A DNA stretch of 59,465 nucleotides, from the IMG/VR virus record IMGVR_UViG_3300032212_000005, positions 1-59,465 of that record; one strand, 5' to 3'. Made by a program: the position numbers and the translations under genes. The number at the start of each line of letters is the position of its first letter. The first letter of the stretch is position 1. The notes beneath the pieces were generated by a model. It was given only the letters and a program-made list of their open reading frames with translations, did not search any database and was not told the origin of the DNA. Source of the stretch: a virus. Taxonomy: Duplodnaviria; Caudoviricetes. Positions 1-59,465 of the stretch are shown here, piece after piece.

Positions 1-185
1 ATTATGTGCCTTTCATGCGTGACAGATCGGACTTAGGTGATAAATCAACCGCGTCCGGTTTGGGTGACACTGGCAGTAATGGAGTGCTGAAGCGCTTTAA
101 AGGCTCTGATAGACCGATTATCAACCCACTCGAATCCATCATGGCCGATGTTTATGAAACCGAAGTCTCTATTAAGGGCAATGAT
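1..185. repeat. Terminal overlap, left copy (circular assembly)
   Basis: Identical to 59281-59465 except A128 vs G59408; lies inside a continuous ORF. Confidence 0.97.
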
Positions 186-2438
186 TCTCGCCGGGCGCTA
201 GTCGATATTGCCAAGGATGCTGGTTATGGTTCAGGTGCTGTCGTCGAGAAGATACCTGATAATGAAATTCGCCGTATGTTTATCGGTATGGAAGAGATAA
301 AGCAGGCATTGGTTACTCAAATGGACTGGTCTGCTTTAACGGAGCGTGATTCGGCAAGCCTTGAAATGGTTCTTGGCGGCATGGACGATATAGACGCGCC
401 AGGCTTAAGCTTCTTCCGTGCTGGTGACATCAACGAGCGAGGCGAGCCCATTATATTCGTTTGGGAAGGTGGCAAGAGAGAGGCTTACAGGCTTGCTGAT
501 GGCGAATTTGGAATGGAACTCTATAACGCATTCACTACCCTGAACCGGGAAGAAGTGCCTTTGCTGGTGGATTTGCTGTCATTACCCGCACAAACCATGC
601 GTTTGGGTATTACCGTCGAGCCAACATTCCAGGTTACAAACACCATTCGAGGTGAGTTAACCACTTGGATGCTGGATCCCAATTACACCCCGGGTGTTGA
701 TTTCGGGAAAGGGCTTAAGTCATCGGTAGCTTTTGATGAAATGAAGCAAGCCTATGTTGGTGCTGGCGGCATTATGGGTGGTGTAAACGCCAACTCGATG
801 GCGGCAAAGCGCGCAAAGCAGGACATTGAAACCGTATCCAGGACAGGCGCCGATATTCGCCGGGTATCGTGGCGCGGATTTTTAGCAGCAACTGAGATAT
901 CTGAATCTGCTATGCGTATTGGTTTGTTCAGGAAAACCTTCGAGAAAGCGAAAAAGGAAGGCTATACCGATAAAGAAGCAGTGATCGAGGGCGCTTTTAC
1001 CGCAAGAGACATCACTGATTATGGTCGTCATGGCTCGAAGATGCTTTCCGCACAAAGAATCATCACGTTTATGAATGCTCACTTTCAAGGTATGGATAAA
1101 TTCAGCCGCACCCTGGGTGGTTCTGGATCCTATCAACAAGCGCTTCGCTATGTGTTCGGTCAAACTGAGTCATTAACGGCTAGAGAACAGAAAAACCTCT
1201 CTACCGGGCGAAAGCTTGTTACCAAAATGGTTTTGGTGGGAATGGCTGGTGCTGCATTGACCATGCTCTACAGTGACGACGAGGAATATCAGGAGTTTTC
1301 AGAATACTTGCGGACCATGCACTGGATGGTTAAGGCGCCTATGTTGGTTGATGGTGAATGGAAGCTTGGTTGGTACGCGATACCGAAACCCTTCCAAGAG
1401 GCAATGCTTGGAAACATCATGGAGCGCGCCTATGGCGCTTATTACTATGATGACCCGGAAGAAATGGAAAAGATGAAGCGAGGCATTATGATGATGCTTG
1501 GCCCACCAATGATCCCAGTCGCTATACGTCCGACCATTGAGCATTTCGCCAACAAGTCTTTGTATAACGACATGCCGCTGATTAGCGACAGGTTAAAAGG
1601 CCTGGATCCAGAGAAGCAGTATTACGCATGGACAAGCAGCCTAGCCAAGAAGATCGGCAAAGCCAACGGCATACCTCCTGTACTGATAGATCACTACATT
1701 GTGAGCTATACAGGGAGCATGGGGCGAACTGCATTAGGTTTGACCACTGCAGTAGATGAGAATGCGCCGACCCTTGGCGGTGATGATATGTTCTTCCTGC
1801 GCCGGTTTATCAGGGACTGGACGCGCTCATCATCATCTAAAACCGATTTCTATCGAATGATGTCTCGTGATGGCGGTTCTATGACCGCGAAGTACAGCAC
1901 ATTCAAAATGCTTGTATCAGATGACTCGAACGATGAAGCCAGAGCGTACTTAGGCAAACTCAAGGACCATGAGGCGGCTTATGTGATGGCTCGGTATACC
2001 GGGGCAATCGCCCCCGGCAAGAGCCAGGCTAAGTTTCATCCTTTGCACCGGGCACAGTTGATATCCAGATATTACAATCAGGCTAGAAACAATGTGCGCG
2101 ATTCTGAAACCATAAAGCCAGATAAAAAGCGTCGATTAGATGATCTGATATCGCAACGTGTCGTGATGGAAATGAGAAATGCCATGATTGCATCAGGGTT
2201 GCCTGGGTATCAAAAGCGAGAAATGTTTGATTTGAGCAAGAATGCTAAATCTATCGAGAAGCTATCACCTAAGACATGGCAGCTCATGGAAGATTTAAGC
2301 GGGAATCTCCATACTGCCCAGGACACATACAATGCCTACCCTAGTTTCCAGGCTGATATGTTGAAAATGAGAGCCGAGATTATTGAATCAACTGGTGATA
2401 TTGATCCTTTGAATAATCCATTAGACGGTGTACGATAA
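1..2438 (+). CDS. C-terminal part of the giant polyvalent protein (LPD38-like region)
   Basis: In frame with 52455..59280 through the overlap; 'YAIPKPFQ...ERA' and 'PVLIDHYIVSYTG' resemble LPD38. Confidence 0.85.
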   Translation, partial: YVPFMRDRSDLGDKSTASGLGDTGSNGVLKRFKGSDRPIINPLESIMADVYETEVSIKGNDSRRALVDIAKDAGYGSGAVVEKIPDNEIRRMFIGMEEIKQALVTQMDWSALTERDSASLEMVLGGMDDIDAPGLSFFRAGDINERGEPIIFVWEGGKREAYRLADGEFGMELYNAFTTLNREEVPLLVDLLSLPAQTMRLGITVEPTFQVTNTIRGELTTWMLDPNYTPGVDFGKGLKSSVAFDEMKQAYVGAGGIMGGVNANSMAAKRAKQDIETVSRTGADIRRVSWRGFLAATEISESAMRIGLFRKTFEKAKKEGYTDKEAVIEGAFTARDITDYGRHGSKMLSAQRIITFMNAHFQGMDKFSRTLGGSGSYQQALRYVFGQTESLTAREQKNLSTGRKLVTKMVLVGMAGAALTMLYSDDEEYQEFSEYLRTMHWMVKAPMLVDGEWKLGWYAIPKPFQEAMLGNIMERAYGAYYYDDPEEMEKMKRGIMMMLGPPMIPVAIRPTIEHFANKSLYNDMPLISDRLKGLDPEKQYYAWTSSLAKKIGKANGIPPVLIDHYIVSYTGSMGRTALGLTTAVDENAPTLGGDDMFFLRRFIRDWTRSSSSKTDFYRMMSRDGGSMTAKYSTFKMLVSDDSNDEARAYLGKLKDHEAAYVMARYTGAIAPGKSQAKFHPLHRAQLISRYYNQARNNVRDSETIKPDKKRRLDDLISQRVVMEMRNAMIASGLPGYQKREMFDLSKNAKSIEKLSPKTWQLMEDLSGNLHTAQDTYNAYPSFQADMLKMRAEIIESTGDIDPLNNPLDGVR

Positions 2439-2481
2439 ATGTTCCTAATCTGAAACTAACCAAACCAACCGGAGATAAAAA

Positions 2482-2871
2482 ATGCGAAAGCTTTTTTATG
2501 TATTAAGTTTGATGATTGGCTTTCTTGTTCCTGCGCTTGCTTCAGCTGGCGTAGAAGCAGGTGATGGTCCAATGCTGTCAGACGATGTTTTTCTTGTTCA
2601 AGTGACCGAAGCTGCAAAAGAATCAGGTGATGTTCTGGAGCCGGATATTCTCGACGAAAATCTACTGGCCCCGTTGTGGTTTTGTTGCCCAGGTGATCCA
2701 GATGGTTACGAGGCACCAGAAAGGGATATTGGCAGCGACCAACTGACCCCTAATAGGGTGCCGATTGTCGACGTTGCCAGCATGTTTAATCTGGAAGATG
2801 GAATGATCCCGGTAATTAACACGAGCGGATACTTTTGGGCAAACAATGGACCTGAAGACCCGGATGGTTGA
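2482..2871 (+). CDS. Small acidic secreted protein of unknown function
   Basis: GGAG RBS; Sec-type signal MRKLFYVLSLMIGFLVPALASA; followed by a terminator. Confidence 0.75.
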   Translation: MRKLFYVLSLMIGFLVPALASAGVEAGDGPMLSDDVFLVQVTEAAKESGDVLEPDILDENLLAPLWFCCPGDPDGYEAPERDIGSDQLTPNRVPIVDVASMFNLEDGMIPVINTSGYFWANNGPEDPDG

Positions 2872-2895
2872 CAGGTAAGCAAAAAGTAAAACAAC

Positions 2896-2925
2896 AAAAA
2901 GGCGCTTTAATCGGCGCCTTTTTTT
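2896..2925. terminator. Bidirectional intrinsic terminator
   Basis: AAAAA-GGCGC-tttaatcg-GCGCC-TTTTTTT where the two transcription arms converge. Confidence 0.8.
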
Positions 2926-3257
2926 ATGAGTTCAATAAGAAAGTTTATGGCATTGCCTTTTTTGACATCATCAGTTGTGAACCACACAACCTTATAGCCA
3001 AGCAGGGTAGCTGAATTCATCTTTGTGACATCGCGCTGGTAAGAGGTTCCCCGGGTGTGAGCGCCGCCACTGTGAGTCCCGCCCTGAACCTCAATCAAAA
3101 TGCCATAGCCATCTAACTCGAAGTCGTAAATGTATCCTCTACCATTGAGCGGCGAGACAATTTTAACTTCTCGGTAAAATTTAATACCTTGAGTTTTGAG
3201 GTGTAGCGCGAGTGTTTCCTCACCTTCAGATTTTGCTTTAGGTATCTTTGTGACCAT
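2907..3257 (-). CDS. Vsr/DUF559-like PD-(D/E)XK endonuclease
   Basis: SEGEETL...YDF...LIEVQGG...H...RDVTKMN...GYKVVWFT pattern. Confidence 0.8.
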   Translation of the reverse strand: MVTKIPKAKSEGEETLALHLKTQGIKFYREVKIVSPLNGRGYIYDFELDGYGILIEVQGGTHSGGAHTRGTSYQRDVTKMNSATLLGYKVVWFTTDDVKKGNAINFLIELIKKGAD

Positions 3258-3490
3258 TATGTACCTTTCGTTTCATTGTGTGCCGCCATTATCGACCGGC
3301 CAATCATTTCCACAACCTGGGGTAGCAACGTTCTCACACAAGACCCAAGTGGGCCGGATTTCTTGTACAAGGCGGAGTACTTCTGGCCAGAGGTGGCGGT
3401 CATCATTCTGGCCTTTTCGCTGCCCGGCAGTGCTAAAGGGCTGGCATGGGAATCCTCCGCAAATAAGTCCAATGTCTTCGATTCCGTCAT
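3257..3490 (-). pseudogene. Overlapping alternate-frame second MTase polypeptide, internally deleted, retaining the end of motif X
   Basis: Starts inside the MTase gene in another frame and ends with PQVVEMIGRSI (motif X tail, normally GNAVVPQV..IG). Confidence 0.7.
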
Positions 3491-3671
3491 TTTTCAATTG
3501 CTCCGCTGTTAGTGTTCTGATGTCCGTATATTGCGGTACGCCAGGCCAGTGTTTTTTTAATACTTGGCGACATTTTTCGTCGTATTCACAAAACGCTGCT
3601 GTTTCAAATCCTGCTCGATCGAGGCCGAGACTAAAGCCCCCAATCCCGCTGAACAAATCTAATGTTTTCAA
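3273..3671 (-). pseudogene. C5 cytosine DNA methyltransferase, catalytic part truncated after motif VI
   Basis: Motif I DLFSGIGG, motif IV GGFPCQPFS, motif VI ENV, then an abrupt non-homologous tail. Confidence 0.85.
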
Positions 3672-4280
3672 TCATCCCCCCATTGAAAGCAGTTCATTGA
3701 TGACATTCTGCGCTTGTTCCTCGCTCTCGAAATGCTGGGAGAGTATGAAGTTCCACACAACGTCAAAAGCGTCTTTGTAGAATTTATTAAAGCGCTCCTG
3801 CCCCATTGTCTCAAAATTTGTCGATTTTAATTCTTTTCGCCAACCTGCTGGCGTTAGGATGAGATTGTAATAGCCTAATTCCTCTTTAATCCACATGTGA
3901 ATATCATCCTTGTCTTTTGCTGGCAGTTCGTAATGTGCCGCTCGTTTCTTCTTGATCGCTTCCTGGTAAGCAATTCTTGCTTGTTCTAGTCCCTGTTTCC
4001 CGGAACCGTCCGTTAACTTATTCAGATAGATAGCGAAACCTTCTAGCAATTTCTCTTCAGCTGGAGACAAACAACCGCTAGTAGGTGTCCAGTATTGAGA
4101 AGCTAATTCCAAGAGCCCGGACCAGTAAAGCTTGTTATGCTGTGTTGACCTATGAGTGCGCTTCTTCAATATCCAGCGATAAACTTCGCCATGCTTTATC
4201 TTGGCAGCCTCATTTTTGTCTTCATCGTTGCAGGCGAAGAATGCACCACCATGTTTGACAGCTAAAAAACTTATTGGCAC
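3672..4280 (-). CDS. DUF1367 family protein (NinB-like recombination-associated)
   Basis: GTG start at 4280 with GAGG RBS; YWTP.SG, KSTNFETMGQERFNKFYK, WNFILS. Confidence 0.8.
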   Translation of the reverse strand: MPISFLAVKHGGAFFACNDEDKNEAAKIKHGEVYRWILKKRTHRSTQHNKLYWSGLLELASQYWTPTSGCLSPAEEKLLEGFAIYLNKLTDGSGKQGLEQARIAYQEAIKKKRAAHYELPAKDKDDIHMWIKEELGYYNLILTPAGWRKELKSTNFETMGQERFNKFYKDAFDVVWNFILSQHFESEEQAQNVINELLSMGG

Positions 4281-4591
4281 TTTGATCCCTCGGCTAGTTT
4301 CCATACTCGCTGCATAGCACCATGACGAGATACCAACTTGCTTTGATGGTATTGCCCGGTGAAAACAAACTCCTTTGATTTGAAGACAGCGCCCCAGGCG
4401 TTTGGGTGTAACGGCACAAGTGGGCATCCCGCTCGAACATCATCAGAGGTTACAGTCCCTTTTGATTGAGCGACCAGCTTTGCCGTGCCTCTCGCAGCAA
4501 TGAGAAACTCATGATTGTTTTCCGCTACCTGTCGAATACCATCTTCCTGCCGTTGCAGTGCAACTGATAAATCAAATTCTTCCTGTACCAT
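4271..4591 (-). CDS. Hypothetical phage protein, possibly winged-helix
   Basis: Tightly packed ORF; VTSDDVR...HPNAWGAVF recurs in phage early proteins. Confidence 0.7.
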   Translation of the reverse strand: MVQEEFDLSVALQRQEDGIRQVAENNHEFLIAARGTAKLVAQSKGTVTSDDVRAGCPLVPLHPNAWGAVFKSKEFVFTGQYHQSKLVSRHGAMQRVWKLAEGSKCQ

Positions 4592-4592
4592 T

Positions 4593-4955
4593 TCACACTC
4601 CTGATTGATTGATTCCTTCCATTACTTCTTCTGGTATCTCATCTAAAAAGCTGCATTGATCCATTTGCTTGAAAAACAAAGCACGTTGAGTGCCGTACTT
4701 GCGGTAAAACACCTTTTTCTTCCTGGAAACCATGCAATGACATTTGGCGCATAGCGCCAAGAGAAAGATCATGCCTATGATCACTGTGCCATACGCTAAA
4801 AGCTTCTTTTTCCCGGCTGATCCAACTACGTGGTGTACTTCAATCGGGCCGTACATCCCGCAAGCGCTGCATTTTCCGAGCCCTGCAACAAACTTTCGTA
4901 CTCTTTTTTCAATGGCATTCTCGCCGCGTGTTGTCTTCGAGGCTTTACGTTGCAT
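4593..4955 (-). CDS. Ref/DUF968-like HNH nuclease
   Basis: CSACG..IEVHHVVG...LALCAKCH...YGTQ. Confidence 0.75.
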   Translation of the reverse strand: MQRKASKTTRGENAIEKRVRKFVAGLGKCSACGMYGPIEVHHVVGSAGKKKLLAYGTVIIGMIFLLALCAKCHCMVSRKKKVFYRKYGTQRALFFKQMDQCSFLDEIPEEVMEGINQSGV

Positions 4956-5391
4956 CGTCTATCCCTTTGGTTATTTTTAGTAATTTATCTATAGCTGCTT
5001 TCCCTTTTGCCAATGAACTCCCACTAGGCGCCGGTAGTTGCCTGGATCTTGGCGCGGCGGGTAGGTGCGCTTGATGGCGTTCAGTCAACTTCATAAATCT
5101 TCCGATGTTTGGTGCGTGGTCCGGGTACTGTTTGATTGACAGATCAATAGCTCTTTGAATCCGCTCCCTACGTCGAAGCGTAAATTCTTCAGTTGTCTCC
5201 TGTGCCTGGCGAACCATAGTGTCGATAATGGCGAAAGCCCATTGCCTGCGCTTATAGTTGATTTCGCTATCAGCCAAATTGCTATTCCATGTCGGGTAGG
5301 TCAATTTGAAAACAGAAAATATTCTGTTCACCAGAAGCCTAACTTCTTCTGGAATTTGCCTACTCTGCCCAGTCGGTGTCTGAGTGTTCAT
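4945..5391 (-). CDS. Replication protein P-like helicase loader
   Basis: Follows the initiator; VNRIFSVFK..YP.W, KRRQW, P.IGRF resemble lambda P-family proteins. Confidence 0.6.
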   Translation of the reverse strand: MNTQTPTGQSRQIPEEVRLLVNRIFSVFKLTYPTWNSNLADSEINYKRRQWAFAIIDTMVRQAQETTEEFTLRRRERIQRAIDLSIKQYPDHAPNIGRFMKLTERHQAHLPAAPRSRQLPAPSGSSLAKGKAAIDKLLKITKGIDDAT

Positions 5392-6037
5392 TTTGAATCT
5401 TCATGTCTCGAAAAAATTCTAGTTTGGTGTCATTCCTGCAAATCAGCTCAATATCATCGAAAACCGTACTGTTGGTTCTTGTCTTACCCTGGTGATGAGG
5501 GCTAGCTTTGCAGTTGTCTATTGCTAGCATGATGTCAGCAACCGGATAGGTTTTTAGCCTGCCAGCAATCTTCTTGTGTCTCTCAGCTGTGAGCTTCACC
5601 CTGTTGGGGCTTTTGCCCATAACCTCGGTCCAATAATTGAAAACTTCAAACACCTTTTCTTTTAAATTATCAGAGACAGAGACAGAGACAGAGCGGCGGG
5701 CATTTTGATTGCAATCAGCTAGCTTTATGCTAGCGCCGCTATGTTCTTGATTATCAAGGCACAATTCAATGAAGTTAAGTGATGCAAACAGTTCAAGGTT
5801 CACCTTCTTCTTGCTATTGATTCTTGCAGTTATCCAATTTTCATCAGCGGGAATTCTGTTGTTCAGTTTGCCTGCCAGGATCCATAACGCCATTAACTGG
5901 AATTTCTCGTGATCATCAAGTGTTGAAAAATCGTAATCATCGAGAATACGGCCATAGAGCTTTATCCATGGTGGGTTTCGTTTCTTGTAGTGCTGAAACT
6001 GCTCCCAATTAACTACTTGATAATAAGAGCTACTCAT
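5360..6037 (-). CDS. Phage replication initiator (replisome organiser)
   Basis: NWEQFQHYK.RNPPWIKL N-terminus; C-terminal VFNYW...RL...IDNC...DIELICR; likely ATG at 6037. Confidence 0.75.
   Translation of the reverse strand: MSSSYYQVVNWEQFQHYKKRNPPWIKLYGRILDDYDFSTLDDHEKFQLMALWILAGKLNNRIPADENWITARINSKKKVNLELFASLNFIELCLDNQEHSGASIKLADCNQNARRSVSVSVSDNLKEKVFEVFNYWTEVMGKSPNRVKLTAERHKKIAGRLKTYPVADIMLAIDNCKASPHHQGKTRTNSTVFDDIELICRNDTKLEFFRDMKIQNEHSDTDWAE
5671..5693. repeat. (CAGAGA)x~4 tandem repeat in the initiator gene; possible origin-associated element
   Basis: cagagacagagacagagacagag next to an AT-rich tract and GCTAGC repeats at ~5718-5735. Confidence 0.55.
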
Positions 6038-6242
6038 CCCCCGACTCACCCAGCGCAATAAATTCGCTCAAAGGTAAGTCAAATGCTCGAGCAACGCTTT
6101 CAGCTGTAGTCATTGTGCAGTTGTAATTGGCTTTGCACATATTTGATATGCGCTGATGAGAAACCCCCATCTTTTTAGCTAACCAATTTGTACTTTTGTC
6201 GTACTTGGCTAATGCCATTTTGATGCTTTTTCTTAAATTCAA
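6030..6242 (-). CDS. Cro-like HTH_XRE regulator
   Basis: 70 aa; WLAKKMGVSHQRISN helix-turn-helix; AAGGAG RBS. Confidence 0.85.
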   Translation of the reverse strand: MNLRKSIKMALAKYDKSTNWLAKKMGVSHQRISNMCKANYNCTMTTAESVARAFDLPLSEFIALGESGDE

Positions 6243-6278
6243 TATTTGTTCTCCTTGTTAAAATAATCAAATTTATGG

Positions 6279-6311
6279 TTGCGATAATACATTCGTGTGT
6301 TTATATTGCAA
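6279..6311. promoter_or_regulatory. Overlapping divergent sigma70 promoters
   Basis: + strand TTGCGA(6279)-17-TATATT(6302); - strand TTGCAA(6311)-16-TATTAT(6289); framed by the inverted repeat GTTGCGATA/TATTGCAAC. Confidence 0.7.
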
Positions 6312-6354
6312 CTCGTAACGCAAAAGAATTTAAACAAGGGAGGATTCTTTTACG

Positions 6355-6684
6355 ATGGAAACAACCATGTACATCTTCAAGCCTGATGGCGATCACGATG
6401 TTTTAGAAGTGGATTTGGCTCGTGATCCTGGCTATATCGAATTAAAAAAATTGGTCGAGCCACTACTCAGCGGAGGAATGGAGCGCGTTACCGTCAAGTT
6501 CCAGGACAAGGTAGTTGATATGTTCGTTGACGAGATAGGCTTGTTAAAAGGATTGCCAAGAAATGAAGCGGCAACCATGATCTATCGCAAAAACACACTC
6601 GATCACAATCCTGAAATGGATCCAGAAGAATTGTCGTTTATTGCTGGTGTCGCTGTCGTGTTCAATCGCCCGGTGTGGTTCTAA
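6355..6684 (+). CDS. DUF3846-like protein
   Basis: MFVDEIGLLKGLPRNEAAT...IAGVAVV; GGAGG RBS. Confidence 0.75.
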   Translation: METTMYIFKPDGDHDVLEVDLARDPGYIELKKLVEPLLSGGMERVTVKFQDKVVDMFVDEIGLLKGLPRNEAATMIYRKNTLDHNPEMDPEELSFIAGVAVVFNRPVWF

Positions 6685-6842
6685 TGTGCCTTTTCATCAT
6701 TAAGTGTGTGGCGTTCTTTGGCGCCATCTTGATCACTGCTTATGGTTTGCGTCTTGCTGAGAATGCGCGGCGCAAAGACTTGGGCATGGCGACAAGAAAC
6801 ACTGACAAAACGAAAAATAGGAGTCGGAAATGTCAAAATTAA
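6684..6842 (+). CDS. Small single-pass membrane protein, 52 aa (not in ORF track)
   Basis: TAATG coupling; MCLFIIKCVAFFGAILITAYG followed by a basic tail; fills the gap. Confidence 0.55.
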   Translation: MCLFIIKCVAFFGAILITAYGLRLAENARRKDLGMATRNTDKTKNRSRKCQN

Positions 6843-7672
6843 ATAAAGGCCCGGTAACACTAGAGGCCGAAGGTAATGAAGCAGAAACAGTTGGATCAGA
6901 AATTGTCGAACGGCGAGAAAGAATGCCCGTAGCTCAGATTTCGGATAACCCGATAACAGCGTCTATGCAGATTATCGCCCAGGCGGCGGCAGATCCTTCA
7001 TGCGATGTTGAGAAAATGAATAAATTGCTTGATATGCGTGATCGTGTTGAAAAGTCCGAGGCAGAGAAATTATTTTGGAAAGCTTTCCCAAAGCTGCAAA
7101 ATGACCTACCTGAAGTAACGAAAGAAGGCGAAATCGTTAATGATAAGCACGGTTTCACGATACCTTACGCCAAGTTTGAGGATGTCATTAGAGCGATAAA
7201 GCCAATAATGGCAAAACATGGCTTTGCGCTTTCTTTCAGACACAAAACGCAAGATGGCGGCGCGATTCTTACAACAGGAATACTTTCTCATAAAGGCGGC
7301 CATTGCGAAAAAGATGAGTTTTTATCACTGCCAGATAACAGCGGTTCTAAAAACGGTATTCAAGCAATTGGATCAACCCGATCTTATGGAAAGCGATATA
7401 CCCTGACTTCATTAACTGGTATCGCATTTGGCGGCGAAGACGATGATGGTCAAGCAGCTGGCGGCTCGGCTAACCCGCAACCTGCTGCAAAGCCAGAAAG
7501 CGTAGATGGTGCTAAGTTGGTTGATAAAAACCAAATAAAGATCATCGAGCGAACAGCCGAAAATAAAGGGGTGGATATCAAATTGGTGCTGAAGCACTAC
7601 AACATACCATCACTGGATAAATTGAGATTCTGTGACTTGAACGGCTGTCTCGAACTAATCAAGGTACAGTAA
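6830..7672 (+). CDS. erf: ERF family single-strand annealing protein
   Basis: YAKFED, QAIGSTRSYGKRYTL, GEDDDG. Confidence 0.92.
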   Translation: MSKLNKGPVTLEAEGNEAETVGSEIVERRERMPVAQISDNPITASMQIIAQAAADPSCDVEKMNKLLDMRDRVEKSEAEKLFWKAFPKLQNDLPEVTKEGEIVNDKHGFTIPYAKFEDVIRAIKPIMAKHGFALSFRHKTQDGGAILTTGILSHKGGHCEKDEFLSLPDNSGSKNGIQAIGSTRSYGKRYTLTSLTGIAFGGEDDDGQAAGGSANPQPAAKPESVDGAKLVDKNQIKIIERTAENKGVDIKLVLKHYNIPSLDKLRFCDLNGCLELIKVQ

Positions 7673-8262
7673 TGCTGGCATTCGACGAAGCAACTCACAC
7701 CTACCACCTAAACGGCAAGCGACTGCCAAGTGTGACCCAGGTGCTAGATGTTATTTCGAGTTACATGGGCATTCCCGCTGATATTCTTGCGAAGGCTTCG
7801 GCGCGGGGTAACTATGTCCATACACTCACGGAACACCATGACAATGGCGTACTGGGTGAATATGACGTTGAATACGAAGGCTATCTTCTTGCTTGGAAAA
7901 CATTCCTTCAGACTTCAGGTTTTGAGCCTGAGTTAGTTGAATTCAGAATGGCAGACGAGAAGATTGGCGCGGCTGGCACCCTGGATAGATATGGTTCAGT
8001 GATTAAAAAGGGAGCCCTAAAAAAAATCTTGCTGGATATCAAATCAACTGCGGTGCTGGTTCCCTCGGTAGGTCCGCAAACTGCAGCCTATGAGAAATTG
8101 CTCAAGGCTTCTCTACCAGAAATCAAAGTGGATGAGCGATGGTGCGTATTGCTTAAGCCAGACGGTTCATTCAAAAAACACAATTTAACAAGTCGAGCTG
8201 ACTGGGCAACTTTCCGGGCGGCTTTGACTATTCACCAGTGGAAAGAGGAAAACATAAAATGA
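7672..8262 (+). CDS. PD-(D/E)XK exonuclease, recombination partner
   Basis: FDEATHTY, PSVTQVL, RGNYVH, AGTLDR, DIKS, Q.AAY. Confidence 0.85.
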   Translation: MLAFDEATHTYHLNGKRLPSVTQVLDVISSYMGIPADILAKASARGNYVHTLTEHHDNGVLGEYDVEYEGYLLAWKTFLQTSGFEPELVEFRMADEKIGAAGTLDRYGSVIKKGALKKILLDIKSTAVLVPSVGPQTAAYEKLLKASLPEIKVDERWCVLLKPDGSFKKHNLTSRADWATFRAALTIHQWKEENIK

Positions 8263-8984
8263 GTAAGATGACATTCAATGTCGGAGTACCAGAATCGGTT
8301 GAAATGACAATGAACCAAATACGTTCACTGTTTAGCAACGAAGAAGGCGGATCTTTTGGGAAGATCAAAAAACAGTCAGAGTACGATTACATGCTGGACA
8401 TGTTGAAAGACATGAAAGGCAAACTCAAAACGATTGTGGCCGCTCGCCAGGAACTGACAAAGCCATTAAATGATGCCAAGCAGGATATCATTGATTGCTT
8501 CAAGCCTTTGCAGGACGAATGCGCCCAGTTTGAGCAAAGCACTAAGGCGCTTATGGAAGCCTGGGATGATGAGCAGGAGCGAAAGCGCAGAATTGCTCAG
8601 GCTGAAGCTGAAGAAAAAGCACGAAAAGAGCAGGAAGCTTTGGAGCGACGCGCCGAGAAAGCCCAAGAAAAAGGCCATCACGAAAAAGCTGACGAACTAA
8701 TGGAGGCATCTGAAAAGGTACATGCCGCGCCAGTAGCACCAGCACCAGCAGCAAAAGGCAGGATAGCCGGGCGCCGCCATGAGGTAACTGTAAACAACAA
8801 GGTGGCTTTTCTTTGCGCTGCACTGGGAGTGAAAGTAGAGGATACGCACCCAAACCCGCAGTATTTGGCTTCGGTTAACATTGACGACAAGAAGCTGTCG
8901 AAACTTGCCGCAATGATGGATGGTGACTGGGAAGTGCCCGGCACTAGCTACCGGGGCGGTACAAAGATCGGCATCAGGGCATAA
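8259..8984 (+). CDS. Coiled-coil protein of the recombination module
   Basis: ATGA coupling; RQELTKPLNDAK, E/K/A-rich coil, C-terminal VPG. Confidence 0.75.
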   Translation: MSKMTFNVGVPESVEMTMNQIRSLFSNEEGGSFGKIKKQSEYDYMLDMLKDMKGKLKTIVAARQELTKPLNDAKQDIIDCFKPLQDECAQFEQSTKALMEAWDDEQERKRRIAQAEAEEKARKEQEALERRAEKAQEKGHHEKADELMEASEKVHAAPVAPAPAAKGRIAGRRHEVTVNNKVAFLCAALGVKVEDTHPNPQYLASVNIDDKKLSKLAAMMDGDWEVPGTSYRGGTKIGIRA

Positions 8985-9003
8985 ATCCTGATGTTTAACC
9001 AAT

Positions 9004-9042
9004 CGGAGTTATAGTCAGAGAATTTCCGAGGCTATAACTCCG
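9004..9042 (+). promoter_or_regulatory. 13-bp stem-loop without U-tract (RNA processing or stability element?)
   Basis: CGGAGTTATAGTC...GGCTATAACTCCG just upstream of the RBS of 9061. Confidence 0.55.
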
Positions 9043-9060
9043 CACCACAAGGAGTAAGGT

Positions 9061-9384
9061 TTGTCTGATTTAATTGATAACACAAAGATCCTGGAAGATC
9101 TGGATGCTGGAATGTTTCAGCAAAAGATAGCAGCAGCCATGACTGACGCTGGACGCGCAGCGATTGGCTATGCAAAAAACTCAAAGGTTACAATCGTGCT
9201 GACGTATCACCCGATTAGTAATACCAGACAGTGCCAGGTAACGCACCAGATATCATCTGATGTGCCACACGAGTTCGGCAACACCGTCGACAAGGATACA
9301 AAAACCACTCCGGTTTATATCCATGACGATGGCCGGCAATCAATCACCCCTCAAAACCAAAAAGACATGTTCCCGACTGACTAA
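9061..9384 (+). CDS. YfdP-like partner of the DUF2303 protein
   Basis: LEDLDAGMFQQKI, KVTIVL, TTPVYI...Q..MF; usual position upstream of DUF2303. Confidence 0.75.
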   Translation: MSDLIDNTKILEDLDAGMFQQKIAAAMTDAGRAAIGYAKNSKVTIVLTYHPISNTRQCQVTHQISSDVPHEFGNTVDKDTKTTPVYIHDDGRQSITPQNQKDMFPTD

Positions 9385-9408
9385 GGGAGCATGCGTAAGG
9401 AGTAAGTT

Positions 9409-10212
9409 TTGGAAAGAGATACAATAGAAAAGTTGGAAGAAATGTCAAAATGCGGCGAGCCGGTTGATATAACTGATGTCCGCTCGATTCTTTTGTCTGA
9501 AGGGATGAGAGTAGAATCTCTTGAAAAATTCAATATACATCGTGATCGTTTCAAGGGTATTTATGAAACTCACGATTTGAAAGCTTTTATCGAGTATCAC
9601 GATGATCGCGAGGAAGCGAATACGTTTGTCGACATGGAAGCTATGACAGCCAGAACAATATTTGACCTGGGAACGCCAGAAGAGCCCCTGCATTGTGAAC
9701 ACAGAGCGTTGCTGACGCTTAAGGCAACGTCAGAGTACAGAGCATTCGACAAACTACATAAGTATGACTTTAGCCAGGAAGATCTTTTCAACTGGCTTCA
9801 GGACTGGCCGAATATGGTTGAACATATTTATGATACCGGCGAAAAAAGTGGTGAAATGACTTTCGATGTTGCTTGTATGAATATCAGAAACATCACCATT
9901 GAATCTCAATCGCAGGTCAATTCTCAGAATGGCGATTTTGTGAATGAGCGGTCAAATAGCGCGAGGATCGAAGCAAAGAGCAGTAGCGGTGAGCGATTAC
10001 CGGCTATTTTTACCTTGCAGTTTGTTCCCTATCGAGGATTTCGCCCAAGAACCATTGATTTGCGACTTGCTGTGAAGTTTGTTAATGAAAAGCCAATGAT
10101 TGCTTTGCGGACCATTGGCTTGGATGACATGCTTGAAGCGATAAGCGAGGAATTTCTCGATCATCTTGAATCCAAACTAGATTGCCTAATCGGTAGTTTC
10201 TTCATCAAATAA
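9409..10212 (+). CDS. DUF2303 (YfdQ) family protein
   Basis: RDRFKG, FVD...A..IFDLGTPEEPLHCEHRA.L.LK.T, Q..L.NWLQDW, PYRG. Confidence 0.85.
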   Translation: MERDTIEKLEEMSKCGEPVDITDVRSILLSEGMRVESLEKFNIHRDRFKGIYETHDLKAFIEYHDDREEANTFVDMEAMTARTIFDLGTPEEPLHCEHRALLTLKATSEYRAFDKLHKYDFSQEDLFNWLQDWPNMVEHIYDTGEKSGEMTFDVACMNIRNITIESQSQVNSQNGDFVNERSNSARIEAKSSSGERLPAIFTLQFVPYRGFRPRTIDLRLAVKFVNEKPMIALRTIGLDDMLEAISEEFLDHLESKLDCLIGSFFIK

Positions 10213-10223
10213 GAGGTTAAGCA

Positions 10224-10535
10224 ATGGCTGATTACAAACCAAGACCGAATGATATTTGGTATTCTGAGTTTGAATTAGCCGTTGCCTATCTCGAGAGAGA
10301 GAAAATTGAAAATGAACGTAAAAATAATTGCGGTACTGATTTCAGTAGTGGTGGGTTTATTCGCCATCTTGCAGGTATTGAACGAACGGAACAAAGCCTT
10401 GCAGCAGACAATTACAACGATGGAAGGTTTGATTGCGACTCAAGAAAGGACCATGGAACTATCGCAGGCCCTGAATCTTCAGAACAGAGCAACCCAACAA
10501 GACCTGGAAGCCAAGCTTCGGGCGAAAGACAGTGA
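10224..10535 (+). CDS. Hypothetical protein overlapping the i-spanin
   Basis: GAGG RBS and ATG; last 224 nt overlap the spanin in another frame. Confidence 0.4.
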   Translation: MADYKPRPNDIWYSEFELAVAYLEREKIENERKNNCGTDFSSGGFIRHLAGIERTEQSLAADNYNDGRFDCDSRKDHGTIAGPESSEQSNPTRPGSQASGERQ

Positions 10536-10737
10536 ACATCAAGCAATGGAGAGGGAGTTATACCATGCCAGCATTACTGCAAACGTCGAGTATCTTCAGA
10601 AGCCTTTCGAGTCTGGCAATGATATTGCTGATCGTCGTCGGCGTATCTTCATGCGGATTGATGGCACGGAAAATCGAGGTCAGAGAGATACCTTACCTGC
10701 CGCCAATAGTGCTTCCCCCGGAACCGAGACAAACTGA
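10312..10737 (+). CDS. Inner-membrane spanin (Rz-like)
   Basis: N-terminal TM (VKIIAVLISVVVGLFAIL) plus coiled coil; overlaps a lipoprotein gene. Confidence 0.75.
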   Translation: MNVKIIAVLISVVVGLFAILQVLNERNKALQQTITTMEGLIATQERTMELSQALNLQNRATQQDLEAKLRAKDSEHQAMERELYHASITANVEYLQKPFESGNDIADRRRRIFMRIDGTENRGQRDTLPAANSASPGTETN

Positions 10738-11053
10738 TTTTGCAGACAGACTGCCCCAACCATTGGTGCTAAGTAGCGCTGAGGCGGCTTATTATGCTGA
10801 AGCTTGCGAAGCATTCCAGTCTGGAGAGTACACGACACTGGAACTGTCGAGCAGTTACCCTGGATTAACGCCTGATGCAGCCTGCAATTGGAGTTTGGCT
10901 TGCTATACCGTTGCTGGAACTGGGCAGTTTGATGAGATATTAAACGATGTGGCGCTTGAGTTTGAGCGAAACAGAGACATTGACGCGGCTTTGAGGCGAA
11001 TTATCCAAAGTATTGAGACTGTGGTGCGGAAGAGGAATGAAGATGGAAATTGA
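10565..11053 (+). CDS. Outer-membrane lipoprotein spanin (Rz1-like)
   Basis: GAGGGAG RBS; lipobox VVGVSS-C; Pro-rich linker; overlaps the i-spanin in the +1 frame. Confidence 0.72.
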   Translation: MPALLQTSSIFRSLSSLAMILLIVVGVSSCGLMARKIEVREIPYLPPIVLPPEPRQTDFADRLPQPLVLSSAEAAYYAEACEAFQSGEYTTLELSSSYPGLTPDAACNWSLACYTVAGTGQFDEILNDVALEFERNRDIDAALRRIIQSIETVVRKRNEDGN

Positions 11054-11489
11054 TTTGGAAAAAATCAGTGATCACGTACACGATACTTTGCCCGAAGGGC
11101 TAGTTTATCTTCTAGCACTCTTCCCCCCAGGTGCGGAAGGGGAAACAGAAAAGCAGGCTTACATACTGTTTAACTGTGAGAATACGGAACTGCCCTTATT
11201 GTTTGCCACAATTGCGGGTAATATTGAACGTGAAGACACACAGTTGTTTGAATTTAATAAAAAAATAGGAAATACCATGGCCGGAAAAGATATGTTTGAT
11301 TTTGAATCAATGTCAGAAACCATTAAGCATTTTGGTGACAAGCAACTGGTCGTCAATGACCCAGTTCAGGGAGACATGGTGATTCCTGTCACACTGAATG
11401 ATTTGGTTCGATTCACGCACGAAAGCGGCGCTTGCACCAGCAGACATCAGACTGCAGCAGAGCTACAAGGAACTGAGGAGAACGAATAG
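11043..11489 (+). CDS. Hypothetical protein
   Basis: GAGG RBS; packed operon. Confidence 0.65.
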   Translation: MEIDLEKISDHVHDTLPEGLVYLLALFPPGAEGETEKQAYILFNCENTELPLLFATIAGNIEREDTQLFEFNKKIGNTMAGKDMFDFESMSETIKHFGDKQLVVNDPVQGDMVIPVTLNDLVRFTHESGACTSRHQTAAELQGTEENE

Positions 11490-11704
11490 TGTACTTCTTA
11501 GCTATCATCACCGTAATCGCACTGATTATTGTCATATACGGTTACTGCAATGCCAGGCAATTTGAGCTGTTTGTTTCTGCGCTGGATAAAGAAGAAGAAT
11601 ATGATTCTTTCTCTTTTGTCCTGGGACTTGGAGTAATGTTGATTTGTTTTTTTATAGGTTTGTGGGCCGGTTCTGTGTGGTATGGCTTAAATCCTATCTG
11701 GTAG
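11489..11704 (+). CDS. Two-TM small membrane protein (holin candidate)
   Basis: Two hydrophobic segments in 71 aa, near the spanins. Confidence 0.5.
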   Translation: MYFLAIITVIALIIVIYGYCNARQFELFVSALDKEEEYDSFSFVLGLGVMLICFFIGLWAGSVWYGLNPIW

Positions 11705-11717
11705 CTTTTGCGATTCT

Positions 11718-12530
11718 ATGATTAAAAAGACAAACAGAACGGTTTATGAAGCGAAGCTAAAAGGTTTATCGGACCTGGACGCATATCGCGCCGGCTTCCC
11801 TCTATCTAAAAAATGGAAGGATGAAACCGTCGAGAAGAAAGCAGCGGCGCTATTGAGTACCGATGAAGCAAAGGCTTTTCTCGAGAAGAACGCGCCCAAG
11901 AAGAAGCCTAAGAAAAAGGCCAAAGCCAAACCCAAGCAGAAGCTACTCGGTAAACAGTTTGTCACACACGAAATCAGAGAATCGTTCTGCCGGCATTTTG
12001 TTATCCATATGAATGGTGTTGAGGCTGTGCTGGCTTCTAACTCAAAAGCAACGACAAGAGCCTCAGCGGCGGTAATGGCGAGCCGTTTGTTGTCAGATGA
12101 GAGAATCATTGATCGAATAGCAGAATTAAAAGAAGAGTCCATTGACCGTTTGGAGCTTTCGGCAGATCGAGTGCTTCAAGAGTTCGCCAGGGTAGGGTTT
12201 TCCGATATACGAAAGATATTCACTGAAAAAGGCCATTTACGTGATATTACTTCAATTGACACTATCACGGCAGGCGCCATATCCTCAGTTGAAGTGGTCG
12301 CAAAGCCAACCAAAAACGAAGATGGAGAATATGAAGTAGAGCATATCCACAAGATCAGAATGGCGCCGAAAGTATCGGCCCTGGATAGCCTCGCTAAACA
12401 CTTTGGATTGACGAAAGAGAGATTAGAGTTAAGTGGCCCGGATGATGGGCCAGTTGAAACGATAACAACCGAAATGAGCCCGGAACAGGCGGCTCAAATC
12501 TACAAGGAGCGTATGCAACGCCCTAAGTAG
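11718..12530 (+). CDS. terS: Terminase small subunit
   Basis: ASRLL....I, ADRVLQEFARVGFSDIRK, K.SALDSLAKHFG, LELSGPD, MSPEQAAQIY. Confidence 0.88.
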   Translation: MIKKTNRTVYEAKLKGLSDLDAYRAGFPLSKKWKDETVEKKAAALLSTDEAKAFLEKNAPKKKPKKKAKAKPKQKLLGKQFVTHEIRESFCRHFVIHMNGVEAVLASNSKATTRASAAVMASRLLSDERIIDRIAELKEESIDRLELSADRVLQEFARVGFSDIRKIFTEKGHLRDITSIDTITAGAISSVEVVAKPTKNEDGEYEVEHIHKIRMAPKVSALDSLAKHFGLTKERLELSGPDDGPVETITTEMSPEQAAQIYKERMQRPK

Positions 12531-12553
12531 ATCGCAAAAACAGAGGGAATGTT

Positions 12554-12877
12554 TTGCAGCAAGTGGAGTTTGTCAAAATACCGCATAAAGGCTATGTGAT
12601 GGATGTAGCCGTTGAGGAACACATTGTTAATCATTGCTTGCCTGATGATCACTGGGAAAGCTATCTACGCTTCAAATACACCTGTGAATTAACTGGGGGA
12701 AAGCTAAGGTTAACTCGCGGTAACAAGGTTGACGGTGATTTGATTGGCGAGATTGATTCTGAGTATTTTGCAAAAACAATACCTGAGATATACAGCGGTG
12801 ATGCTGAAGAGGCTAAACAGCGCTTCTGGCTTGCCGGAATCAAACACGAAGAATGGTTGGGAGACAGAAAATGGTAG
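12554..12877 (+). CDS. Hypothetical protein
   Basis: GAGGG RBS; packed ORF. Confidence 0.6.
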   Translation: MQQVEFVKIPHKGYVMDVAVEEHIVNHCLPDDHWESYLRFKYTCELTGGKLRLTRGNKVDGDLIGEIDSEYFAKTIPEIYSGDAEEAKQRFWLAGIKHEEWLGDRKW

Positions 12878-13098
12878 ATTTAAGTGAAATGAGGGAAGCT
12901 TTATCTGAAGCCGAAGCCCAAATTTATCGAACGGAAAGGATGACTGCTGATATGGCTTACTTGTTAAAGGGCAGGCTTAGAGGTGTCACTAACGGATATC
13001 ACCACAAATTCAATCAATATCAGAGAGCAAAAATGCTTGCAGCGCTCAAGCGAGAACTTGCTGACTTTAATGCATCAACACTAACCTGGAAGGATTAA
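12871..13098 (+). CDS. Hypothetical protein
   Basis: GGAG RBS; L..LKREL.DFN....WK ending seen in phage early proteins. Confidence 0.65.
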
Positions 13099-13100
13099 GA

Positions 13101-13535
13101 ATGGCTCGCGGTATAAATAAAGTAATACTGGTTGGCAACCTGGGCAATGACCCTGAAACTCGCTATTTGCCTGATGGTGGTGCGGTAACGAATATCAGTA
13201 TTGCGACTTCCGAAAGCTGGAAGGATAAGAACACCGGGCAGAAAAACGAAAGGACCGAATGGCATAGAGTCGTTTTCTTTCGTCGTCTGGCGGAGATAGC
13301 GGCTGAATACCTGAAGAAAGGCTCCAAGGTTTACATCGAAGGCAAGCTACGCACCAGGCAATGGGAGAAAGACGGCCAGAAGCACTACAGCACCGAAATT
13401 ATCGCTGATGAAATGCAGATGCTCGATAGCCTGGGCGATTCACCTGAACCCCAACCCCAGGACCGGGGTGGATCTTCAGCACCATCTTATGAAACACCAC
13501 CACCGGAGGATTTTGACGATGACATACCCTTCTAA
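13101..13535 (+). CDS. ssb: Single-stranded DNA-binding protein
   Basis: [15 protein letters not shown]...TEWHRVV...DDDIPF. Confidence 0.97.
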
Positions 13536-13776
13536 CAAATTTGATTTGATAGATGAGGCAATCAACAAAAATGTAATAGAAACATTGCCAAAAAGAGAGT
13601 TGATTGTCATTAAAGCTAGGCGCGCTGGCAGAACCCTTGATGATATAGGGGTTGAAATAGGTCGCGTGAAAGATCCACGACATCCGGTTTCCAGGGAGAG
13701 AGTTAGGGCGATAGAGGCCAAGGCGCTACGTAGGTTAAAGGGGAGGTTAGCCAAACTGGAGGCAAGCCATGAGTGA
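13519..13776 (+). CDS. Stand-alone sigma70 region-4 HTH protein
   Basis: GGAGGA RBS; [32 protein letters not shown]. Confidence 0.8.
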
Positions 13777-14035
13777 TATGCCTGATGTGATTTGGATGCA
13801 CGAGGAATTAGACATTGTTATGACAGTAGGTGCCCCAGCTATAGGCGGGCACAAGTACACCAAATACCTCTCAGCCTCACACGTAGAACAAAACTATGTG
13901 CCCCGAGAGTTAGTAGATGATCTGTTAAACGCTTGTGTTGAGGTGAACTGGTACGCAATTAAAGAAGACATGCGGACGCACCAATCAGTTAAGCGATGGA
14001 AAGAAGCAGCCATAAAGATAAGAGGTAAGTCATGA
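13769..14035 (+). CDS. Hypothetical protein
   Basis: GGAGG RBS; overlapping start/stop. Confidence 0.65.
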   Translation: MSDMPDVIWMHEELDIVMTVGAPAIGGHKYTKYLSASHVEQNYVPRELVDDLLNACVEVNWYAIKEDMRTHQSVKRWKEAAIKIRGKS

Positions 14036-14304
14036 GAGGTAAGGCAAAGTTACAGTTCATTGAAGATTGCGCCCCGTTTGACCCGCCAATTACTTACTTC
14101 AATGAAGCGTTAATGATAGACCGTAACGCCCTCATCACCGACCTGGTTGATGCTTTGGAAGAGAGTGATTGCCCTTATAAATCTCCTGGTGCGCCTATTT
14201 GCATAGATGGAAAGCTCCATGAGGACCAAGCTGTTTTTGATTGCGACTGGCACGCCAAACGCACAGCACTGATTGAACGAGCAAAGGGGGTGGTAGGTGA
14301 GTAA
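14032..14304 (+). CDS. Hypothetical protein
   Basis: ATGA coupling; GAGG RBS. Confidence 0.6.
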   Translation: MRGKAKLQFIEDCAPFDPPITYFNEALMIDRNALITDLVDALEESDCPYKSPGAPICIDGKLHEDQAVFDCDWHAKRTALIERAKGVVGE

Positions 14305-14950
14305 ATACAAGTTTAGCGTAGGCGATTCTTACCCCGAAAGGGAAATCTCCACAGCGGGAATTCACGTCGATGAGGGTGGAAGTAAGCACGGAAATAGAAT
14401 AGAGGTTTACGGCTCTTCTTTGGAGAGTGCCGAAGCCCTTAGAGATTACGTGCTAGAAGCCAACGCCCGAGCCGATAAGCTAGAGGCAGAAAACGCCGAA
14501 TTAGAACAGCGAATAGCTGCGTTTCGAACCTCTGATTTTGCGTGGAAACGCTTTGTTGATCGCCTGAAGGAAGATAACGCTAAAGACAAGGCCGGGCTGC
14601 TTGAGCACCTGAAGGCACTAACAAGGGTGGAAGTAGACAGGCTGGAAATGGTGCCCGACCCAATGGGTGATTATGTTCTGCACTCAGACTACGAAGCCCT
14701 GCAACAAGAGAACGCCGAGCTTAAAAAAACCAATCTGAAATTAATGGACGAGCGGAAATCAGTTGTAGAGAACGGTATGGAAGTGGCCGCACTACTCGGC
14801 AAGCAAATAGAAAATCTTAAAGACGCGTTGCGCACTATTCGCATCCAGGATGAAAGCTACGACACAGAAGACGAGGTTTTGGGTTTTATATTCTTGACTG
14901 CTGAAAAAGCATTAGCTGCCATCCCACCAGTAGACAGAGAGGAAGGGTGA
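14297..14950 (+). CDS. Hypothetical mosaic coiled-coil (ead/Ea22-like) protein
   Basis: Coiled coils; GDYVLHSDYEAL motif typical of lambdoid accessory proteins. Confidence 0.6.
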   Translation: MSKYKFSVGDSYPEREISTAGIHVDEGGSKHGNRIEVYGSSLESAEALRDYVLEANARADKLEAENAELEQRIAAFRTSDFAWKRFVDRLKEDNAKDKAGLLEHLKALTRVEVDRLEMVPDPMGDYVLHSDYEALQQENAELKKTNLKLMDERKSVVENGMEVAALLGKQIENLKDALRTIRIQDESYDTEDEVLGFIFLTAEKALAAIPPVDREEG

Positions 14951-15600
14951 TCATGAAAGAGCGCCCAATTCTATTCAATGCCGCAATGGTCAACGCGATC
15001 TTAGATGGTCGAAAGACTCAGACTAGGCGAATCATCAAGAACGTGGATCGTCGCAACTGGATCAAGACCCCGAAGGGCCATCCAGGTTGTCATGTTGTTC
15101 ATGGTCTGAAGTATTGCCCATACGGGGAGGTGGGCGATCAGCTATGGGTAAGAGAAATCCATTATTACGACATTCCACTGGTGAATATGAAAACCCAACC
15201 CGAGAACTACGACCCTAGAGACATGTACTACCGTGCAAATGGTGAGTGTTGCCAGCAAATACCAGAGTGCCAGTGTTTTGATGTCGGAAAACCCAAGTGG
15301 CGCCCATCAATATTCATGCCTCGCTGGGCTAGTCGCATTCAGTTAGAGATTACTGATGTTCGTGTTGAGCTGCTAAACAACATCAGCGATGAAGACGTGA
15401 AAGCGGAAGGAACTTACACACTACAGAGTACAGATTTTCCAACGAAGCCATTTTACCGCAGCCTGATGGAACCGAAGATACTGTTTGAAATTCTGTGGGA
15501 CTCAATCAACGCAAAGAAACATCCATGGGAATCTAATCCCTGGGTCTGGGTGGTTGAGTTCAAACAGGTCGCAGTACCAGATACAGAGGAAGGTGATTGA
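14947..15600 (+). CDS. ASCH/PUA-like phage protein
   Basis: ERPILFN..MV.AILDGRKTQTRR, CPYG..GD.LWVRE, WRPSIFMPRWASRI.LEI, NPWVWVVEF. Confidence 0.88.
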   Translation: MIMKERPILFNAAMVNAILDGRKTQTRRIIKNVDRRNWIKTPKGHPGCHVVHGLKYCPYGEVGDQLWVREIHYYDIPLVNMKTQPENYDPRDMYYRANGECCQQIPECQCFDVGKPKWRPSIFMPRWASRIQLEITDVRVELLNNISDEDVKAEGTYTLQSTDFPTKPFYRSLMEPKILFEILWDSINAKKHPWESNPWVWVVEFKQVAVPDTEEGD

Positions 15601-15658
15601 TGAGAGATGCAATTGTTCATCACGGAGTAATGACGACACCAACAAGTAGGAGAGAGCA

Positions 15659-15865
15659 GTGGCGATTACAACAGACGGAGAAAACAGACTGACCCCGAAA
15701 CAAGCGGCGAAGGAAGTTATTAAGGAGGCGCTTTGGAACGCTGAAATGCTATGTGATACCAGTGCTGGTGAAAGTATTGAAGGCCATGCTACAGATCGAG
15801 AGATTGAATTGGTTTCAGCGCAGATCGAAAAATTGTTTTCCCGAATAAACAAAATCTTGGATTAG
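15659..15865 (+). CDS. Hypothetical protein
   Basis: AGGAG RBS. Confidence 0.65.
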   Translation: MAITTDGENRLTPKQAAKEVIKEALWNAEMLCDTSAGESIEGHATDREIELVSAQIEKLFSRINKILD

Positions 15866-15886
15866 CCCACCCCATAGGAGAGAGCA

Positions 15887-16141
15887 ATGGATAACGTTTT
15901 AAAACAAGAGTGGTTTTTGCTTGGCGTGCCTTGGTGCCCTAGCGACTTGTCAGGTTTGGTCATACTAGCTGGGAGCGATGATCCACATATAGCCACTCAA
16001 CTACTCGACTGTGACGAATTGAGATATTTGGCGGAAGAAGAAAACGACATCAGTGAAGAAGAGTGTAAGCAGGTGTTCAGGGCTGTCGCTGCTCATATCG
16101 TTGAAATTCACAACAACTCCCTACTAACACAACCCCAATAG
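15887..16141 (+). CDS. Hypothetical protein
   Basis: AGGAG RBS. Confidence 0.65.
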   Translation: MDNVLKQEWFLLGVPWCPSDLSGLVILAGSDDPHIATQLLDCDELRYLAEEENDISEEECKQVFRAVAAHIVEIHNNSLLTQPQ

Positions 16142-16149
16142 GTAAGAGT

Positions 16150-16557
16150 ATGAGCAGAGAGATTAAGTTTAGAGGTAAGTGTAATGATAACGCTGTGTGG
16201 CTTTATGGTGACTTGGTTACAGATAAAGCTAACAGATTTATCTTGCGTCGAGACGCATCAGCTTTCGATGAAGTTGACGAAGTACGCCCCGAAACAGTAG
16301 GCCAGTTCACCGGACTACACGATAAGAACGGCGTTGAGATTTATGAGGGGGATGTTTTTCAGTCCTTCTATCATCCAGAAGTCGTCTTTCATCATACCGT
16401 CGAATGGTCCGATAGACTTAGTGGTTGGTATTGCCGCCATGAGAAAGATACGGACGACAAGGCAGGAAATGGCAGCGCCCAGCTTTGGGTGTTTCTTGGA
16501 GATAAATCACTGCACTCAGAGCTTATTGGCACCATCCACGATAAGGGGGAAGCGTGA
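16150..16557 (+). CDS. YopX family protein
   Basis: MSREIKFRG, ETVGQFTGLHDKNGVEIYEGD, ELIGTIHD. Confidence 0.92.
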   Translation: MSREIKFRGKCNDNAVWLYGDLVTDKANRFILRRDASAFDEVDEVRPETVGQFTGLHDKNGVEIYEGDVFQSFYHPEVVFHHTVEWSDRLSGWYCRHEKDTDDKAGNGSAQLWVFLGDKSLHSELIGTIHDKGEA

Positions 16558-16763
16558 AAAAGATCACAATACTACTCTGTTTGTTCCTGGGCGGATGCCT
16601 ACCGGAAGAAGAAGTTAAAGAGCCAGTTAAGCCAATGCTTCAAGGCCCGATCCCTGCACCAGTACCAGTCCTAGAGTATCCAGAACCGCCGCCAAAGGTC
16701 CGTTTACCTTCCACATCAAAGATCGCCAATCCATTTAAAAAGGTTAGGCGAGTAGGCGATTGA
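16554..16763 (+). CDS. Small Pro-rich lipoprotein
   Basis: MKKITILLCLFLGG-C lipobox. Confidence 0.7.
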   Translation: MKKITILLCLFLGGCLPEEEVKEPVKPMLQGPIPAPVPVLEYPEPPPKVRLPSTSKIANPFKKVRRVGD

Positions 16764-16866
16764 AACAAAACTGATATAAGAGATATGTTAATGCCTGTTA
16801 ATTATATTTGGAGACAGTGGATGATATCGTTGAGAAGTTCAGGGAAACCCTGATAGGAGGATTGGA

Positions 16867-17181
16867 GTGAGCATGACACTCGTCGATCAAATCAGAAAGG
16901 CCCGCGTCCGATACATGACAGAAGAGTATGATGGCCATGGAGAAGTATCAGGGTTTCTCGAGTTCAATCACCGAGATTATGCCCAGTTCAGGTCTGAAGT
17001 AGACTTTGATCGACTAAGCCTGGGTACGGGGGGCGAGATAGACAAGTTTGAAGGTATTGAACTTCTATCTGTTAAAGATATCCCGTGTTCAAAGGTGGAG
17101 TTTATGTTTTCCAACAACCAGTACCCTTATAGATACGCCCTCGCAACTGCCAAGCATTATGTGTTGGAATCTGAGCTATGA
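16867..17181 (+). CDS. Hypothetical protein
   Basis: GGAGG RBS. Confidence 0.65.
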   Translation: MSMTLVDQIRKARVRYMTEEYDGHGEVSGFLEFNHRDYAQFRSEVDFDRLSLGTGGEIDKFEGIELLSVKDIPCSKVEFMFSNNQYPYRYALATAKHYVLESEL

Positions 17182-17249
17182 ACCGACGTAAGTTCTTAAA
17201 GCAGCCGTACCCTCATGAATACCCTTGGTATCACGAGATAAGAAGATGA
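17178..17249 (+). CDS. 23-aa mini-ORF starting with twin-arginine motif MNRRKFLK (not in track)
   Basis: ATGA overlaps at both ends. Confidence 0.45.
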   Translation: MNRRKFLKQPYPHEYPWYHEIRR

Positions 17250-17647
17250 ACAGACGAAAACTCTTAAGCGCAATGATTGGCTCGATTGTGGCGGCGAAGG
17301 CCGCGCCGGTTAGTGCTTTAATTAGCTCGAACGGTACCAGCACGGCAGCCCCGGACATATCGCCTTTGTTCACCGGGGAGCTTGGATCAATTGACGAATT
17401 CAGGCTTATAACTCACGAAGCCGTCAAACAGTGGTCACTTTACGGTACAGGTTTGCCCAAAAACACATGGGGCGAGGATTGTTTCAAGCTCTTTGTTCCG
17501 CCTTCTCGTTATCGGCAGATACAGGAAAGTCATCCTGACCTGGCTGAATTGTATTATAGGCCGCTGGAGGATATTCCATTTAAGAAGAAGCCAACGAATT
17601 ATAAGACGCTAATAGATGGCAAGCCTTATGAACTCTGGGTAGGCTAG
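17246..17647 (+). CDS. Twin-arginine-signal-like protein carrying a capsid-like segment
   Basis: MNRRKLLSAMIGSIVAAKAAP; ELGSIDEFRLIT. Confidence 0.7.
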   Translation: MNRRKLLSAMIGSIVAAKAAPVSALISSNGTSTAAPDISPLFTGELGSIDEFRLITHEAVKQWSLYGTGLPKNTWGEDCFKLFVPPSRYRQIQESHPDLAELYYRPLEDIPFKKKPTNYKTLIDGKPYELWVG

Positions 17648-19309
17648 ATGGACTATAAAAACCCCGATTACACCGATATCTTCCGTATTCGATTAGAGAA
17701 CCTTCATCTACTCGAGGCGGATCCAGAAGCGGTAAAGGCTGCAAAGCTTCACTACAGCCGTAATCCATGGGATTTTATTGATGATTGGGGAATGACCATT
17801 GAGCCCCGAAACGTCGAAGTAGGCATGATACCTGATATCCCATTTATCTTATGGCCTAGACAGCGAGAGTTTCTGCAATGGATGTACTCGCGGTGGCAAG
17901 GAAGAGAGCAGGGGCTTGTCGAGAAATCCCGCGACTTCGGACTCAGTTGGTTATCTATTGGCTTCTGCTGTTCTATGTGGCTCTTTAGACCTGGATTCTC
18001 TGCCGGGTTTGGTTCAGCGCTCGAGAGTCTTGTTGATTCAAAGGATGACCCGGGGGCTTTGTTCCCTAAGATGCGGTACTTCATTAGCCAGGTGCCGAGT
18101 GTATTCATGCCTGATGGCTTCAATATGCGTGTTCACTCGCCCTACATGAAGCTTATCAATCCTGAGACTGGCGCAAACATCACCGGGCAAGCTGGCGATA
18201 ACATTGGACGTGGCGACCGTAAATCAATTTATATCGTAGATGAGGCGGCTTTTGTTCGTCATCAGATGCTTGTCGACAATGCTTTATCCAATACCACCAA
18301 CTGTCAAATAGACATATCCACCTACAATGGCACGGGTAATCAATTCTACGTGAAGTCGATGAAGTTCCACGGGACAGAGCGAAAGTTTGTCTGTGACTGG
18401 CATGATGATCCCCGCAAAGATGATGCTTGGTACGCCAAGATGTGTGAGGAGAAGGATGAATCAACAGTTGCACAGGAAATAGACCGCGATCCAGCTGCCA
18501 GTGCCAAAGGTTCCTATATCCCGGCAAAGTATGTCCGAGCTGCGAAGGATTTGCACAAGCGCTTAGGCTGGGAGCCCACGGGAATCAAAGTTACTGCCTT
18601 TGACCCGTCAGATGTTGGCGACCCAAAAGGTACGCTTACCAGGCATGGCTTTGTCATTGTTCAGGCAGAACTCAAGACGGATGGCGATATTCGGGATGCA
18701 ATACCATGGGCATACAACATGGCCGATGAGCAGCGAGCCGAGATACTGCGCTATGACGCCGATGGTATGGGCGCCCCGACCATGAAGCTCACCCTGGAAG
18801 GTTTCGCGGGAGACAATCTAACTGTATCGCCATACTACGGTTCAGGAGCGGTTGAGAATCCCACGCAGGTAGATGGCATGCCGCCAGATCAGGTGAAGCG
18901 AGATAAAACCCTGAAGCAGAACAAGAACAAGTACGTGAACTACCGCGCACAGCAAGCAGATAATCTCTATAGACGGTTTGCAAAAGCCTATGAAGTAAGT
19001 CTGCAGCTTGATAAAGGCATCATCCCCCAGGATGTCAGGCCCGACGAAATCATATCCATTGATTCCAGCGTTGAGAATTACTTTGAGCTAGAGGCAGAAC
19101 TATCCCGGCCAATGAAGAAGTTCAATGGTGATGGCAAGATCCGAGTCGAATCCAAGAAGGAAATGCTCACTCGCGAGATACAATCGCCAACATTCTTTGA
19201 CTGCGCGAAGATGGCATTTGCCACAACGTCGACAAAACGCCAGCGCGTTAAGAGTCACGAGGTAAGAGCCAGGAGGATAGGCCGCAGGGACCGGGGCTTG
19301 ATGGGATAG
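17648..19309 (+). CDS. terL: Terminase large subunit
   Basis: VEKSRDFGLSW (Walker A variant), IVDEAAF (Walker B), AFDPSDVG, YDADGMG, SPTFFD nuclease motifs. Confidence 0.93.
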   Translation: MDYKNPDYTDIFRIRLENLHLLEADPEAVKAAKLHYSRNPWDFIDDWGMTIEPRNVEVGMIPDIPFILWPRQREFLQWMYSRWQGREQGLVEKSRDFGLSWLSIGFCCSMWLFRPGFSAGFGSALESLVDSKDDPGALFPKMRYFISQVPSVFMPDGFNMRVHSPYMKLINPETGANITGQAGDNIGRGDRKSIYIVDEAAFVRHQMLVDNALSNTTNCQIDISTYNGTGNQFYVKSMKFHGTERKFVCDWHDDPRKDDAWYAKMCEEKDESTVAQEIDRDPAASAKGSYIPAKYVRAAKDLHKRLGWEPTGIKVTAFDPSDVGDPKGTLTRHGFVIVQAELKTDGDIRDAIPWAYNMADEQRAEILRYDADGMGAPTMKLTLEGFAGDNLTVSPYYGSGAVENPTQVDGMPPDQVKRDKTLKQNKNKYVNYRAQQADNLYRRFAKAYEVSLQLDKGIIPQDVRPDEIISIDSSVENYFELEAELSRPMKKFNGDGKIRVESKKEMLTREIQSPTFFDCAKMAFATTSTKRQRVKSHEVRARRIGRRDRGLMG

Positions 19310-19398
19310 CAATTCTAAAAAACCCTTATAAATCAAAAGGGCTAGTAATCTGCTAGCAAGTAGCTATACTGAAACCTCAATCAACGGGAGGATTCAAT

Positions 19399-19578
19399 AT
19401 GTGTGACTGCGACTGCCATGTTCCAGATTGCATTATCATCAACCATACTGTGCTTTGTCAGGCTTGCGGTAATCCGGTTAGGGATTATGAGCGCATGATC
19501 CAGAAGGCTGTAGCTGTTCCAATGAGAACCCAGCGCCAAAAACAAATGGTAGTGGAACTGGAGAACAGAGTTAGCTAG
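19399..19578 (+). CDS. 59-aa Cys-rich (Zn-binding) protein (not in track)
   Basis: GGAGG RBS; MCDCDCH..DC...CQACG; TATACT -10 at 19365. Confidence 0.7.
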   Translation: MCDCDCHVPDCIIINHTVLCQACGNPVRDYERMIQKAVAVPMRTQRQKQMVVELENRVS

Positions 19579-19625
19579 TATATTGGTTGATTGACTCCAA
19601 CCACCGGATTTATCACCCGGAATTT

Positions 19626-19665
19626 AAACCCGCTACGGCTTTCAAAGGCCCGGCGGGTTTTTTTT
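19626..19665 (+). terminator. Intrinsic terminator
   Basis: AAACCCGC...GCGGGTTT followed by a T-run. Confidence 0.8.
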
Positions 19666-19739
19666 GCGTGTTCCATTTTGATCATATTGAAAGTAGAATC
19701 ATGAATTGCTAAAGGGGGCTTATGATATGGAGTTGGGCT

Positions 19740-20276
19740 GTGACTCAGAAAATTAATGCGGTTGTGACCGAGATTCAAAAGCAAGTCCCCGGTAATACCA
19801 TCACCAGGCCAAGCAACACAACTGCTTACGCTGTAGGCGACGCTCTATCCAATGACTCGTCAAACGATTACATCACGTTTGCTGATGTGACCCGGGGCGG
19901 GAAAAATACTGCTACGTTGGTCGAGGCTGTTTTTATGTCCAGCGCCAATCAATCGACGCTCCCAGCATTAGACTTGCTCTTATTTGACCGGGCATTCACT
20001 GAGACTGCAGATAACTCGCCATGTGCTATCACGGATGCTGAAATGGTAGCGGGTTTGATTGGTGTTGTGTCAGCGCCAGTTGCAGACTGGAATCCAGTTA
20101 ACGCAGCAGCCGGAGCCAGCGGTAACGCTATGTGCCATGTCACTGATTTGGCGATCAGGGTCAGGACTAAGACTAGCGAAAACCGTGATATCTATGGTCA
20201 GTTGGTGCTGAGAAACACCTATACGCCAGTCAGCGACGAACAATTCGATGTTCTATTGAAGTTCAAGCAAGACTAA
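19740..20276 (+). CDS. Putative virion structural (beta-sandwich) protein
   Basis: ITRPSNTTAYAVGD motif; directly before the portal; GTG start inferred from GGAG. Confidence 0.6.
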   Translation: MTQKINAVVTEIQKQVPGNTITRPSNTTAYAVGDALSNDSSNDYITFADVTRGGKNTATLVEAVFMSSANQSTLPALDLLLFDRAFTETADNSPCAITDAEMVAGLIGVVSAPVADWNPVNAAAGASGNAMCHVTDLAIRVRTKTSENRDIYGQLVLRNTYTPVSDEQFDVLLKFKQD

Positions 20277-20312
20277 TTGGCCGTTTAAGGTTTGATACCA
20301 AAGGATTCATAA

Positions 20313-22625
20313 ATGGCAGACGCTGAACTAGATCAAGATCAGTACGACATGGAAGGGGAGGAGAAATCCCCGGAAGAGAAGATTACTGATGAACTGTTAC
20401 AGCGCCTGGATAGCGCCGGCATGACATTATCCCAGTCTCGCTCAGAGGCTATTGATGGTCGCCATAGCACTGGTATTGAAGAAGAGTGGGTACAAGACGA
20501 AGAGTATTACGAAGGTATAGACGAGGCTAATCGCGGAGAGCAGCGATCTTGGTCTGGAAAACCAGTAGGACAGCCAGCAGCTGGCGACGAAGATGATACC
20601 GACCCTGGATCCACCATCTTCTTGAACGTTACCCGACCTTATGTTGATGCAACCAGCGCCAGAATGGGCGACATGTTGTTACCTACCGACGATAGAGGCT
20701 GGGCAATAGACGCTACACCTATCCCCGAAATGACCAATATCGGAGATAGCAAGATACCGGAAGACATCAAAGCCCAAATCAAACAGCAATTCCCGGGCGA
20801 TCAGGCAGCCGCTTACAATGAAATGAAGCGACTGGCGGAAGAAGTTAAAGAAATCATATCCATCGCCAAGGGCAAGGCGAAGAAAGCTGAAAAGCAGATA
20901 GAAGACTGGCACACCGAGTCTCAGTATCACTCCCAGGTTCGATTGGTGATCGAGGATGCAAGTCGAGTTGGAACAGGCGTACTCAAAGGCCCGTATCCAA
21001 TGGTTAAAAAGACCGTTGCCTACATCAATGGTGAGCTTCAGATTCAAGAGAAGATTGTCGCAGCGTCTACCCGCATTGATTACCGCAACTGCTACCCGGA
21101 TCCAGCTTGCGGAGAAAACATCCACCAAGGCAATTTCTTTTGGGAGCGTGATGACATCACCACCAAGCGCGTGATGGAGTTGGCCGATGAGCCAGATTAC
21201 ATCCCGGAGCAGATAGAAAAGGTACTGAACGAAGGTCCACAAGAGGCCACTAAAGACTTCAGAACAGATTCAGACCGCCCCGGGTTGCGCGCCCCGGAAG
21301 AAACCCGCAAGAACATGTACGAAATCTGGTACTACCACGGGTTGATTGAGCGCGAAATCCTCGAAGCAGCCGATCTTCTTTGCAATATGGCTGATGACGA
21401 CAGCGAAGAAGACCCCATGAATTATGGTGAGGATAAGTGGATATCAGTCTCACTGACCATGATCAACAACCGGGTCGTTAAAATAACGCTCAATAGCCTT
21501 GATACTGGTGAATTCCCTTATGACTTCATGGTATGGCAGCGCCGATCAGGCATGCCTTGGGGTATGGGCATTGCTCGGCAGATCAGACCAGCGCAGCGAA
21601 TCATCAATGGTGGCATTCGTCATATGATGGACAACGCCGGTATTGCTGGCGGTCCTATGCTGTTTTATAACGATGACTACATTCAGCCTGCAGAGGGATC
21701 AGCCGAAGTTAAACCCTGGAAAATATGGGTTGCTGGCGATGAGTGGGAGCCAGGCATGAAAGTCGATGATTACATGGCTTTCATTAAAACCCCGATTTAC
21801 GTTGAAGAACTCAAGCAGATCATAGACCTGGGTTTGAAGTTTGCTGAGGATATCACCGGGTTGCCGATGATCATGCAAGGGCAGACAAACCAGCGCACAC
21901 CGACCACGCTAGGCGGTATGCAGATGCAGAATAATAATGCGTCGACAGTTTTACGCCGGGTCGCCCGGACATTTGATGACATGATCACCGAGCCCCATGT
22001 ACGCCGGTACTATCGTTATCTGTTACAGAATTCCGAAGACGACGATATGAAGGGCGATTTTACTATTGATGCTCAAGGTTCGTCTGCCCTGGTTGAGCGG
22101 GACCTACAGAACCAAAGCATTATGTCTCTTGGTCAATACGTGATGAATCCTGCTTTCGATATAGATCCTCGAAAGTGGATGCAAGAAATGCTGAAGTCTT
22201 CCAAGTTGGACGCGAAGCGCTTCAAGTATGACGACGAGGAATGGAAGGAACTTGTTGCGAACATGAACAAGCAGCCTGAAGATCCGAGAGTCGCAGTTGA
22301 ACAGTTAAGAGCCCAAACGCTAGAAAAGCTGAAGATGCTGGACCAGCAGTTTGAAGCCGGCAAGCTTGAACGTGACTCTCAAGAGAAAGAGCGCGATAGA
22401 CAGCTGGAAGAGCAATTAGCCATGCTTGACCATGAGTTTGACATCTACCTGAACGAAATGAAGGAAGAAGGCAGCAATGCCCGGACCATTCAGCAGTTGA
22501 AGGAAAAGATTGCAAGCAATACAATGAAACTCAAGACCCAGGTCCAGTTAAGTGGCACCAATGCCGCTACTCCAGCAGTTGAACCGAAGGGTAGGGCTGA
22601 AGAAGGCCGGGCTTTCGAGCAGTAG
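20313..22625 (+). CDS. Portal protein (podovirus type)
   Basis: 770 aa; GTGVLKGP, YPDP, PWGMGI, EDITGLP..QGQ, C-terminal coiled barrel. Confidence 0.9.
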   Translation: MADAELDQDQYDMEGEEKSPEEKITDELLQRLDSAGMTLSQSRSEAIDGRHSTGIEEEWVQDEEYYEGIDEANRGEQRSWSGKPVGQPAAGDEDDTDPGSTIFLNVTRPYVDATSARMGDMLLPTDDRGWAIDATPIPEMTNIGDSKIPEDIKAQIKQQFPGDQAAAYNEMKRLAEEVKEIISIAKGKAKKAEKQIEDWHTESQYHSQVRLVIEDASRVGTGVLKGPYPMVKKTVAYINGELQIQEKIVAASTRIDYRNCYPDPACGENIHQGNFFWERDDITTKRVMELADEPDYIPEQIEKVLNEGPQEATKDFRTDSDRPGLRAPEETRKNMYEIWYYHGLIEREILEAADLLCNMADDDSEEDPMNYGEDKWISVSLTMINNRVVKITLNSLDTGEFPYDFMVWQRRSGMPWGMGIARQIRPAQRIINGGIRHMMDNAGIAGGPMLFYNDDYIQPAEGSAEVKPWKIWVAGDEWEPGMKVDDYMAFIKTPIYVEELKQIIDLGLKFAEDITGLPMIMQGQTNQRTPTTLGGMQMQNNNASTVLRRVARTFDDMITEPHVRRYYRYLLQNSEDDDMKGDFTIDAQGSSALVERDLQNQSIMSLGQYVMNPAFDIDPRKWMQEMLKSSKLDAKRFKYDDEEWKELVANMNKQPEDPRVAVEQLRAQTLEKLKMLDQQFEAGKLERDSQEKERDRQLEEQLAMLDHEFDIYLNEMKEEGSNARTIQQLKEKIASNTMKLKTQVQLSGTNAATPAVEPKGRAEEGRAFEQ

Positions 22626-22641
22626 AGAGGGAAAAGAGGGA

Positions 22642-23133
22642 ATGATCAAAGTAGATTTGTCGGCGGATTACATTGCCTCGATGTTCATTACAGGCAAGAC
22701 CATTAACCCGATTATGGTTGAGAAGGGCTTACCTGAAGACGCCCAATTAGTTGGTATTGAGCAATCTCATTACATTCCAGGCAATTACACCGCCATTTTT
22801 GATGATGGCAGAGAAAAGTTAACTGAATTAACGGTTACCTTTCGACATTTCGATTACACCTTCCCCAAAGGTGAAATCCACCAAACATTTCTCGACGCCG
22901 CGAAGGTCCTTGTTCTGGACCACGACCTGGATGAATTGCGGAGTGCAAAAGCGTTTATCCCCTCGCATCAATACCCTGCAGGTTTTCGATCAGATAGTGA
23001 TGAAGTAGGCGCATTAGTAACCTTTGACTCAACAACGCCATTTCAGACAGTTTCACGTTGGCATATGAGATTTTATCGTATGGTCGTGCAGAAGCTGTAC
23101 CAGATACCCAAAGATGTATTCCCAGGGATGTGA
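22642..23133 (+). CDS. Hypothetical protein with a capsid-like segment
   Basis: GAGGG RBS; LRSAKAFIPSHQY...EVGAL. Confidence 0.65.
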   Translation: MIKVDLSADYIASMFITGKTINPIMVEKGLPEDAQLVGIEQSHYIPGNYTAIFDDGREKLTELTVTFRHFDYTFPKGEIHQTFLDAAKVLVLDHDLDELRSAKAFIPSHQYPAGFRSDSDEVGALVTFDSTTPFQTVSRWHMRFYRMVVQKLYQIPKDVFPGM

Positions 23134-23134
23134 T

Positions 23135-23341
23135 ATGAAATTCGAGATACACAATGACACCGGCAGTAAGGCATTAAAGTACAGAAAATTGAGCGGCTTT
23201 CGTGACATGGGCTGTTTGCCTGGGAGTGGTCCAGTTGAGAAAATGGAATTCAAAATGAATACGATCTACGCGAGACAGGGCGGCAAGTGGTACTATCACA
23301 TAGAACCAGATCGCTGGGAGCCAGTTACTCGTGACGGATAG
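23135..23341 (+). CDS. Hypothetical protein
   Basis: Packed ORF. Confidence 0.55.
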   Translation: MKFEIHNDTGSKALKYRKLSGFRDMGCLPGSGPVEKMEFKMNTIYARQGGKWYYHIEPDRWEPVTRDG

Positions 23342-23618
23342 AACACCAGAAGAGATATTATCAGCCAAACCGCTTGAGGATCAGGCGCAGCTGCTACGAG
23401 ATTGGCTCGCAGATCATCAGCTAGAGCATGTTCCTACTGATTTAAAGATATTTCAGAAAGAACTGATTAGAAGAAAAAAGGTTGAAGCTGGTAAGAAGAT
23501 CAGCGTCGACAAACTAGAAAAGGACAATAAACCGGTACTCGAGGAAGATCGCCCGGTAACGCTCAGTGATTACGATCAATTGATTAAGGATGTTGTCTCA
23601 GCACGAAATTCACAATAA
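23331..23618 (+). CDS. Hypothetical protein
   Basis: GGAG RBS; packed ORF. Confidence 0.6.
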   Translation: MTDRTPEEILSAKPLEDQAQLLRDWLADHQLEHVPTDLKIFQKELIRRKKVEAGKKISVDKLEKDNKPVLEEDRPVTLSDYDQLIKDVVSARNSQ

Positions 23619-23629
23619 GAGGGCTTATT

Positions 23630-24064
23630 ATGGAACCAACAATTTACGCTTTTTTAGCGGTGTTAATCGCCGCAACGCTTTTGTCTGTGCTTGTCACGGC
23701 AAAAATGCGGGGCTGGTGGCCGTTCCTCCCTCTTACGTCTACCAGTCCCGTAACTAATGCTTTTTCTGATAATCGAACTGTCATATATCAGCGAGGCGAA
23801 GTGATAGTTTGCCCGGATTGCAATACTGATCTTGCTGTTTTTAAGTGTGACGTTAGAGTTTGTGACCCGGCCAGAAGTGAAGACCTACTACCACTAGCCA
23901 ACAGATTTGGCATGCAAGACCTTTCTTTTGGCTCAAACATGCGTTGTTCAGCGTGTGCAACACCATTCTCATTCTATGATGATGAGCTGGGTCTGATTAA
24001 GTTAACCAGAATTGGGGAGAAGCTCATTTCTTCCCATGAAAAGAGGAAAATTATACATGCCTAG
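23630..24064 (+). CDS. Membrane-anchored zinc-ribbon protein
   Basis: N-terminal TM; CPDC...CSAC. Confidence 0.65.
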   Translation: MEPTIYAFLAVLIAATLLSVLVTAKMRGWWPFLPLTSTSPVTNAFSDNRTVIYQRGEVIVCPDCNTDLAVFKCDVRVCDPARSEDLLPLANRFGMQDLSFGSNMRCSACATPFSFYDDELGLIKLTRIGEKLISSHEKRKIIHA

Positions 24065-24479
24065 TTATTGCCAAGCATGCGACAAGGAAATGAAACTCAC
24101 CGCTAGCCAGGTTCTGATCGAGGGCTATATCACTTGCGGAGCTCCACAATGCGCCGAGAAAGCCAGAAAGTGGTCCAAGGAATTCACGGCTGATGTTGTG
24201 CGAGAAGAAGCGCAGCGCGAGATATCGGCTGTGGTGCTGAGAAGTAAGACGCCAGATGACGTTGATTCCTTCAGGCCAGTACCAACAGATGAATTGCCGG
24301 CATTCCTTCAAAACCGAGATATCTTTCTTCAAATGCTGGAAGAAAGACAGGATGCCCATGATTCAGCAACAGTTGATGGGTACTGGTACCGAGTGGTATC
24401 CACTTCTGAAGTGCTGAGAACATTACAGCGCGAGAATGACAAGCGGATCCTGGATGCAGCAGGGAAAACGGTTCACTAA
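24057..24479 (+). CDS. Zinc-finger-containing hypothetical protein
   Basis: GAGG RBS; CQAC...CGAPQC. Confidence 0.65.
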   Translation: MPSYCQACDKEMKLTASQVLIEGYITCGAPQCAEKARKWSKEFTADVVREEAQREISAVVLRSKTPDDVDSFRPVPTDELPAFLQNRDIFLQMLEERQDAHDSATVDGYWYRVVSTSEVLRTLQRENDKRILDAAGKTVH

Positions 24480-24481
24480 TC

Positions 24482-24754
24482 ATGAAAAGGGCTAAGTTTC
24501 CGACATTACCAGATCACGAGCGCCAGACAGCTGGTGTTCAAACCATCTTGGCCTATTATCAGCAAAGGTTAGAATACCTGCGTGAAAAGAACGATAGTGA
24601 TGCATCAGAAACCGCGACTGCTTCTCTGAGGGGTAAAATAGAAGAGGTTAAGGGCCTGATATCGAATCTAGGACCTGATAAACAAATCGATGTTAAAAAC
24701 CGTCAACCAGCAACAGTTGATGCCAAACCAGATACAGAAGAAGGGGAGATATAA
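24482..24754 (+). CDS. Small head-assembly-region protein
   Basis: RLEYLREKND...TA.LRGKIEEVK motif typical just before podoviral scaffolds. Confidence 0.7.
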   Translation: MKRAKFPTLPDHERQTAGVQTILAYYQQRLEYLREKNDSDASETATASLRGKIEEVKGLISNLGPDKQIDVKNRQPATVDAKPDTEEGEI

Positions 24755-24757
24755 TCC

Positions 24758-25903
24758 ATGGTCGTAAGACAAGGTGAAGATGCTTTTGAAGAAGATCAAG
24801 AGCTAAAGGAAAACTCAGAAGAAGCAGAAGCCGCGCTCGAAGAGGCTTTTGGTGCGACTGACGATGAATTCATGGAAATGACATCAGATGATGATGACTA
24901 TCTACCCGGCGAAGAACTGGATGATGATGACGATATCTTCGCTGATGATCCTGAAATTCAGCAAGAAGTCGAAGATGAGCCTGAAGTAGATGACGAAAAA
25001 GAAGAGCAAGAAGAAATAAGCGCTAAAGAGCAGCAAGAAGCTGCCGAGGCTGCCCAGGAGAAGGCCGGGCTCACCGATGAAGAGTGGGAAAACATACCTG
25101 AACCGGTTCGCAAGAAGCTGGAAGCTAGCGAGCATCGCATTCGTTCGATGACTGGACGAGTCTCGAAGTTACAAAGCACCATTGATGACCTGGTAAGTAA
25201 ATCGGCCATTGCGCCGGCAGATCAACCATCAAAGCCAGCGCCAACTAGCGCTCAATTGCTCGAGGCGGTTCAATCCGACGAAGCGCTTCAGGATTTAAAA
25301 GAAGAATGGCCGGACCAGGAAAACGCCATTATTTCCGTAGTGAACAAAATCGGTGAAATGCTGGATAAGCAACAAGAAGATATTGCGGCTAATGCCAGTC
25401 ATGTCAGTGAAAACCGGGTAATGGAGCAAGTGAATCTCATATTGCTTGACAGAGAACACCCTGATTGGGAAGATGTGAGAAGTTCAGATGGCTTCAAGGA
25501 CTTTGTTTTTGAAGGTGGTCCATCTAAAGCTGAACAGGCTAGGTACTTTGACTTGTTAGATCATGCCTACGACCCTCAGAACGCAGCGAAACAAAACACT
25601 CTGCTTTCTCAGGCTGACAGGTACTATCAAGATTTACTCGAAGACTACCCTGATTGGGCTAAAGATAGGGGCGCCAGATATAACGATCAGTCGATCAATA
25701 AAGCCATTGGTTTGTTAGATGACTACAAGGATTCTATAAAACCTCCCCAAACGGATGAACCGCAGCCAGGTATGAGCAGAAGAAGGCGCAGATTGCGCGC
25801 TGCAATACCGGCGACAGATGGTAGAAGCTCTACCCCTCGTAAACCTGTATCGAATACAGAAGCGGCGGAGAGCGCACTAGAAGAAGGCTTCCGAGAAGGA
25901 TAG
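24758..25903 (+). CDS. Capsid scaffolding protein
   Basis: Very acidic N-terminus, coiled coil, HPDWE, directly upstream of the MCP. Confidence 0.8.
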   Translation: MVVRQGEDAFEEDQELKENSEEAEAALEEAFGATDDEFMEMTSDDDDYLPGEELDDDDDIFADDPEIQQEVEDEPEVDDEKEEQEEISAKEQQEAAEAAQEKAGLTDEEWENIPEPVRKKLEASEHRIRSMTGRVSKLQSTIDDLVSKSAIAPADQPSKPAPTSAQLLEAVQSDEALQDLKEEWPDQENAIISVVNKIGEMLDKQQEDIAANASHVSENRVMEQVNLILLDREHPDWEDVRSSDGFKDFVFEGGPSKAEQARYFDLLDHAYDPQNAAKQNTLLSQADRYYQDLLEDYPDWAKDRGARYNDQSINKAIGLLDDYKDSIKPPQTDEPQPGMSRRRRRLRAAIPATDGRSSTPRKPVSNTEAAESALEEGFREG

Positions 25904-26041
25904 TCTTCTGCAACACCCGGCGCTTTAAGCCCCGGAAGCAGTACCAACGAACGGCCCATTGCCCTTCGGTGGAAAATGTAAAAACTCGCACTTTAAGTGG
26001 GGTTTTTGTGTATTCATCGTATAAGTATGGGAGTTCCCAAT

Positions 26042-27088
26042 ATGGGTATTGTTTCTTACGACCTAAACACCCCTCGAATCGCCAAGCATAAAGGCGCGAT
26101 TCTCAAGAGTGCTATGCCACGAATGGTTTTATCCATTACTGGTAATCAGCATAAGATCCAACGCAACATGTCAGACACGGTTGTATTCCGCCGCTGGCTG
26201 CCTTTCGGTGGTGCTACCACTGATGCGACTACCATTAACAACTGGGTAGTTGATCCAAACACACACCTGACGCAAGACGGTGTAACGCCTACGGCTGATA
26301 CCATCACGCCCCAGGACATCACAGTTCAGTTGCTAGAATACAGCTGCTTGTATTCTTACACTGACAAAACAGCTGATCTTTACGAGGATGACATTCCTAC
26401 ACCTATCCGCAAGCAAGCTGGCGAGCGAATGGGTCTGGTTAAAGAGAAGATTTCTTATGGTGCATTGAAAGCTTGTACGAATAAGTTCTTCGCTGGTGGT
26501 ACTTCTCGAGCGACTGTTGATGAGTCAGTTAGCGTCAATCAGCTGCGAAAGATCAGTCGATCACTCGAAGGCAACCGGGCTAATCAGATTAGCTCTGTTA
26601 TCTCGGCGTCGCCTAAGTACGGCACTTCTTCTGTAGAAGGCGGTTACTTGGTGTTCTGTTCATACGACATGGCTAGCAACATCCGTGAGCTTGAAGGCTT
26701 CACAAAGTGTTCTGACTACGGCGAAATGACAAAGGTTCACCCTCGCGAGCTGGGTGCGGTTGATGAATTCCGTTTCATTACCTCGCCTGAGTTAACTCCT
26801 GCTCTTGCTGCCGGTGCTGCGACTGGTTCAACTGGCATGCTGGACTCGACTTCAGCCGGTAACATCGACGTTTACTTCATGATCGTCGTTGCCCAGGACG
26901 CATGGGGCGATGTTGCTCTACGCGGCTTGGACGGTTTCAAACTGGTTCATATCCCTCACAGCAAGATCGACAAGCAAGACCCTCTCGGTCAGCGCGGTTA
27001 TGTGGGTGGTAAGTTCTGGGCCGCTCCGTTCATTGAGAACGATGGTTGGATGGCCGTTTTGGAATGTGGTGCTGCTAACCTTGACTAA
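26042..27088 (+). CDS. Major capsid protein, N4-gp56 family
   Basis: VVFRRW, LTQDGVTP, ELGAVDEFRFI, DPLGQRGYVG.K. Confidence 0.92.
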   Translation: MGIVSYDLNTPRIAKHKGAILKSAMPRMVLSITGNQHKIQRNMSDTVVFRRWLPFGGATTDATTINNWVVDPNTHLTQDGVTPTADTITPQDITVQLLEYSCLYSYTDKTADLYEDDIPTPIRKQAGERMGLVKEKISYGALKACTNKFFAGGTSRATVDESVSVNQLRKISRSLEGNRANQISSVISASPKYGTSSVEGGYLVFCSYDMASNIRELEGFTKCSDYGEMTKVHPRELGAVDEFRFITSPELTPALAAGAATGSTGMLDSTSAGNIDVYFMIVVAQDAWGDVALRGLDGFKLVHIPHSKIDKQDPLGQRGYVGGKFWAAPFIENDGWMAVLECGAANLD

Positions 27089-27132
27089 AGGTTAGTAGTT
27101 ACCCTCGTTATTCACTCAGAGGATTTTTAAGC

Positions 27133-27624
27133 ATGCAAGCAAACAGCATTTTCGGTGGCACCTTTGCCACTAACTCTGGCGGCCTGGTATTGGATGATGG
27201 TGCAAGCACCTACGATATTGCCACGGCTGTCGCTTACGCCATTGGCGGCAAGGCTTATAGCAAGGCCACTGTCTCTAACGGCACATTCCCCACAACTGAT
27301 ATCAATACCGGCTCTGCGTTCGTTGCTCTAGCGGCTAGCCAGGCTTGTACGTTGGTTATCGCTCTAAATGCGGCTGGAACAGTAGTCGTGATGCAAAGCG
27401 ATGTAGTTGATTTGGATTCAGGCGATGACTTCCATGATAACGGTGGCGTACCAAGCTTCCCGAATGTGGATTTTGACACCTACTGTCCGATTGGCTACGC
27501 GGTAGTGAAGAATGGTTCAGCTGGATCAGCATTCACTATTGGTTCAAGCAATTGGAATGCAACTGGTATTACGAAGTCTGTAGTGGATGTCTTGGCTCTG
27601 CCAACACGCCCTGCTGAATCGTAA
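27133..27624 (+). CDS. Head decoration/cement protein
   Basis: Follows the MCP; A/G/T-rich; CPIGY motif. Confidence 0.65.
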   Translation: MQANSIFGGTFATNSGGLVLDDGASTYDIATAVAYAIGGKAYSKATVSNGTFPTTDINTGSAFVALAASQACTLVIALNAAGTVVVMQSDVVDLDSGDDFHDNGGVPSFPNVDFDTYCPIGYAVVKNGSAGSAFTIGSSNWNATGITKSVVDVLALPTRPAES

Positions 27625-27641
27625 GTTAAATCAACCCTAAA

Positions 27642-27671
27642 TCTCCCCCCCTGAAAAGGGGGCGAGACTTT
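27642..27671 (+). terminator. Putative terminator hairpin
   Basis: TCTCCCCCCC-TGAAAA-GGGGGCGAGA-CTTT. Confidence 0.55.
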
Positions 27672-27695
27672 CAACTTAAATAAGGAAAGTGGATT

Positions 27696-28208
27696 ATGGG
27701 TGTAGAAAACTCAAACGTTACACGCCGGTTTGTCAACGTATCAGGCAAGATCCGGTTGGCTTTCAAAGCCATCATGGAGCGGAAAACTGCCGCTGGCAAA
27801 ATGATCACCATGCTTTACGGCAATGGTACTGCTCGTATCAAACGAGTCCTGTTTGAAATGAGTACGCCGGAAACCGCAACGGATACGGCGACATTAACCG
27901 CTGCACAGATGTTGAGCGGTATCCTGGTGGCAACACCTACTGCGGCTGCAGCTTATACGACATTAACAGGTACGCTATTGCTTGCGGCTCTCCCCGAGCT
28001 GACGCCAGGCGACGCTTTTGATCTGACGATCATTAACTTAGGCGGAACCGGCGATGACATTACTTTCACTGCGGGTACTGACGTTTCGATTGTTGGTGAT
28101 CCGGTAGTTGGCCCGGTTGCAGACGTTGCAACTGAGCAGATGAGTTCAGGAACATTCCGTATTCGGTATGTGACTGGTACAACCTTTGTAGCGTACAGAG
28201 TAGCTTAA
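27696..28208 (+). CDS. Putative minor capsid/decoration protein
   Basis: ATLTAAQML.GI...TPTAAA..T; ends FVAYRVA. Confidence 0.65.
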   Translation: MGVENSNVTRRFVNVSGKIRLAFKAIMERKTAAGKMITMLYGNGTARIKRVLFEMSTPETATDTATLTAAQMLSGILVATPTAAAAYTTLTGTLLLAALPELTPGDAFDLTIINLGGTGDDITFTAGTDVSIVGDPVVGPVADVATEQMSSGTFRIRYVTGTTFVAYRVA

Positions 28209-28229
28209 TTCTGGCCTCATAAGGCATTT

Positions 28230-28261
28230 GGACCGGGGGACCCCACTCCGGTCCGTTTTTT
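28230..28261 (+). terminator. Intrinsic terminator
   Basis: GGACCGGGG...CTCCGGTCC followed by GTTTTTT. Confidence 0.7.
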
Positions 28262-28284
28262 CATTAAATCAGAGGGATTTACCC

Positions 28285-29097
28285 ATGACAGAAAATAACG
28301 AAGATCAAGTAGCACCCAAAAAACGCGGTCGAAAATCAAACGCGCAGAAAAAAATAGAACAAGAGCAGCTAGAGTCTGCCTCTACGCCAGAAACTGAAAT
28401 TCCCACAGAAGATGATGCATTGGCCGAAGCTGGAAGTGATCAGCTTGAAAACGCCAGCGAAAGCGAGCGTATTGACGCTGTTGAAGAGTCTTTGAATGAG
28501 GTCATGCTTGGTCAGGAAGAGACTTCGAGCAAGCTGGATAAGCTTACTGAAATGATGGCGAATTTTGCGACTCCTGCGGTTGCGCCTTCGACTGATGCTC
28601 TTCATACGCCCGTATCAATCACCAAAGACGCTTTGACTAACGATCAATTGGACGAGCGTACCAATATGCAGGACATCGAATTCCAGGACGTTGAGCCTGA
28701 AGATGATGCCCAGTTGGTTGAGCGTTCTCACATGAATATTGATACGCCTGAATTCAAAGAAAAGGCTGAAATGATGCGCTTTATGAACCAGCGTATCAAA
28801 ATCCTTGTTTACCCATCACAAGAGCAGTATGCGGATAAAACCCTAACTGTTGGCGTCAATGGTCGAACATTGGCAATTTTACGAGGAACACCGGCTATCC
28901 TGCCTCGTTGTTACGTTGAAGTTCTGGCGCGAGCAAAAGTATCTCGATACCAAAACATCGAACAGCGTAATGCTCAAACGAATGAGCGCGAAGTAGTTCA
29001 CCCGGAAACCCGCTCACCACGGAACATCTTTCAGGTGCTTGAAGACCGGCATCCGTTAGGACCGAAGTGGTTGACGAGAATCACTAACGAACGATAA
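28285..29097 (+). CDS. Conserved head-tail region protein
   Basis: KKRGRK, acidic linker, VGVNG...I.RG....PR.YVEVLARAK. Confidence 0.7.
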   Translation: MTENNEDQVAPKKRGRKSNAQKKIEQEQLESASTPETEIPTEDDALAEAGSDQLENASESERIDAVEESLNEVMLGQEETSSKLDKLTEMMANFATPAVAPSTDALHTPVSITKDALTNDQLDERTNMQDIEFQDVEPEDDAQLVERSHMNIDTPEFKEKAEMMRFMNQRIKILVYPSQEQYADKTLTVGVNGRTLAILRGTPAILPRCYVEVLARAKVSRYQNIEQRNAQTNEREVVHPETRSPRNIFQVLEDRHPLGPKWLTRITNER

Positions 29098-29106
29098 GCG
29101 ATATGT

Positions 29107-29829
29107 ATGGCAAGCCAGACATTTTTGCAGTTATGCCGAAACATGGCTCAGGAAGTGGGGATAACGGAAGAATCCGCTATTCCTTCTTCCGTCAACTCCC
29201 AGTCTGGCGAACTAGCCAGGGTAGTGCGCTGGGTAAAGCAAGCTAATGAAAGGCTAGGTAATTCAAAAGACTGGCGGTGGTTGCGTAAGGAATTTACGTT
29301 GACCACTACTGCCGGCACAGATACTTATTCATCTGTCGATTGCATCGACGTTGAAACAGGCTTGGCAATCGACCGTTTCAAAAGCTGGCGCCTTCAAGAT
29401 CGGGAGAATCCTCCTAAGCTATACCTGCAAACAGCTGGGGTAGCCGGCCAAATCCATTTGAATTATGCATCCTGGGATCAGTTCAGCGAGCTTTATAAGT
29501 TCGGATCACTGCAGACTACTCAAGGATTCCCCAATCACGTCACAATTGACCCTGATGACAATCTGGTATTGGGTCAAGTGCCGAATGATATCTATGTTAT
29601 CAACGGGTTTTATAATCGCTCAGGTCAGGTACTGGCTGCTGATGACGATATCCCGGACATGCCCGGTAAATACCATGACATCATTATGTATCGTGCAATA
29701 CGGTACTACGCCTTATTTGAGAGCGCACCTGAAGCCTTTGCACAGTTCAAAGAAGAATACGGCGTATTGCGCCGGCAGCTAAACAGAAATCAAGCGCCGA
29801 AGCTTCGCAAAGCCAGGTCAATGGCATGA
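29107..29829 (+). CDS. Head-tail adaptor (tail tubular A-like)
   Basis: TFLQLC, DWRWLR, PDMPGKYHDIIMYRA. Confidence 0.75.
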   Translation: MASQTFLQLCRNMAQEVGITEESAIPSSVNSQSGELARVVRWVKQANERLGNSKDWRWLRKEFTLTTTAGTDTYSSVDCIDVETGLAIDRFKSWRLQDRENPPKLYLQTAGVAGQIHLNYASWDQFSELYKFGSLQTTQGFPNHVTIDPDDNLVLGQVPNDIYVINGFYNRSGQVLAADDDIPDMPGKYHDIIMYRAIRYYALFESAPEAFAQFKEEYGVLRRQLNRNQAPKLRKARSMA

Positions 29830-31919
29830 GTATCCTAACGAGGTCGCCAAAACTGGCGAAACTCAGGGATTCTTATATTGATTTTCGAAATGGATTAGAT
29901 CAGCTAACGCCTAAATGGAAAGCCAAAGATTCCGTTCAAGACTGTCTTAATTTTGAGATGGGTGTTGAGCTGGGATATCAGGATATTGAAGGCTACGAGC
30001 GATATGATGGGCAAACAAGCCCTTCTAGCGTTACTTATTCAATCCTGGATGTCACTATCAGCGGGTCTGTTTCTGTTGGTGACACTATCACTGGTGTCAC
30101 ATCATCAGCAACGGCAGTTGTTCTGGCTATTGTCACATCAGAAGATCCTGATTATCTGGTAGTGACAAAAATTACCGGCACTTTCGAGCCAGGCGGAGAA
30201 GTTCTGAATGTAAGTGGCGCGCCTGAAGCTACTAGCCTTGGCTCACCTTCAGCTGACGCAGCATCAAACAGCATGCTTTCCGCACAGTACAAGAATCTGG
30301 CAGCCGATGAATATCGTTCAGATATCGCTGCTGTTCCAGGTTCAGGTCAAATCCGAGGTATTTGGATGCTCGATAACATTGTTTATGCGTTCAGAGATAA
30401 TGCCGGCGCCACAGCCTGCGTGATGCACAAGGCTTCAACAAGCGGTTGGGTCGCGATTGATCTAGGCCTGGAACTGTCTTTTACGTCTGGTGGCACTTAT
30501 GAAATCGCAGAAGGCAACACAATCACAGGCGCCACATCTGGCGCCACAGCCGTTATTACCCGTGTGGTGCTGGAATCTGGATCCTTTAGCGCTGGTGATG
30601 CAGCCGGGCGCGTAATCTTCGCTTCTCAGACCGGAACATTCCAAGCAGAGAATTTAGATGTTGGCGGAAACCTCAATGTAGCGACCATTGCCGGCGATTC
30701 CGATGCAATTACTATGTTGCCTGGGGGGCGGTTTGAGTTCTACAACACGAATTTCGGCGGTTTGTTTGGCGAAAAGCGCATTTATGGTGTTGATGGTGTA
30801 AATCGCGGCTTTGAATTCGACGGTACAGTATTTGTCCCCATTGAAACTGGTATGAGTACGGACAATCCGCTCCATGTGACCGAGCATAAAAACCATTTGT
30901 TTTTTTCCTATTCTGGATCCGCACAGCATTCAGGTATCGGTACGCCATACATTTGGTCGCCTGTATTTGGCGCAGCTGAGTTAGCTACTGGCGATCAGAT
31001 CAATTCGTTTATTGTTGAGCCTGGGTCGGAAATCGGTGGCACCCTGGCGATTCTCAACGCCAATCGAGTGAATATGCTCTACGGTTCATCCAGTGCTGAC
31101 TGGAATCTCGTGAAGTTCAGAAAAGATATCGGAGCATTGCCGTATACGGCGCAGTCCATGACCAGTACGTTTTTCTTTGGTGATCGAGGGATAACGGACC
31201 TACCGACAACTGAGCGGTTTGGTAACTTCCAGTACGCGACACACAGCCGGATGATTCAAAAGTTCATCAATGAAAAGAAAATCAATGCGAGCGCTTCATG
31301 TATCGCGAGAGATAAAAACCAATACCGGGTCTTTTTTAGTGATGGATATGGCCTTTACACCACATTGAACAAAGATGGCTCGGTAATGGGCATGATGCCA
31401 GTTTCTTTTATTGATGAAATCAACTGTATGTTCTCCCTGGAGAATAACAGCGAAGTTGAAGTAATCATGTTTGGGTCAGATAACGGTTTTGTTTATCAAT
31501 TGGACAAAGGCACATCATTTGATGGCGAGCCCATATCGGCATTTTTGACAACTCAATTTGATTTTGGCGGCTTACTCCGATGGTTAAAGCGTTACAGCAC
31601 GGCTGCTCTCGAAGGAGAAGGCACGGGATACGCGGCTTTTGATTTTAGCTGGGTAATTAGCTACGGCAGTTCTACCAAGCACCAAGAAAACCCAAAGAAC
31701 AAAGTGATTGATTTGACTAGTGCGAAATGGGACACCGGAGAAACATGGGATAGCGGTGGATTTTGGGATGGCCAGTCTATTAAACCGGCAGTTCTCAAGT
31801 TAACTGGAAGCGGCGAAAATATTGCATTCACGATTGCAAAGAATTCTGATTACTTCAGCCCGGTACGGTGGTCTGGAATCTTTTATCAGTTTTCATTGCG
31901 AAGAAAGTTGAGGAACTAG
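29826..31919 (+). CDS. Tail nozzle / P22-gp10-like beta-propeller
   Basis: EGYERYDG, HKNHLFF, KNQYRVFFSDG, GTSFDGEPI; internal duplicated beta domain. Confidence 0.75.
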   Translation: MSILTRSPKLAKLRDSYIDFRNGLDQLTPKWKAKDSVQDCLNFEMGVELGYQDIEGYERYDGQTSPSSVTYSILDVTISGSVSVGDTITGVTSSATAVVLAIVTSEDPDYLVVTKITGTFEPGGEVLNVSGAPEATSLGSPSADAASNSMLSAQYKNLAADEYRSDIAAVPGSGQIRGIWMLDNIVYAFRDNAGATACVMHKASTSGWVAIDLGLELSFTSGGTYEIAEGNTITGATSGATAVITRVVLESGSFSAGDAAGRVIFASQTGTFQAENLDVGGNLNVATIAGDSDAITMLPGGRFEFYNTNFGGLFGEKRIYGVDGVNRGFEFDGTVFVPIETGMSTDNPLHVTEHKNHLFFSYSGSAQHSGIGTPYIWSPVFGAAELATGDQINSFIVEPGSEIGGTLAILNANRVNMLYGSSSADWNLVKFRKDIGALPYTAQSMTSTFFFGDRGITDLPTTERFGNFQYATHSRMIQKFINEKKINASASCIARDKNQYRVFFSDGYGLYTTLNKDGSVMGMMPVSFIDEINCMFSLENNSEVEVIMFGSDNGFVYQLDKGTSFDGEPISAFLTTQFDFGGLLRWLKRYSTAALEGEGTGYAAFDFSWVISYGSSTKHQENPKNKVIDLTSAKWDTGETWDSGGFWDGQSIKPAVLKLTGSGENIAFTIAKNSDYFSPVRWSGIFYQFSLRRKLRN

Positions 31920-31921
31920 AC

Positions 31922-33787
31922 ATGACAGATTGGTTTAACGCTGCGGGGGTTCCCGGTAATAGTGCCGGCATTGTTTCTCAGACTGTGAGAAATGAATTTG
32001 CCGCGATTCAACAAAACATATCAGAGAAGTTGCCTACATTGACCGGAAATGGAAGCAAGGCAATCTTTGTCAATTCTGGTGCTACCGGGCTTGAAGCTGT
32101 TTCCGCTACCACTGCAAGAACTAACCTGGGCTTAGGAACTATCTCTACCCAGGACGCTGACACGGTTTCAATCACTGGTGGTGCAGTTGATGGAACAGTA
32201 ATCGGCGCAATCACACCTGCAGCTGCTAGTTTCACTGCCCTATCAGCTTCCACCACGCTGGCCGTAACAGGACAAACGACCCTTCAGTCTCAGATTGACA
32301 TAGGTGGCAATGCGACAGGCGCAGCGTCAGGTCGGGGGCAGATAGGTGCCGGAACAATCAACGGCCTCCAGCTTCTCGGGCAGGGTACAACTTACGACGC
32401 CCACTTGGCTAGACGCGATGGCTCGATCGCTCTTGGTGTAGACGCCAATACGCAGAATATCTCGGTGGTAGGTACATTTATCGCCAACGTGGGCGGCGAG
32501 CGTTTCGGTGTCCAGCAGGACGGGGCTGGCATGTACTTCGGTGGCCTAGATGCTGGCGACGTTCGTGTCACTGCAAACAATACGACGCACCTTACATTGG
32601 ATGGCTCGGGTAATACCTCGGCCGCTGGTTCGATTACTGTCCCACACACCGCAGGTTATTACTTCGGTAACGGCTATCTCGGAGAGCCTGATACTAACTG
32701 GGGATGGTTGCTTAAACCTGATACGGCCTCGGGAGGCACAGCGAATGGGGCGATTCTGGACTCCTCATCAGCAGCCTTGCTGTCGTTCAATGACTCATCT
32801 AAAGCCGCCACGTTTGCCGGAGGTGTGACCGTAAACGCTGCCCAGTTAAAGACCACAAGCTCAGCGGCCAACTTCGGTCTAGAGGTGGAGTCTACTGCCG
32901 CATCAGCGGGTCTTGTAGTTAAGTCTGCATCAGCTTTAGCAGGGTACGTATTCTTCTACGCTGGCGGTACAGAATCCGGTCGTATCACTGGGTTCGGTGG
33001 TGGTGGGGGTATGGACTTCGGTTACGGCTCTTCCGCTACGAAAGCCTTCGGGTTTGATAGCGGGGGTAATTCCACATTCAATGGTAGGGTCACGGTAAGT
33101 GCTGGATCCAACAACGGTCTAGTGGTGAACGACGGTACCGTCAACGGCATCGCGTACTGCAGCACAACACTGACCAACTCCTTCGCCATAGGCACGACAA
33201 CGGCTCACCCTACAATTATCGGGGCGGGTAACACGTTCCCTATTATCACGGTGAACACGGATTCCACGGTTAGTCTTGCAGACGACCTCGGTTTGTCTAA
33301 CGACCAAGGAATCTACTGGGGATCTTCTGACCGAGCGTTTGTCGCTGGTAACGACGGGGCAAGCAGTGACGGGTACGTTAGCCTCGGTGTCAACAGCGCA
33401 GGCTTGACCTTGGACACCAGCAATAACGCGACGTTCTCAGCATCCGTCAATATCAACAACTCGACTGCTCCGGCTTCTGGCGTAGAGCTTCAGGTAAGTG
33501 GTAATGCTTTGGTTGACGGCAACCTTAGCGTTGGGGATGGAAACACTCTGGGCACCGCTACTGCTCTTACTCATACAGGTATTTTGCTTACTGGCGCGAC
33601 AACCTGTGCCGTGAACTTCAACGCGGCGGCTAATACCGGATCTATTGTCTTCGGAGCCTCTGGCGGCGGAGCAGGCGCGGATGACTTGGCGTTTCTTAAC
33701 TTTAACGAGATATTCCTGAATCTACCTACATCAGCAGGTACAACAGGCTCTCTCTGGAATGATGGCGGGACAGTGAAAGTATCGTAG
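31922..33787 (+). CDS. Tail fibre / receptor-binding protein
   Basis: VRNEFAAI anchor, ARTNLGLGTISTQDA, G/T/A-rich repeats, ends LWNDGGTVKVS. Confidence 0.85.
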   Translation: MTDWFNAAGVPGNSAGIVSQTVRNEFAAIQQNISEKLPTLTGNGSKAIFVNSGATGLEAVSATTARTNLGLGTISTQDADTVSITGGAVDGTVIGAITPAAASFTALSASTTLAVTGQTTLQSQIDIGGNATGAASGRGQIGAGTINGLQLLGQGTTYDAHLARRDGSIALGVDANTQNISVVGTFIANVGGERFGVQQDGAGMYFGGLDAGDVRVTANNTTHLTLDGSGNTSAAGSITVPHTAGYYFGNGYLGEPDTNWGWLLKPDTASGGTANGAILDSSSAALLSFNDSSKAATFAGGVTVNAAQLKTTSSAANFGLEVESTAASAGLVVKSASALAGYVFFYAGGTESGRITGFGGGGGMDFGYGSSATKAFGFDSGGNSTFNGRVTVSAGSNNGLVVNDGTVNGIAYCSTTLTNSFAIGTTTAHPTIIGAGNTFPIITVNTDSTVSLADDLGLSNDQGIYWGSSDRAFVAGNDGASSDGYVSLGVNSAGLTLDTSNNATFSASVNINNSTAPASGVELQVSGNALVDGNLSVGDGNTLGTATALTHTGILLTGATTCAVNFNAAANTGSIVFGASGGGAGADDLAFLNFNEIFLNLPTSAGTTGSLWNDGGTVKVS

Positions 33788-33808
33788 AATCGCCAAATAC
33801 GAGCTTTT

Positions 33809-33949
33809 ATGAAAGAACTCATGATGTATTTTGAATGTTTTGCATTTTTCGTTGCGTATTTGTGTGAATTTGGATTCAAGGTTATGCTAAAAACAAGTTC
33901 GAGATTTGAGCAAGTCGCTCTCCCGAATTGTCCGCGTGTTGTGGACTAA
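33809..33949 (+). CDS. Possible 46-aa hydrophobic peptide (not in track)
   Basis: MKELMMYFECFAFFVAYLCEF...; fills the gap and ends 3 nt before the PAS gene; weak RBS. Confidence 0.3.
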   Translation: MKELMMYFECFAFFVAYLCEFGFKVMLKTSSRFEQVALPNCPRVVD

Positions 33950-33952
33950 GGC

Positions 33953-34540
33953 ATGATTAGAATGAATGACACAGCATCGGCGGTATTGAAGCAGATAGGG
34001 CCGGTAGCGGCAGTATTGCTCGGTATGATGTACATGTACTTCAACCCCACGCAAGAAACCCAATTCAATTCAAATCTGATGGCGAGGCTTGCTGAGACTG
34101 AGAAGAAAGCTGATTTCTGCCTGAATGAGAGTGCAAAACTCCGCCAAGAGTTAGATGAAGTCTCCTTCAAATTCACGCTGTTTAAAATGGGGCAGGATTC
34201 ACTTCCTTTTCCTACCTGGCAGAAAGATGCGACGGGCAAGATCGTTTTTGCCAATGCAGCGTATGAGAGGATGTTTCTTGCGCCCCGTGGCTATTCGTTA
34301 AGTGATTACATTGGCCATAATGATTATGCTGTATGGGACAAAGAGACTGCAGATGCTTTTACCGCAAATGATAATTATGTTCTCGAAACAGGTCGAATTA
34401 TTGAGGTTCAAGAACCGATTGATCAGCCCGAGGGTGGCGCAAAGCTTCGCAGAGTGTTCAAATATCCAATCAAGATAAACGGGGTGAGCTTCGGCACAGG
34501 TGGCTTGGTGATTCCCAGTAGCAAGATAGCGACCGAATGA
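33953..34540 (+). CDS. Membrane-anchored PAS-domain protein (TM + coiled coil + PAS_4-like)
   Basis: DSLPFPTWQKDATGKIVFANAAYE...YIGHNDYAVWDKETADAF..ND..VL...KYPI...GTGG. Confidence 0.88.
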   Translation: MIRMNDTASAVLKQIGPVAAVLLGMMYMYFNPTQETQFNSNLMARLAETEKKADFCLNESAKLRQELDEVSFKFTLFKMGQDSLPFPTWQKDATGKIVFANAAYERMFLAPRGYSLSDYIGHNDYAVWDKETADAFTANDNYVLETGRIIEVQEPIDQPEGGAKLRRVFKYPIKINGVSFGTGGLVIPSSKIATE

Positions 34541-34827
34541 TATTAGTCGAATGGCCAGTGACCGCAATTGTATGGTTTCTATCGAATCTAGCCATTACCG
34601 CTGCCTATTGTTTTTTCATTGCGATTCACGGATTAGAAAACGTGCCCAGGCGACTCACCAGCGCATTTATCTATTCGTGCGGGATTGGTCATCTTGGCAT
34701 TGCTGGATTTTTGATTTTCCTAAACCACAACTATTTCGCTTTTTTACTGATCACTATTTGGGATATGGGAACGGCTTGCGCCAGTGTGATTGCCGCCTAC
34801 CACTCTTGGAAATTAGCGAAAACATAA
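34537..34827 (+). CDS. Stand-alone ethylene-receptor-like three-TM domain
   Basis: SNLAITAAY / AFIYSCGIGHL / DMGTACASVIAA match ETR1 SDFFIAIAY / AFIVLCGATHL / KVLTAVVSCATA. Confidence 0.75.
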   Translation: MILVEWPVTAIVWFLSNLAITAAYCFFIAIHGLENVPRRLTSAFIYSCGIGHLGIAGFLIFLNHNYFAFLLITIWDMGTACASVIAAYHSWKLAKT

Positions 34828-34882
34828 TTTTCAAAGTAGAATTACTTCACCTTAAAACACGAATCGCAAAGAGGGCGAAAAC

Positions 34883-35320
34883 ATGGGTCAAATTACATTA
34901 GTCACAAAGGATTTACTGGACGCTCAGGGTGCGCTTTCAGATATAGGGCAGCAAAAGAAACTGCCTGGAAAAATGGTGCGACAAGTAACTCGCCTTTTGC
35001 GTGAAGCAGGCAGCGCTATTGATGATTACAGCGCGGCTCGAAAGTCGGTTGCTAGTCGTTACGATACAAAAATCAATGATGAGGGCGTTGAGGTCGTTGT
35101 TCCCGAGCAGGTCACAGAGTACCAAAAAGAAATTGAGGAGCTGGACCGGGAGAAAGTAACGCTATTGGGCGTTACCTTCATAGATTATGAACAACTTGAA
35201 GAGTTGGCCGAAAAGAAAAAGGTCGAACTCAGCGGGGCTTTGTTATCGGGCTTGATGCCATTCTTGAAAAACTTTGAGGATGCAGAGTACGAAGACGAAG
35301 AGGACCAAGACGAGGATTAA
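34883..35320 (+). CDS. Hypothetical protein (DUF1617-like)
   Basis: Helical with an acidic tail; common after tail-fibre genes. Confidence 0.65.
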   Translation: MGQITLVTKDLLDAQGALSDIGQQKKLPGKMVRQVTRLLREAGSAIDDYSAARKSVASRYDTKINDEGVEVVVPEQVTEYQKEIEELDREKVTLLGVTFIDYEQLEELAEKKKVELSGALLSGLMPFLKNFEDAEYEDEEDQDED

Positions 35321-35341
35321 ACGGCATGGAGGTTTGCCAGG

Positions 35342-35908
35342 GTGGATAAGGAATTTTTCGCACAGATACATAAAGTATTGCTTCACCCTGCTCAGTTTCT
35401 GACAGCTATGGGCGCCGCCATGATCTACTTTTCCATGGACATGGAAGGCACTCAGTTTGAATTGTTCTTTGGTGGCGGCTTTATCCTGGGATTGACCGGG
35501 ACCGTGCTAGCCATATTACTGATCCTATGGCCCAAAGATCCAAGGAAAGAGCGTCGTCCGCCAATTGGTGTCACAGCGTCGCTCACAACCAAATCACTTG
35601 CTATCCGGTGTTTTAATTCTAAGTTAGATGAAAGCGGAGATTACCTGGATGAAGGATGGGTAACATTTGACTATGCCTCTAATCTGATCACAGAAGACCA
35701 TGAATATACCAGATTGCAACTGGCTGCTATGATAGGCAGAGAGCCAAGCGAAGAAGAAATTAAGGTTTTTGCCAGAAAAGAAACTGAATTACGTTTAGAT
35801 CTTGCATGCATGCTCCGGTTAATTCATCGAAAAGTGGATGAAAGCGGTAATGTTTGGCTTCGTAGTTCAGAATTTGAAAATATGACTGTTATGGGAGCGC
35901 CCACATAA
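35342..35908 (+). CDS. Two-TM membrane protein with a soluble C-terminal domain
   Basis: GGAGG RBS; two hydrophobic segments followed by PKDPRKERR. Confidence 0.65.
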   Translation: MDKEFFAQIHKVLLHPAQFLTAMGAAMIYFSMDMEGTQFELFFGGGFILGLTGTVLAILLILWPKDPRKERRPPIGVTASLTTKSLAIRCFNSKLDESGDYLDEGWVTFDYASNLITEDHEYTRLQLAAMIGREPSEEEIKVFARKETELRLDLACMLRLIHRKVDESGNVWLRSSEFENMTVMGAPT

Positions 35909-37437
35909 TGCCAGGCCCGTTAGCAACGACAAATACGCCAACACCCGACGAGCAGTTAGAAGATGATCCACTTACTGGAGATTCAACGCCTGATCCAGCA
36001 TCTTCAACCGGATATCAACCGTCTTCCAATCAAGCCCCTGATGTAACACTCGATTACGACACAGACACAGTTGAAGGTCGAACTGAGCGACTGCAGCAGA
36101 AAGGCAGTCCTCTAATGCAGCTTGGTGAAACCCGAGCCCGGCAGATTCAAAACAGTACAGGCACACTGAATAGCACCATGACAGCAGGCGCTGTACGTGC
36201 ATCAGACTATGAGGCCACGATACCAATTGCTACGGAAGATGCTAGAAACTCTATTCTTGTGAAGCAAGGGAACCAGCAGCAAGCAAACCAGTTTGGATTA
36301 GCCAGGGAGCAAGGTGAGGTTCAGGGCGAGTTGCAGGAAAGCCAAGGCGATATTCAGTCTCGATTGCAGTCAGAGCGCGGTGAAATCGACATTCAGTTGC
36401 AAGGCGCGGATGCTGAAACCCGAAAAGCATTGCTTGAGCGTCAAGGCGAAATTGACGCTGAGTTAGCCGGGATACAGGGTCAGATACAGTCAGATTTGCA
36501 AGCTGAGAGAGGCGAGATTGATTTGGCATTGCAGGATGCTGATGCTTCTACCCGAATGGATTTGCTTAATCGGCAGGCTGAGATTGATGAAGAGCTTTCA
36601 TTCATTGGGTTCCAGCAGCAGTTACAGTTACAAGATGCGCGTGGCCAAATTGATCTTCAACTGCAAGAGGCTGATGCAGCCACAAGAACAGCTTTGCTTG
36701 CACAACAAGCCGAGATTGACCTCGGATTATTGGATCTTAGGAACCAGCAAGAAGAGCGCATTCTAGCCCAACAGACAGCCGCACAGTCGCGGATTCAGGA
36801 AGAGAAGGGTTTAATTGATGCCCAGCTTCAGGACGCGGACGCTGAGACTCGGGAAAGATTACTTGAACGCCAAGGCGCTCTTAATCTCGAACTGGCTCGA
36901 GAGAATGGCAATATCAGTGCAAACCTAGCGGCCATGCAAGGTGATATCGACCGACAACTACAAGACTTGCGCGGTTCTCAGCAGTTTGGATTAAATGCCC
37001 AGCAGGCAGAGATAGAGCAAAGCCTTATTGAGCAGCGCGGAAGAATTGAAACTGAGCTGCAAAAGATTGTTGGCTCGCAAGCGCTTGAGCAGCAGGGATT
37101 GCGCGGTGATCAAGCGCAAGAATTGGCCAGGATCGAAGGAGAAAACCGTGCGCTTATTCAAACCAGCGCTTCGGCATCGCAATTCTACGCCCAGGTATCG
37201 GCGTCAATTGGTGAGATATTGGCACAGCCAGATATACCCGCAGCAGAAAAGCAAAACCTGATCAACCAGCAAAACAAGTTACTCCAAAGTGGTTTAACGG
37301 TTATTGGCGGTGTAGCTGACTATGATTTAGAGGGTTTGCTAAATTTCACAACATTCAATGGAGTCGGTGGAATATCAACAGGCACCGGAATCAATATTAA
37401 TCTTGGCGACCTGGGTAGTTTAGGTTTGGGGCAATAA
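35908..37437 (+). CDS. Q-rich hendecad-repeat internal virion/ejection protein
   Basis: 44-aa (4x11) repeats; IPIATEDA motif; position in the ejection module. Confidence 0.7.
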   Translation: MPGPLATTNTPTPDEQLEDDPLTGDSTPDPASSTGYQPSSNQAPDVTLDYDTDTVEGRTERLQQKGSPLMQLGETRARQIQNSTGTLNSTMTAGAVRASDYEATIPIATEDARNSILVKQGNQQQANQFGLAREQGEVQGELQESQGDIQSRLQSERGEIDIQLQGADAETRKALLERQGEIDAELAGIQGQIQSDLQAERGEIDLALQDADASTRMDLLNRQAEIDEELSFIGFQQQLQLQDARGQIDLQLQEADAATRTALLAQQAEIDLGLLDLRNQQEERILAQQTAAQSRIQEEKGLIDAQLQDADAETRERLLERQGALNLELARENGNISANLAAMQGDIDRQLQDLRGSQQFGLNAQQAEIEQSLIEQRGRIETELQKIVGSQALEQQGLRGDQAQELARIEGENRALIQTSASASQFYAQVSASIGEILAQPDIPAAEKQNLINQQNKLLQSGLTVIGGVADYDLEGLLNFTTFNGVGGISTGTGININLGDLGSLGLGQ

Positions 37438-37902
37438 TTGGAAGCAGCAATCCAAAAAGAGCAATTCACAGGCATTTGTACGGCTGACATGAGCCATTTG
37501 CACATGGTTGGTTTGCTTGGATACAACGCGCTTAAGGCGGACCCAGCACCACGGCAAGTCGTTTCATATGATAAGTGTAAGGCATTGGCCCAAACTTGCA
37601 TTATGAAGCCTGAGAATTTCTGCGAGGTTGCTGTGATAGATGGTGAGGTTGTCGGCGCATTATCCGCACTGGTGCATGAACAGATGGTATTTGAGCGTAA
37701 GCAAGCCTCGGTGGTGCAGTGGTATTGCACTGTGCCTTCTTATGGCGGTTTGTTGATGCGCCGGTTTGTGAATTGGGCTAAACCTCAACGAAAGATTAAG
37801 TGCATTGCTTTCACTGAGGAAATTGGAATGGATGAGCGCATTGGCCGAGTCATTGGCCGAATGGGCTTTCAACAAGTTAACACCTGGGTATATTGGAAAT
37901 GA
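37438..37902 (+). CDS. GNAT-fold acetyltransferase-like protein
   Basis: VAVIDGEVVGAL, WY....GGLLMRRFVNWAK, RMGFQ. Confidence 0.7.
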   Translation: MEAAIQKEQFTGICTADMSHLHMVGLLGYNALKADPAPRQVVSYDKCKALAQTCIMKPENFCEVAVIDGEVVGALSALVHEQMVFERKQASVVQWYCTVPSYGGLLMRRFVNWAKPQRKIKCIAFTEEIGMDERIGRVIGRMGFQQVNTWVYWK

Positions 37903-38369
37903 GTAACTTAGAGCTAGAGCAATTACGTTATTCGAGCGATAGCGACAGTACGCTAAGTACGCTTCACAACATTGTAAATTTCCGCCCGGAATTTTTGTGC
38001 TATTTACTTGAAGATGAATACCGAGAAGTGAAAGTACCGGGGGAAACACGGATACCAGCTGGCCGATATGAAATTAAGCTACGTACTGAGGGCGGCATGC
38101 ACGGCAGGTACAAGGATAAATACCCATGGCATAAAGGCATGCTATGGCTCCAGGACGTACCAAATTTCACATGGATCTATATTCACCCTGGCGTTACTGA
38201 TGACCATTCAGAAGGGTGTTTATTGACTGGTGATGGACAGCGACAAAACAAGACAAAAGCAGGGAAAAACTATGACACGATGGACGCATATCAGCGTATC
38301 TATGAATTGATTTCAAAAGCAATTCTTGATGGCCGGAAAGTCTTTATCACCATAAAAGACTATGCATAA
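37899..38369 (+). CDS. DUF5675 family protein, putative endolysin
   Basis: CYLLED..RE.KVPGETRIPAGRY, LQDVPNF..IYIHPG....SEGCLL.G. Confidence 0.85.
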   Translation: MSNLELEQLRYSSDSDSTLSTLHNIVNFRPEFLCYLLEDEYREVKVPGETRIPAGRYEIKLRTEGGMHGRYKDKYPWHKGMLWLQDVPNFTWIYIHPGVTDDHSEGCLLTGDGQRQNKTKAGKNYDTMDAYQRIYELISKAILDGRKVFITIKDYA

Positions 38370-38383
38370 GTTTCACGTGAAAC
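38370..38383. promoter_or_regulatory. parS-like palindrome GTTTCACGTGAAAC
   Basis: Perfect 14-bp palindrome equal to the core of the bacterial chromosomal parS consensus, in a 23-bp intergenic gap. Confidence 0.75.
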
Positions 38384-38392
38384 GGTGAGAAC

Positions 38393-39214
38393 ATGAGTAA
38401 ACTTATTAAAGGGATAGGGAAAGCCGTTAAGGGCATTGTCAAAGGCGTCAAAAAGGTGTTTAAAAAAATAACATCTTCGACACTTGGCAAAGTGCTTCTT
38501 GGTGCCGCCGCTATTTATCTCACGGGGGGCGCATTTGGTATGTGGAATACTCCCTTCTCGTCGATAAACGGCGCCTTTGTGAAAGGTGCCACGGATACAG
38601 TGGCTCAAACGACATTAGCCGCTGGTACTGAAACAGCGGCAGCAACCGGAGCGGCAGAAGGCGCAGTATTCGCTGATACGCTTGGTAGCGCAGCATCAGG
38701 CACATTAGAACTTGGTGCAAGTGAAGCTGCGACTAATGCAGCTTTGTCTAATGCAGCTCAATCAGCAGTATCTAGCACGGGTGTTGCGGCCGCGCCGACT
38801 GCGACTAACCTGGCCGTAAACACTGCAACGAACAAAGCGCTGGGTACGGCAGCGACAAAGGCAGTGACAGCAGGGGCGCAGCCTGGGCTTCTTGCCAAAC
38901 TTGGATCAGGCGCAGTTGATTTTGCCAAGGGTGTTGGTACGTTTGCAAAAAACAACCCCACGGCGGCCGCGATTGGCGCTAGCACTATTGCTGGTGCGCT
39001 TGGAAATGATGAGGTTGATCTACTTGAGAAAGAGGAAGAACTTCGAGCCCAAAGACTACGTGATGCCTATGAGGGTGTTGGCGATGTAGATCTTGGGTTT
39101 AATCCTAGCAGTAGTGGCTTGATGTACAAATCCAGTGGCGCGCCGGTATACGGTGGTGGCGGCATTCTGCAAAGACTTAGAAATGCCAGTAACGTAGGCA
39201 AAGGAGGCGGCTAA
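38393..39214 (+). CDS. DNA ejection/pilot protein
   Basis: Amphipathic K-rich N-terminus (KGIGKAVKGIVKGVKK) and A/G/T-rich body. Confidence 0.7.
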   Translation: MSKLIKGIGKAVKGIVKGVKKVFKKITSSTLGKVLLGAAAIYLTGGAFGMWNTPFSSINGAFVKGATDTVAQTTLAAGTETAAATGAAEGAVFADTLGSAASGTLELGASEAATNAALSNAAQSAVSSTGVAAAPTATNLAVNTATNKALGTAATKAVTAGAQPGLLAKLGSGAVDFAKGVGTFAKNNPTAAAIGASTIAGALGNDEVDLLEKEEELRAQRLRDAYEGVGDVDLGFNPSSSGLMYKSSGAPVYGGGGILQRLRNASNVGKGGG

Positions 39215-39765
39215 TGGGCGTTTTACAATCAGGCAAGACAAATGCGCCACAAGAGCAAGCAGAGGTCGGCGGTGAAGACAACGGTTTGATTGGCGATGAA
39301 TTGCCAGGCTCCGAGCCAGCAAGCCCTGAAGAGCAGCAAGCGCGGGATGAAATCGTAACTGCCGGACTTGGCCTTTTGTTTGAAAATGAGCAGACCAAAA
39401 AAGGCTTCTTGGATATTCTGAATCAATTATCAGATGATCCAGCAAATGCCATGGCGACTGTGACTACCATGATCATGGGCCAGCTTGATGATATGTCTAA
39501 GGGGCAATTGCCAGTCGAACTGGTATTACCGGCAGCAGCTGAGATACTCGACAATGTGGGCCAGTTGATTAACCAGCAAGGCATTGCCCAGGTTGACCAA
39601 AAGGTTTTGAATACCGCGACGCAAGAAATGGTGATTGGTGTTGCGGAAGAATTTGGTTTATCGCCTGAAGAAGCCCAAGAATTGCTGGCCGGATATAATG
39701 AATCTGATTTAGGCGGCATTATTGCCAGTCAACAAACAGGAGAAGAAAATGGGCAGCCTGCTTAA
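39214..39765 (+). CDS. Internal virion-module protein
   Basis: TAATG coupling; ASPEEQ, LVLPAAAEIL. Confidence 0.7.
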   Translation: MGVLQSGKTNAPQEQAEVGGEDNGLIGDELPGSEPASPEEQQARDEIVTAGLGLLFENEQTKKGFLDILNQLSDDPANAMATVTTMIMGQLDDMSKGQLPVELVLPAAAEILDNVGQLINQQGIAQVDQKVLNTATQEMVIGVAEEFGLSPEEAQELLAGYNESDLGGIIASQQTGEENGQPA

Positions 39766-40396
39766 TTCTTTACGCAAGGGTGTTGTGGCGGGTGCTACAA
39801 CCGCAAAGGAAATCTATCAGGATGACGCGAAATCGCAGCGCCAGGCTAAGATCATGGCCGCTCGAGATAAAGAACTAAGAGCCAATCAGGTTGAAGACCG
39901 CGAAGATAAGCAATCCTATGACGCAGAGCAAAATGCGCTAGAGCGAACGGCCAGGAATTCGCGTCCATCTGAAAAACTTGCTGAGGTCCAACTAGAAGAC
40001 CTTCAAGCGTATCGCAAAGCGACATCACCAGAAGAGCAACTGGAAGCCGCGAAGAAGATCATGGCCGCCAGTGGTCGACCCATGGAAGGTGATACTAAGC
40101 TAGGTAAACGCTTTATTGGTGGTTCAAAGGGTGTATTCGATACCGAAACCCAAGAATGGATTGATCCACCACAAGACCGAACCAGTCTGGTAAAAGAAGC
40201 AGGGAAGATTGCTCGTGACATAGATGCTAATCAAGTTGATATGCGCGGAAACCGGCTACCGGATGCCAAATCTTACGATGTGATTCTCAAGGATATATTG
40301 AGTTCTTGGGAAAAGAATATTGGAGGAAAACCAGCTGCAACTGGTGGTAATGGTGATAAAGTAGGAGGCAGTGATCCGCTTGGCCTATTTAACTAA
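39749..40396 (+). CDS. Internal virion/ejection protein
   Basis: AGGAG RBS; ends DPLGLF, typical just before giant ejection proteins. Confidence 0.7.
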   Translation: MGSLLNSLRKGVVAGATTAKEIYQDDAKSQRQAKIMAARDKELRANQVEDREDKQSYDAEQNALERTARNSRPSEKLAEVQLEDLQAYRKATSPEEQLEAAKKIMAASGRPMEGDTKLGKRFIGGSKGVFDTETQEWIDPPQDRTSLVKEAGKIARDIDANQVDMRGNRLPDAKSYDVILKDILSSWEKNIGGKPAATGGNGDKVGGSDPLGLFN

Positions 40397-43300
40397 TGAA
40401 ACTATCAGAAATACGGGATAAATACCCGCAGTACGATGATCGTACAGACCAAGAGCTAGCCGATGCCTTTTACGATAAATTCTATTCCGAGCAATTAGAC
40501 CGGGAAGATTTTTATACACGTCTTGGCTATACACCTGAAGTCGCTGAAGAACCAGTTTCAGAGTTAGAAGAAACCCCTACCCAGGTTGATGAAAACCCTA
40601 CCACCCCATTAGTTGCGGTTCAGGAAGAGCCACAGAAACCTGAGCCAATAGCTGTTAGACAGCGAGAGCCAGAGTTAGACGGTGGATTCCCATACAAAGA
40701 GCCAGAGCAAGTCGCGGCAGAAATCGAGCCGGCAAAGGTTGATGCGGCGCCAGAGCCCGACATTGCTTACCAGGCAACCGGCAATCCTGATGAAATCATT
40801 GATCTGCAGAAGCAAATTCAAGATGCTCGCGCCAAAGGATCGACATCCAGGGTAGCGCTTGAGCGCTTAAAAGAGATTGCTGGCGGTGCATTGCCTAGAC
40901 CCCTTCAGGCTGAATTGGATTCAGCACCACCATTAGAGGGATTGTCTGAAGAAGAAATGCTTGCTGAACCGCCAGCAGAGAAGAAAGTTGGCAACATTAC
41001 TGACTGGGATGCTTTCGAGCGCGACCGTTTAAACCAAGAAGTTATTGATTGGCAAGAATTCATAACTCCCAGTGATGGTGATGGCTGGGCGGAAATCATG
41101 CAGAAGACCGCAGAGAACATCCCTACGAGGTTTAAAAAGATTGCTGGCGGCATGATTCAAGCACTGGGCGAATCGCTTGTTAGCGATGTTGGTGCGTCTT
41201 TAAACCCAGGTATGGAAGCGGCATTAATGAATGGATCCGAGGCACTGGGTCTATCTCGTGAAGAATACGCCAACTTGCTGAAGGACAATTTTATATCCCA
41301 AACCGGCGAGAAGATTGCTGGCGAAGCGATTTTTGACCTTGAAGCCAATGCGCCAGATATGGCCGAAGGATCACTGCCATTTTATGTATCGTCGACACTG
41401 GGCGCAGTGGTTGAAATGGTACCGGCACTCGCTGGCAGCTTATTTACCCGTAATCCGAATGCTGGTCTGGCTATCATGTCGGGCCAGGTATATGGCGATC
41501 AATATGCTGAGTCGAGGGACCAGGGGCGTACACCTGATGAAGCGCAAGCAGATGCCTTTGTTCGTGGCGTATTGTTTGAAGCATTGCCCGAAAGACTGCC
41601 ATTAGGCGTTTTGACAGAAATGGCGACCGATGGCCGGTTACTGAAAATCCTCAAATCAGCTGGTGCTGAGGGATTACAAGAGCCAGTAACCCAGCTATTG
41701 CAAGTTTCCTATGATGCTGGGATTGATCCAAATGACACGGTAGCAGAAGCACTGCAACGTCCAGAGGTTTGGGCGGGTGTTCGTGATGCCGCGATCATTG
41801 GTATGGGTGCTGGTGGTACGCTTGGTGCGGTAACAGTTGGCATTGAGGAAGTTGCAAACAGGATATCTACCTCGGAATCCGTTGATGATGCTGTATTGGA
41901 AGCAGAAACAATACTCAATGAGGCAGAAGAACGCTCGAAATTAAGAGTAAACGATGTCCCGGGCGTGACAGATGCGCCTGATATCTCCCTGGATGCTCAA
42001 GCGGACGATATTATTGAAGATATCGAGTCTGTTACACCGGATATCTCTTCTGATACAAAGGTTTCAAGTGTTCAGGGCAAGATTGTTAATCGTGAAATAT
42101 TCGAGGAAGTTCGGGCTCTTCAAGAAGAAACAGGAAGAGAACTAGAGATTAGCGAAATCCAGAGAAGTTCTCGGATTGGATTTAACCACGCTCAAAATAT
42201 CAAAGAGGCTTTAGAAGACGATTCCGACACAACATTCCTAGATACCGAAACATTCAATAATGAAATTATAGAGCGACGTAAAACAAACAAAGGCAGTGAT
42301 ATTGCGCCTGAATCTGGAAGAGTGGAAACGGATGACGTTGAGCCTGAGATAGAACCCGTTACCCCTGAAATAGAAACTAAGACTACTCCGTACCAATCCG
42401 TACCAGATTCAGCTTTCAATGGTGATTTAGAAGAAGGATTGAACCGCGTCTTTTTAAGCGATGAGTTTAAAGGCGATTCGGTAGAATTAAGTGGCCAAGG
42501 ATTTACTGCTGATGAAACTAGGTCGCTGGAAAGCGTTGGTTTGGCAGAGAATGGGAGAATGTCTGCCGAGCAATACAATGAGTGGATGAAAGAAAGAGGT
42601 GCAAGACTCTCTCGACCTAGCACCACAAAAGAAAAATCACCGACTGCGGATAAAGACGCTCGAGGGTTGAGGGCAATCCGAGAAGATTTTGGTAATAACC
42701 AAAACAATCCAGAAGTTTTGGAGGCGCTTGCAAATGAAGCGTGGGCTTTGGATGAAGCTAATACTGGGCCTAGCAAGGCTGCCGGCAATTTATACAGTCA
42801 AATCAATGACAGACTTACTGAATTGTACGGGGCATCTAACAGAACTAGCCCGCAAAACATTGAAAGTTGGGCGATGAACTATAATCCGAAAGGTACTTTA
42901 ACGGTAAACCCTGACCAAGAACTTGGCGGAATAATTGATCAAAACCCACAAAACGGCACTTGGTTTGCAATCAGTCACAGAGATAATTCTGTGGTTGAAG
43001 GGCTCGAATCAAAAGAAAAAGCTTTTGAGGTTATTCAGAAGAGCAATGAGGTATATCTAGCCGGTAAAGAAGCGGCAACGTCACCTGAAAACAATCTCCC
43101 GGAGCCTACCCAGGCACAAAAGGAAGCTGGCAATTACAAAATGGGCAAAGTCGAGCTCAACGGCTTTGATATCTCCATTGAAAATCCTCGCGGGTCCTCT
43201 CGTTCAGGCAGGGATCCTGACGGTAATGATTGGTCCATTACCATGGCTAACGATTATGGCTATATCCGAAGAACCCGGGGCGCCGATGACTCAGGAAGCG

Positions 43301-46300
43301 ATGTTAAAAGCGACATTGAGCATGTCGACGTATTCATTGGTAAAGACTTGGCGAGCGATAAGGTTTTTATTGTTGATCAATACTACGATGGCGAGTTTGA
43401 TGAACACAAGGTAATGATGGGCTTCTCGACCGAGGATCAGGCCGCGCAAGCCTACCTGGATAACTACGATGAAGGCTGGGAAGGGCTGGGCGACATTACT
43501 GAAATGAATGTCGAGGAATTTAGGGAATGGGTTTATAACACTGAAAAAACCAGCGCTCCCGCTACCGGCAACACGGAAAACGCACAGCAAGATATTGAAA
43601 CTGAGACTCAAGGTGAGCTGACAAAGCTCTATCAAGACATAGTAGATGGTGAGGTTCGTGTCGAAGATGCCATTGATAGCCTTGAAGAATTCGATGATTT
43701 GCCTACAGAAGTTGAAGTGGCTATTGGTAAGTATCGCGCCGAACAGCTTGAAGACTCTGAGGTTTGGGGCGAGCGCGGCGACCGGGAACAATGGGATAGT
43801 GAATTCATTGAAGTAATAGCGCCTCAGTTATTGGAGGACCGCCCAGGCATCAGGGAAGCTATCATTGAAGTTGATTATGATGCAGTGACCTATCCAGAAG
43901 GAGAAGGAACGACCGTTGCAGTTTTCGACACAAGCAATATTGTGCAATCGGAAGCCAGCAACAAAATCAAAGCGCACCACGGATCCCCGCATAGCTTTAG
44001 CAAGTTCACAACTGAGAGAATAGGTACAGGTGAAGGAGCCCAAGCCTTTGGTCATGGTTTGTATTTTGCCGAATCGGAAGGGGTGGCAAGATCGTACCGG
44101 GATAATCTAGGCAAGGGTACAGGGATCTCTGAAGACGATGTAATGGCTCGCGCTCTTGATGCTCGCAACGGTAATTTTGAAGCTGCAGCTAAAGATATGC
44201 GTAATCGCGGCGATAGAGCGATGCAAGGCGAAAACCCCGAGGATGCTAGTCGCTTTTATAGAATGGCTACGCAGTTACAAGCTAAGTATGACCCAAGAGG
44301 AAAGGTGTATACGGTCGAGTTGGATGTCCAATCAGATGAATTGCTTGATTGGGATCTGCCTTTTAAAGAACAAAGCGAGTTAGTGCAGAAGGCCCTGAAA
44401 GATATGCAGGGCTCCGGGAAAAGACTAGAGGAAATGTCTCGTGAAGAGATAATTGCCGTGCTCGAGCATAATGACCCGGATGGTGATTATTCTGATGCTG
44501 CGTCAGCTGTTCAAGGCATGGACCCATTAACCAGGGAAGAAGCGCTAGAGCTGGCGACCGAAAAAGAGATTGATGAATATAGGTTTTCTGAGATAGGCGA
44601 TAACCAAACCGGGAAAAGCATTTACCGACAGTTAACCTCTCAAGAAGGCGGAGGTAATGTTTATAGCAACCCTGCTCAAGCCAGGGTAAGCGCTAGATTG
44701 CTCGAACTTGGCGTGAAGGGCACTAAGTACAAAGACGGATTTTCCAGAGGGAAAGAAGGTGATGATGGCACATACAATTATGTGATCTTCAGCGAAGATT
44801 TAGTGAACATTGTTTCAGTGGATGGCGTGGAAATGTCTTTAAGTGAAGTGAACGAACTCACTGAAGGCATGAACGATGAACAAATTGATCAATTCTATAA
44901 CGAGGTTTTTGAAGGAGAATCAGATGTTGTCGAAGAAGGAGTTTCAGAAGAGAGTCAGGAAGGCCAAGAGCAGGAAGGCATCAATCAAGATGTCGAAGGA
45001 TCTGATACAGTCGAGGGCAGTCAAGAAGCCAGCGAGCCAAAAGGCGAAGTAAAGCTAAAATCCAATGGCGATCCATTCGCTTCGGAGAAGAGCGCCAGGG
45101 CGTCAAAAGTATTTAAAAACGCTGATAATGCCAGAGTGGTTGAGGTTGAAGGTGGCTATGGCGTTGAAATTATCGAGTCATTTGTCGCCACACATTACGT
45201 AAAAGAATTCGGTGAAATGGTCGACCTGATGGCGGTTGACCTTGAAAAAGGCATGTTCATCGAGTCGATAGGCCAAACACCGCAGTATTACAATCTTTCC
45301 GAGGTTTGGGACTATCAAACCATGGAGCGAGTTGAAGCAAAACCGGAACCAGAGCGTGTGCCGGCTTCTGAATTTTCGGATTACACCAAACAGCAGCCGC
45401 TTGATGAATACGGCGACTATTGGTTTAACCGCTCTTTACACCTGAACTACACCAATCCAGAGGAGCGCGTATTGATGGAGCGCGTTGTTAAGGAATCCGG
45501 TGAAGTGCTATCGCTGAATCAGGCTGATGCTCGAATATTAGAATGGGAAGCGGAAATGGACCGCCAGCGTTTGTCTGGTGAAAACCGCAATAAGATAGTC
45601 ATTAGCCTATTTGATGAAACCGGAACATGGGCTAATCCATGGGCTCTTGCTGGTTATGATGTTCGCAAAGTCGATTTGGCTAGTGAAGGCGTCAATGTCT
45701 TTGACATTGATATGGATTGGTTGCTCGAGAATGGTTTTGTCGACGATGACGTTCATATGGTGCTGGCAGCATGCCCATGCACGGAATTCTCGGTTGCCGG
45801 TAACAGATACAAACCCGGTGGAGTTGACGAGAAGCAAGGTGCCCAGGCAAAGCAAGATCAAGCAGTCGCGCTGGTTCAGCATACTTTGCGCGTCATCAAT
45901 GCGATGAAGCCTAGATATTGGGCCATTGAAAACCCAGTAGGGACCATTCAGAAGCTGTCTGGCTTGCCTGATGCTCGATTATCGTTTCATCCCAGTCATT
46001 TTGGATTCCCGTACACCAAGAAAACAATGATATGGGGCAATTTCAATGCTGATCTTCCGACCGCAAACGTCGACAATGTAAAACGTGAAGTTGATAAGCG
46101 CGATGATGGCTACTTTGATCCCCTGACTAAAGAACTTGTTCCGACACCGCTAAGAAATGCTTTAGATGCCAGCAAGGCCAAGCATATCGGCGGTTCATGG
46201 GCATTTGATTTGCGTGGCGACGTACCAGAACACAAGCGATTGCGATCAGCGACACCAGAAGGATTCTCATATGCTTTCTTTATGGCGAATTCAGGCGCGA

Positions 46301-47523
46301 GCATTGAAACAGAATTAGAGCAAGAGGCCATGAAACTGGCTAGAGCAGCGGCTTCTGACATGAACAAGAAGCAGGCAGCTATTGAAATTCCCAAACTCGA
46401 AAGCGCTTTTGTGCTGGGCGCTACCCAGGAAGAAGACTATAACAGCTACGCATTTGAAAACGATTTACAGAGGACCATGGCGGGATATGGAGCTCAACTT
46501 AATTCAGAGTTCGAGTTAAACGCCACGGACCCACACGGGCGAAATCAGGCAGCTATAGAGAAGGCTCAAGCCACGTTTGAAAAGGCTGAACCTGTGCCAA
46601 TTGTAGAGCCGACACTCACCGAAAAACCAAAGGCTAAGAAGAAATCCACGGTACTGGATACGACTGTAGATTCTGCCTTGATACTGGCAGCCAAAAAAGG
46701 AGGTTTAAATGCGGATTCGTTTATTGCAGAAGGCCTGGATCCAGAATCGGTAAAGGATAAGAGCTTTAACAATCAGGTATTTGGCAATCCCATATTCCGA
46801 AAGAATGGCGGTATGACGCCAGATGGATTTGCAGAACTATTGCAGCAATGGGGTTATGTTCCATCAGAGATAAGCGCCAATGAAGCGCTCGACATTGCCC
46901 TGAATGAAGCAAACGGCATAGAGACAAAGTATCACCCTGATGGGATTGAGCAGCAAATCGAGGCTGAAATAGCCGCAATGAAGGAGCAGCCCGAACAGGA
47001 TTATGACGCTAATGATTATGAAGACCTGACCGATGGCATGAGCGAAGAGCAAGTCCCGGCATTTAATGGCATTGTCGAAGGTGATTTGTGGGATTTGGCT
47101 GAATCATTACCTCAAGATCCTAATTACCAAGAAGTTTATGATCAGGCATATGAAGAGTATTCGGGCGGCTTTGAGCTTACTCAGCAAACACCGGAAGAGA
47201 TACAAGCAGCCGAGCAAGAAGCCCAGGCGCTTATTGATGCCCAACGAGCTGAAGAAGCAAAGGCGGCAGCAGATGAGGCCATTGGAGACTTCACGCTAAC
47301 TGGCTCTGACAGTACGGCGGATATCGCGGCGGCACAAGGTCAGACGGATTTATGGGCGACCATTGATCAAATTGACGCTTCTCAATACGATGTCATGGTT
47401 GAAGTGGTTGCAGAAGATACCGGCGATGTTTATGAAATGCCGCAAAATGCAGAAAAAGCGCTTAGACGACTTCGGAAAAAGAGAGATACTGTGCAATCTA
47501 TATTGGAGTGCATTCGAGGATGA
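40396..47523 (+). CDS. Giant polyvalent internal virion protein (InPase-like, ART-PolyVal-like and C5 DNA MTase domains)
   Basis: IRDKYPQYDD N-terminus; ISIENPRGS..DYGYI..DEHKVMMGF (~43100-43550); HHGSPH..GTGEGAQAFGHGLYF (43975-); SLFDETG, ACPCTEFS (~45775), IENPVG (~45928). Confidence 0.9.
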   Translation: MKLSEIRDKYPQYDDRTDQELADAFYDKFYSEQLDREDFYTRLGYTPEVAEEPVSELEETPTQVDENPTTPLVAVQEEPQKPEPIAVRQREPELDGGFPYKEPEQVAAEIEPAKVDAAPEPDIAYQATGNPDEIIDLQKQIQDARAKGSTSRVALERLKEIAGGALPRPLQAELDSAPPLEGLSEEEMLAEPPAEKKVGNITDWDAFERDRLNQEVIDWQEFITPSDGDGWAEIMQKTAENIPTRFKKIAGGMIQALGESLVSDVGASLNPGMEAALMNGSEALGLSREEYANLLKDNFISQTGEKIAGEAIFDLEANAPDMAEGSLPFYVSSTLGAVVEMVPALAGSLFTRNPNAGLAIMSGQVYGDQYAESRDQGRTPDEAQADAFVRGVLFEALPERLPLGVLTEMATDGRLLKILKSAGAEGLQEPVTQLLQVSYDAGIDPNDTVAEALQRPEVWAGVRDAAIIGMGAGGTLGAVTVGIEEVANRISTSESVDDAVLEAETILNEAEERSKLRVNDVPGVTDAPDISLDAQADDIIEDIESVTPDISSDTKVSSVQGKIVNREIFEEVRALQEETGRELEISEIQRSSRIGFNHAQNIKEALEDDSDTTFLDTETFNNEIIERRKTNKGSDIAPESGRVETDDVEPEIEPVTPEIETKTTPYQSVPDSAFNGDLEEGLNRVFLSDEFKGDSVELSGQGFTADETRSLESVGLAENGRMSAEQYNEWMKERGARLSRPSTTKEKSPTADKDARGLRAIREDFGNNQNNPEVLEALANEAWALDEANTGPSKAAGNLYSQINDRLTELYGASNRTSPQNIESWAMNYNPKGTLTVNPDQELGGIIDQNPQNGTWFAISHRDNSVVEGLESKEKAFEVIQKSNEVYLAGKEAATSPENNLPEPTQAQKEAGNYKMGKVELNGFDISIENPRGSSRSGRDPDGNDWSITMANDYGYIRRTRGADDSGSDVKSDIEHVDVFIGKDLASDKVFIVDQYYDGEFDEHKVMMGFSTEDQAAQAYLDNYDEGWEGLGDITEMNVEEFREWVYNTEKTSAPATGNTENAQQDIETETQGELTKLYQDIVDGEVRVEDAIDSLEEFDDLPTEVEVAIGKYRAEQLEDSEVWGERGDREQWDSEFIEVIAPQLLEDRPGIREAIIEVDYDAVTYPEGEGTTVAVFDTSNIVQSEASNKIKAHHGSPHSFSKFTTERIGTGEGAQAFGHGLYFAESEGVARSYRDNLGKGTGISEDDVMARALDARNGNFEAAAKDMRNRGDRAMQGENPEDASRFYRMATQLQAKYDPRGKVYTVELDVQSDELLDWDLPFKEQSELVQKALKDMQGSGKRLEEMSREEIIAVLEHNDPDGDYSDAASAVQGMDPLTREEALELATEKEIDEYRFSEIGDNQTGKSIYRQLTSQEGGGNVYSNPAQARVSARLLELGVKGTKYKDGFSRGKEGDDGTYNYVIFSEDLVNIVSVDGVEMSLSEVNELTEGMNDEQIDQFYNEVFEGESDVVEEGVSEESQEGQEQEGINQDVEGSDTVEGSQEASEPKGEVKLKSNGDPFASEKSARASKVFKNADNARVVEVEGGYGVEIIESFVATHYVKEFGEMVDLMAVDLEKGMFIESIGQTPQYYNLSEVWDYQTMERVEAKPEPERVPASEFSDYTKQQPLDEYGDYWFNRSLHLNYTNPEERVLMERVVKESGEVLSLNQADARILEWEAEMDRQRLSGENRNKIVISLFDETGTWANPWALAGYDVRKVDLASEGVNVFDIDMDWLLENGFVDDDVHMVLAACPCTEFSVAGNRYKPGGVDEKQGAQAKQDQAVALVQHTLRVINAMKPRYWAIENPVGTIQKLSGLPDARLSFHPSHFGFPYTKKTMIWGNFNADLPTANVDNVKREVDKRDDGYFDPLTKELVPTPLRNALDASKAKHIGGSWAFDLRGDVPEHKRLRSATPEGFSYAFFMANSGASIETELEQEAMKLARAAASDMNKKQAAIEIPKLESAFVLGATQEEDYNSYAFENDLQRTMAGYGAQLNSEFELNATDPHGRNQAAIEKAQATFEKAEPVPIVEPTLTEKPKAKKKSTVLDTTVDSALILAAKKGGLNADSFIAEGLDPESVKDKSFNNQVFGNPIFRKNGGMTPDGFAELLQQWGYVPSEISANEALDIALNEANGIETKYHPDGIEQQIEAEIAAMKEQPEQDYDANDYEDLTDGMSEEQVPAFNGIVEGDLWDLAESLPQDPNYQEVYDQAYEEYSGGFELTQQTPEEIQAAEQEAQALIDAQRAEEAKAAADEAIGDFTLTGSDSTADIAAAQGQTDLWATIDQIDASQYDVMVEVVAEDTGDVYEMPQNAEKALRRLRKKRDTVQSILECIRG
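44924..45052 (+). CDS. Possible nested 42-aa basic peptide in the +1 frame
   Basis: GAAGGAG RBS and ATG; MLSKKEFQKRVRKAKSRK... Confidence 0.3.
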   Translation: MLSKKEFQKRVRKAKSRKASIKMSKDLIQSRAVKKPASQKAK

Positions 47524-47840
47524 GAGCTGATCAGATAGAATCCAGGGGCGGACGCAGAAAGCGCAGAGCCCCGAAATCTCCGCCAACAAGCGCAAGCGTT
47601 GCTGATGTCGTTGAAAGTATGCCTGCGTTACCCGCCAGTTTATCAAAAGAAGAAATCACTGAATTGGTGGCGTCTGCAGTCAACCAGGTTGCCGATAAAA
47701 TATTAAACGCCCAATCCAAACAGCCCAGCAAGCGAGTCAAAAAAATCACTCACCAGGTAAAGCGAAAAAAATACGCAAATACCAACATCCCTTTAATGGC
47801 AGAGCTTGTTAGCACTATCACTTATGAGGGTGACGGTTAA
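47520..47840 (+). CDS. Hypothetical protein
   Basis: ATGA coupling to the giant gene. Confidence 0.7.
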   Translation: MRADQIESRGGRRKRRAPKSPPTSASVADVVESMPALPASLSKEEITELVASAVNQVADKILNAQSKQPSKRVKKITHQVKRKKYANTNIPLMAELVSTITYEGDG

Positions 47841-50800
47841 TGGCTTATAAGATTTCTCAGCGAGAGTCACTCGACATCGCAAGCAGCATCACACCCGATG
47901 ACCCAGATGGGTATGCTATTGGTGATATGTTGTGTTTTTTAGTTCTTGCCAAAAATACGTCTAACGCCATCACAACAGCGACACCAGGCTGGACAGTATC
48001 ATCTAGTGCAAAAGGTACTTACAACAACAACAGTCTGGGGGTCATTTATAAATCTGCCACGGTGGACAGCGTAAGTGAAGGTGGTGCTGGCGAAACAATG
48101 CCTCTTATTACAGTTGGTAGCTCAGTAGACATATACGTTCTCGCTGTTGCACTTGGTGATGTTCCGTCATCGTCTGCTGTTGACCTGGAGCTTCATGGCT
48201 CTACCGGGTTCACTGGACTAACACAAGGGATACCAACTGGTACTACTGGTGCGCCAAACACATTTGGTCTATGGCTTGCCGCGACAAGTAACTGGGCCGA
48301 AACAATACCTGAGATCGGGTCGGGACCACTGGGTAGTGATCGAAATGTTCAAGGGTCCACACAAGCAGGTGTGTCATCAGGTTGGTGGTTTGAAGAGGAC
48401 TCAGGTGTAACAAGCCCATCCAGGGAATTCTGGTTGTTAGACGCTGTGAGAAATCGTCACTGCATTGTCATCTCTTTTAAATCTGACACTGCCGCAATAA
48501 AACCTGTTCGCTGTGACCTCGACACTGTTGCACCCTGGGAGTTGATCTGCGCGTTTCACGACAACGCAGGTTACAAAGGTTATACGCTCAAAGACATATC
48601 GGCAGATGTCACCGCACTAGACACAATCAGCACGACATCGGTTGATTCCAACTCGGATAACAATCTTGGTTTCGGGCTTAACTTGTACATGCCTGGTGTG
48701 AGATCGCAATCAGTCAGCACAGCAGTTGGTACCGCGTATGTTCGGGAAATGACACTAGGTGCAACAGAAGATCTTTCGGCAGCGGGAACCAAGATATTCT
48801 TCTATGTCCGTTACGGTAGCGGTACGGACTTAACACGAGCAGATATTTTATCTAACCACGGACTCATGGTTGGTCTTCGGTCTGGAGGGACAGGCTCGGA
48901 GCAGTATAGGTTTTTTGACGCTGCGGCATTTGACACTTTCCCTGTTGCTGGTGCGATGCATATTGTGGTGATAGACCCTGCTGATATAACGAATAGGGTG
49001 GGGTCAGACATAGGTGGTGGCAGTTTTGACTTATCGGACATTCGCGGCGTTTGCACAGCATTTCATAGTGCGTCCACTTCGGTCTCCCAAATATACCTCG
49101 ACTACTGCGGTAAGCTGAACAGACTGCAAGTGATAGGAGGGGATGACTCTGATCCAATGCACTACCTTGATTGGTCAGCCGCCAAAGAACAACTAAGGGA
49201 TTACGATCAACTCATTGAAAAACTGGGTGACGCATACGAGACAAAGATTAGTATCCAGATCGGTGACGGTTCATCGGTCACCCACTTCCATACGAATGGT
49301 GAGAACTTCTCGTTTCCAAATCCAGCGGACTTTGATGCTAAACGCATTCAGTACCAAGTCTATGACAGCTCACATAGCATTGTCTTTGAGTTAGATACAG
49401 GGAGCACCGCAACGTTTGATGCAGTTATTGATTTTAAAGGTGGTACTCTGGACCTAAGTGATGCGGGGAACGTTAACGCGACCTGGACGTTCAACGGCGG
49501 AACATGGAAAAACGTAGGCACTTGGAATGTATCTGATATTGGCGCAATCGGTAACATGTCTATTGTCGATAGTGCGGAGATGCTCGATCTCGCATTGGAT
49601 CTAACATCAGGTGTGACCCTAACTAACACGACGGTCCACATTACTGGCGCAACTCAAGCCGCACTACAATCTAAGTTTAACGAGTATGCCCGTTGTATAT
49701 TCAATGGTAATGCGTCGGTCGGACTAGAGATAGAGTATACGGGTGCGAGTACCACCACCATTGCACTGACAGCTCCTACGAATATCCAAATAGACAAAAC
49801 GACTTTTGCAGCGGCAGTCGCTGTAGCTTGTACAGTGGCAGTAACAACAAACGAGACAATAGGCGATGCCTCAGTTTCAGGATCTGCCACTTCCCTGACA
49901 GAAGTTGCGCCCACCTTCGACCTGGATCTGACTAGTAACGTAGCAGCAACATTCAGGGTGTTTAATGAGGCTGGTGGTGCCGAACTGTTCTCTGCATCTG
50001 CATCAACTTCAGAGTCATGGACCCACGGCAATCAGACAGTCAGCATTACTTGCTGGGCGGCTGGGTATCAACAGCAAAGACGGACTGGTGTCGATCTAAC
50101 AAACGCCAATGTTCCAGTGACTTTTGAACTGGTGGACATACCAAGTTACAACGCCAGTCATGGTTTGAGCTACACGACCGATTTAACTTATGACCCACTA
50201 ACCAAAGAGTTAGATCCAGTGACAAGGCAAGAAGGTGCGGATATTAACTCTCTGCTCAATGACGCATACGACGCTCAGACAGCTCTGCATAACTCTGATT
50301 ACCCTATCAGAATGGATGGCGCTAAGACTGCAATCTTCTTAGATGATGCTTATATTAAAGTAGCATCCTTAGACAACTGGATGGGAGCAGGCTACGAGTA
50401 CCGAGATACTTCAGATGTAGTTCAGAAGCAAGCAGCGAGCTTTAAAGGACAAGGAGGTACTTGGACAGGCAACACTGCCGAATACCAAACCACGCCAGGC
50501 ACGGGGCAGACTGATGCAAGAGCTTCCGGCATCATTGATGAAGTTATCGTTATTTACACCAACGGCGGCGATGATCTTCGAGGTGGATGGGTTTGGAAGT
50601 ATCAGGTTAATGGAAAGCTGCAAGCCAGGGCAGATATTGTTGCTTTGTTTGGCGGGAATCTTCAGCCAACTGAGTATGAATTTAACATGGCAGAGGAAAG
50701 CATCACGGCGGCCACGGGTGATCCAGCGGTAACGCTGACATTCACTGATCACGGTGCTAGCCCTGTTACATGGAACGGTAAAGATTTTAGCATCACGATT

Positions 50801-52186
50801 CAGTCAAACGAGAGCGCTGAAACTATTCTCCGCGAACTGAACTATAACCATTCACTAGATGCCACATATAACGGCGAATCCCCTTTTAACTGGTGGGATA
50901 TGGTGCTGGAAGCAGGATCATCTTATGAGACAGCACGAGGGATTCATGAGGGCGGCACAGGCGCAGCACAGAAGGGAGTTAGGGTGTTAAATGGATCTGG
51001 TGATCCGCATCCTGATTTCATCCAATTCCAGGCCGATGACGGTACTTACTTCATACCTGATGTTACATCAACAATATCAGGGTCAGGCATGCCTACTGCT
51101 GGCGCCAACATTAATCTCCAAATTTGGAATGCTACAGCCTTAACAGCGGCATCAAGGCTAGATTCAACTGCGTATAGCGTTGGAGACATTAGATTGCGCT
51201 CAACAGGGCTCGGTAGTGAGAATACAGCCGGGCTTTACTTGCGCTGCACCACGGCAGGGACCAGTGCTGGAACAGAGCCAACATGGGATACAACGCCAGG
51301 CAACACCACAACAGATGGCACAGCAGTATGGACTACATACGCGGTCCTTTATCAAGACGGTGATCCTGCAAGTTCAGCATATTCAGACACTTATATTGAT
51401 GGTGAAGAATTTCTGGCAGGTGAACAATTTGGTTACAGATTCGCAGAATTAGATGCTGGGTCCACATTCAAGATAGATTCCAATAGTGGTTTTGTCAGTA
51501 GCACCGGCTTTGCTTTTGCCGTATCGGTAACTGCGGATGCTTCATATGCTTCAGCGGGTATTGATGGATCAACATTGACTGGCAGATTTAGCCATGATGT
51601 CGCGAATGACGAAATTGATCTTATTGCAGACACGGATTACTCCGGCCCGGACCCATATGCTTATTATTGCTACACACTGACGACTTCTAATGGAATGTGG
51701 CACTTGTGGGGTAGCGTAGAATCTGCCCAAGAAGGCGATTATAAGATAATAACCGCTAACGCAAACATCTTCTTTGATGAAACTCTAGGTGTGTTTATCA
51801 AAATCACTGACGCATCCAGATGGTACAGGGATGACGGACAAAGACCTGCTAAAGATCCTACGAGCGGCGGCGGCGGTATTGACCCAGGTGGTTGGAGAAA
51901 TCCTGTCTATCCGATATCGACTGGATCAGTTTTAACTACGGAGCAGAATGCTTTGCTGGCTACTTCGGCAACACAATCAACCACAGCTGCAACGAAATCC
52001 ACAGAAACAAACAAGATTGTCAAAAACAAGAACATCACAGATTCCAGCACCAGCAAGCAAAAGATATATGATGACGATGACACGACTGTATTGCTTGAGG
52101 CTGATTTGTTTGAGGATGAAGCTGGCGCAACCCCTTGGACTGGCGACGCAGCCATTCTAAGAAGGGATAAGCTGGATACGCCATAA
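47840..52186 (+). CDS. Large virion appendage/fibre protein, 1448 aa
   Basis: T/S/G-rich beta composition; TAYSVGD...CTTAGTS...EPTW...TTDGTAVW module near the C-terminus. Confidence 0.75.
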   Translation: MAYKISQRESLDIASSITPDDPDGYAIGDMLCFLVLAKNTSNAITTATPGWTVSSSAKGTYNNNSLGVIYKSATVDSVSEGGAGETMPLITVGSSVDIYVLAVALGDVPSSSAVDLELHGSTGFTGLTQGIPTGTTGAPNTFGLWLAATSNWAETIPEIGSGPLGSDRNVQGSTQAGVSSGWWFEEDSGVTSPSREFWLLDAVRNRHCIVISFKSDTAAIKPVRCDLDTVAPWELICAFHDNAGYKGYTLKDISADVTALDTISTTSVDSNSDNNLGFGLNLYMPGVRSQSVSTAVGTAYVREMTLGATEDLSAAGTKIFFYVRYGSGTDLTRADILSNHGLMVGLRSGGTGSEQYRFFDAAAFDTFPVAGAMHIVVIDPADITNRVGSDIGGGSFDLSDIRGVCTAFHSASTSVSQIYLDYCGKLNRLQVIGGDDSDPMHYLDWSAAKEQLRDYDQLIEKLGDAYETKISIQIGDGSSVTHFHTNGENFSFPNPADFDAKRIQYQVYDSSHSIVFELDTGSTATFDAVIDFKGGTLDLSDAGNVNATWTFNGGTWKNVGTWNVSDIGAIGNMSIVDSAEMLDLALDLTSGVTLTNTTVHITGATQAALQSKFNEYARCIFNGNASVGLEIEYTGASTTTIALTAPTNIQIDKTTFAAAVAVACTVAVTTNETIGDASVSGSATSLTEVAPTFDLDLTSNVAATFRVFNEAGGAELFSASASTSESWTHGNQTVSITCWAAGYQQQRRTGVDLTNANVPVTFELVDIPSYNASHGLSYTTDLTYDPLTKELDPVTRQEGADINSLLNDAYDAQTALHNSDYPIRMDGAKTAIFLDDAYIKVASLDNWMGAGYEYRDTSDVVQKQAASFKGQGGTWTGNTAEYQTTPGTGQTDARASGIIDEVIVIYTNGGDDLRGGWVWKYQVNGKLQARADIVALFGGNLQPTEYEFNMAEESITAATGDPAVTLTFTDHGASPVTWNGKDFSITIQSNESAETILRELNYNHSLDATYNGESPFNWWDMVLEAGSSYETARGIHEGGTGAAQKGVRVLNGSGDPHPDFIQFQADDGTYFIPDVTSTISGSGMPTAGANINLQIWNATALTAASRLDSTAYSVGDIRLRSTGLGSENTAGLYLRCTTAGTSAGTEPTWDTTPGNTTTDGTAVWTTYAVLYQDGDPASSAYSDTYIDGEEFLAGEQFGYRFAELDAGSTFKIDSNSGFVSSTGFAFAVSVTADASYASAGIDGSTLTGRFSHDVANDEIDLIADTDYSGPDPYAYYCYTLTTSNGMWHLWGSVESAQEGDYKIITANANIFFDETLGVFIKITDASRWYRDDGQRPAKDPTSGGGGIDPGGWRNPVYPISTGSVLTTEQNALLATSATQSTTAATKSTETNKIVKNKNITDSSTSKQKIYDDDDTTVLLEADLFEDEAGATPWTGDAAILRRDKLDTP

Positions 52187-52467
52187 TGTTAGTCACTAAC
52201 GGCATGGGTGCAAATGGTATCCTGGTAACTGCCGGTTTCGGGTACAATTCTTATCTAGATGTTGTCGTTATTGTTGTACCGAGAGAACCAGAGCCATCGC
52301 CGGGAGCGGGTGGTGGTAATTTAACATACGCATCACCGCAACAACGTACTGCCAGGGTAAGGGCTAATTTAACCCGAAAACAAATTATTGAGCAGTTGGT
52401 TCAAGAAGACGAAGAGCTAATTGCTATTATCATTTCCGCCACGGAGACATTGCTGTGCGATCTATAA
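52186..52467 (+). CDS. Small structural-module protein
   Basis: TAATG coupling; LVT.GFG, GAGGG, EDEELIAII. Confidence 0.7.
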   Translation: MLVTNGMGANGILVTAGFGYNSYLDVVVIVVPREPEPSPGAGGGNLTYASPQQRTARVRANLTRKQIIEQLVQEDEELIAIIISATETLLCDL

Positions 52468-55400
52468 GTCTTTGCATCAAGAGAGCGGGTAAAGCCGTTA
52501 CTCCGAAAATGGCCGACGAGCTTATAGACCGGGTAAAGACGTTCAAAGGTGATCAGGAATTAGCCGTTCAGGACTATTTGACTGAGCTGAATGATCAGAT
52601 AGCAGATCTGGAAAATCAGCTATTAGAGCAAGCAAACCCCGGGCTGACTCCACCTAGCCAGGTAGAGGAAGTGCAGCAAGAGCCGGAAACAAGCCAAGAA
52701 TTTGACATCCAATCACAATTGGAAGAAATTAAAAGCGCTATTAGCGAACTAGGAGGGAGCCAAGATGCAGCTTTGGGAACAGCAGACACTGGCACACTGG
52801 AGGGAGTTTCTACCGAACAAGGTCAAGCAACTGGAAATGTCCGGGACGTTGATGCAGGAAATCAACAGAGCGGTCCAGGCGACAATCAAGGAAATGGACA
52901 GCCTGATAGAAGCGGGACTGACGGAACAGGAGGCCTGGGAGCAAACGCGGGAGAAACGACTGTTTCTGAACCCGGAGCCCGGAGTGGAGGAAAACGAGGA
53001 AACATAGAGACAACCGATTACACTATTCAAGATAGTGATAATCTCGGTAGCGGTGGTGCTAAAACCAAGTTTAAGCAAAACATCGCGGCAGTTCGTCTAG
53101 TCCGTGAATTTATTGAAGATCCTTCGCGCCGCGCCACGAAAGAAGAGCAGGCAGTATTAGTTAAATATGTCGGCTGGGGCGGAATGCCTCAAGCATTCGT
53201 TAAACCCAATGGGTCCGTCACAAAAGGCTGGGAGACACAAGCAGCAGAGCTTCAGGAGATATTAACCCCGGAAGAATACTCTGATGCCCGGCGTTCTACC
53301 CAGGACGCTCACTACACTTCTCAGGAAGTCATTGGCGGCATTTATGCTGGACTCGAGCGCTTAGGCTTCAAGGGCGGGTCTATTCTTGAACCTTCACTTG
53401 GTAGCGGTAATTTCTTCGGTTTGATGCCGCAATTAGTTCGCCAGGCGTCAAAGCTAACGGGTGTAGAACTCGATACCATTACAGGCGAGATAGCGAAACA
53501 GCTATATCAATCGGCCAAAGTCTCAGCACCAACAGGCTTTCAAGACTTCCCGATGACGGATGGCACATTCGATCTAGCCATAGGTAATCCGCCATTCGGT
53601 AGCCAGAAGATTTATGATGGCAAACGCAAAGATATCAGCAAATTTTCGATTCACAATTACTTCTTTGCCAAGTCTCTCAATGGCTTGAGACAGAATGGCA
53701 TTCTCGCAATGGTGGTTTCCAAGGGATTGCTGGACAAAGCATCCAGCAAAGAGCGGGAATATCTGGCTAATCGTGCGGAGTTATTGGGCGCGATTCGACT
53801 ACCCAATAACGCTTTCCTGAAAAATGCCGGGACTGAAGTTACCACCGACATCATATTTTTGAGAAAACTGGGCTCACAAGAGACTCCCGACTACTCATGG
53901 ACTGAAACCGTCGACATTACCGGCGCCGATGGGACCACCATCAAAGTAAACAAGTATTTTGCTGAAAACCCAAACATGATGTTGGGTGAAATGCGTTCTG
54001 AAGGGTCGATGTATCGCGCCAATGAGCCGGCTTTGGTTGCCAGGAAAGGCGACGATATCTCTGAGTTACTGGCTGAAGCTATCCAGAATCTGCCTGAAAA
54101 CGTCTATTCGACCATTTCAGAGCCAGTTAGCGCGGCATTTGAGCCGGATGTGCAGTTATCCAGCGATATTCGCGACGTTCTGCACAATGGTTTCTTCTTC
54201 CAGGATGGTGAATTGCGTCGACGTGGCGCAGATATCAACGGCGAACCTTCGTTTGAAGTCGTGAAAACTCGCCTAGACTCGAGCGGAAAAGAAGTACCGT
54301 TCAAGGAACGACAGCTAGAACGAATCCGGGGCATGGCAGAAGTAGGCCAAACCGTAAGTCAGATACTCAAGTTGCAGCTTGGTAACTACACTGACGAGGA
54401 TATTGCGCCAGTAAGGGAAGAGCTCAACAAGCAATACGATACCTTTGTGAAGAAAAACGGGTTTATTAACTCGACCACAAACAAATCATTGATGAGACAA
54501 GACCCATTGTGGCCTCGCCTGGCTGCGCTTGAGCCTGATTATGATCGAGGGGTATCAGCAGCCGTAGCGAAGTCTACCGGGCAAGAGAAGCGAGCAGCAT
54601 CAGCCAAGAAGGCCGATATCTTCTCTACTCGGACACAATTCCCTTATCAGCCGGTTTCTCAAGTCACTACCCCGGCAGATGGGCTAACAGCTTCTCTATC
54701 GGAGCGAGGCAAGCTTGATCTGCCTTATATCGAACAGCTTTACGGTAAGCCTGAAGCGCAAATCATTGAAGAACTCGGTAACACCATCTACCAAGATCCA
54801 ATGGAAGGTTGGCAGACTGCCGAAGAATATCTATCAGGTAACGTCAAAAAGAAACTTCAAATAGCAAAAGAGAATGCAGCGCTAGATCCGGTTTACAGCC
54901 GGAATATTGAGGCTTTGACGGAAGTATTGCCCGAAGACATCGCGCCGATAGATATTATCGTTAAAATTGGCGCGCCCTGGTTGCCCAATGACGTAATGAA
55001 CGATTTCACCAATTACTTGGCAGGTGAAGATATTGGCGTTAACTGGACATATGTTGCGCCGCTCGCAAAGTGGAATTTTGGCGGTCGGATTTCTAGCACT
55101 GCCAAACTCAAGGATTGGGGAACACCGGATAGAACTTCTTATGAACTGATACAAGCAGCATCTGGCAATAAGCCCGTTAAAATCACCAGAAGGGATAGTG
55201 ACGGAAATGCCTATGTCGACGCTGAAGCTACCGCAGCCGCAAACCAGAAAGTAAATGACCTCAAACAAGAGTTTGAAGACTGGATATGGGAAGCGGCAGA
55301 GCGCCGGGAACGTCTAGGCAAGATATACAACGACACCATCAATACATCAATTGGTCGAAGCTATAACGGCAAGCATTTGGTGTTGCCAGGCAAAGTACCT

Positions 55401-58400
55401 GAAGAGCTTATTTCACTTCGACCTCACCAGAAGAACTTTATCTGGCGGTCTATGCAGTCAAAAAGCGTACTGGCTGATCACGTAGTTGGCGCGGGTAAAA
55501 CATTCGCCATCATTGGTGCTGTGATGGAAGCGAAGCGCACGGGATTCGCCAAAAAACCCGCACTTGTGGTGCCGAATCACTTGGTTAAGCAATGGTCAGA
55601 TGATTATCTGAAGCTGTACCCGAACGCAAACTTGCTTGTTCCAGATAAGAAAGACTTTGCCGGTCCACGTCGACGAGAGCTATTTGCTCGAATAGCGACT
55701 GGTCAATATGACGCAATAATTATTCCTATCAGCAGCTTTAAGAAACTGCCGACAGATCCCGATGAGACAAAGCGCTTTATTGATCAGCAGTTAGAGGATT
55801 TAACCGAATCGCTTAAAGCGGTCAAAGAGTCTGGCGATAGGACCAGTGTTAAAGAACTCGAGAAGCAGAAGGAGCGCCTTGAAAACAAACTCAAGGAAAT
55901 GGCAGATATTGCTCATCAGGATGACGGACTAACATTCCAGGATCTTGGCATAGATATGATTGCCTCTGATGAGAGCCACGAATTCAAAAATCTTGAGTAC
56001 ACCACGGGTATGGGCAGCATTTCAGGGCTAGGTAATCCAACTGGATCCGCTAAAGCAGCTGACATGTTTATTAAAACCCAGTCCATCATTAACCGGGGTG
56101 GGCGTGTGATCTTTGCTACAGGTACGCCAATTAGTAACTCAATCAGCGAAATGTACACCATGCAGCGCTATTTGGATTACGCCGGTTTGAGAGAGCAGGG
56201 ATTGGCGCATTTCGACGCCTGGGCAAACGTGTTTGGTGAAGTAGTCTCGGATTTTGAGCTAGATGCCACTGGCGTTAATTACAAAATGAACTCCCGGTTC
56301 AATAAATTCGTGAACATGCCTGAGTTAATGACTCAGTATTCAAAGTTTGCCGATGTCATCACGCGGGACGACATTAACGCATTGCTCGCGGAGCAAGGCA
56401 AAACGCTACCGATACCCAAGATAAAGGGCGGCAAGCCACAAAACATCGTTATACCGCGAACAGATGCCCAATCTACCTACATGGAAGATATCGTAAAGCG
56501 CGCAACGAATATCCCCACTGACAAGAAAATAGACAACATGCTCAAGATCACCAGTGATGCCAGAAAGGCAGCATTGGATATGCGCTTAATTGATCCCGAT
56601 TACGGCGAGGCTGGCGGTAAAACCAATGAGGCAGTCGCCAAAATCAAGGAGATTGCCGATAAGTGGGCTGACCAGAAGGGTACGCAGTTGGTTTTCTTGG
56701 ACCTGTCGACACCAAAAGGCGCGGCTTCAGCTGAGAAAGCGAGAATTCGCACGTTAATTGAGAAGGCGGACCAGGGTGATGAAAAGGCATCAGAGGAACT
56801 TGCCAAGGTATCGCCTGACGAAATTCTATCTTTAGATTCCGACTTCAGTGTTTATGACGACATGAGAGCGAAGTTAATCGCTTCCGGCTTTGCAGAGGAC
56901 GAAGTTGCATTTATCCATTCAGCTAATACCGATGAGAAGAAAGCGGCATTGTTTGAGAAGGTCCGCCGAGGTGATGTCCGGGTATTAATGGGCTCGACTG
57001 GCAAGATGGGCGCCGGGATGAATGTTCAGGATAGATTGGTGGCGTTACACCATCTTGATGCGCCATGGAAACCTTCAGACCTGGAACAGCGCGAAGGGCG
57101 AATCATTCGCCAGGGTAATTCGCTTTATGATGCTGACCCGGAAGGATTCGAGATTGAGATATATCGCTATGCAACCGAGCAGACTTACGATAGCCGAATG
57201 TGGCAAACCATCGAAGGTAAGGCCCGGTTCATTGAGCAATTACGCTCAGGGCAGCTAGATGCTCGTGAAGTTGAGGATGTGGCGGCGGAATCTGCTAGTG
57301 CGGCAGAAATGAAAGCTGCAGCATCCGGTAATCCTTTGATCCTTGAGGAATTCAAACTGCGCGATCAGGTGAAGAAGCTTGAGCAGAAAGAGCGCCAGTT
57401 TAAGCGCGCCAAGTATCAGGCTGTAAGTGACGCCGATTTTATGCAAACCAGACTCGATGCATTGCCAGAAGAGCAGGCCATTATTGCTCGTGATGTTGAA
57501 ACATTGCAGGCAAACCCCTTGCCGGTTGCTAAGAAGAAAGATGATCCATCATTCGCCGGGAAGATTGGTAACAAAAACTACTCAAAGAGAAAGGATTTTG
57601 GCCAAGCCATAATTTCTGAGGCTAAATCCATCATTGCTAACAGAGAAAAGGACAGAGTAATTGGCAGCCTGCGCGGATTTGATGTTTCAGTTGGGCGCGA
57701 TTACTCAGATGACACCTTTAAGATTGGCTTGAGCGGCGAATGGAATTACGGGAACGAACGCTATTACCTGAATAACGACCCGGGCGGATTGGCTACCCAA
57801 TTGAATAACCGGCTCGAGTCGATCGCTAACTTGCTGGAAAACAAACAGATTGAGCAATCTAACGCCGAGCGCGACATCCCGGTATTGCTTGAAAAGGGTC
57901 AGCAGGAATTCAAAGAAGCCGCTGAATTGTCTGAACTTCGTGATCAGCACAATGAAATACTCGCAGAGCTTTCCGCTAAGGGAGAGGATGACACCCCCGA
58001 TGGCCCTGAAGACCTTCCTGATGATGCTATGAGCTTTAATCCGTCCAGAGATTTGATGATCCGTGACGACAACATTGTTCTGGAATTTGGTAGAGACTCT
58101 ATTTATCCGAGCAGACCGGGCAGATTGGAATTAAATCCGCAGGTTGTTTCTTCTGAAAAGCCTGATTCTGAGGTTAAGGGCTCTTTTGAAATGATCCAGG
58201 CAATGCGTAATCATTTCAATGTGCCGGTTCGTTCGGGCAGAATCCGAGGTAAGGCCCAGGGAACTCATGACCCCCGTGATGGTGTGATACGTTTACGACG
58301 AATGGCAGAGATTGAGGTATTTACTCACGAACTAGGCCATGCGCTCGAAAGCCGATACGGCAGTGAATTAACCCGCATCATCAAAGCCTATAAAGATGAA

Positions 58401-59465
58401 ATGGCGCCACTGTCTTATGATCCTGATTTAAAAGAAACGCAGCTATTGAGAGAAGGCTTTGCTGAATTCTTCAGCATTTACGTTTTGAATCCAGCGAATG
58501 CAGAGTACCGAGCGCCAAAGTTTGCCGCGGCATTTGAAAACTACATGACGAAGAATCACGCAGAAGACCTGGCAATGATTGATGGTGTTCAAAAGGATTA
58601 TCAATCTTACCTGTTTGCACCGTCTGGCGCGGCAATCAAAGCCAACATGGCGACCAGTGACAAAGGCCCAGTCATTAAACGAGCGCTTTCAGCATTAGGA
58701 CCGGAGAATATCAAGGAAACTGTTGGTATCAACGCAATGAAGTTTTACGCAAGCTTCTTTGACCGATTGCACCCTATCTACGTGGCTGTTGAAAAGCTTT
58801 CTAAGATCAGAGAGAAGAACAAAGGTAGCCGTCTTGATTTGAAACGCTCTGAGGATTCTTACGCCCTGGCTAGACTGGCGGTGGATGCTTATTCCGGCGC
58901 CCATGTTCAAATACAAAAAGGTGTGATTCCTTACAATGGCGCTTTTCCTGAAGGACCATCATTCACTGATGCTGTTCAAAAGGCCATGCCAGAAGGGAAG
59001 TATTCAGATGAAACCGTAGAGGATTTCGGTAGCTATCTAATATCTCGCCGGGCTATCCACGAATGGGATAGGTTTATGATTGGTGAGCTTCAGAACAAGC
59101 CAACGAAAGAAACCAAAGCCGATCATAAGGCGAATATCGAACTGCTAGAACGCGAGAATCCCCAGTTCTCGGAAGCAGCCGGTATCCTTTATGAATTCCT
59201 GGAAAACCAATGGGGCCGGAAGTATGAGGCTGGATTGCTGACAAACGAGCAGTACCTTAAAGGCATTGAACAACACACAGATTATGTGCCTTTCATGCGT
59301 GACAGATCGGACTTAGGTGATAAATCAACCGCGTCCGGTTTGGGTGACACTGGCAGTAATGGAGTGCTGAAGCGCTTTAAAGGCTCTGATAGACCGATTA
59401 TCAACCCGCTCGAATCCATCATGGCCGATGTTTATGAAACCGAAGTCTCTATTAAGGGCAATGAT
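52455..59465 (+). CDS. Giant polyvalent internal virion protein, N-terminal part (DarB-like N6-adenine MTase + SNF2 helicase + zincin); continues across the origin to 2438, ~3087 aa in total
   Basis: GTG at 52455 after GGAG. Motifs all in one frame: YVGWGG 53166, LEPSLGSGNF, NPPF 53586, DHVVGAGKT 55476, DESH 55968, ATGTPISNS, QREGRIIRQG 57087, HELGH 58326, EGFAE 58452. Same frame as ORF 6..2438; absent from the track because it has no stop in the window. Confidence 0.92.
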   Translation, partial: MRSISLCIKRAGKAVTPKMADELIDRVKTFKGDQELAVQDYLTELNDQIADLENQLLEQANPGLTPPSQVEEVQQEPETSQEFDIQSQLEEIKSAISELGGSQDAALGTADTGTLEGVSTEQGQATGNVRDVDAGNQQSGPGDNQGNGQPDRSGTDGTGGLGANAGETTVSEPGARSGGKRGNIETTDYTIQDSDNLGSGGAKTKFKQNIAAVRLVREFIEDPSRRATKEEQAVLVKYVGWGGMPQAFVKPNGSVTKGWETQAAELQEILTPEEYSDARRSTQDAHYTSQEVIGGIYAGLERLGFKGGSILEPSLGSGNFFGLMPQLVRQASKLTGVELDTITGEIAKQLYQSAKVSAPTGFQDFPMTDGTFDLAIGNPPFGSQKIYDGKRKDISKFSIHNYFFAKSLNGLRQNGILAMVVSKGLLDKASSKEREYLANRAELLGAIRLPNNAFLKNAGTEVTTDIIFLRKLGSQETPDYSWTETVDITGADGTTIKVNKYFAENPNMMLGEMRSEGSMYRANEPALVARKGDDISELLAEAIQNLPENVYSTISEPVSAAFEPDVQLSSDIRDVLHNGFFFQDGELRRRGADINGEPSFEVVKTRLDSSGKEVPFKERQLERIRGMAEVGQTVSQILKLQLGNYTDEDIAPVREELNKQYDTFVKKNGFINSTTNKSLMRQDPLWPRLAALEPDYDRGVSAAVAKSTGQEKRAASAKKADIFSTRTQFPYQPVSQVTTPADGLTASLSERGKLDLPYIEQLYGKPEAQIIEELGNTIYQDPMEGWQTAEEYLSGNVKKKLQIAKENAALDPVYSRNIEALTEVLPEDIAPIDIIVKIGAPWLPNDVMNDFTNYLAGEDIGVNWTYVAPLAKWNFGGRISSTAKLKDWGTPDRTSYELIQAASGNKPVKITRRDSDGNAYVDAEATAAANQKVNDLKQEFEDWIWEAAERRERLGKIYNDTINTSIGRSYNGKHLVLPGKVPEELISLRPHQKNFIWRSMQSKSVLADHVVGAGKTFAIIGAVMEAKRTGFAKKPALVVPNHLVKQWSDDYLKLYPNANLLVPDKKDFAGPRRRELFARIATGQYDAIIIPISSFKKLPTDPDETKRFIDQQLEDLTESLKAVKESGDRTSVKELEKQKERLENKLKEMADIAHQDDGLTFQDLGIDMIASDESHEFKNLEYTTGMGSISGLGNPTGSAKAADMFIKTQSIINRGGRVIFATGTPISNSISEMYTMQRYLDYAGLREQGLAHFDAWANVFGEVVSDFELDATGVNYKMNSRFNKFVNMPELMTQYSKFADVITRDDINALLAEQGKTLPIPKIKGGKPQNIVIPRTDAQSTYMEDIVKRATNIPTDKKIDNMLKITSDARKAALDMRLIDPDYGEAGGKTNEAVAKIKEIADKWADQKGTQLVFLDLSTPKGAASAEKARIRTLIEKADQGDEKASEELAKVSPDEILSLDSDFSVYDDMRAKLIASGFAEDEVAFIHSANTDEKKAALFEKVRRGDVRVLMGSTGKMGAGMNVQDRLVALHHLDAPWKPSDLEQREGRIIRQGNSLYDADPEGFEIEIYRYATEQTYDSRMWQTIEGKARFIEQLRSGQLDAREVEDVAAESASAAEMKAAASGNPLILEEFKLRDQVKKLEQKERQFKRAKYQAVSDADFMQTRLDALPEEQAIIARDVETLQANPLPVAKKKDDPSFAGKIGNKNYSKRKDFGQAIISEAKSIIANREKDRVIGSLRGFDVSVGRDYSDDTFKIGLSGEWNYGNERYYLNNDPGGLATQLNNRLESIANLLENKQIEQSNAERDIPVLLEKGQQEFKEAAELSELRDQHNEILAELSAKGEDDTPDGPEDLPDDAMSFNPSRDLMIRDDNIVLEFGRDSIYPSRPGRLELNPQVVSSEKPDSEVKGSFEMIQAMRNHFNVPVRSGRIRGKAQGTHDPRDGVIRLRRMAEIEVFTHELGHALESRYGSELTRIIKAYKDEMAPLSYDPDLKETQLLREGFAEFFSIYVLNPANAEYRAPKFAAAFENYMTKNHAEDLAMIDGVQKDYQSYLFAPSGAAIKANMATSDKGPVIKRALSALGPENIKETVGINAMKFYASFFDRLHPIYVAVEKLSKIREKNKGSRLDLKRSEDSYALARLAVDAYSGAHVQIQKGVIPYNGAFPEGPSFTDAVQKAMPEGKYSDETVEDFGSYLISRRAIHEWDRFMIGELQNKPTKETKADHKANIELLERENPQFSEAAGILYEFLENQWGRKYEAGLLTNEQYLKGIEQHTDYVPFMRDRSDLGDKSTASGLGDTGSNGVLKRFKGSDRPIINPLESIMADVYETEVSIKGND
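52765..53007 (+). CDS. Nested (overprinted) 80-aa gene inside the giant ORF, TnpV-like
   Basis: AGGAGGGAG RBS; HWREFLP..V.QLE.SG.L...EAWE..RE; the host frame is a low-complexity linker here. Confidence 0.7.
   Translation: MQLWEQQTLAHWREFLPNKVKQLEMSGTLMQEINRAVQATIKEMDSLIEAGLTEQEAWEQTREKRLFLNPEPGVEENEET
59281..59465. repeat. Terminal overlap, right copy
   Basis: Repeat of 1-185; implies a unit genome of 59,280 bp. Confidence 0.97.

Follow-up and report, generated by a model that had tools for sequence, protein, structure and literature searches.

A minimal homologue of the ethylene-binding domain encoded beside a membrane-anchored PAS protein in a phage genome without detectable kinases

Analysis of a 59,465-bp phage record (100% complete according to CheckV; this whole stretch is called the window below) revealed that its late gene block encodes a 96-aa membrane protein which, as judged by profile comparison, is a true, divergent homologue of the ethylene-binding domain (EBD; Pfam ETR1_N). 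The protein stands alone, retains the Cys/His ligands of that domain and is encoded next to a membrane-anchored PAS protein, in a genome in which kinase domains were searched for and not found. The observation made in an earlier sequence-only reading of the same DNA was thereby confirmed; its interpretation, a split sensor that might set lysis timing, is partly supported. Both open reading frames and the ATGA overlap described there are present in the sequence. The ATG of the 96-aa frame shares positions 34537–34540 with the TGA of the PAS frame, which suggests that the two genes are translationally coupled. The features of the pair and of its upstream neighbour are:

31868..33787, + strand: tail-fibre-like gene directly upstream of the pair, recognised from translations and a block in common with the fibre of a second phage contig (L002)
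33953..34540, + strand: gene for the membrane-anchored PAS protein (195 aa), an open reading frame with N-terminal hydrophobic helix, helical linker and PAS_4 domain
33992..34042, + strand: predicted membrane anchor of the PAS protein, residues ~14–30, from hydropathy
34196..34441, + strand: PAS_4 domain (PF08448), residues 82–163
34537..34540, + strand: ATGA start/stop overlap of the PAS and 96-aa genes, from the sequence
34537..34827, + strand: gene for the ETR1_N-like 96-aa three-helix membrane protein, minimal and divergent, from the open reading frame and hhalign with controls
34585..34587, + strand: Asn17 codon at the ETR1 Asp25 position, from alignments; Asn in 7/7 subfamily members
34678..34692, + strand: Cys48-Gly-Ile-Gly-His52 at the position of the ETR1 copper ligands Cys65/His69; C, G, G and H invariant in 7/7
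34762..34785, + strand: Asp76-x2-Thr79-x3-Ser83 of helix 3, invariant in 7/7; Asp76 in the place of ETR1 Lys91

A scan for promoters and terminators around the pair gave nothing above shuffled expectation, and blastn of the region against phages returned no match.

Searched alone, the 96-aa protein reached 13.2 bits against Pfam ETR1_N (PF25487; E 0.11), below the 27-bit cut-off. As an alignment family (A1), it matched 23 bacterial ETR1_N domains over 81 columns and all three helices (hhalign 95.6%, E 1.1e-8, score 49.4), far above the reversed control (12.5) and the maximum of 30 column shuffles (15.6), so that the profile similarity anticipated in the sequence-only reading was borne out. These 23 were aligned from 24 bacterial matches; one (L034), in which no open CxxxH frame was found, was dropped. 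The family also aligned with gp65 of Maribacter phage Molly (96.2%, E 2.1e-9), which passes the Pfam cut-off by itself at 60.9 bits. Pfam ETR1_N was matched by 5 of 6 family members (best E 1.7e-5), and a PF25487 label had been precomputed for two relatives, P0012 and P0020. Run over whole bacterial genomes, the A1 profile had its best match on the ETR1_N place in two of five. The family is very rare, with six clusters among ~15 billion proteins.

Structural similarity, by comparison, was not recovered: a Foldseek search of the PDB with the AF2 model returned only generic helical bundles and nothing at E ≤ 0.001. A PDB sequence search with the family profile yielded nothing relevant, there was no solved EBD membrane-domain structure among the PDB matches, and no ESM Atlas score exceeded 0.83, which is below the usable range. 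The word-indexed protein search with the 96-aa protein found only itself, tblastn against GenBank phages and IMG/VR scans with the single proteins of the pair had no match, and a family motif scan of metagenomes and genome contigs produced no relatives. A search for longer fused relatives found none, which is weak evidence. Seventeen longer phmmer matches, in which several stretches matched, were set aside as spurious; the four of them that were read are repeat proteins with 'AFxxSCxxGHL' units, possibly ankyrin-like ones.

That phmmer drew such unrelated proteins via the 'SCGxGHL' motif, that the single protein stays under the ETR1_N cut-off and that structure and feature searches returned nothing specific would all fit a convergent or compositional likeness, the 96-aa frame being an ordinary hydrophobic peptide. 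We consider this very improbable and largely refuted already by the hhalign match, its controls and the bridging members: the profile–profile match spans three helices, some members exceed the Pfam cut-off, and the conserved polar residues all fall on functionally mapped ETR1 positions.

Hydropathy and the AF2 model (pLDDT 75.9; helices at residues 7–31, 38–61 and 66–95) agreed on the three hydrophobic helices described before, with an N-out/C-in orientation predicted and a basic C-terminus. ETR1 of Arabidopsis, SynEtr1 of Synechocystis and AzoEtr1 of Azospirillum have the same kind of three-helix membrane domain, with the helix-2 Cys/His one turn apart and the helix-1 Tyr and helix-3 Thr/Ser in the same columns. 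Unlike in these receptors, the phage frame stops after helix 3, at 96 aa and with no fused GAF, PAS or kinase module, and only a short loop joins helices 1 and 2. N, Y, C, G, G, H, D, T and S are invariant in all seven subfamily members, CxxxH being kept in the homologues as the sequence-only reading had supposed. The hhalign columns place N17 on the Asp25 position, Y24 on the Tyr, C48/H52 on the Cys/His and D76-x2-T79-x3-S83 on the Lys-x2-Thr-x3-Ser of bacterial ETR1_N; these are the same three blocks that it had matched to ETR1.

Compared with ETR1, the phage protein has Asn for Asp25, Asp for Lys91, Gly for Thr68 and no Pro36. Tyr32, Ile35, Pro36 and Ile62 were reportedly found by Wang et al. 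in 2006 to be needed for ethylene binding. At these positions the subfamily has Tyr in 7/7, Pro in 0/7 and, for Ile62, Ile in 6/7 (plus one Val); Ile35 is matched by Ile in 6/7 (plus one Leu) in an alignment that needs a one-residue indel. According to passages of PMC10266040, Cys65/His69 on ETR1 helix 2 are the copper ligands and the Asp25/Lys91 pair is important for high-affinity ethylene binding; among 1,221 EBDs, the Asp25 position is 93.55% Asp and 3.67% Asn. Lys91, on helix 3, forms a polar bridge to Asp25. The D25N variant of ETR1 retains copper, with ethylene binding ~100-fold weaker, as stated in parts of PMC11971883 and PMC10266040. Because the Asp25/Lys91 pair is replaced by Asn17/Asp76 in 7/7 members, strong ethylene binding by the phage protein is doubtful, and the idea of ethylene sensing as such is not supported. 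Any binding of ethylene or copper by the phage protein is putative.

The PAS protein matched Pfam PAS_4 (PF08448) at residues 82–163 with an E of 7.4e-10 and 39.5 bits (cut-off 23.1), and its N-terminus holds one moderately hydrophobic segment at residues ~10–30 (Kyte–Doolittle 1.5–1.64). Of the earlier description as a transmembrane–coiled coil–PAS protein with no output domain, the membrane segment and the PAS domain stood, and an output domain was looked for in the protein and not found; the coiled coil is weakly supported, its best register having hydrophobic residues at 8 of 14 a/d positions. An AF2 model built on a two-row alignment gave a long helix at pLDDT 38.7 and was left out of the fold search. 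The motif LPxPxWxKD is kept in five phage PAS proteins. As for solved structures, the best PDB sequence matches of the PAS domain were the LuxR-type PAS regulators 6ugl, 6kju and 6ide, presumably VqmA, at an E of 0.03, which is not significant.

The same pair in the same order, 2 nt apart and after a tail fibre, was found in one other phage contig, L002 of IMG/VR, which has diverged from the window: the PAS proteins are 52% identical overall, with the anchor and juxtamembrane region (residues 13–35) nearly all identical, and the ETR1_N-like proteins 36%. The one match of a metagenome scan for the PAS pair was a 2.2-kb copy of the L002 phage. HisKA, HATPase_c and Response_reg had no match at E ≤ 1 in the complete window, in agreement with the earlier statement that the genome has no kinase. 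All 24 bacterial ETR1_N matches lay in open frames of 401–1002 aa, and the domain was present in 22 of 301 sampled Pseudomonadota genomes. An EBD–PAS–kinase fusion is documented for the Azospirillum receptor AzoEtr1 in passages of PMC11819568, which makes PAS a known neighbour domain of the EBD. The phage gene order, PAS then EBD, is the reverse of this fusion, and the phage PAS domain, unlike that of the receptors, belongs to a separate, upstream-encoded polypeptide with its own anchor. PAS relatives occur without any EBD gene in the three other phage groups examined, and PAS_4, searched for in five EBD-bearing phage records, was absent from all five. The two co-occur only in the lineage of the window, and the pair is therefore no simple 'split receptor'; the term 'split sensor' used for it before is not supported, and the expectation that the genes recur together in related phages holds as far as L002.

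Short ETR1_N proteins without a kinase, as newly recognised here, also occur in Maribacter phages that are in culture and in about ten contigs of IMG/VR: gp65 of Molly and Colly has 289 aa (annotated hypothetical), and the IMG/VR forms (L042–L051) have 135–270 aa. All 11 residues that are invariant in the window family, Asn…CGxGH…Asp among them, are present in Molly gp65 too, which differs in carrying a further ~165 aa as a C-terminal domain in which no PAS was detected. The protein encoded upstream of it, gp64, combines a membrane part with a helical part and likewise lacks PAS; hhalign of the PAS alignment against both gp64 and the gp65 C-terminus revealed no relationship. Most IMG/VR forms differ from the window protein in having CGxTH, the residue pairs D/K, N/R, D/E or D/H, and a short C-terminal helix. 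None of seven phage ETR1_N proteins matched PHROGs; a second IMG/VR scan with a viral EBD profile returned the same contigs, and one with the Molly domain only Molly. The sequence-only reading had known of no phage system like this one: other phages do carry kinase-less ETR1_N proteins, and our literature search found no paper that describes them. Work on the EBD has so far dealt almost only with its role as the input part of receptor kinases in plants, cyanobacteria and a few bacteria. The phage versions, some of them bare three helices, raise the question of what the domain does by itself, and for studies of structure and copper binding they offer naturally occurring constructs of very small size.

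To place the pair among the lysis genes of the window, the following features are needed:

37893..38369, + strand: DUF5675 protein, likely a peptidoglycan hydrolase (endolysin); PF18925 E 8.1e-22, Tlde1 E 0.0011
10282..11053, + strand: overlapping i-spanin (10282–10737) and lipobox o-spanin (10532–11053); phrog_214 Rz-like spanin E 7.9e-5
11489..11704, + strand: two-helix membrane protein of 71 aa (hydropathy), another candidate for the holin; no family match

The DUF5675 gene lies 3.1 kb downstream of the pair; in two phage records such proteins are labelled L,D-carboxypeptidase or peptidoglycan hydrolase, by annotation only. The spanins, whose lipobox and membrane segment are visible in the translations, are 23 kb away. 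In L002 the ETR1_N gene is 1.3 kb from a DUF5675 orthologue, with genes for a membrane protein and spanins after it. Corresponding distances are 1.1 kb to a GH108 gene in L045, 1.1 kb to DUF5675 in L048 and 1.8 kb to a muramidase in L049, and Molly gp65 is directly upstream of an amidase. Globally, an endolysin-type gene lies within 4 kb in 6 of 14 ETR1_N loci against ~2.4 expected (P ~0.015 in a crude test, in which the window and L002 are not independent), and no endolysin-type domain lies within this distance in the other eight. The gene context of family members P0009, P0010, P0012 and P0020 is outside this comparison.

Relatives of the PAS gene likewise lie within lysis cassettes, in Cellulophaga and Chryseobacterium phages. 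Gene gp089 of Cellulophaga phage phi14:2 overlaps a GH19 endolysin gene, and gp249 of Chryseobacterium phage MA9V-2 sits between GH108 plus lipoprotein genes and two membrane/lipoprotein genes. The PAS proteins of phi14:2 and MA9V-1/2 have the architecture of the window protein (N-terminal anchor, helical linker, PAS_4) and keep LPxPxWxKD, at ~25% identity over 63–94% of the length. Their genes are all coupled in translation to the gene that follows, as suggested for the window; the downstream partner differs, being a GH19 endolysin or a single-helix membrane protein and not ETR1_N. Gene context in other phages thus lends circumstantial support to the earlier guess about lysis timing. MW202426, the nearest capsid relative, has xhlA plus an endolysin at the post-fibre site and no pair. 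The position after the tail fibre is a common site for unrelated accessory genes.

The best reading, which we favour tentatively and with less than even confidence, is a metal-dependent membrane sensor that acts on late infection or lysis timing. The 96-aa protein would reside in the host inner membrane, probably N-out and C-in. By analogy with ETR1, Cys48 and His52 of helix 2 most likely hold a metal ion, perhaps copper, and Asn17 and Asp76 could serve as second-shell or extra ligands. The ATGA overlap may lead to the two proteins being made in fixed proportion. Neither has an enzymatic output, so the module would have to act via protein contacts in the membrane, and we infer contact between the PAS and EBD proteins as well as a target in lysis. 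It may be an accessory sensor of late infection that tunes lysis timing in the manner of an antiholin or a holin regulator, in response to a small ligand, copper or the redox state. A complex prediction of the two proteins with purpose-made alignments scored 0.00, which is no answer and weighs neither way. The distances to DUF5675 and the spanins, the separate two-helix holin candidate, the eight loci without a nearby endolysin-type domain, the use of the post-fibre site by unrelated accessory genes, the lack of the pair in MW202426 and the restriction of EBD plus PAS to one lineage count against this reading.

Class I holins are proteins of ~90–110 aa with three membrane helices, N-out/C-in, and a charged C-terminus; their genes stand beside the endolysin gene, and they permeabilise the membrane in a lethal, saltatory manner. 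The 96-aa protein has this topology and size together with a basic C-terminus, features that are generic and non-diagnostic, and could itself form the pore, as a class-I-like holin or viroporin that needs a metal or ligand to open and is regulated by the PAS protein. The membrane protein encoded immediately upstream of the sole recognised lysis enzyme of Molly is its ETR1_N protein, and Table 3 of PMC8776804, by the authors of that phage, lists no holin. Plant ETR1/ERS1 are stated, in passages of a preprint (10.1101/2025.10.20.683334), to conduct Ca2+, enhanced by ethylene; this claim, however, concerns full-length plant receptors. With other small membrane proteins nearer the lysin in L002, L045 and L048, the two-helix candidate in the window and no match to a holin family, we regard a pore-forming role as rather unlikely. 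The pair could also be unrelated to lysis, as an accessory membrane 'moron' for superinfection exclusion, copper handling or envelope modification. It directly follows the tail fibre, a variable slot, in both phages, the family is rare, the closest capsid relative lacks the pair, and the conserved Cys/His/Asp/Asn could merely bind and buffer metal. Both gene types, however, recur independently beside lysis enzymes in unrelated phages, and we would not expect this explanation to prove right, while giving it some weight. A role in lysogenic conversion is not evident, because no integrase was seen in the open reading frames scanned.

Distinctly unlikely, in our estimate, is a plug-in to host signalling, again unrelated to lysis, which corresponds to the jammed host two-component system of the sequence-only reading: as partners in heteromers with sensor kinases or PAS proteins of the host, the EBD-like and PAS proteins would change host behaviour. 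PAS domains and helical linkers dimerise, ETR1_N normally drives kinases, as the long frames of all 24 bacterial matches illustrate, and the phage has no kinase of its own; an EBD–PAS–kinase receptor is documented in Azospirillum (PMC11819568, in the passages cited above). Against this, ETR1_N is confined to few of the sampled Pseudomonadota genomes, the altered Asn/Asp pair and the short loop speak against mixed dimerisation with canonical receptors, and the pair is located in the late structural/lysis block and not among early host-takeover genes.

Returning to the sensor of lysis timing, known lysis clocks provide a frame. Lambda S105/S107 and T4 T with RI are small inner-membrane proteins of the late region that act as holin/antiholin clocks, and the T4 RI antiholin, a sensor domain anchored in the membrane, shifts the time of lysis although it has no enzymatic activity. 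By analogy, RI could serve as a working model for the proposed module; these clocks differ from it in that there is no sequence relation and no counterpart of the metal site or the PAS domain. VqmA-Phage of phage VP882, a PAS plus DNA-binding receptor, is said to sense a host autoinducer and trigger lysis. It, too, is a PAS sensor encoded by a phage, and one with a part in the lysis decision; the window PAS protein, in contrast, is membrane-anchored and has no DNA-binding domain, and the sequence match of its PAS domain to the presumed VqmA structures is not significant.

A wider and more speculative possibility, which we think improbable but not negligible, is that phages repeatedly captured the EBD and stripped it of its kinase, the bare copper-containing three-helix bundle acting as a ligand-gated lysis switch in the membrane with PAS as a second input here. 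Such a switch would be a holin, viroporin or antiholin whose state is set by a small unsaturated or gaseous molecule, copper or redox. If true, this would add a new class to the lysis clocks and give the ETR1_N domain its first function that does without a phosphorelay output. Genes of two unrelated sensor types, the ETR1_N-like one and the anchored PAS one, are repeatedly met next to endolysins, which suggests that chemical cues may tune when environmental phages lyse their hosts, via membrane sensors absent from PHROGs. Molly and its host are cultured, and the idea is therefore directly testable.

The window genome (59,465 bp) appears complete, with a CheckV completeness of 100%, and its + strand encodes terminase, portal, capsid, adaptor and tail proteins. 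The gene pair under study follows a tail-fibre-like gene in the same orientation:

31868-33787, + strand: tail-fibre-like gene, directly upstream of the pair
33953-34540, + strand: PAS protein ORF (195 aa), right after the tail-fibre-like gene
34537-34827, + strand: ORF of the ethylene-binding-domain (EBD)-like protein (96 aa), second of the pair

The sequence-only reading had noted an ATGA overlap of the two ORFs; it is present, formed by the stop codon of the first and the start codon of the second, and the observation of an overlapping PAS and EBD-like gene pair is confirmed. Between the pair and its neighbours, no promoter- or terminator-like sites were found above shuffled expectation. 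The gene pair recurs in one other phage, represented by the 85-kb IMG/VR contig L002 and by a 2.2-kb metagenome contig. L002 has the same arrangement of tail fibre, PAS protein and EBD-like protein, and its fibre shares a conserved block with that of the window. Its PAS protein (189 aa) is 52% identical to the window's, and its EBD-like protein (105 aa, 36% identity) starts 2 nt after the PAS gene. Between the two phages, the membrane anchor of the PAS protein and its juxtamembrane stretch hardly vary and are more conserved than the PAS domain, which would fit a putative intramembrane contact. In the window, a 46-aa hydrophobic ORF (33809-33949) fills the 165-nt gap between the fibre and PAS genes; in L002 these two genes adjoin and the ORF is missing.

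The first protein had been described as a transmembrane segment, coiled coil and PAS domain without output. Pfam places PAS_4 at residues 82-163 (E 7.4e-10, 39.5 bits, cut-off 23.1), a single moderately hydrophobic segment spans residues ∼10-30, and no output domain is present in the 195 aa. The intervening stretch is predicted to be helical; because its heptad pattern is weak, 'coiled coil' is a plausible label, not a result. The 96-aa protein comprises three helices by hydropathy and in an AF2 model (pLDDT 75.9), and its charge distribution predicts an outside N-terminus and an inside C-terminus. On its own, it matches only ETR1_N (PF25487, the EBD of ethylene receptors) in Pfam, below threshold (E 0.11, 13.2 bits vs 27). 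Searched exhaustively with phmmer, a set of 1.84 billion representatives yielded five true relatives of 91-105 aa. Another 17 longer matches were discarded as repeat proteins matching via one motif (4 of 17 read); repeat units of the form 'AFxxSCxxGHLxxAKWL' in long matches among P0003-P0023 are a trap for CGxGH motif searches. Five of the six small family proteins match ETR1_N in Pfam (best E 1.7e-5), two of the six bear a precomputed PF25487 label, and 11 columns, the Cys and His of the CxxxH motif among them, are invariant across all six (N17, I20, Y24, F44, C48, G49, G51, H52, D76, T79 and S83).

Bacterial domains for comparison were gathered from AzoEtr1, the Azospirillum ethylene receptor, whose gene we located in eight Azospirillum genomes via a primer printed in PMC11819568. 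Starting from it, we detected ETR1_N in 22 of the 301 genomes sampled, all of the same phylum, with every one of the 24 matches in an open frame of 401-1002 aa. Aligned by hhalign to 23 of these 24 domains, the phage family scored 49.4 (95.6% probability, E 1.1e-8) across 81 columns that cover the three helices, far above a reversed alignment (12.5) and 30 column shuffles (≤15.6). In the reverse direction, the top six-frame genome match of the phage-family profile was the ETR1_N place in two of five bacterial genomes (E 0.0027 and 0.047). Judged by these profile comparisons, the homology of the 96-aa protein family to ETR1_N is real.

Residue mapping in the hhalign alignments also bore out the three ETR1-like blocks claimed earlier: Cys48/His52 align with the ETR1 copper ligands Cys65/His69, and Tyr24, Thr79 and Ser83 with conserved ETR1 positions. 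In all seven subfamily members, Asn occupies the ETR1 Asp25 position and Asp the Lys91 position. As described in PMC10266040, 93.55% of 1,221 EBDs have Asp and 3.67% have Asn at the Asp25 position, Asp25 forms a polar bridge with Lys91, and D25N keeps copper and loses detectable high-affinity ethylene binding; PMC11971883 puts this loss at about 100-fold. We infer that the phage subfamily carries a swapped polar pair, Asn/Asp. It probably still binds metal, and the name ethylene receptor would be inappropriate for it. Residues at these two positions vary widely among phage ETR1_N proteins (D/K, N/D, N/R, D/E, D/H, G/H, D/G and A/Q).

Using the bacterial EBD profile, we found ETR1_N proteins on 11 IMG/VR contigs, and tblastn added eight records of the cultured Maribacter phages Molly and Colly. 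All nine tallied viral proteins and the three scanned passed ETR1_N. Kinase domains (HWE_HK, HisKA_2) are fused to two of them; the remainder are 135-356 aa long (seven of them 135-186 aa), with a short C-terminal helix at most. Short kinase-less forms occur on about ten viral contigs (L042-L051) and in Molly and Colly. The Molly protein is encoded as follows:

MT732451.1 36990-37859 (L052:3932-4801): Molly gp65, 289 aa, ETR1_N 60.9 bits

Every one of the 11 residues invariant in the window family is present in it, and it matches that family at 96.2% (E 2.1e-9). PHROGs v4 holds no family for the phage ETR1_N proteins (0 of 7), and literature searches, with subscription journals outside their coverage, returned no paper describing a phage-encoded EBD. 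Within the ETR1_N domain family, the finding is most aptly classed as a new phage variant that lacks a kinase.

Relatives of the PAS protein were found by tblastn in 11 phage records. The PAS gene and a GH19 endolysin gene overlap in Cellulophaga phage phi14:2 (gp089-gp088, L004:2788-3977). In Chryseobacterium phage MA9V-2 (gp247-gp251, L003:1827-4625), the PAS gene is flanked on one side by a GH108 gene plus lipoprotein and on the other by two overlapping genes, for a membrane protein and for a u-spanin-like lipoprotein anchored at its C-terminus. Lysis cassettes of these Bacteroidota phages contain membrane-anchored PAS proteins. In Kabachok, the one examined of seven Brevundimonas jumbo phage records, the PAS protein is unanchored and its gene overlaps that of a tail-anchored helical protein. 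None of these three genomes has an EBD-like gene, and PAS_4 is missing from all five of the other viral records with an EBD that were searched; each gene type is therefore linked to lysis regions independently of the other, and the two are combined in the window's lineage only. The reading as a 'split ethylene sensor' is only partly supported: the ETR1_N homology stands; ethylene sensing as such is not supported, given the Asn/Asp pair, nor is a split receptor, given the separate occurrence of the gene types elsewhere.

In Molly, the gp65 gene immediately precedes that of the amidase, the only lysis gene listed in the accessible text of PMC8776804, which mentions membrane proteins nearby and not ethylene. 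Elsewhere, a GH108 endolysin (L045) and a DUF5675 gene (L048) each lie 1.1 kb downstream of the ETR1_N gene, and a muramidase 1.8 kb upstream (L049). DUF5675, a membrane protein and Rz-like spanins follow the pair from 1.3 kb downstream in L002, and DUF5675 lies 3.1 kb downstream in the window. An endolysin-type gene occurs within 4 kb at six of 14 ETR1_N loci, against about 2.4 expected (P about 0.015 in a crude uniform model, with loci not fully independent); the other eight have no such neighbour. DUF5675 can be called a lysin by annotation and L002 context only. Other candidate lysis genes of the window are far from the pair:

10282-11053: overlapping Rz-like i-spanin and lipobox o-spanin
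11489-11704: 71-aa protein with two membrane helices, holin candidate

Both map immediately ahead of the small-terminase region, with 27 kb between them and the DUF5675 lysin candidate. This phage has its lysis genes scattered, and the distance of spanins and holin candidate from the pair is an argument against reading the pair simply in terms of lysis. No such pair is present in the closest capsid relative, where xhlA and an endolysin follow the tail genes. A role near lysis is probable for the kinase-less phage variant. We propose that the three-helix membrane protein holds a metal and is produced at a constant ratio to the anchored PAS protein; with no enzymatic output in either, the two would act by inner-membrane contacts late in infection, most likely retiming lysis. 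As a variant, the EBD-like protein might conduct ions by itself; plant ETR1 and ERS1 are described as Ca2+-permeable, more so with ethylene, in a preprint (10.1101/2025.10.20.683334).

Directly upstream of DUF5675, a 154-aa ORF (37438-37902) matches phrog_1249, annotated as acetyltransferase (E 2.6e-6). The early region (2907-8984) holds lambdoid-type genes (ERF recombinase, a lambda P-like replication protein below cut-off, DUF1367 and DUF559), with no integrase among the 10 ORFs scanned. Giant 'polyvalent' proteins are encoded at 40396-47523, 47840-52186, 52455-59465 and 3-2438. One of 2375 aa carries an InPase domain; another, of at least 2337 aa, is cut off by the 3′ end of the record and combines N6 methylase, Eco57I, ResIII and helicase domains, and the 811-aa 5′-open ORF carries LPD38. 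In a circularly permuted record the two open-ended ORFs might be parts of a single gene, but their frames differ by 2 nt.
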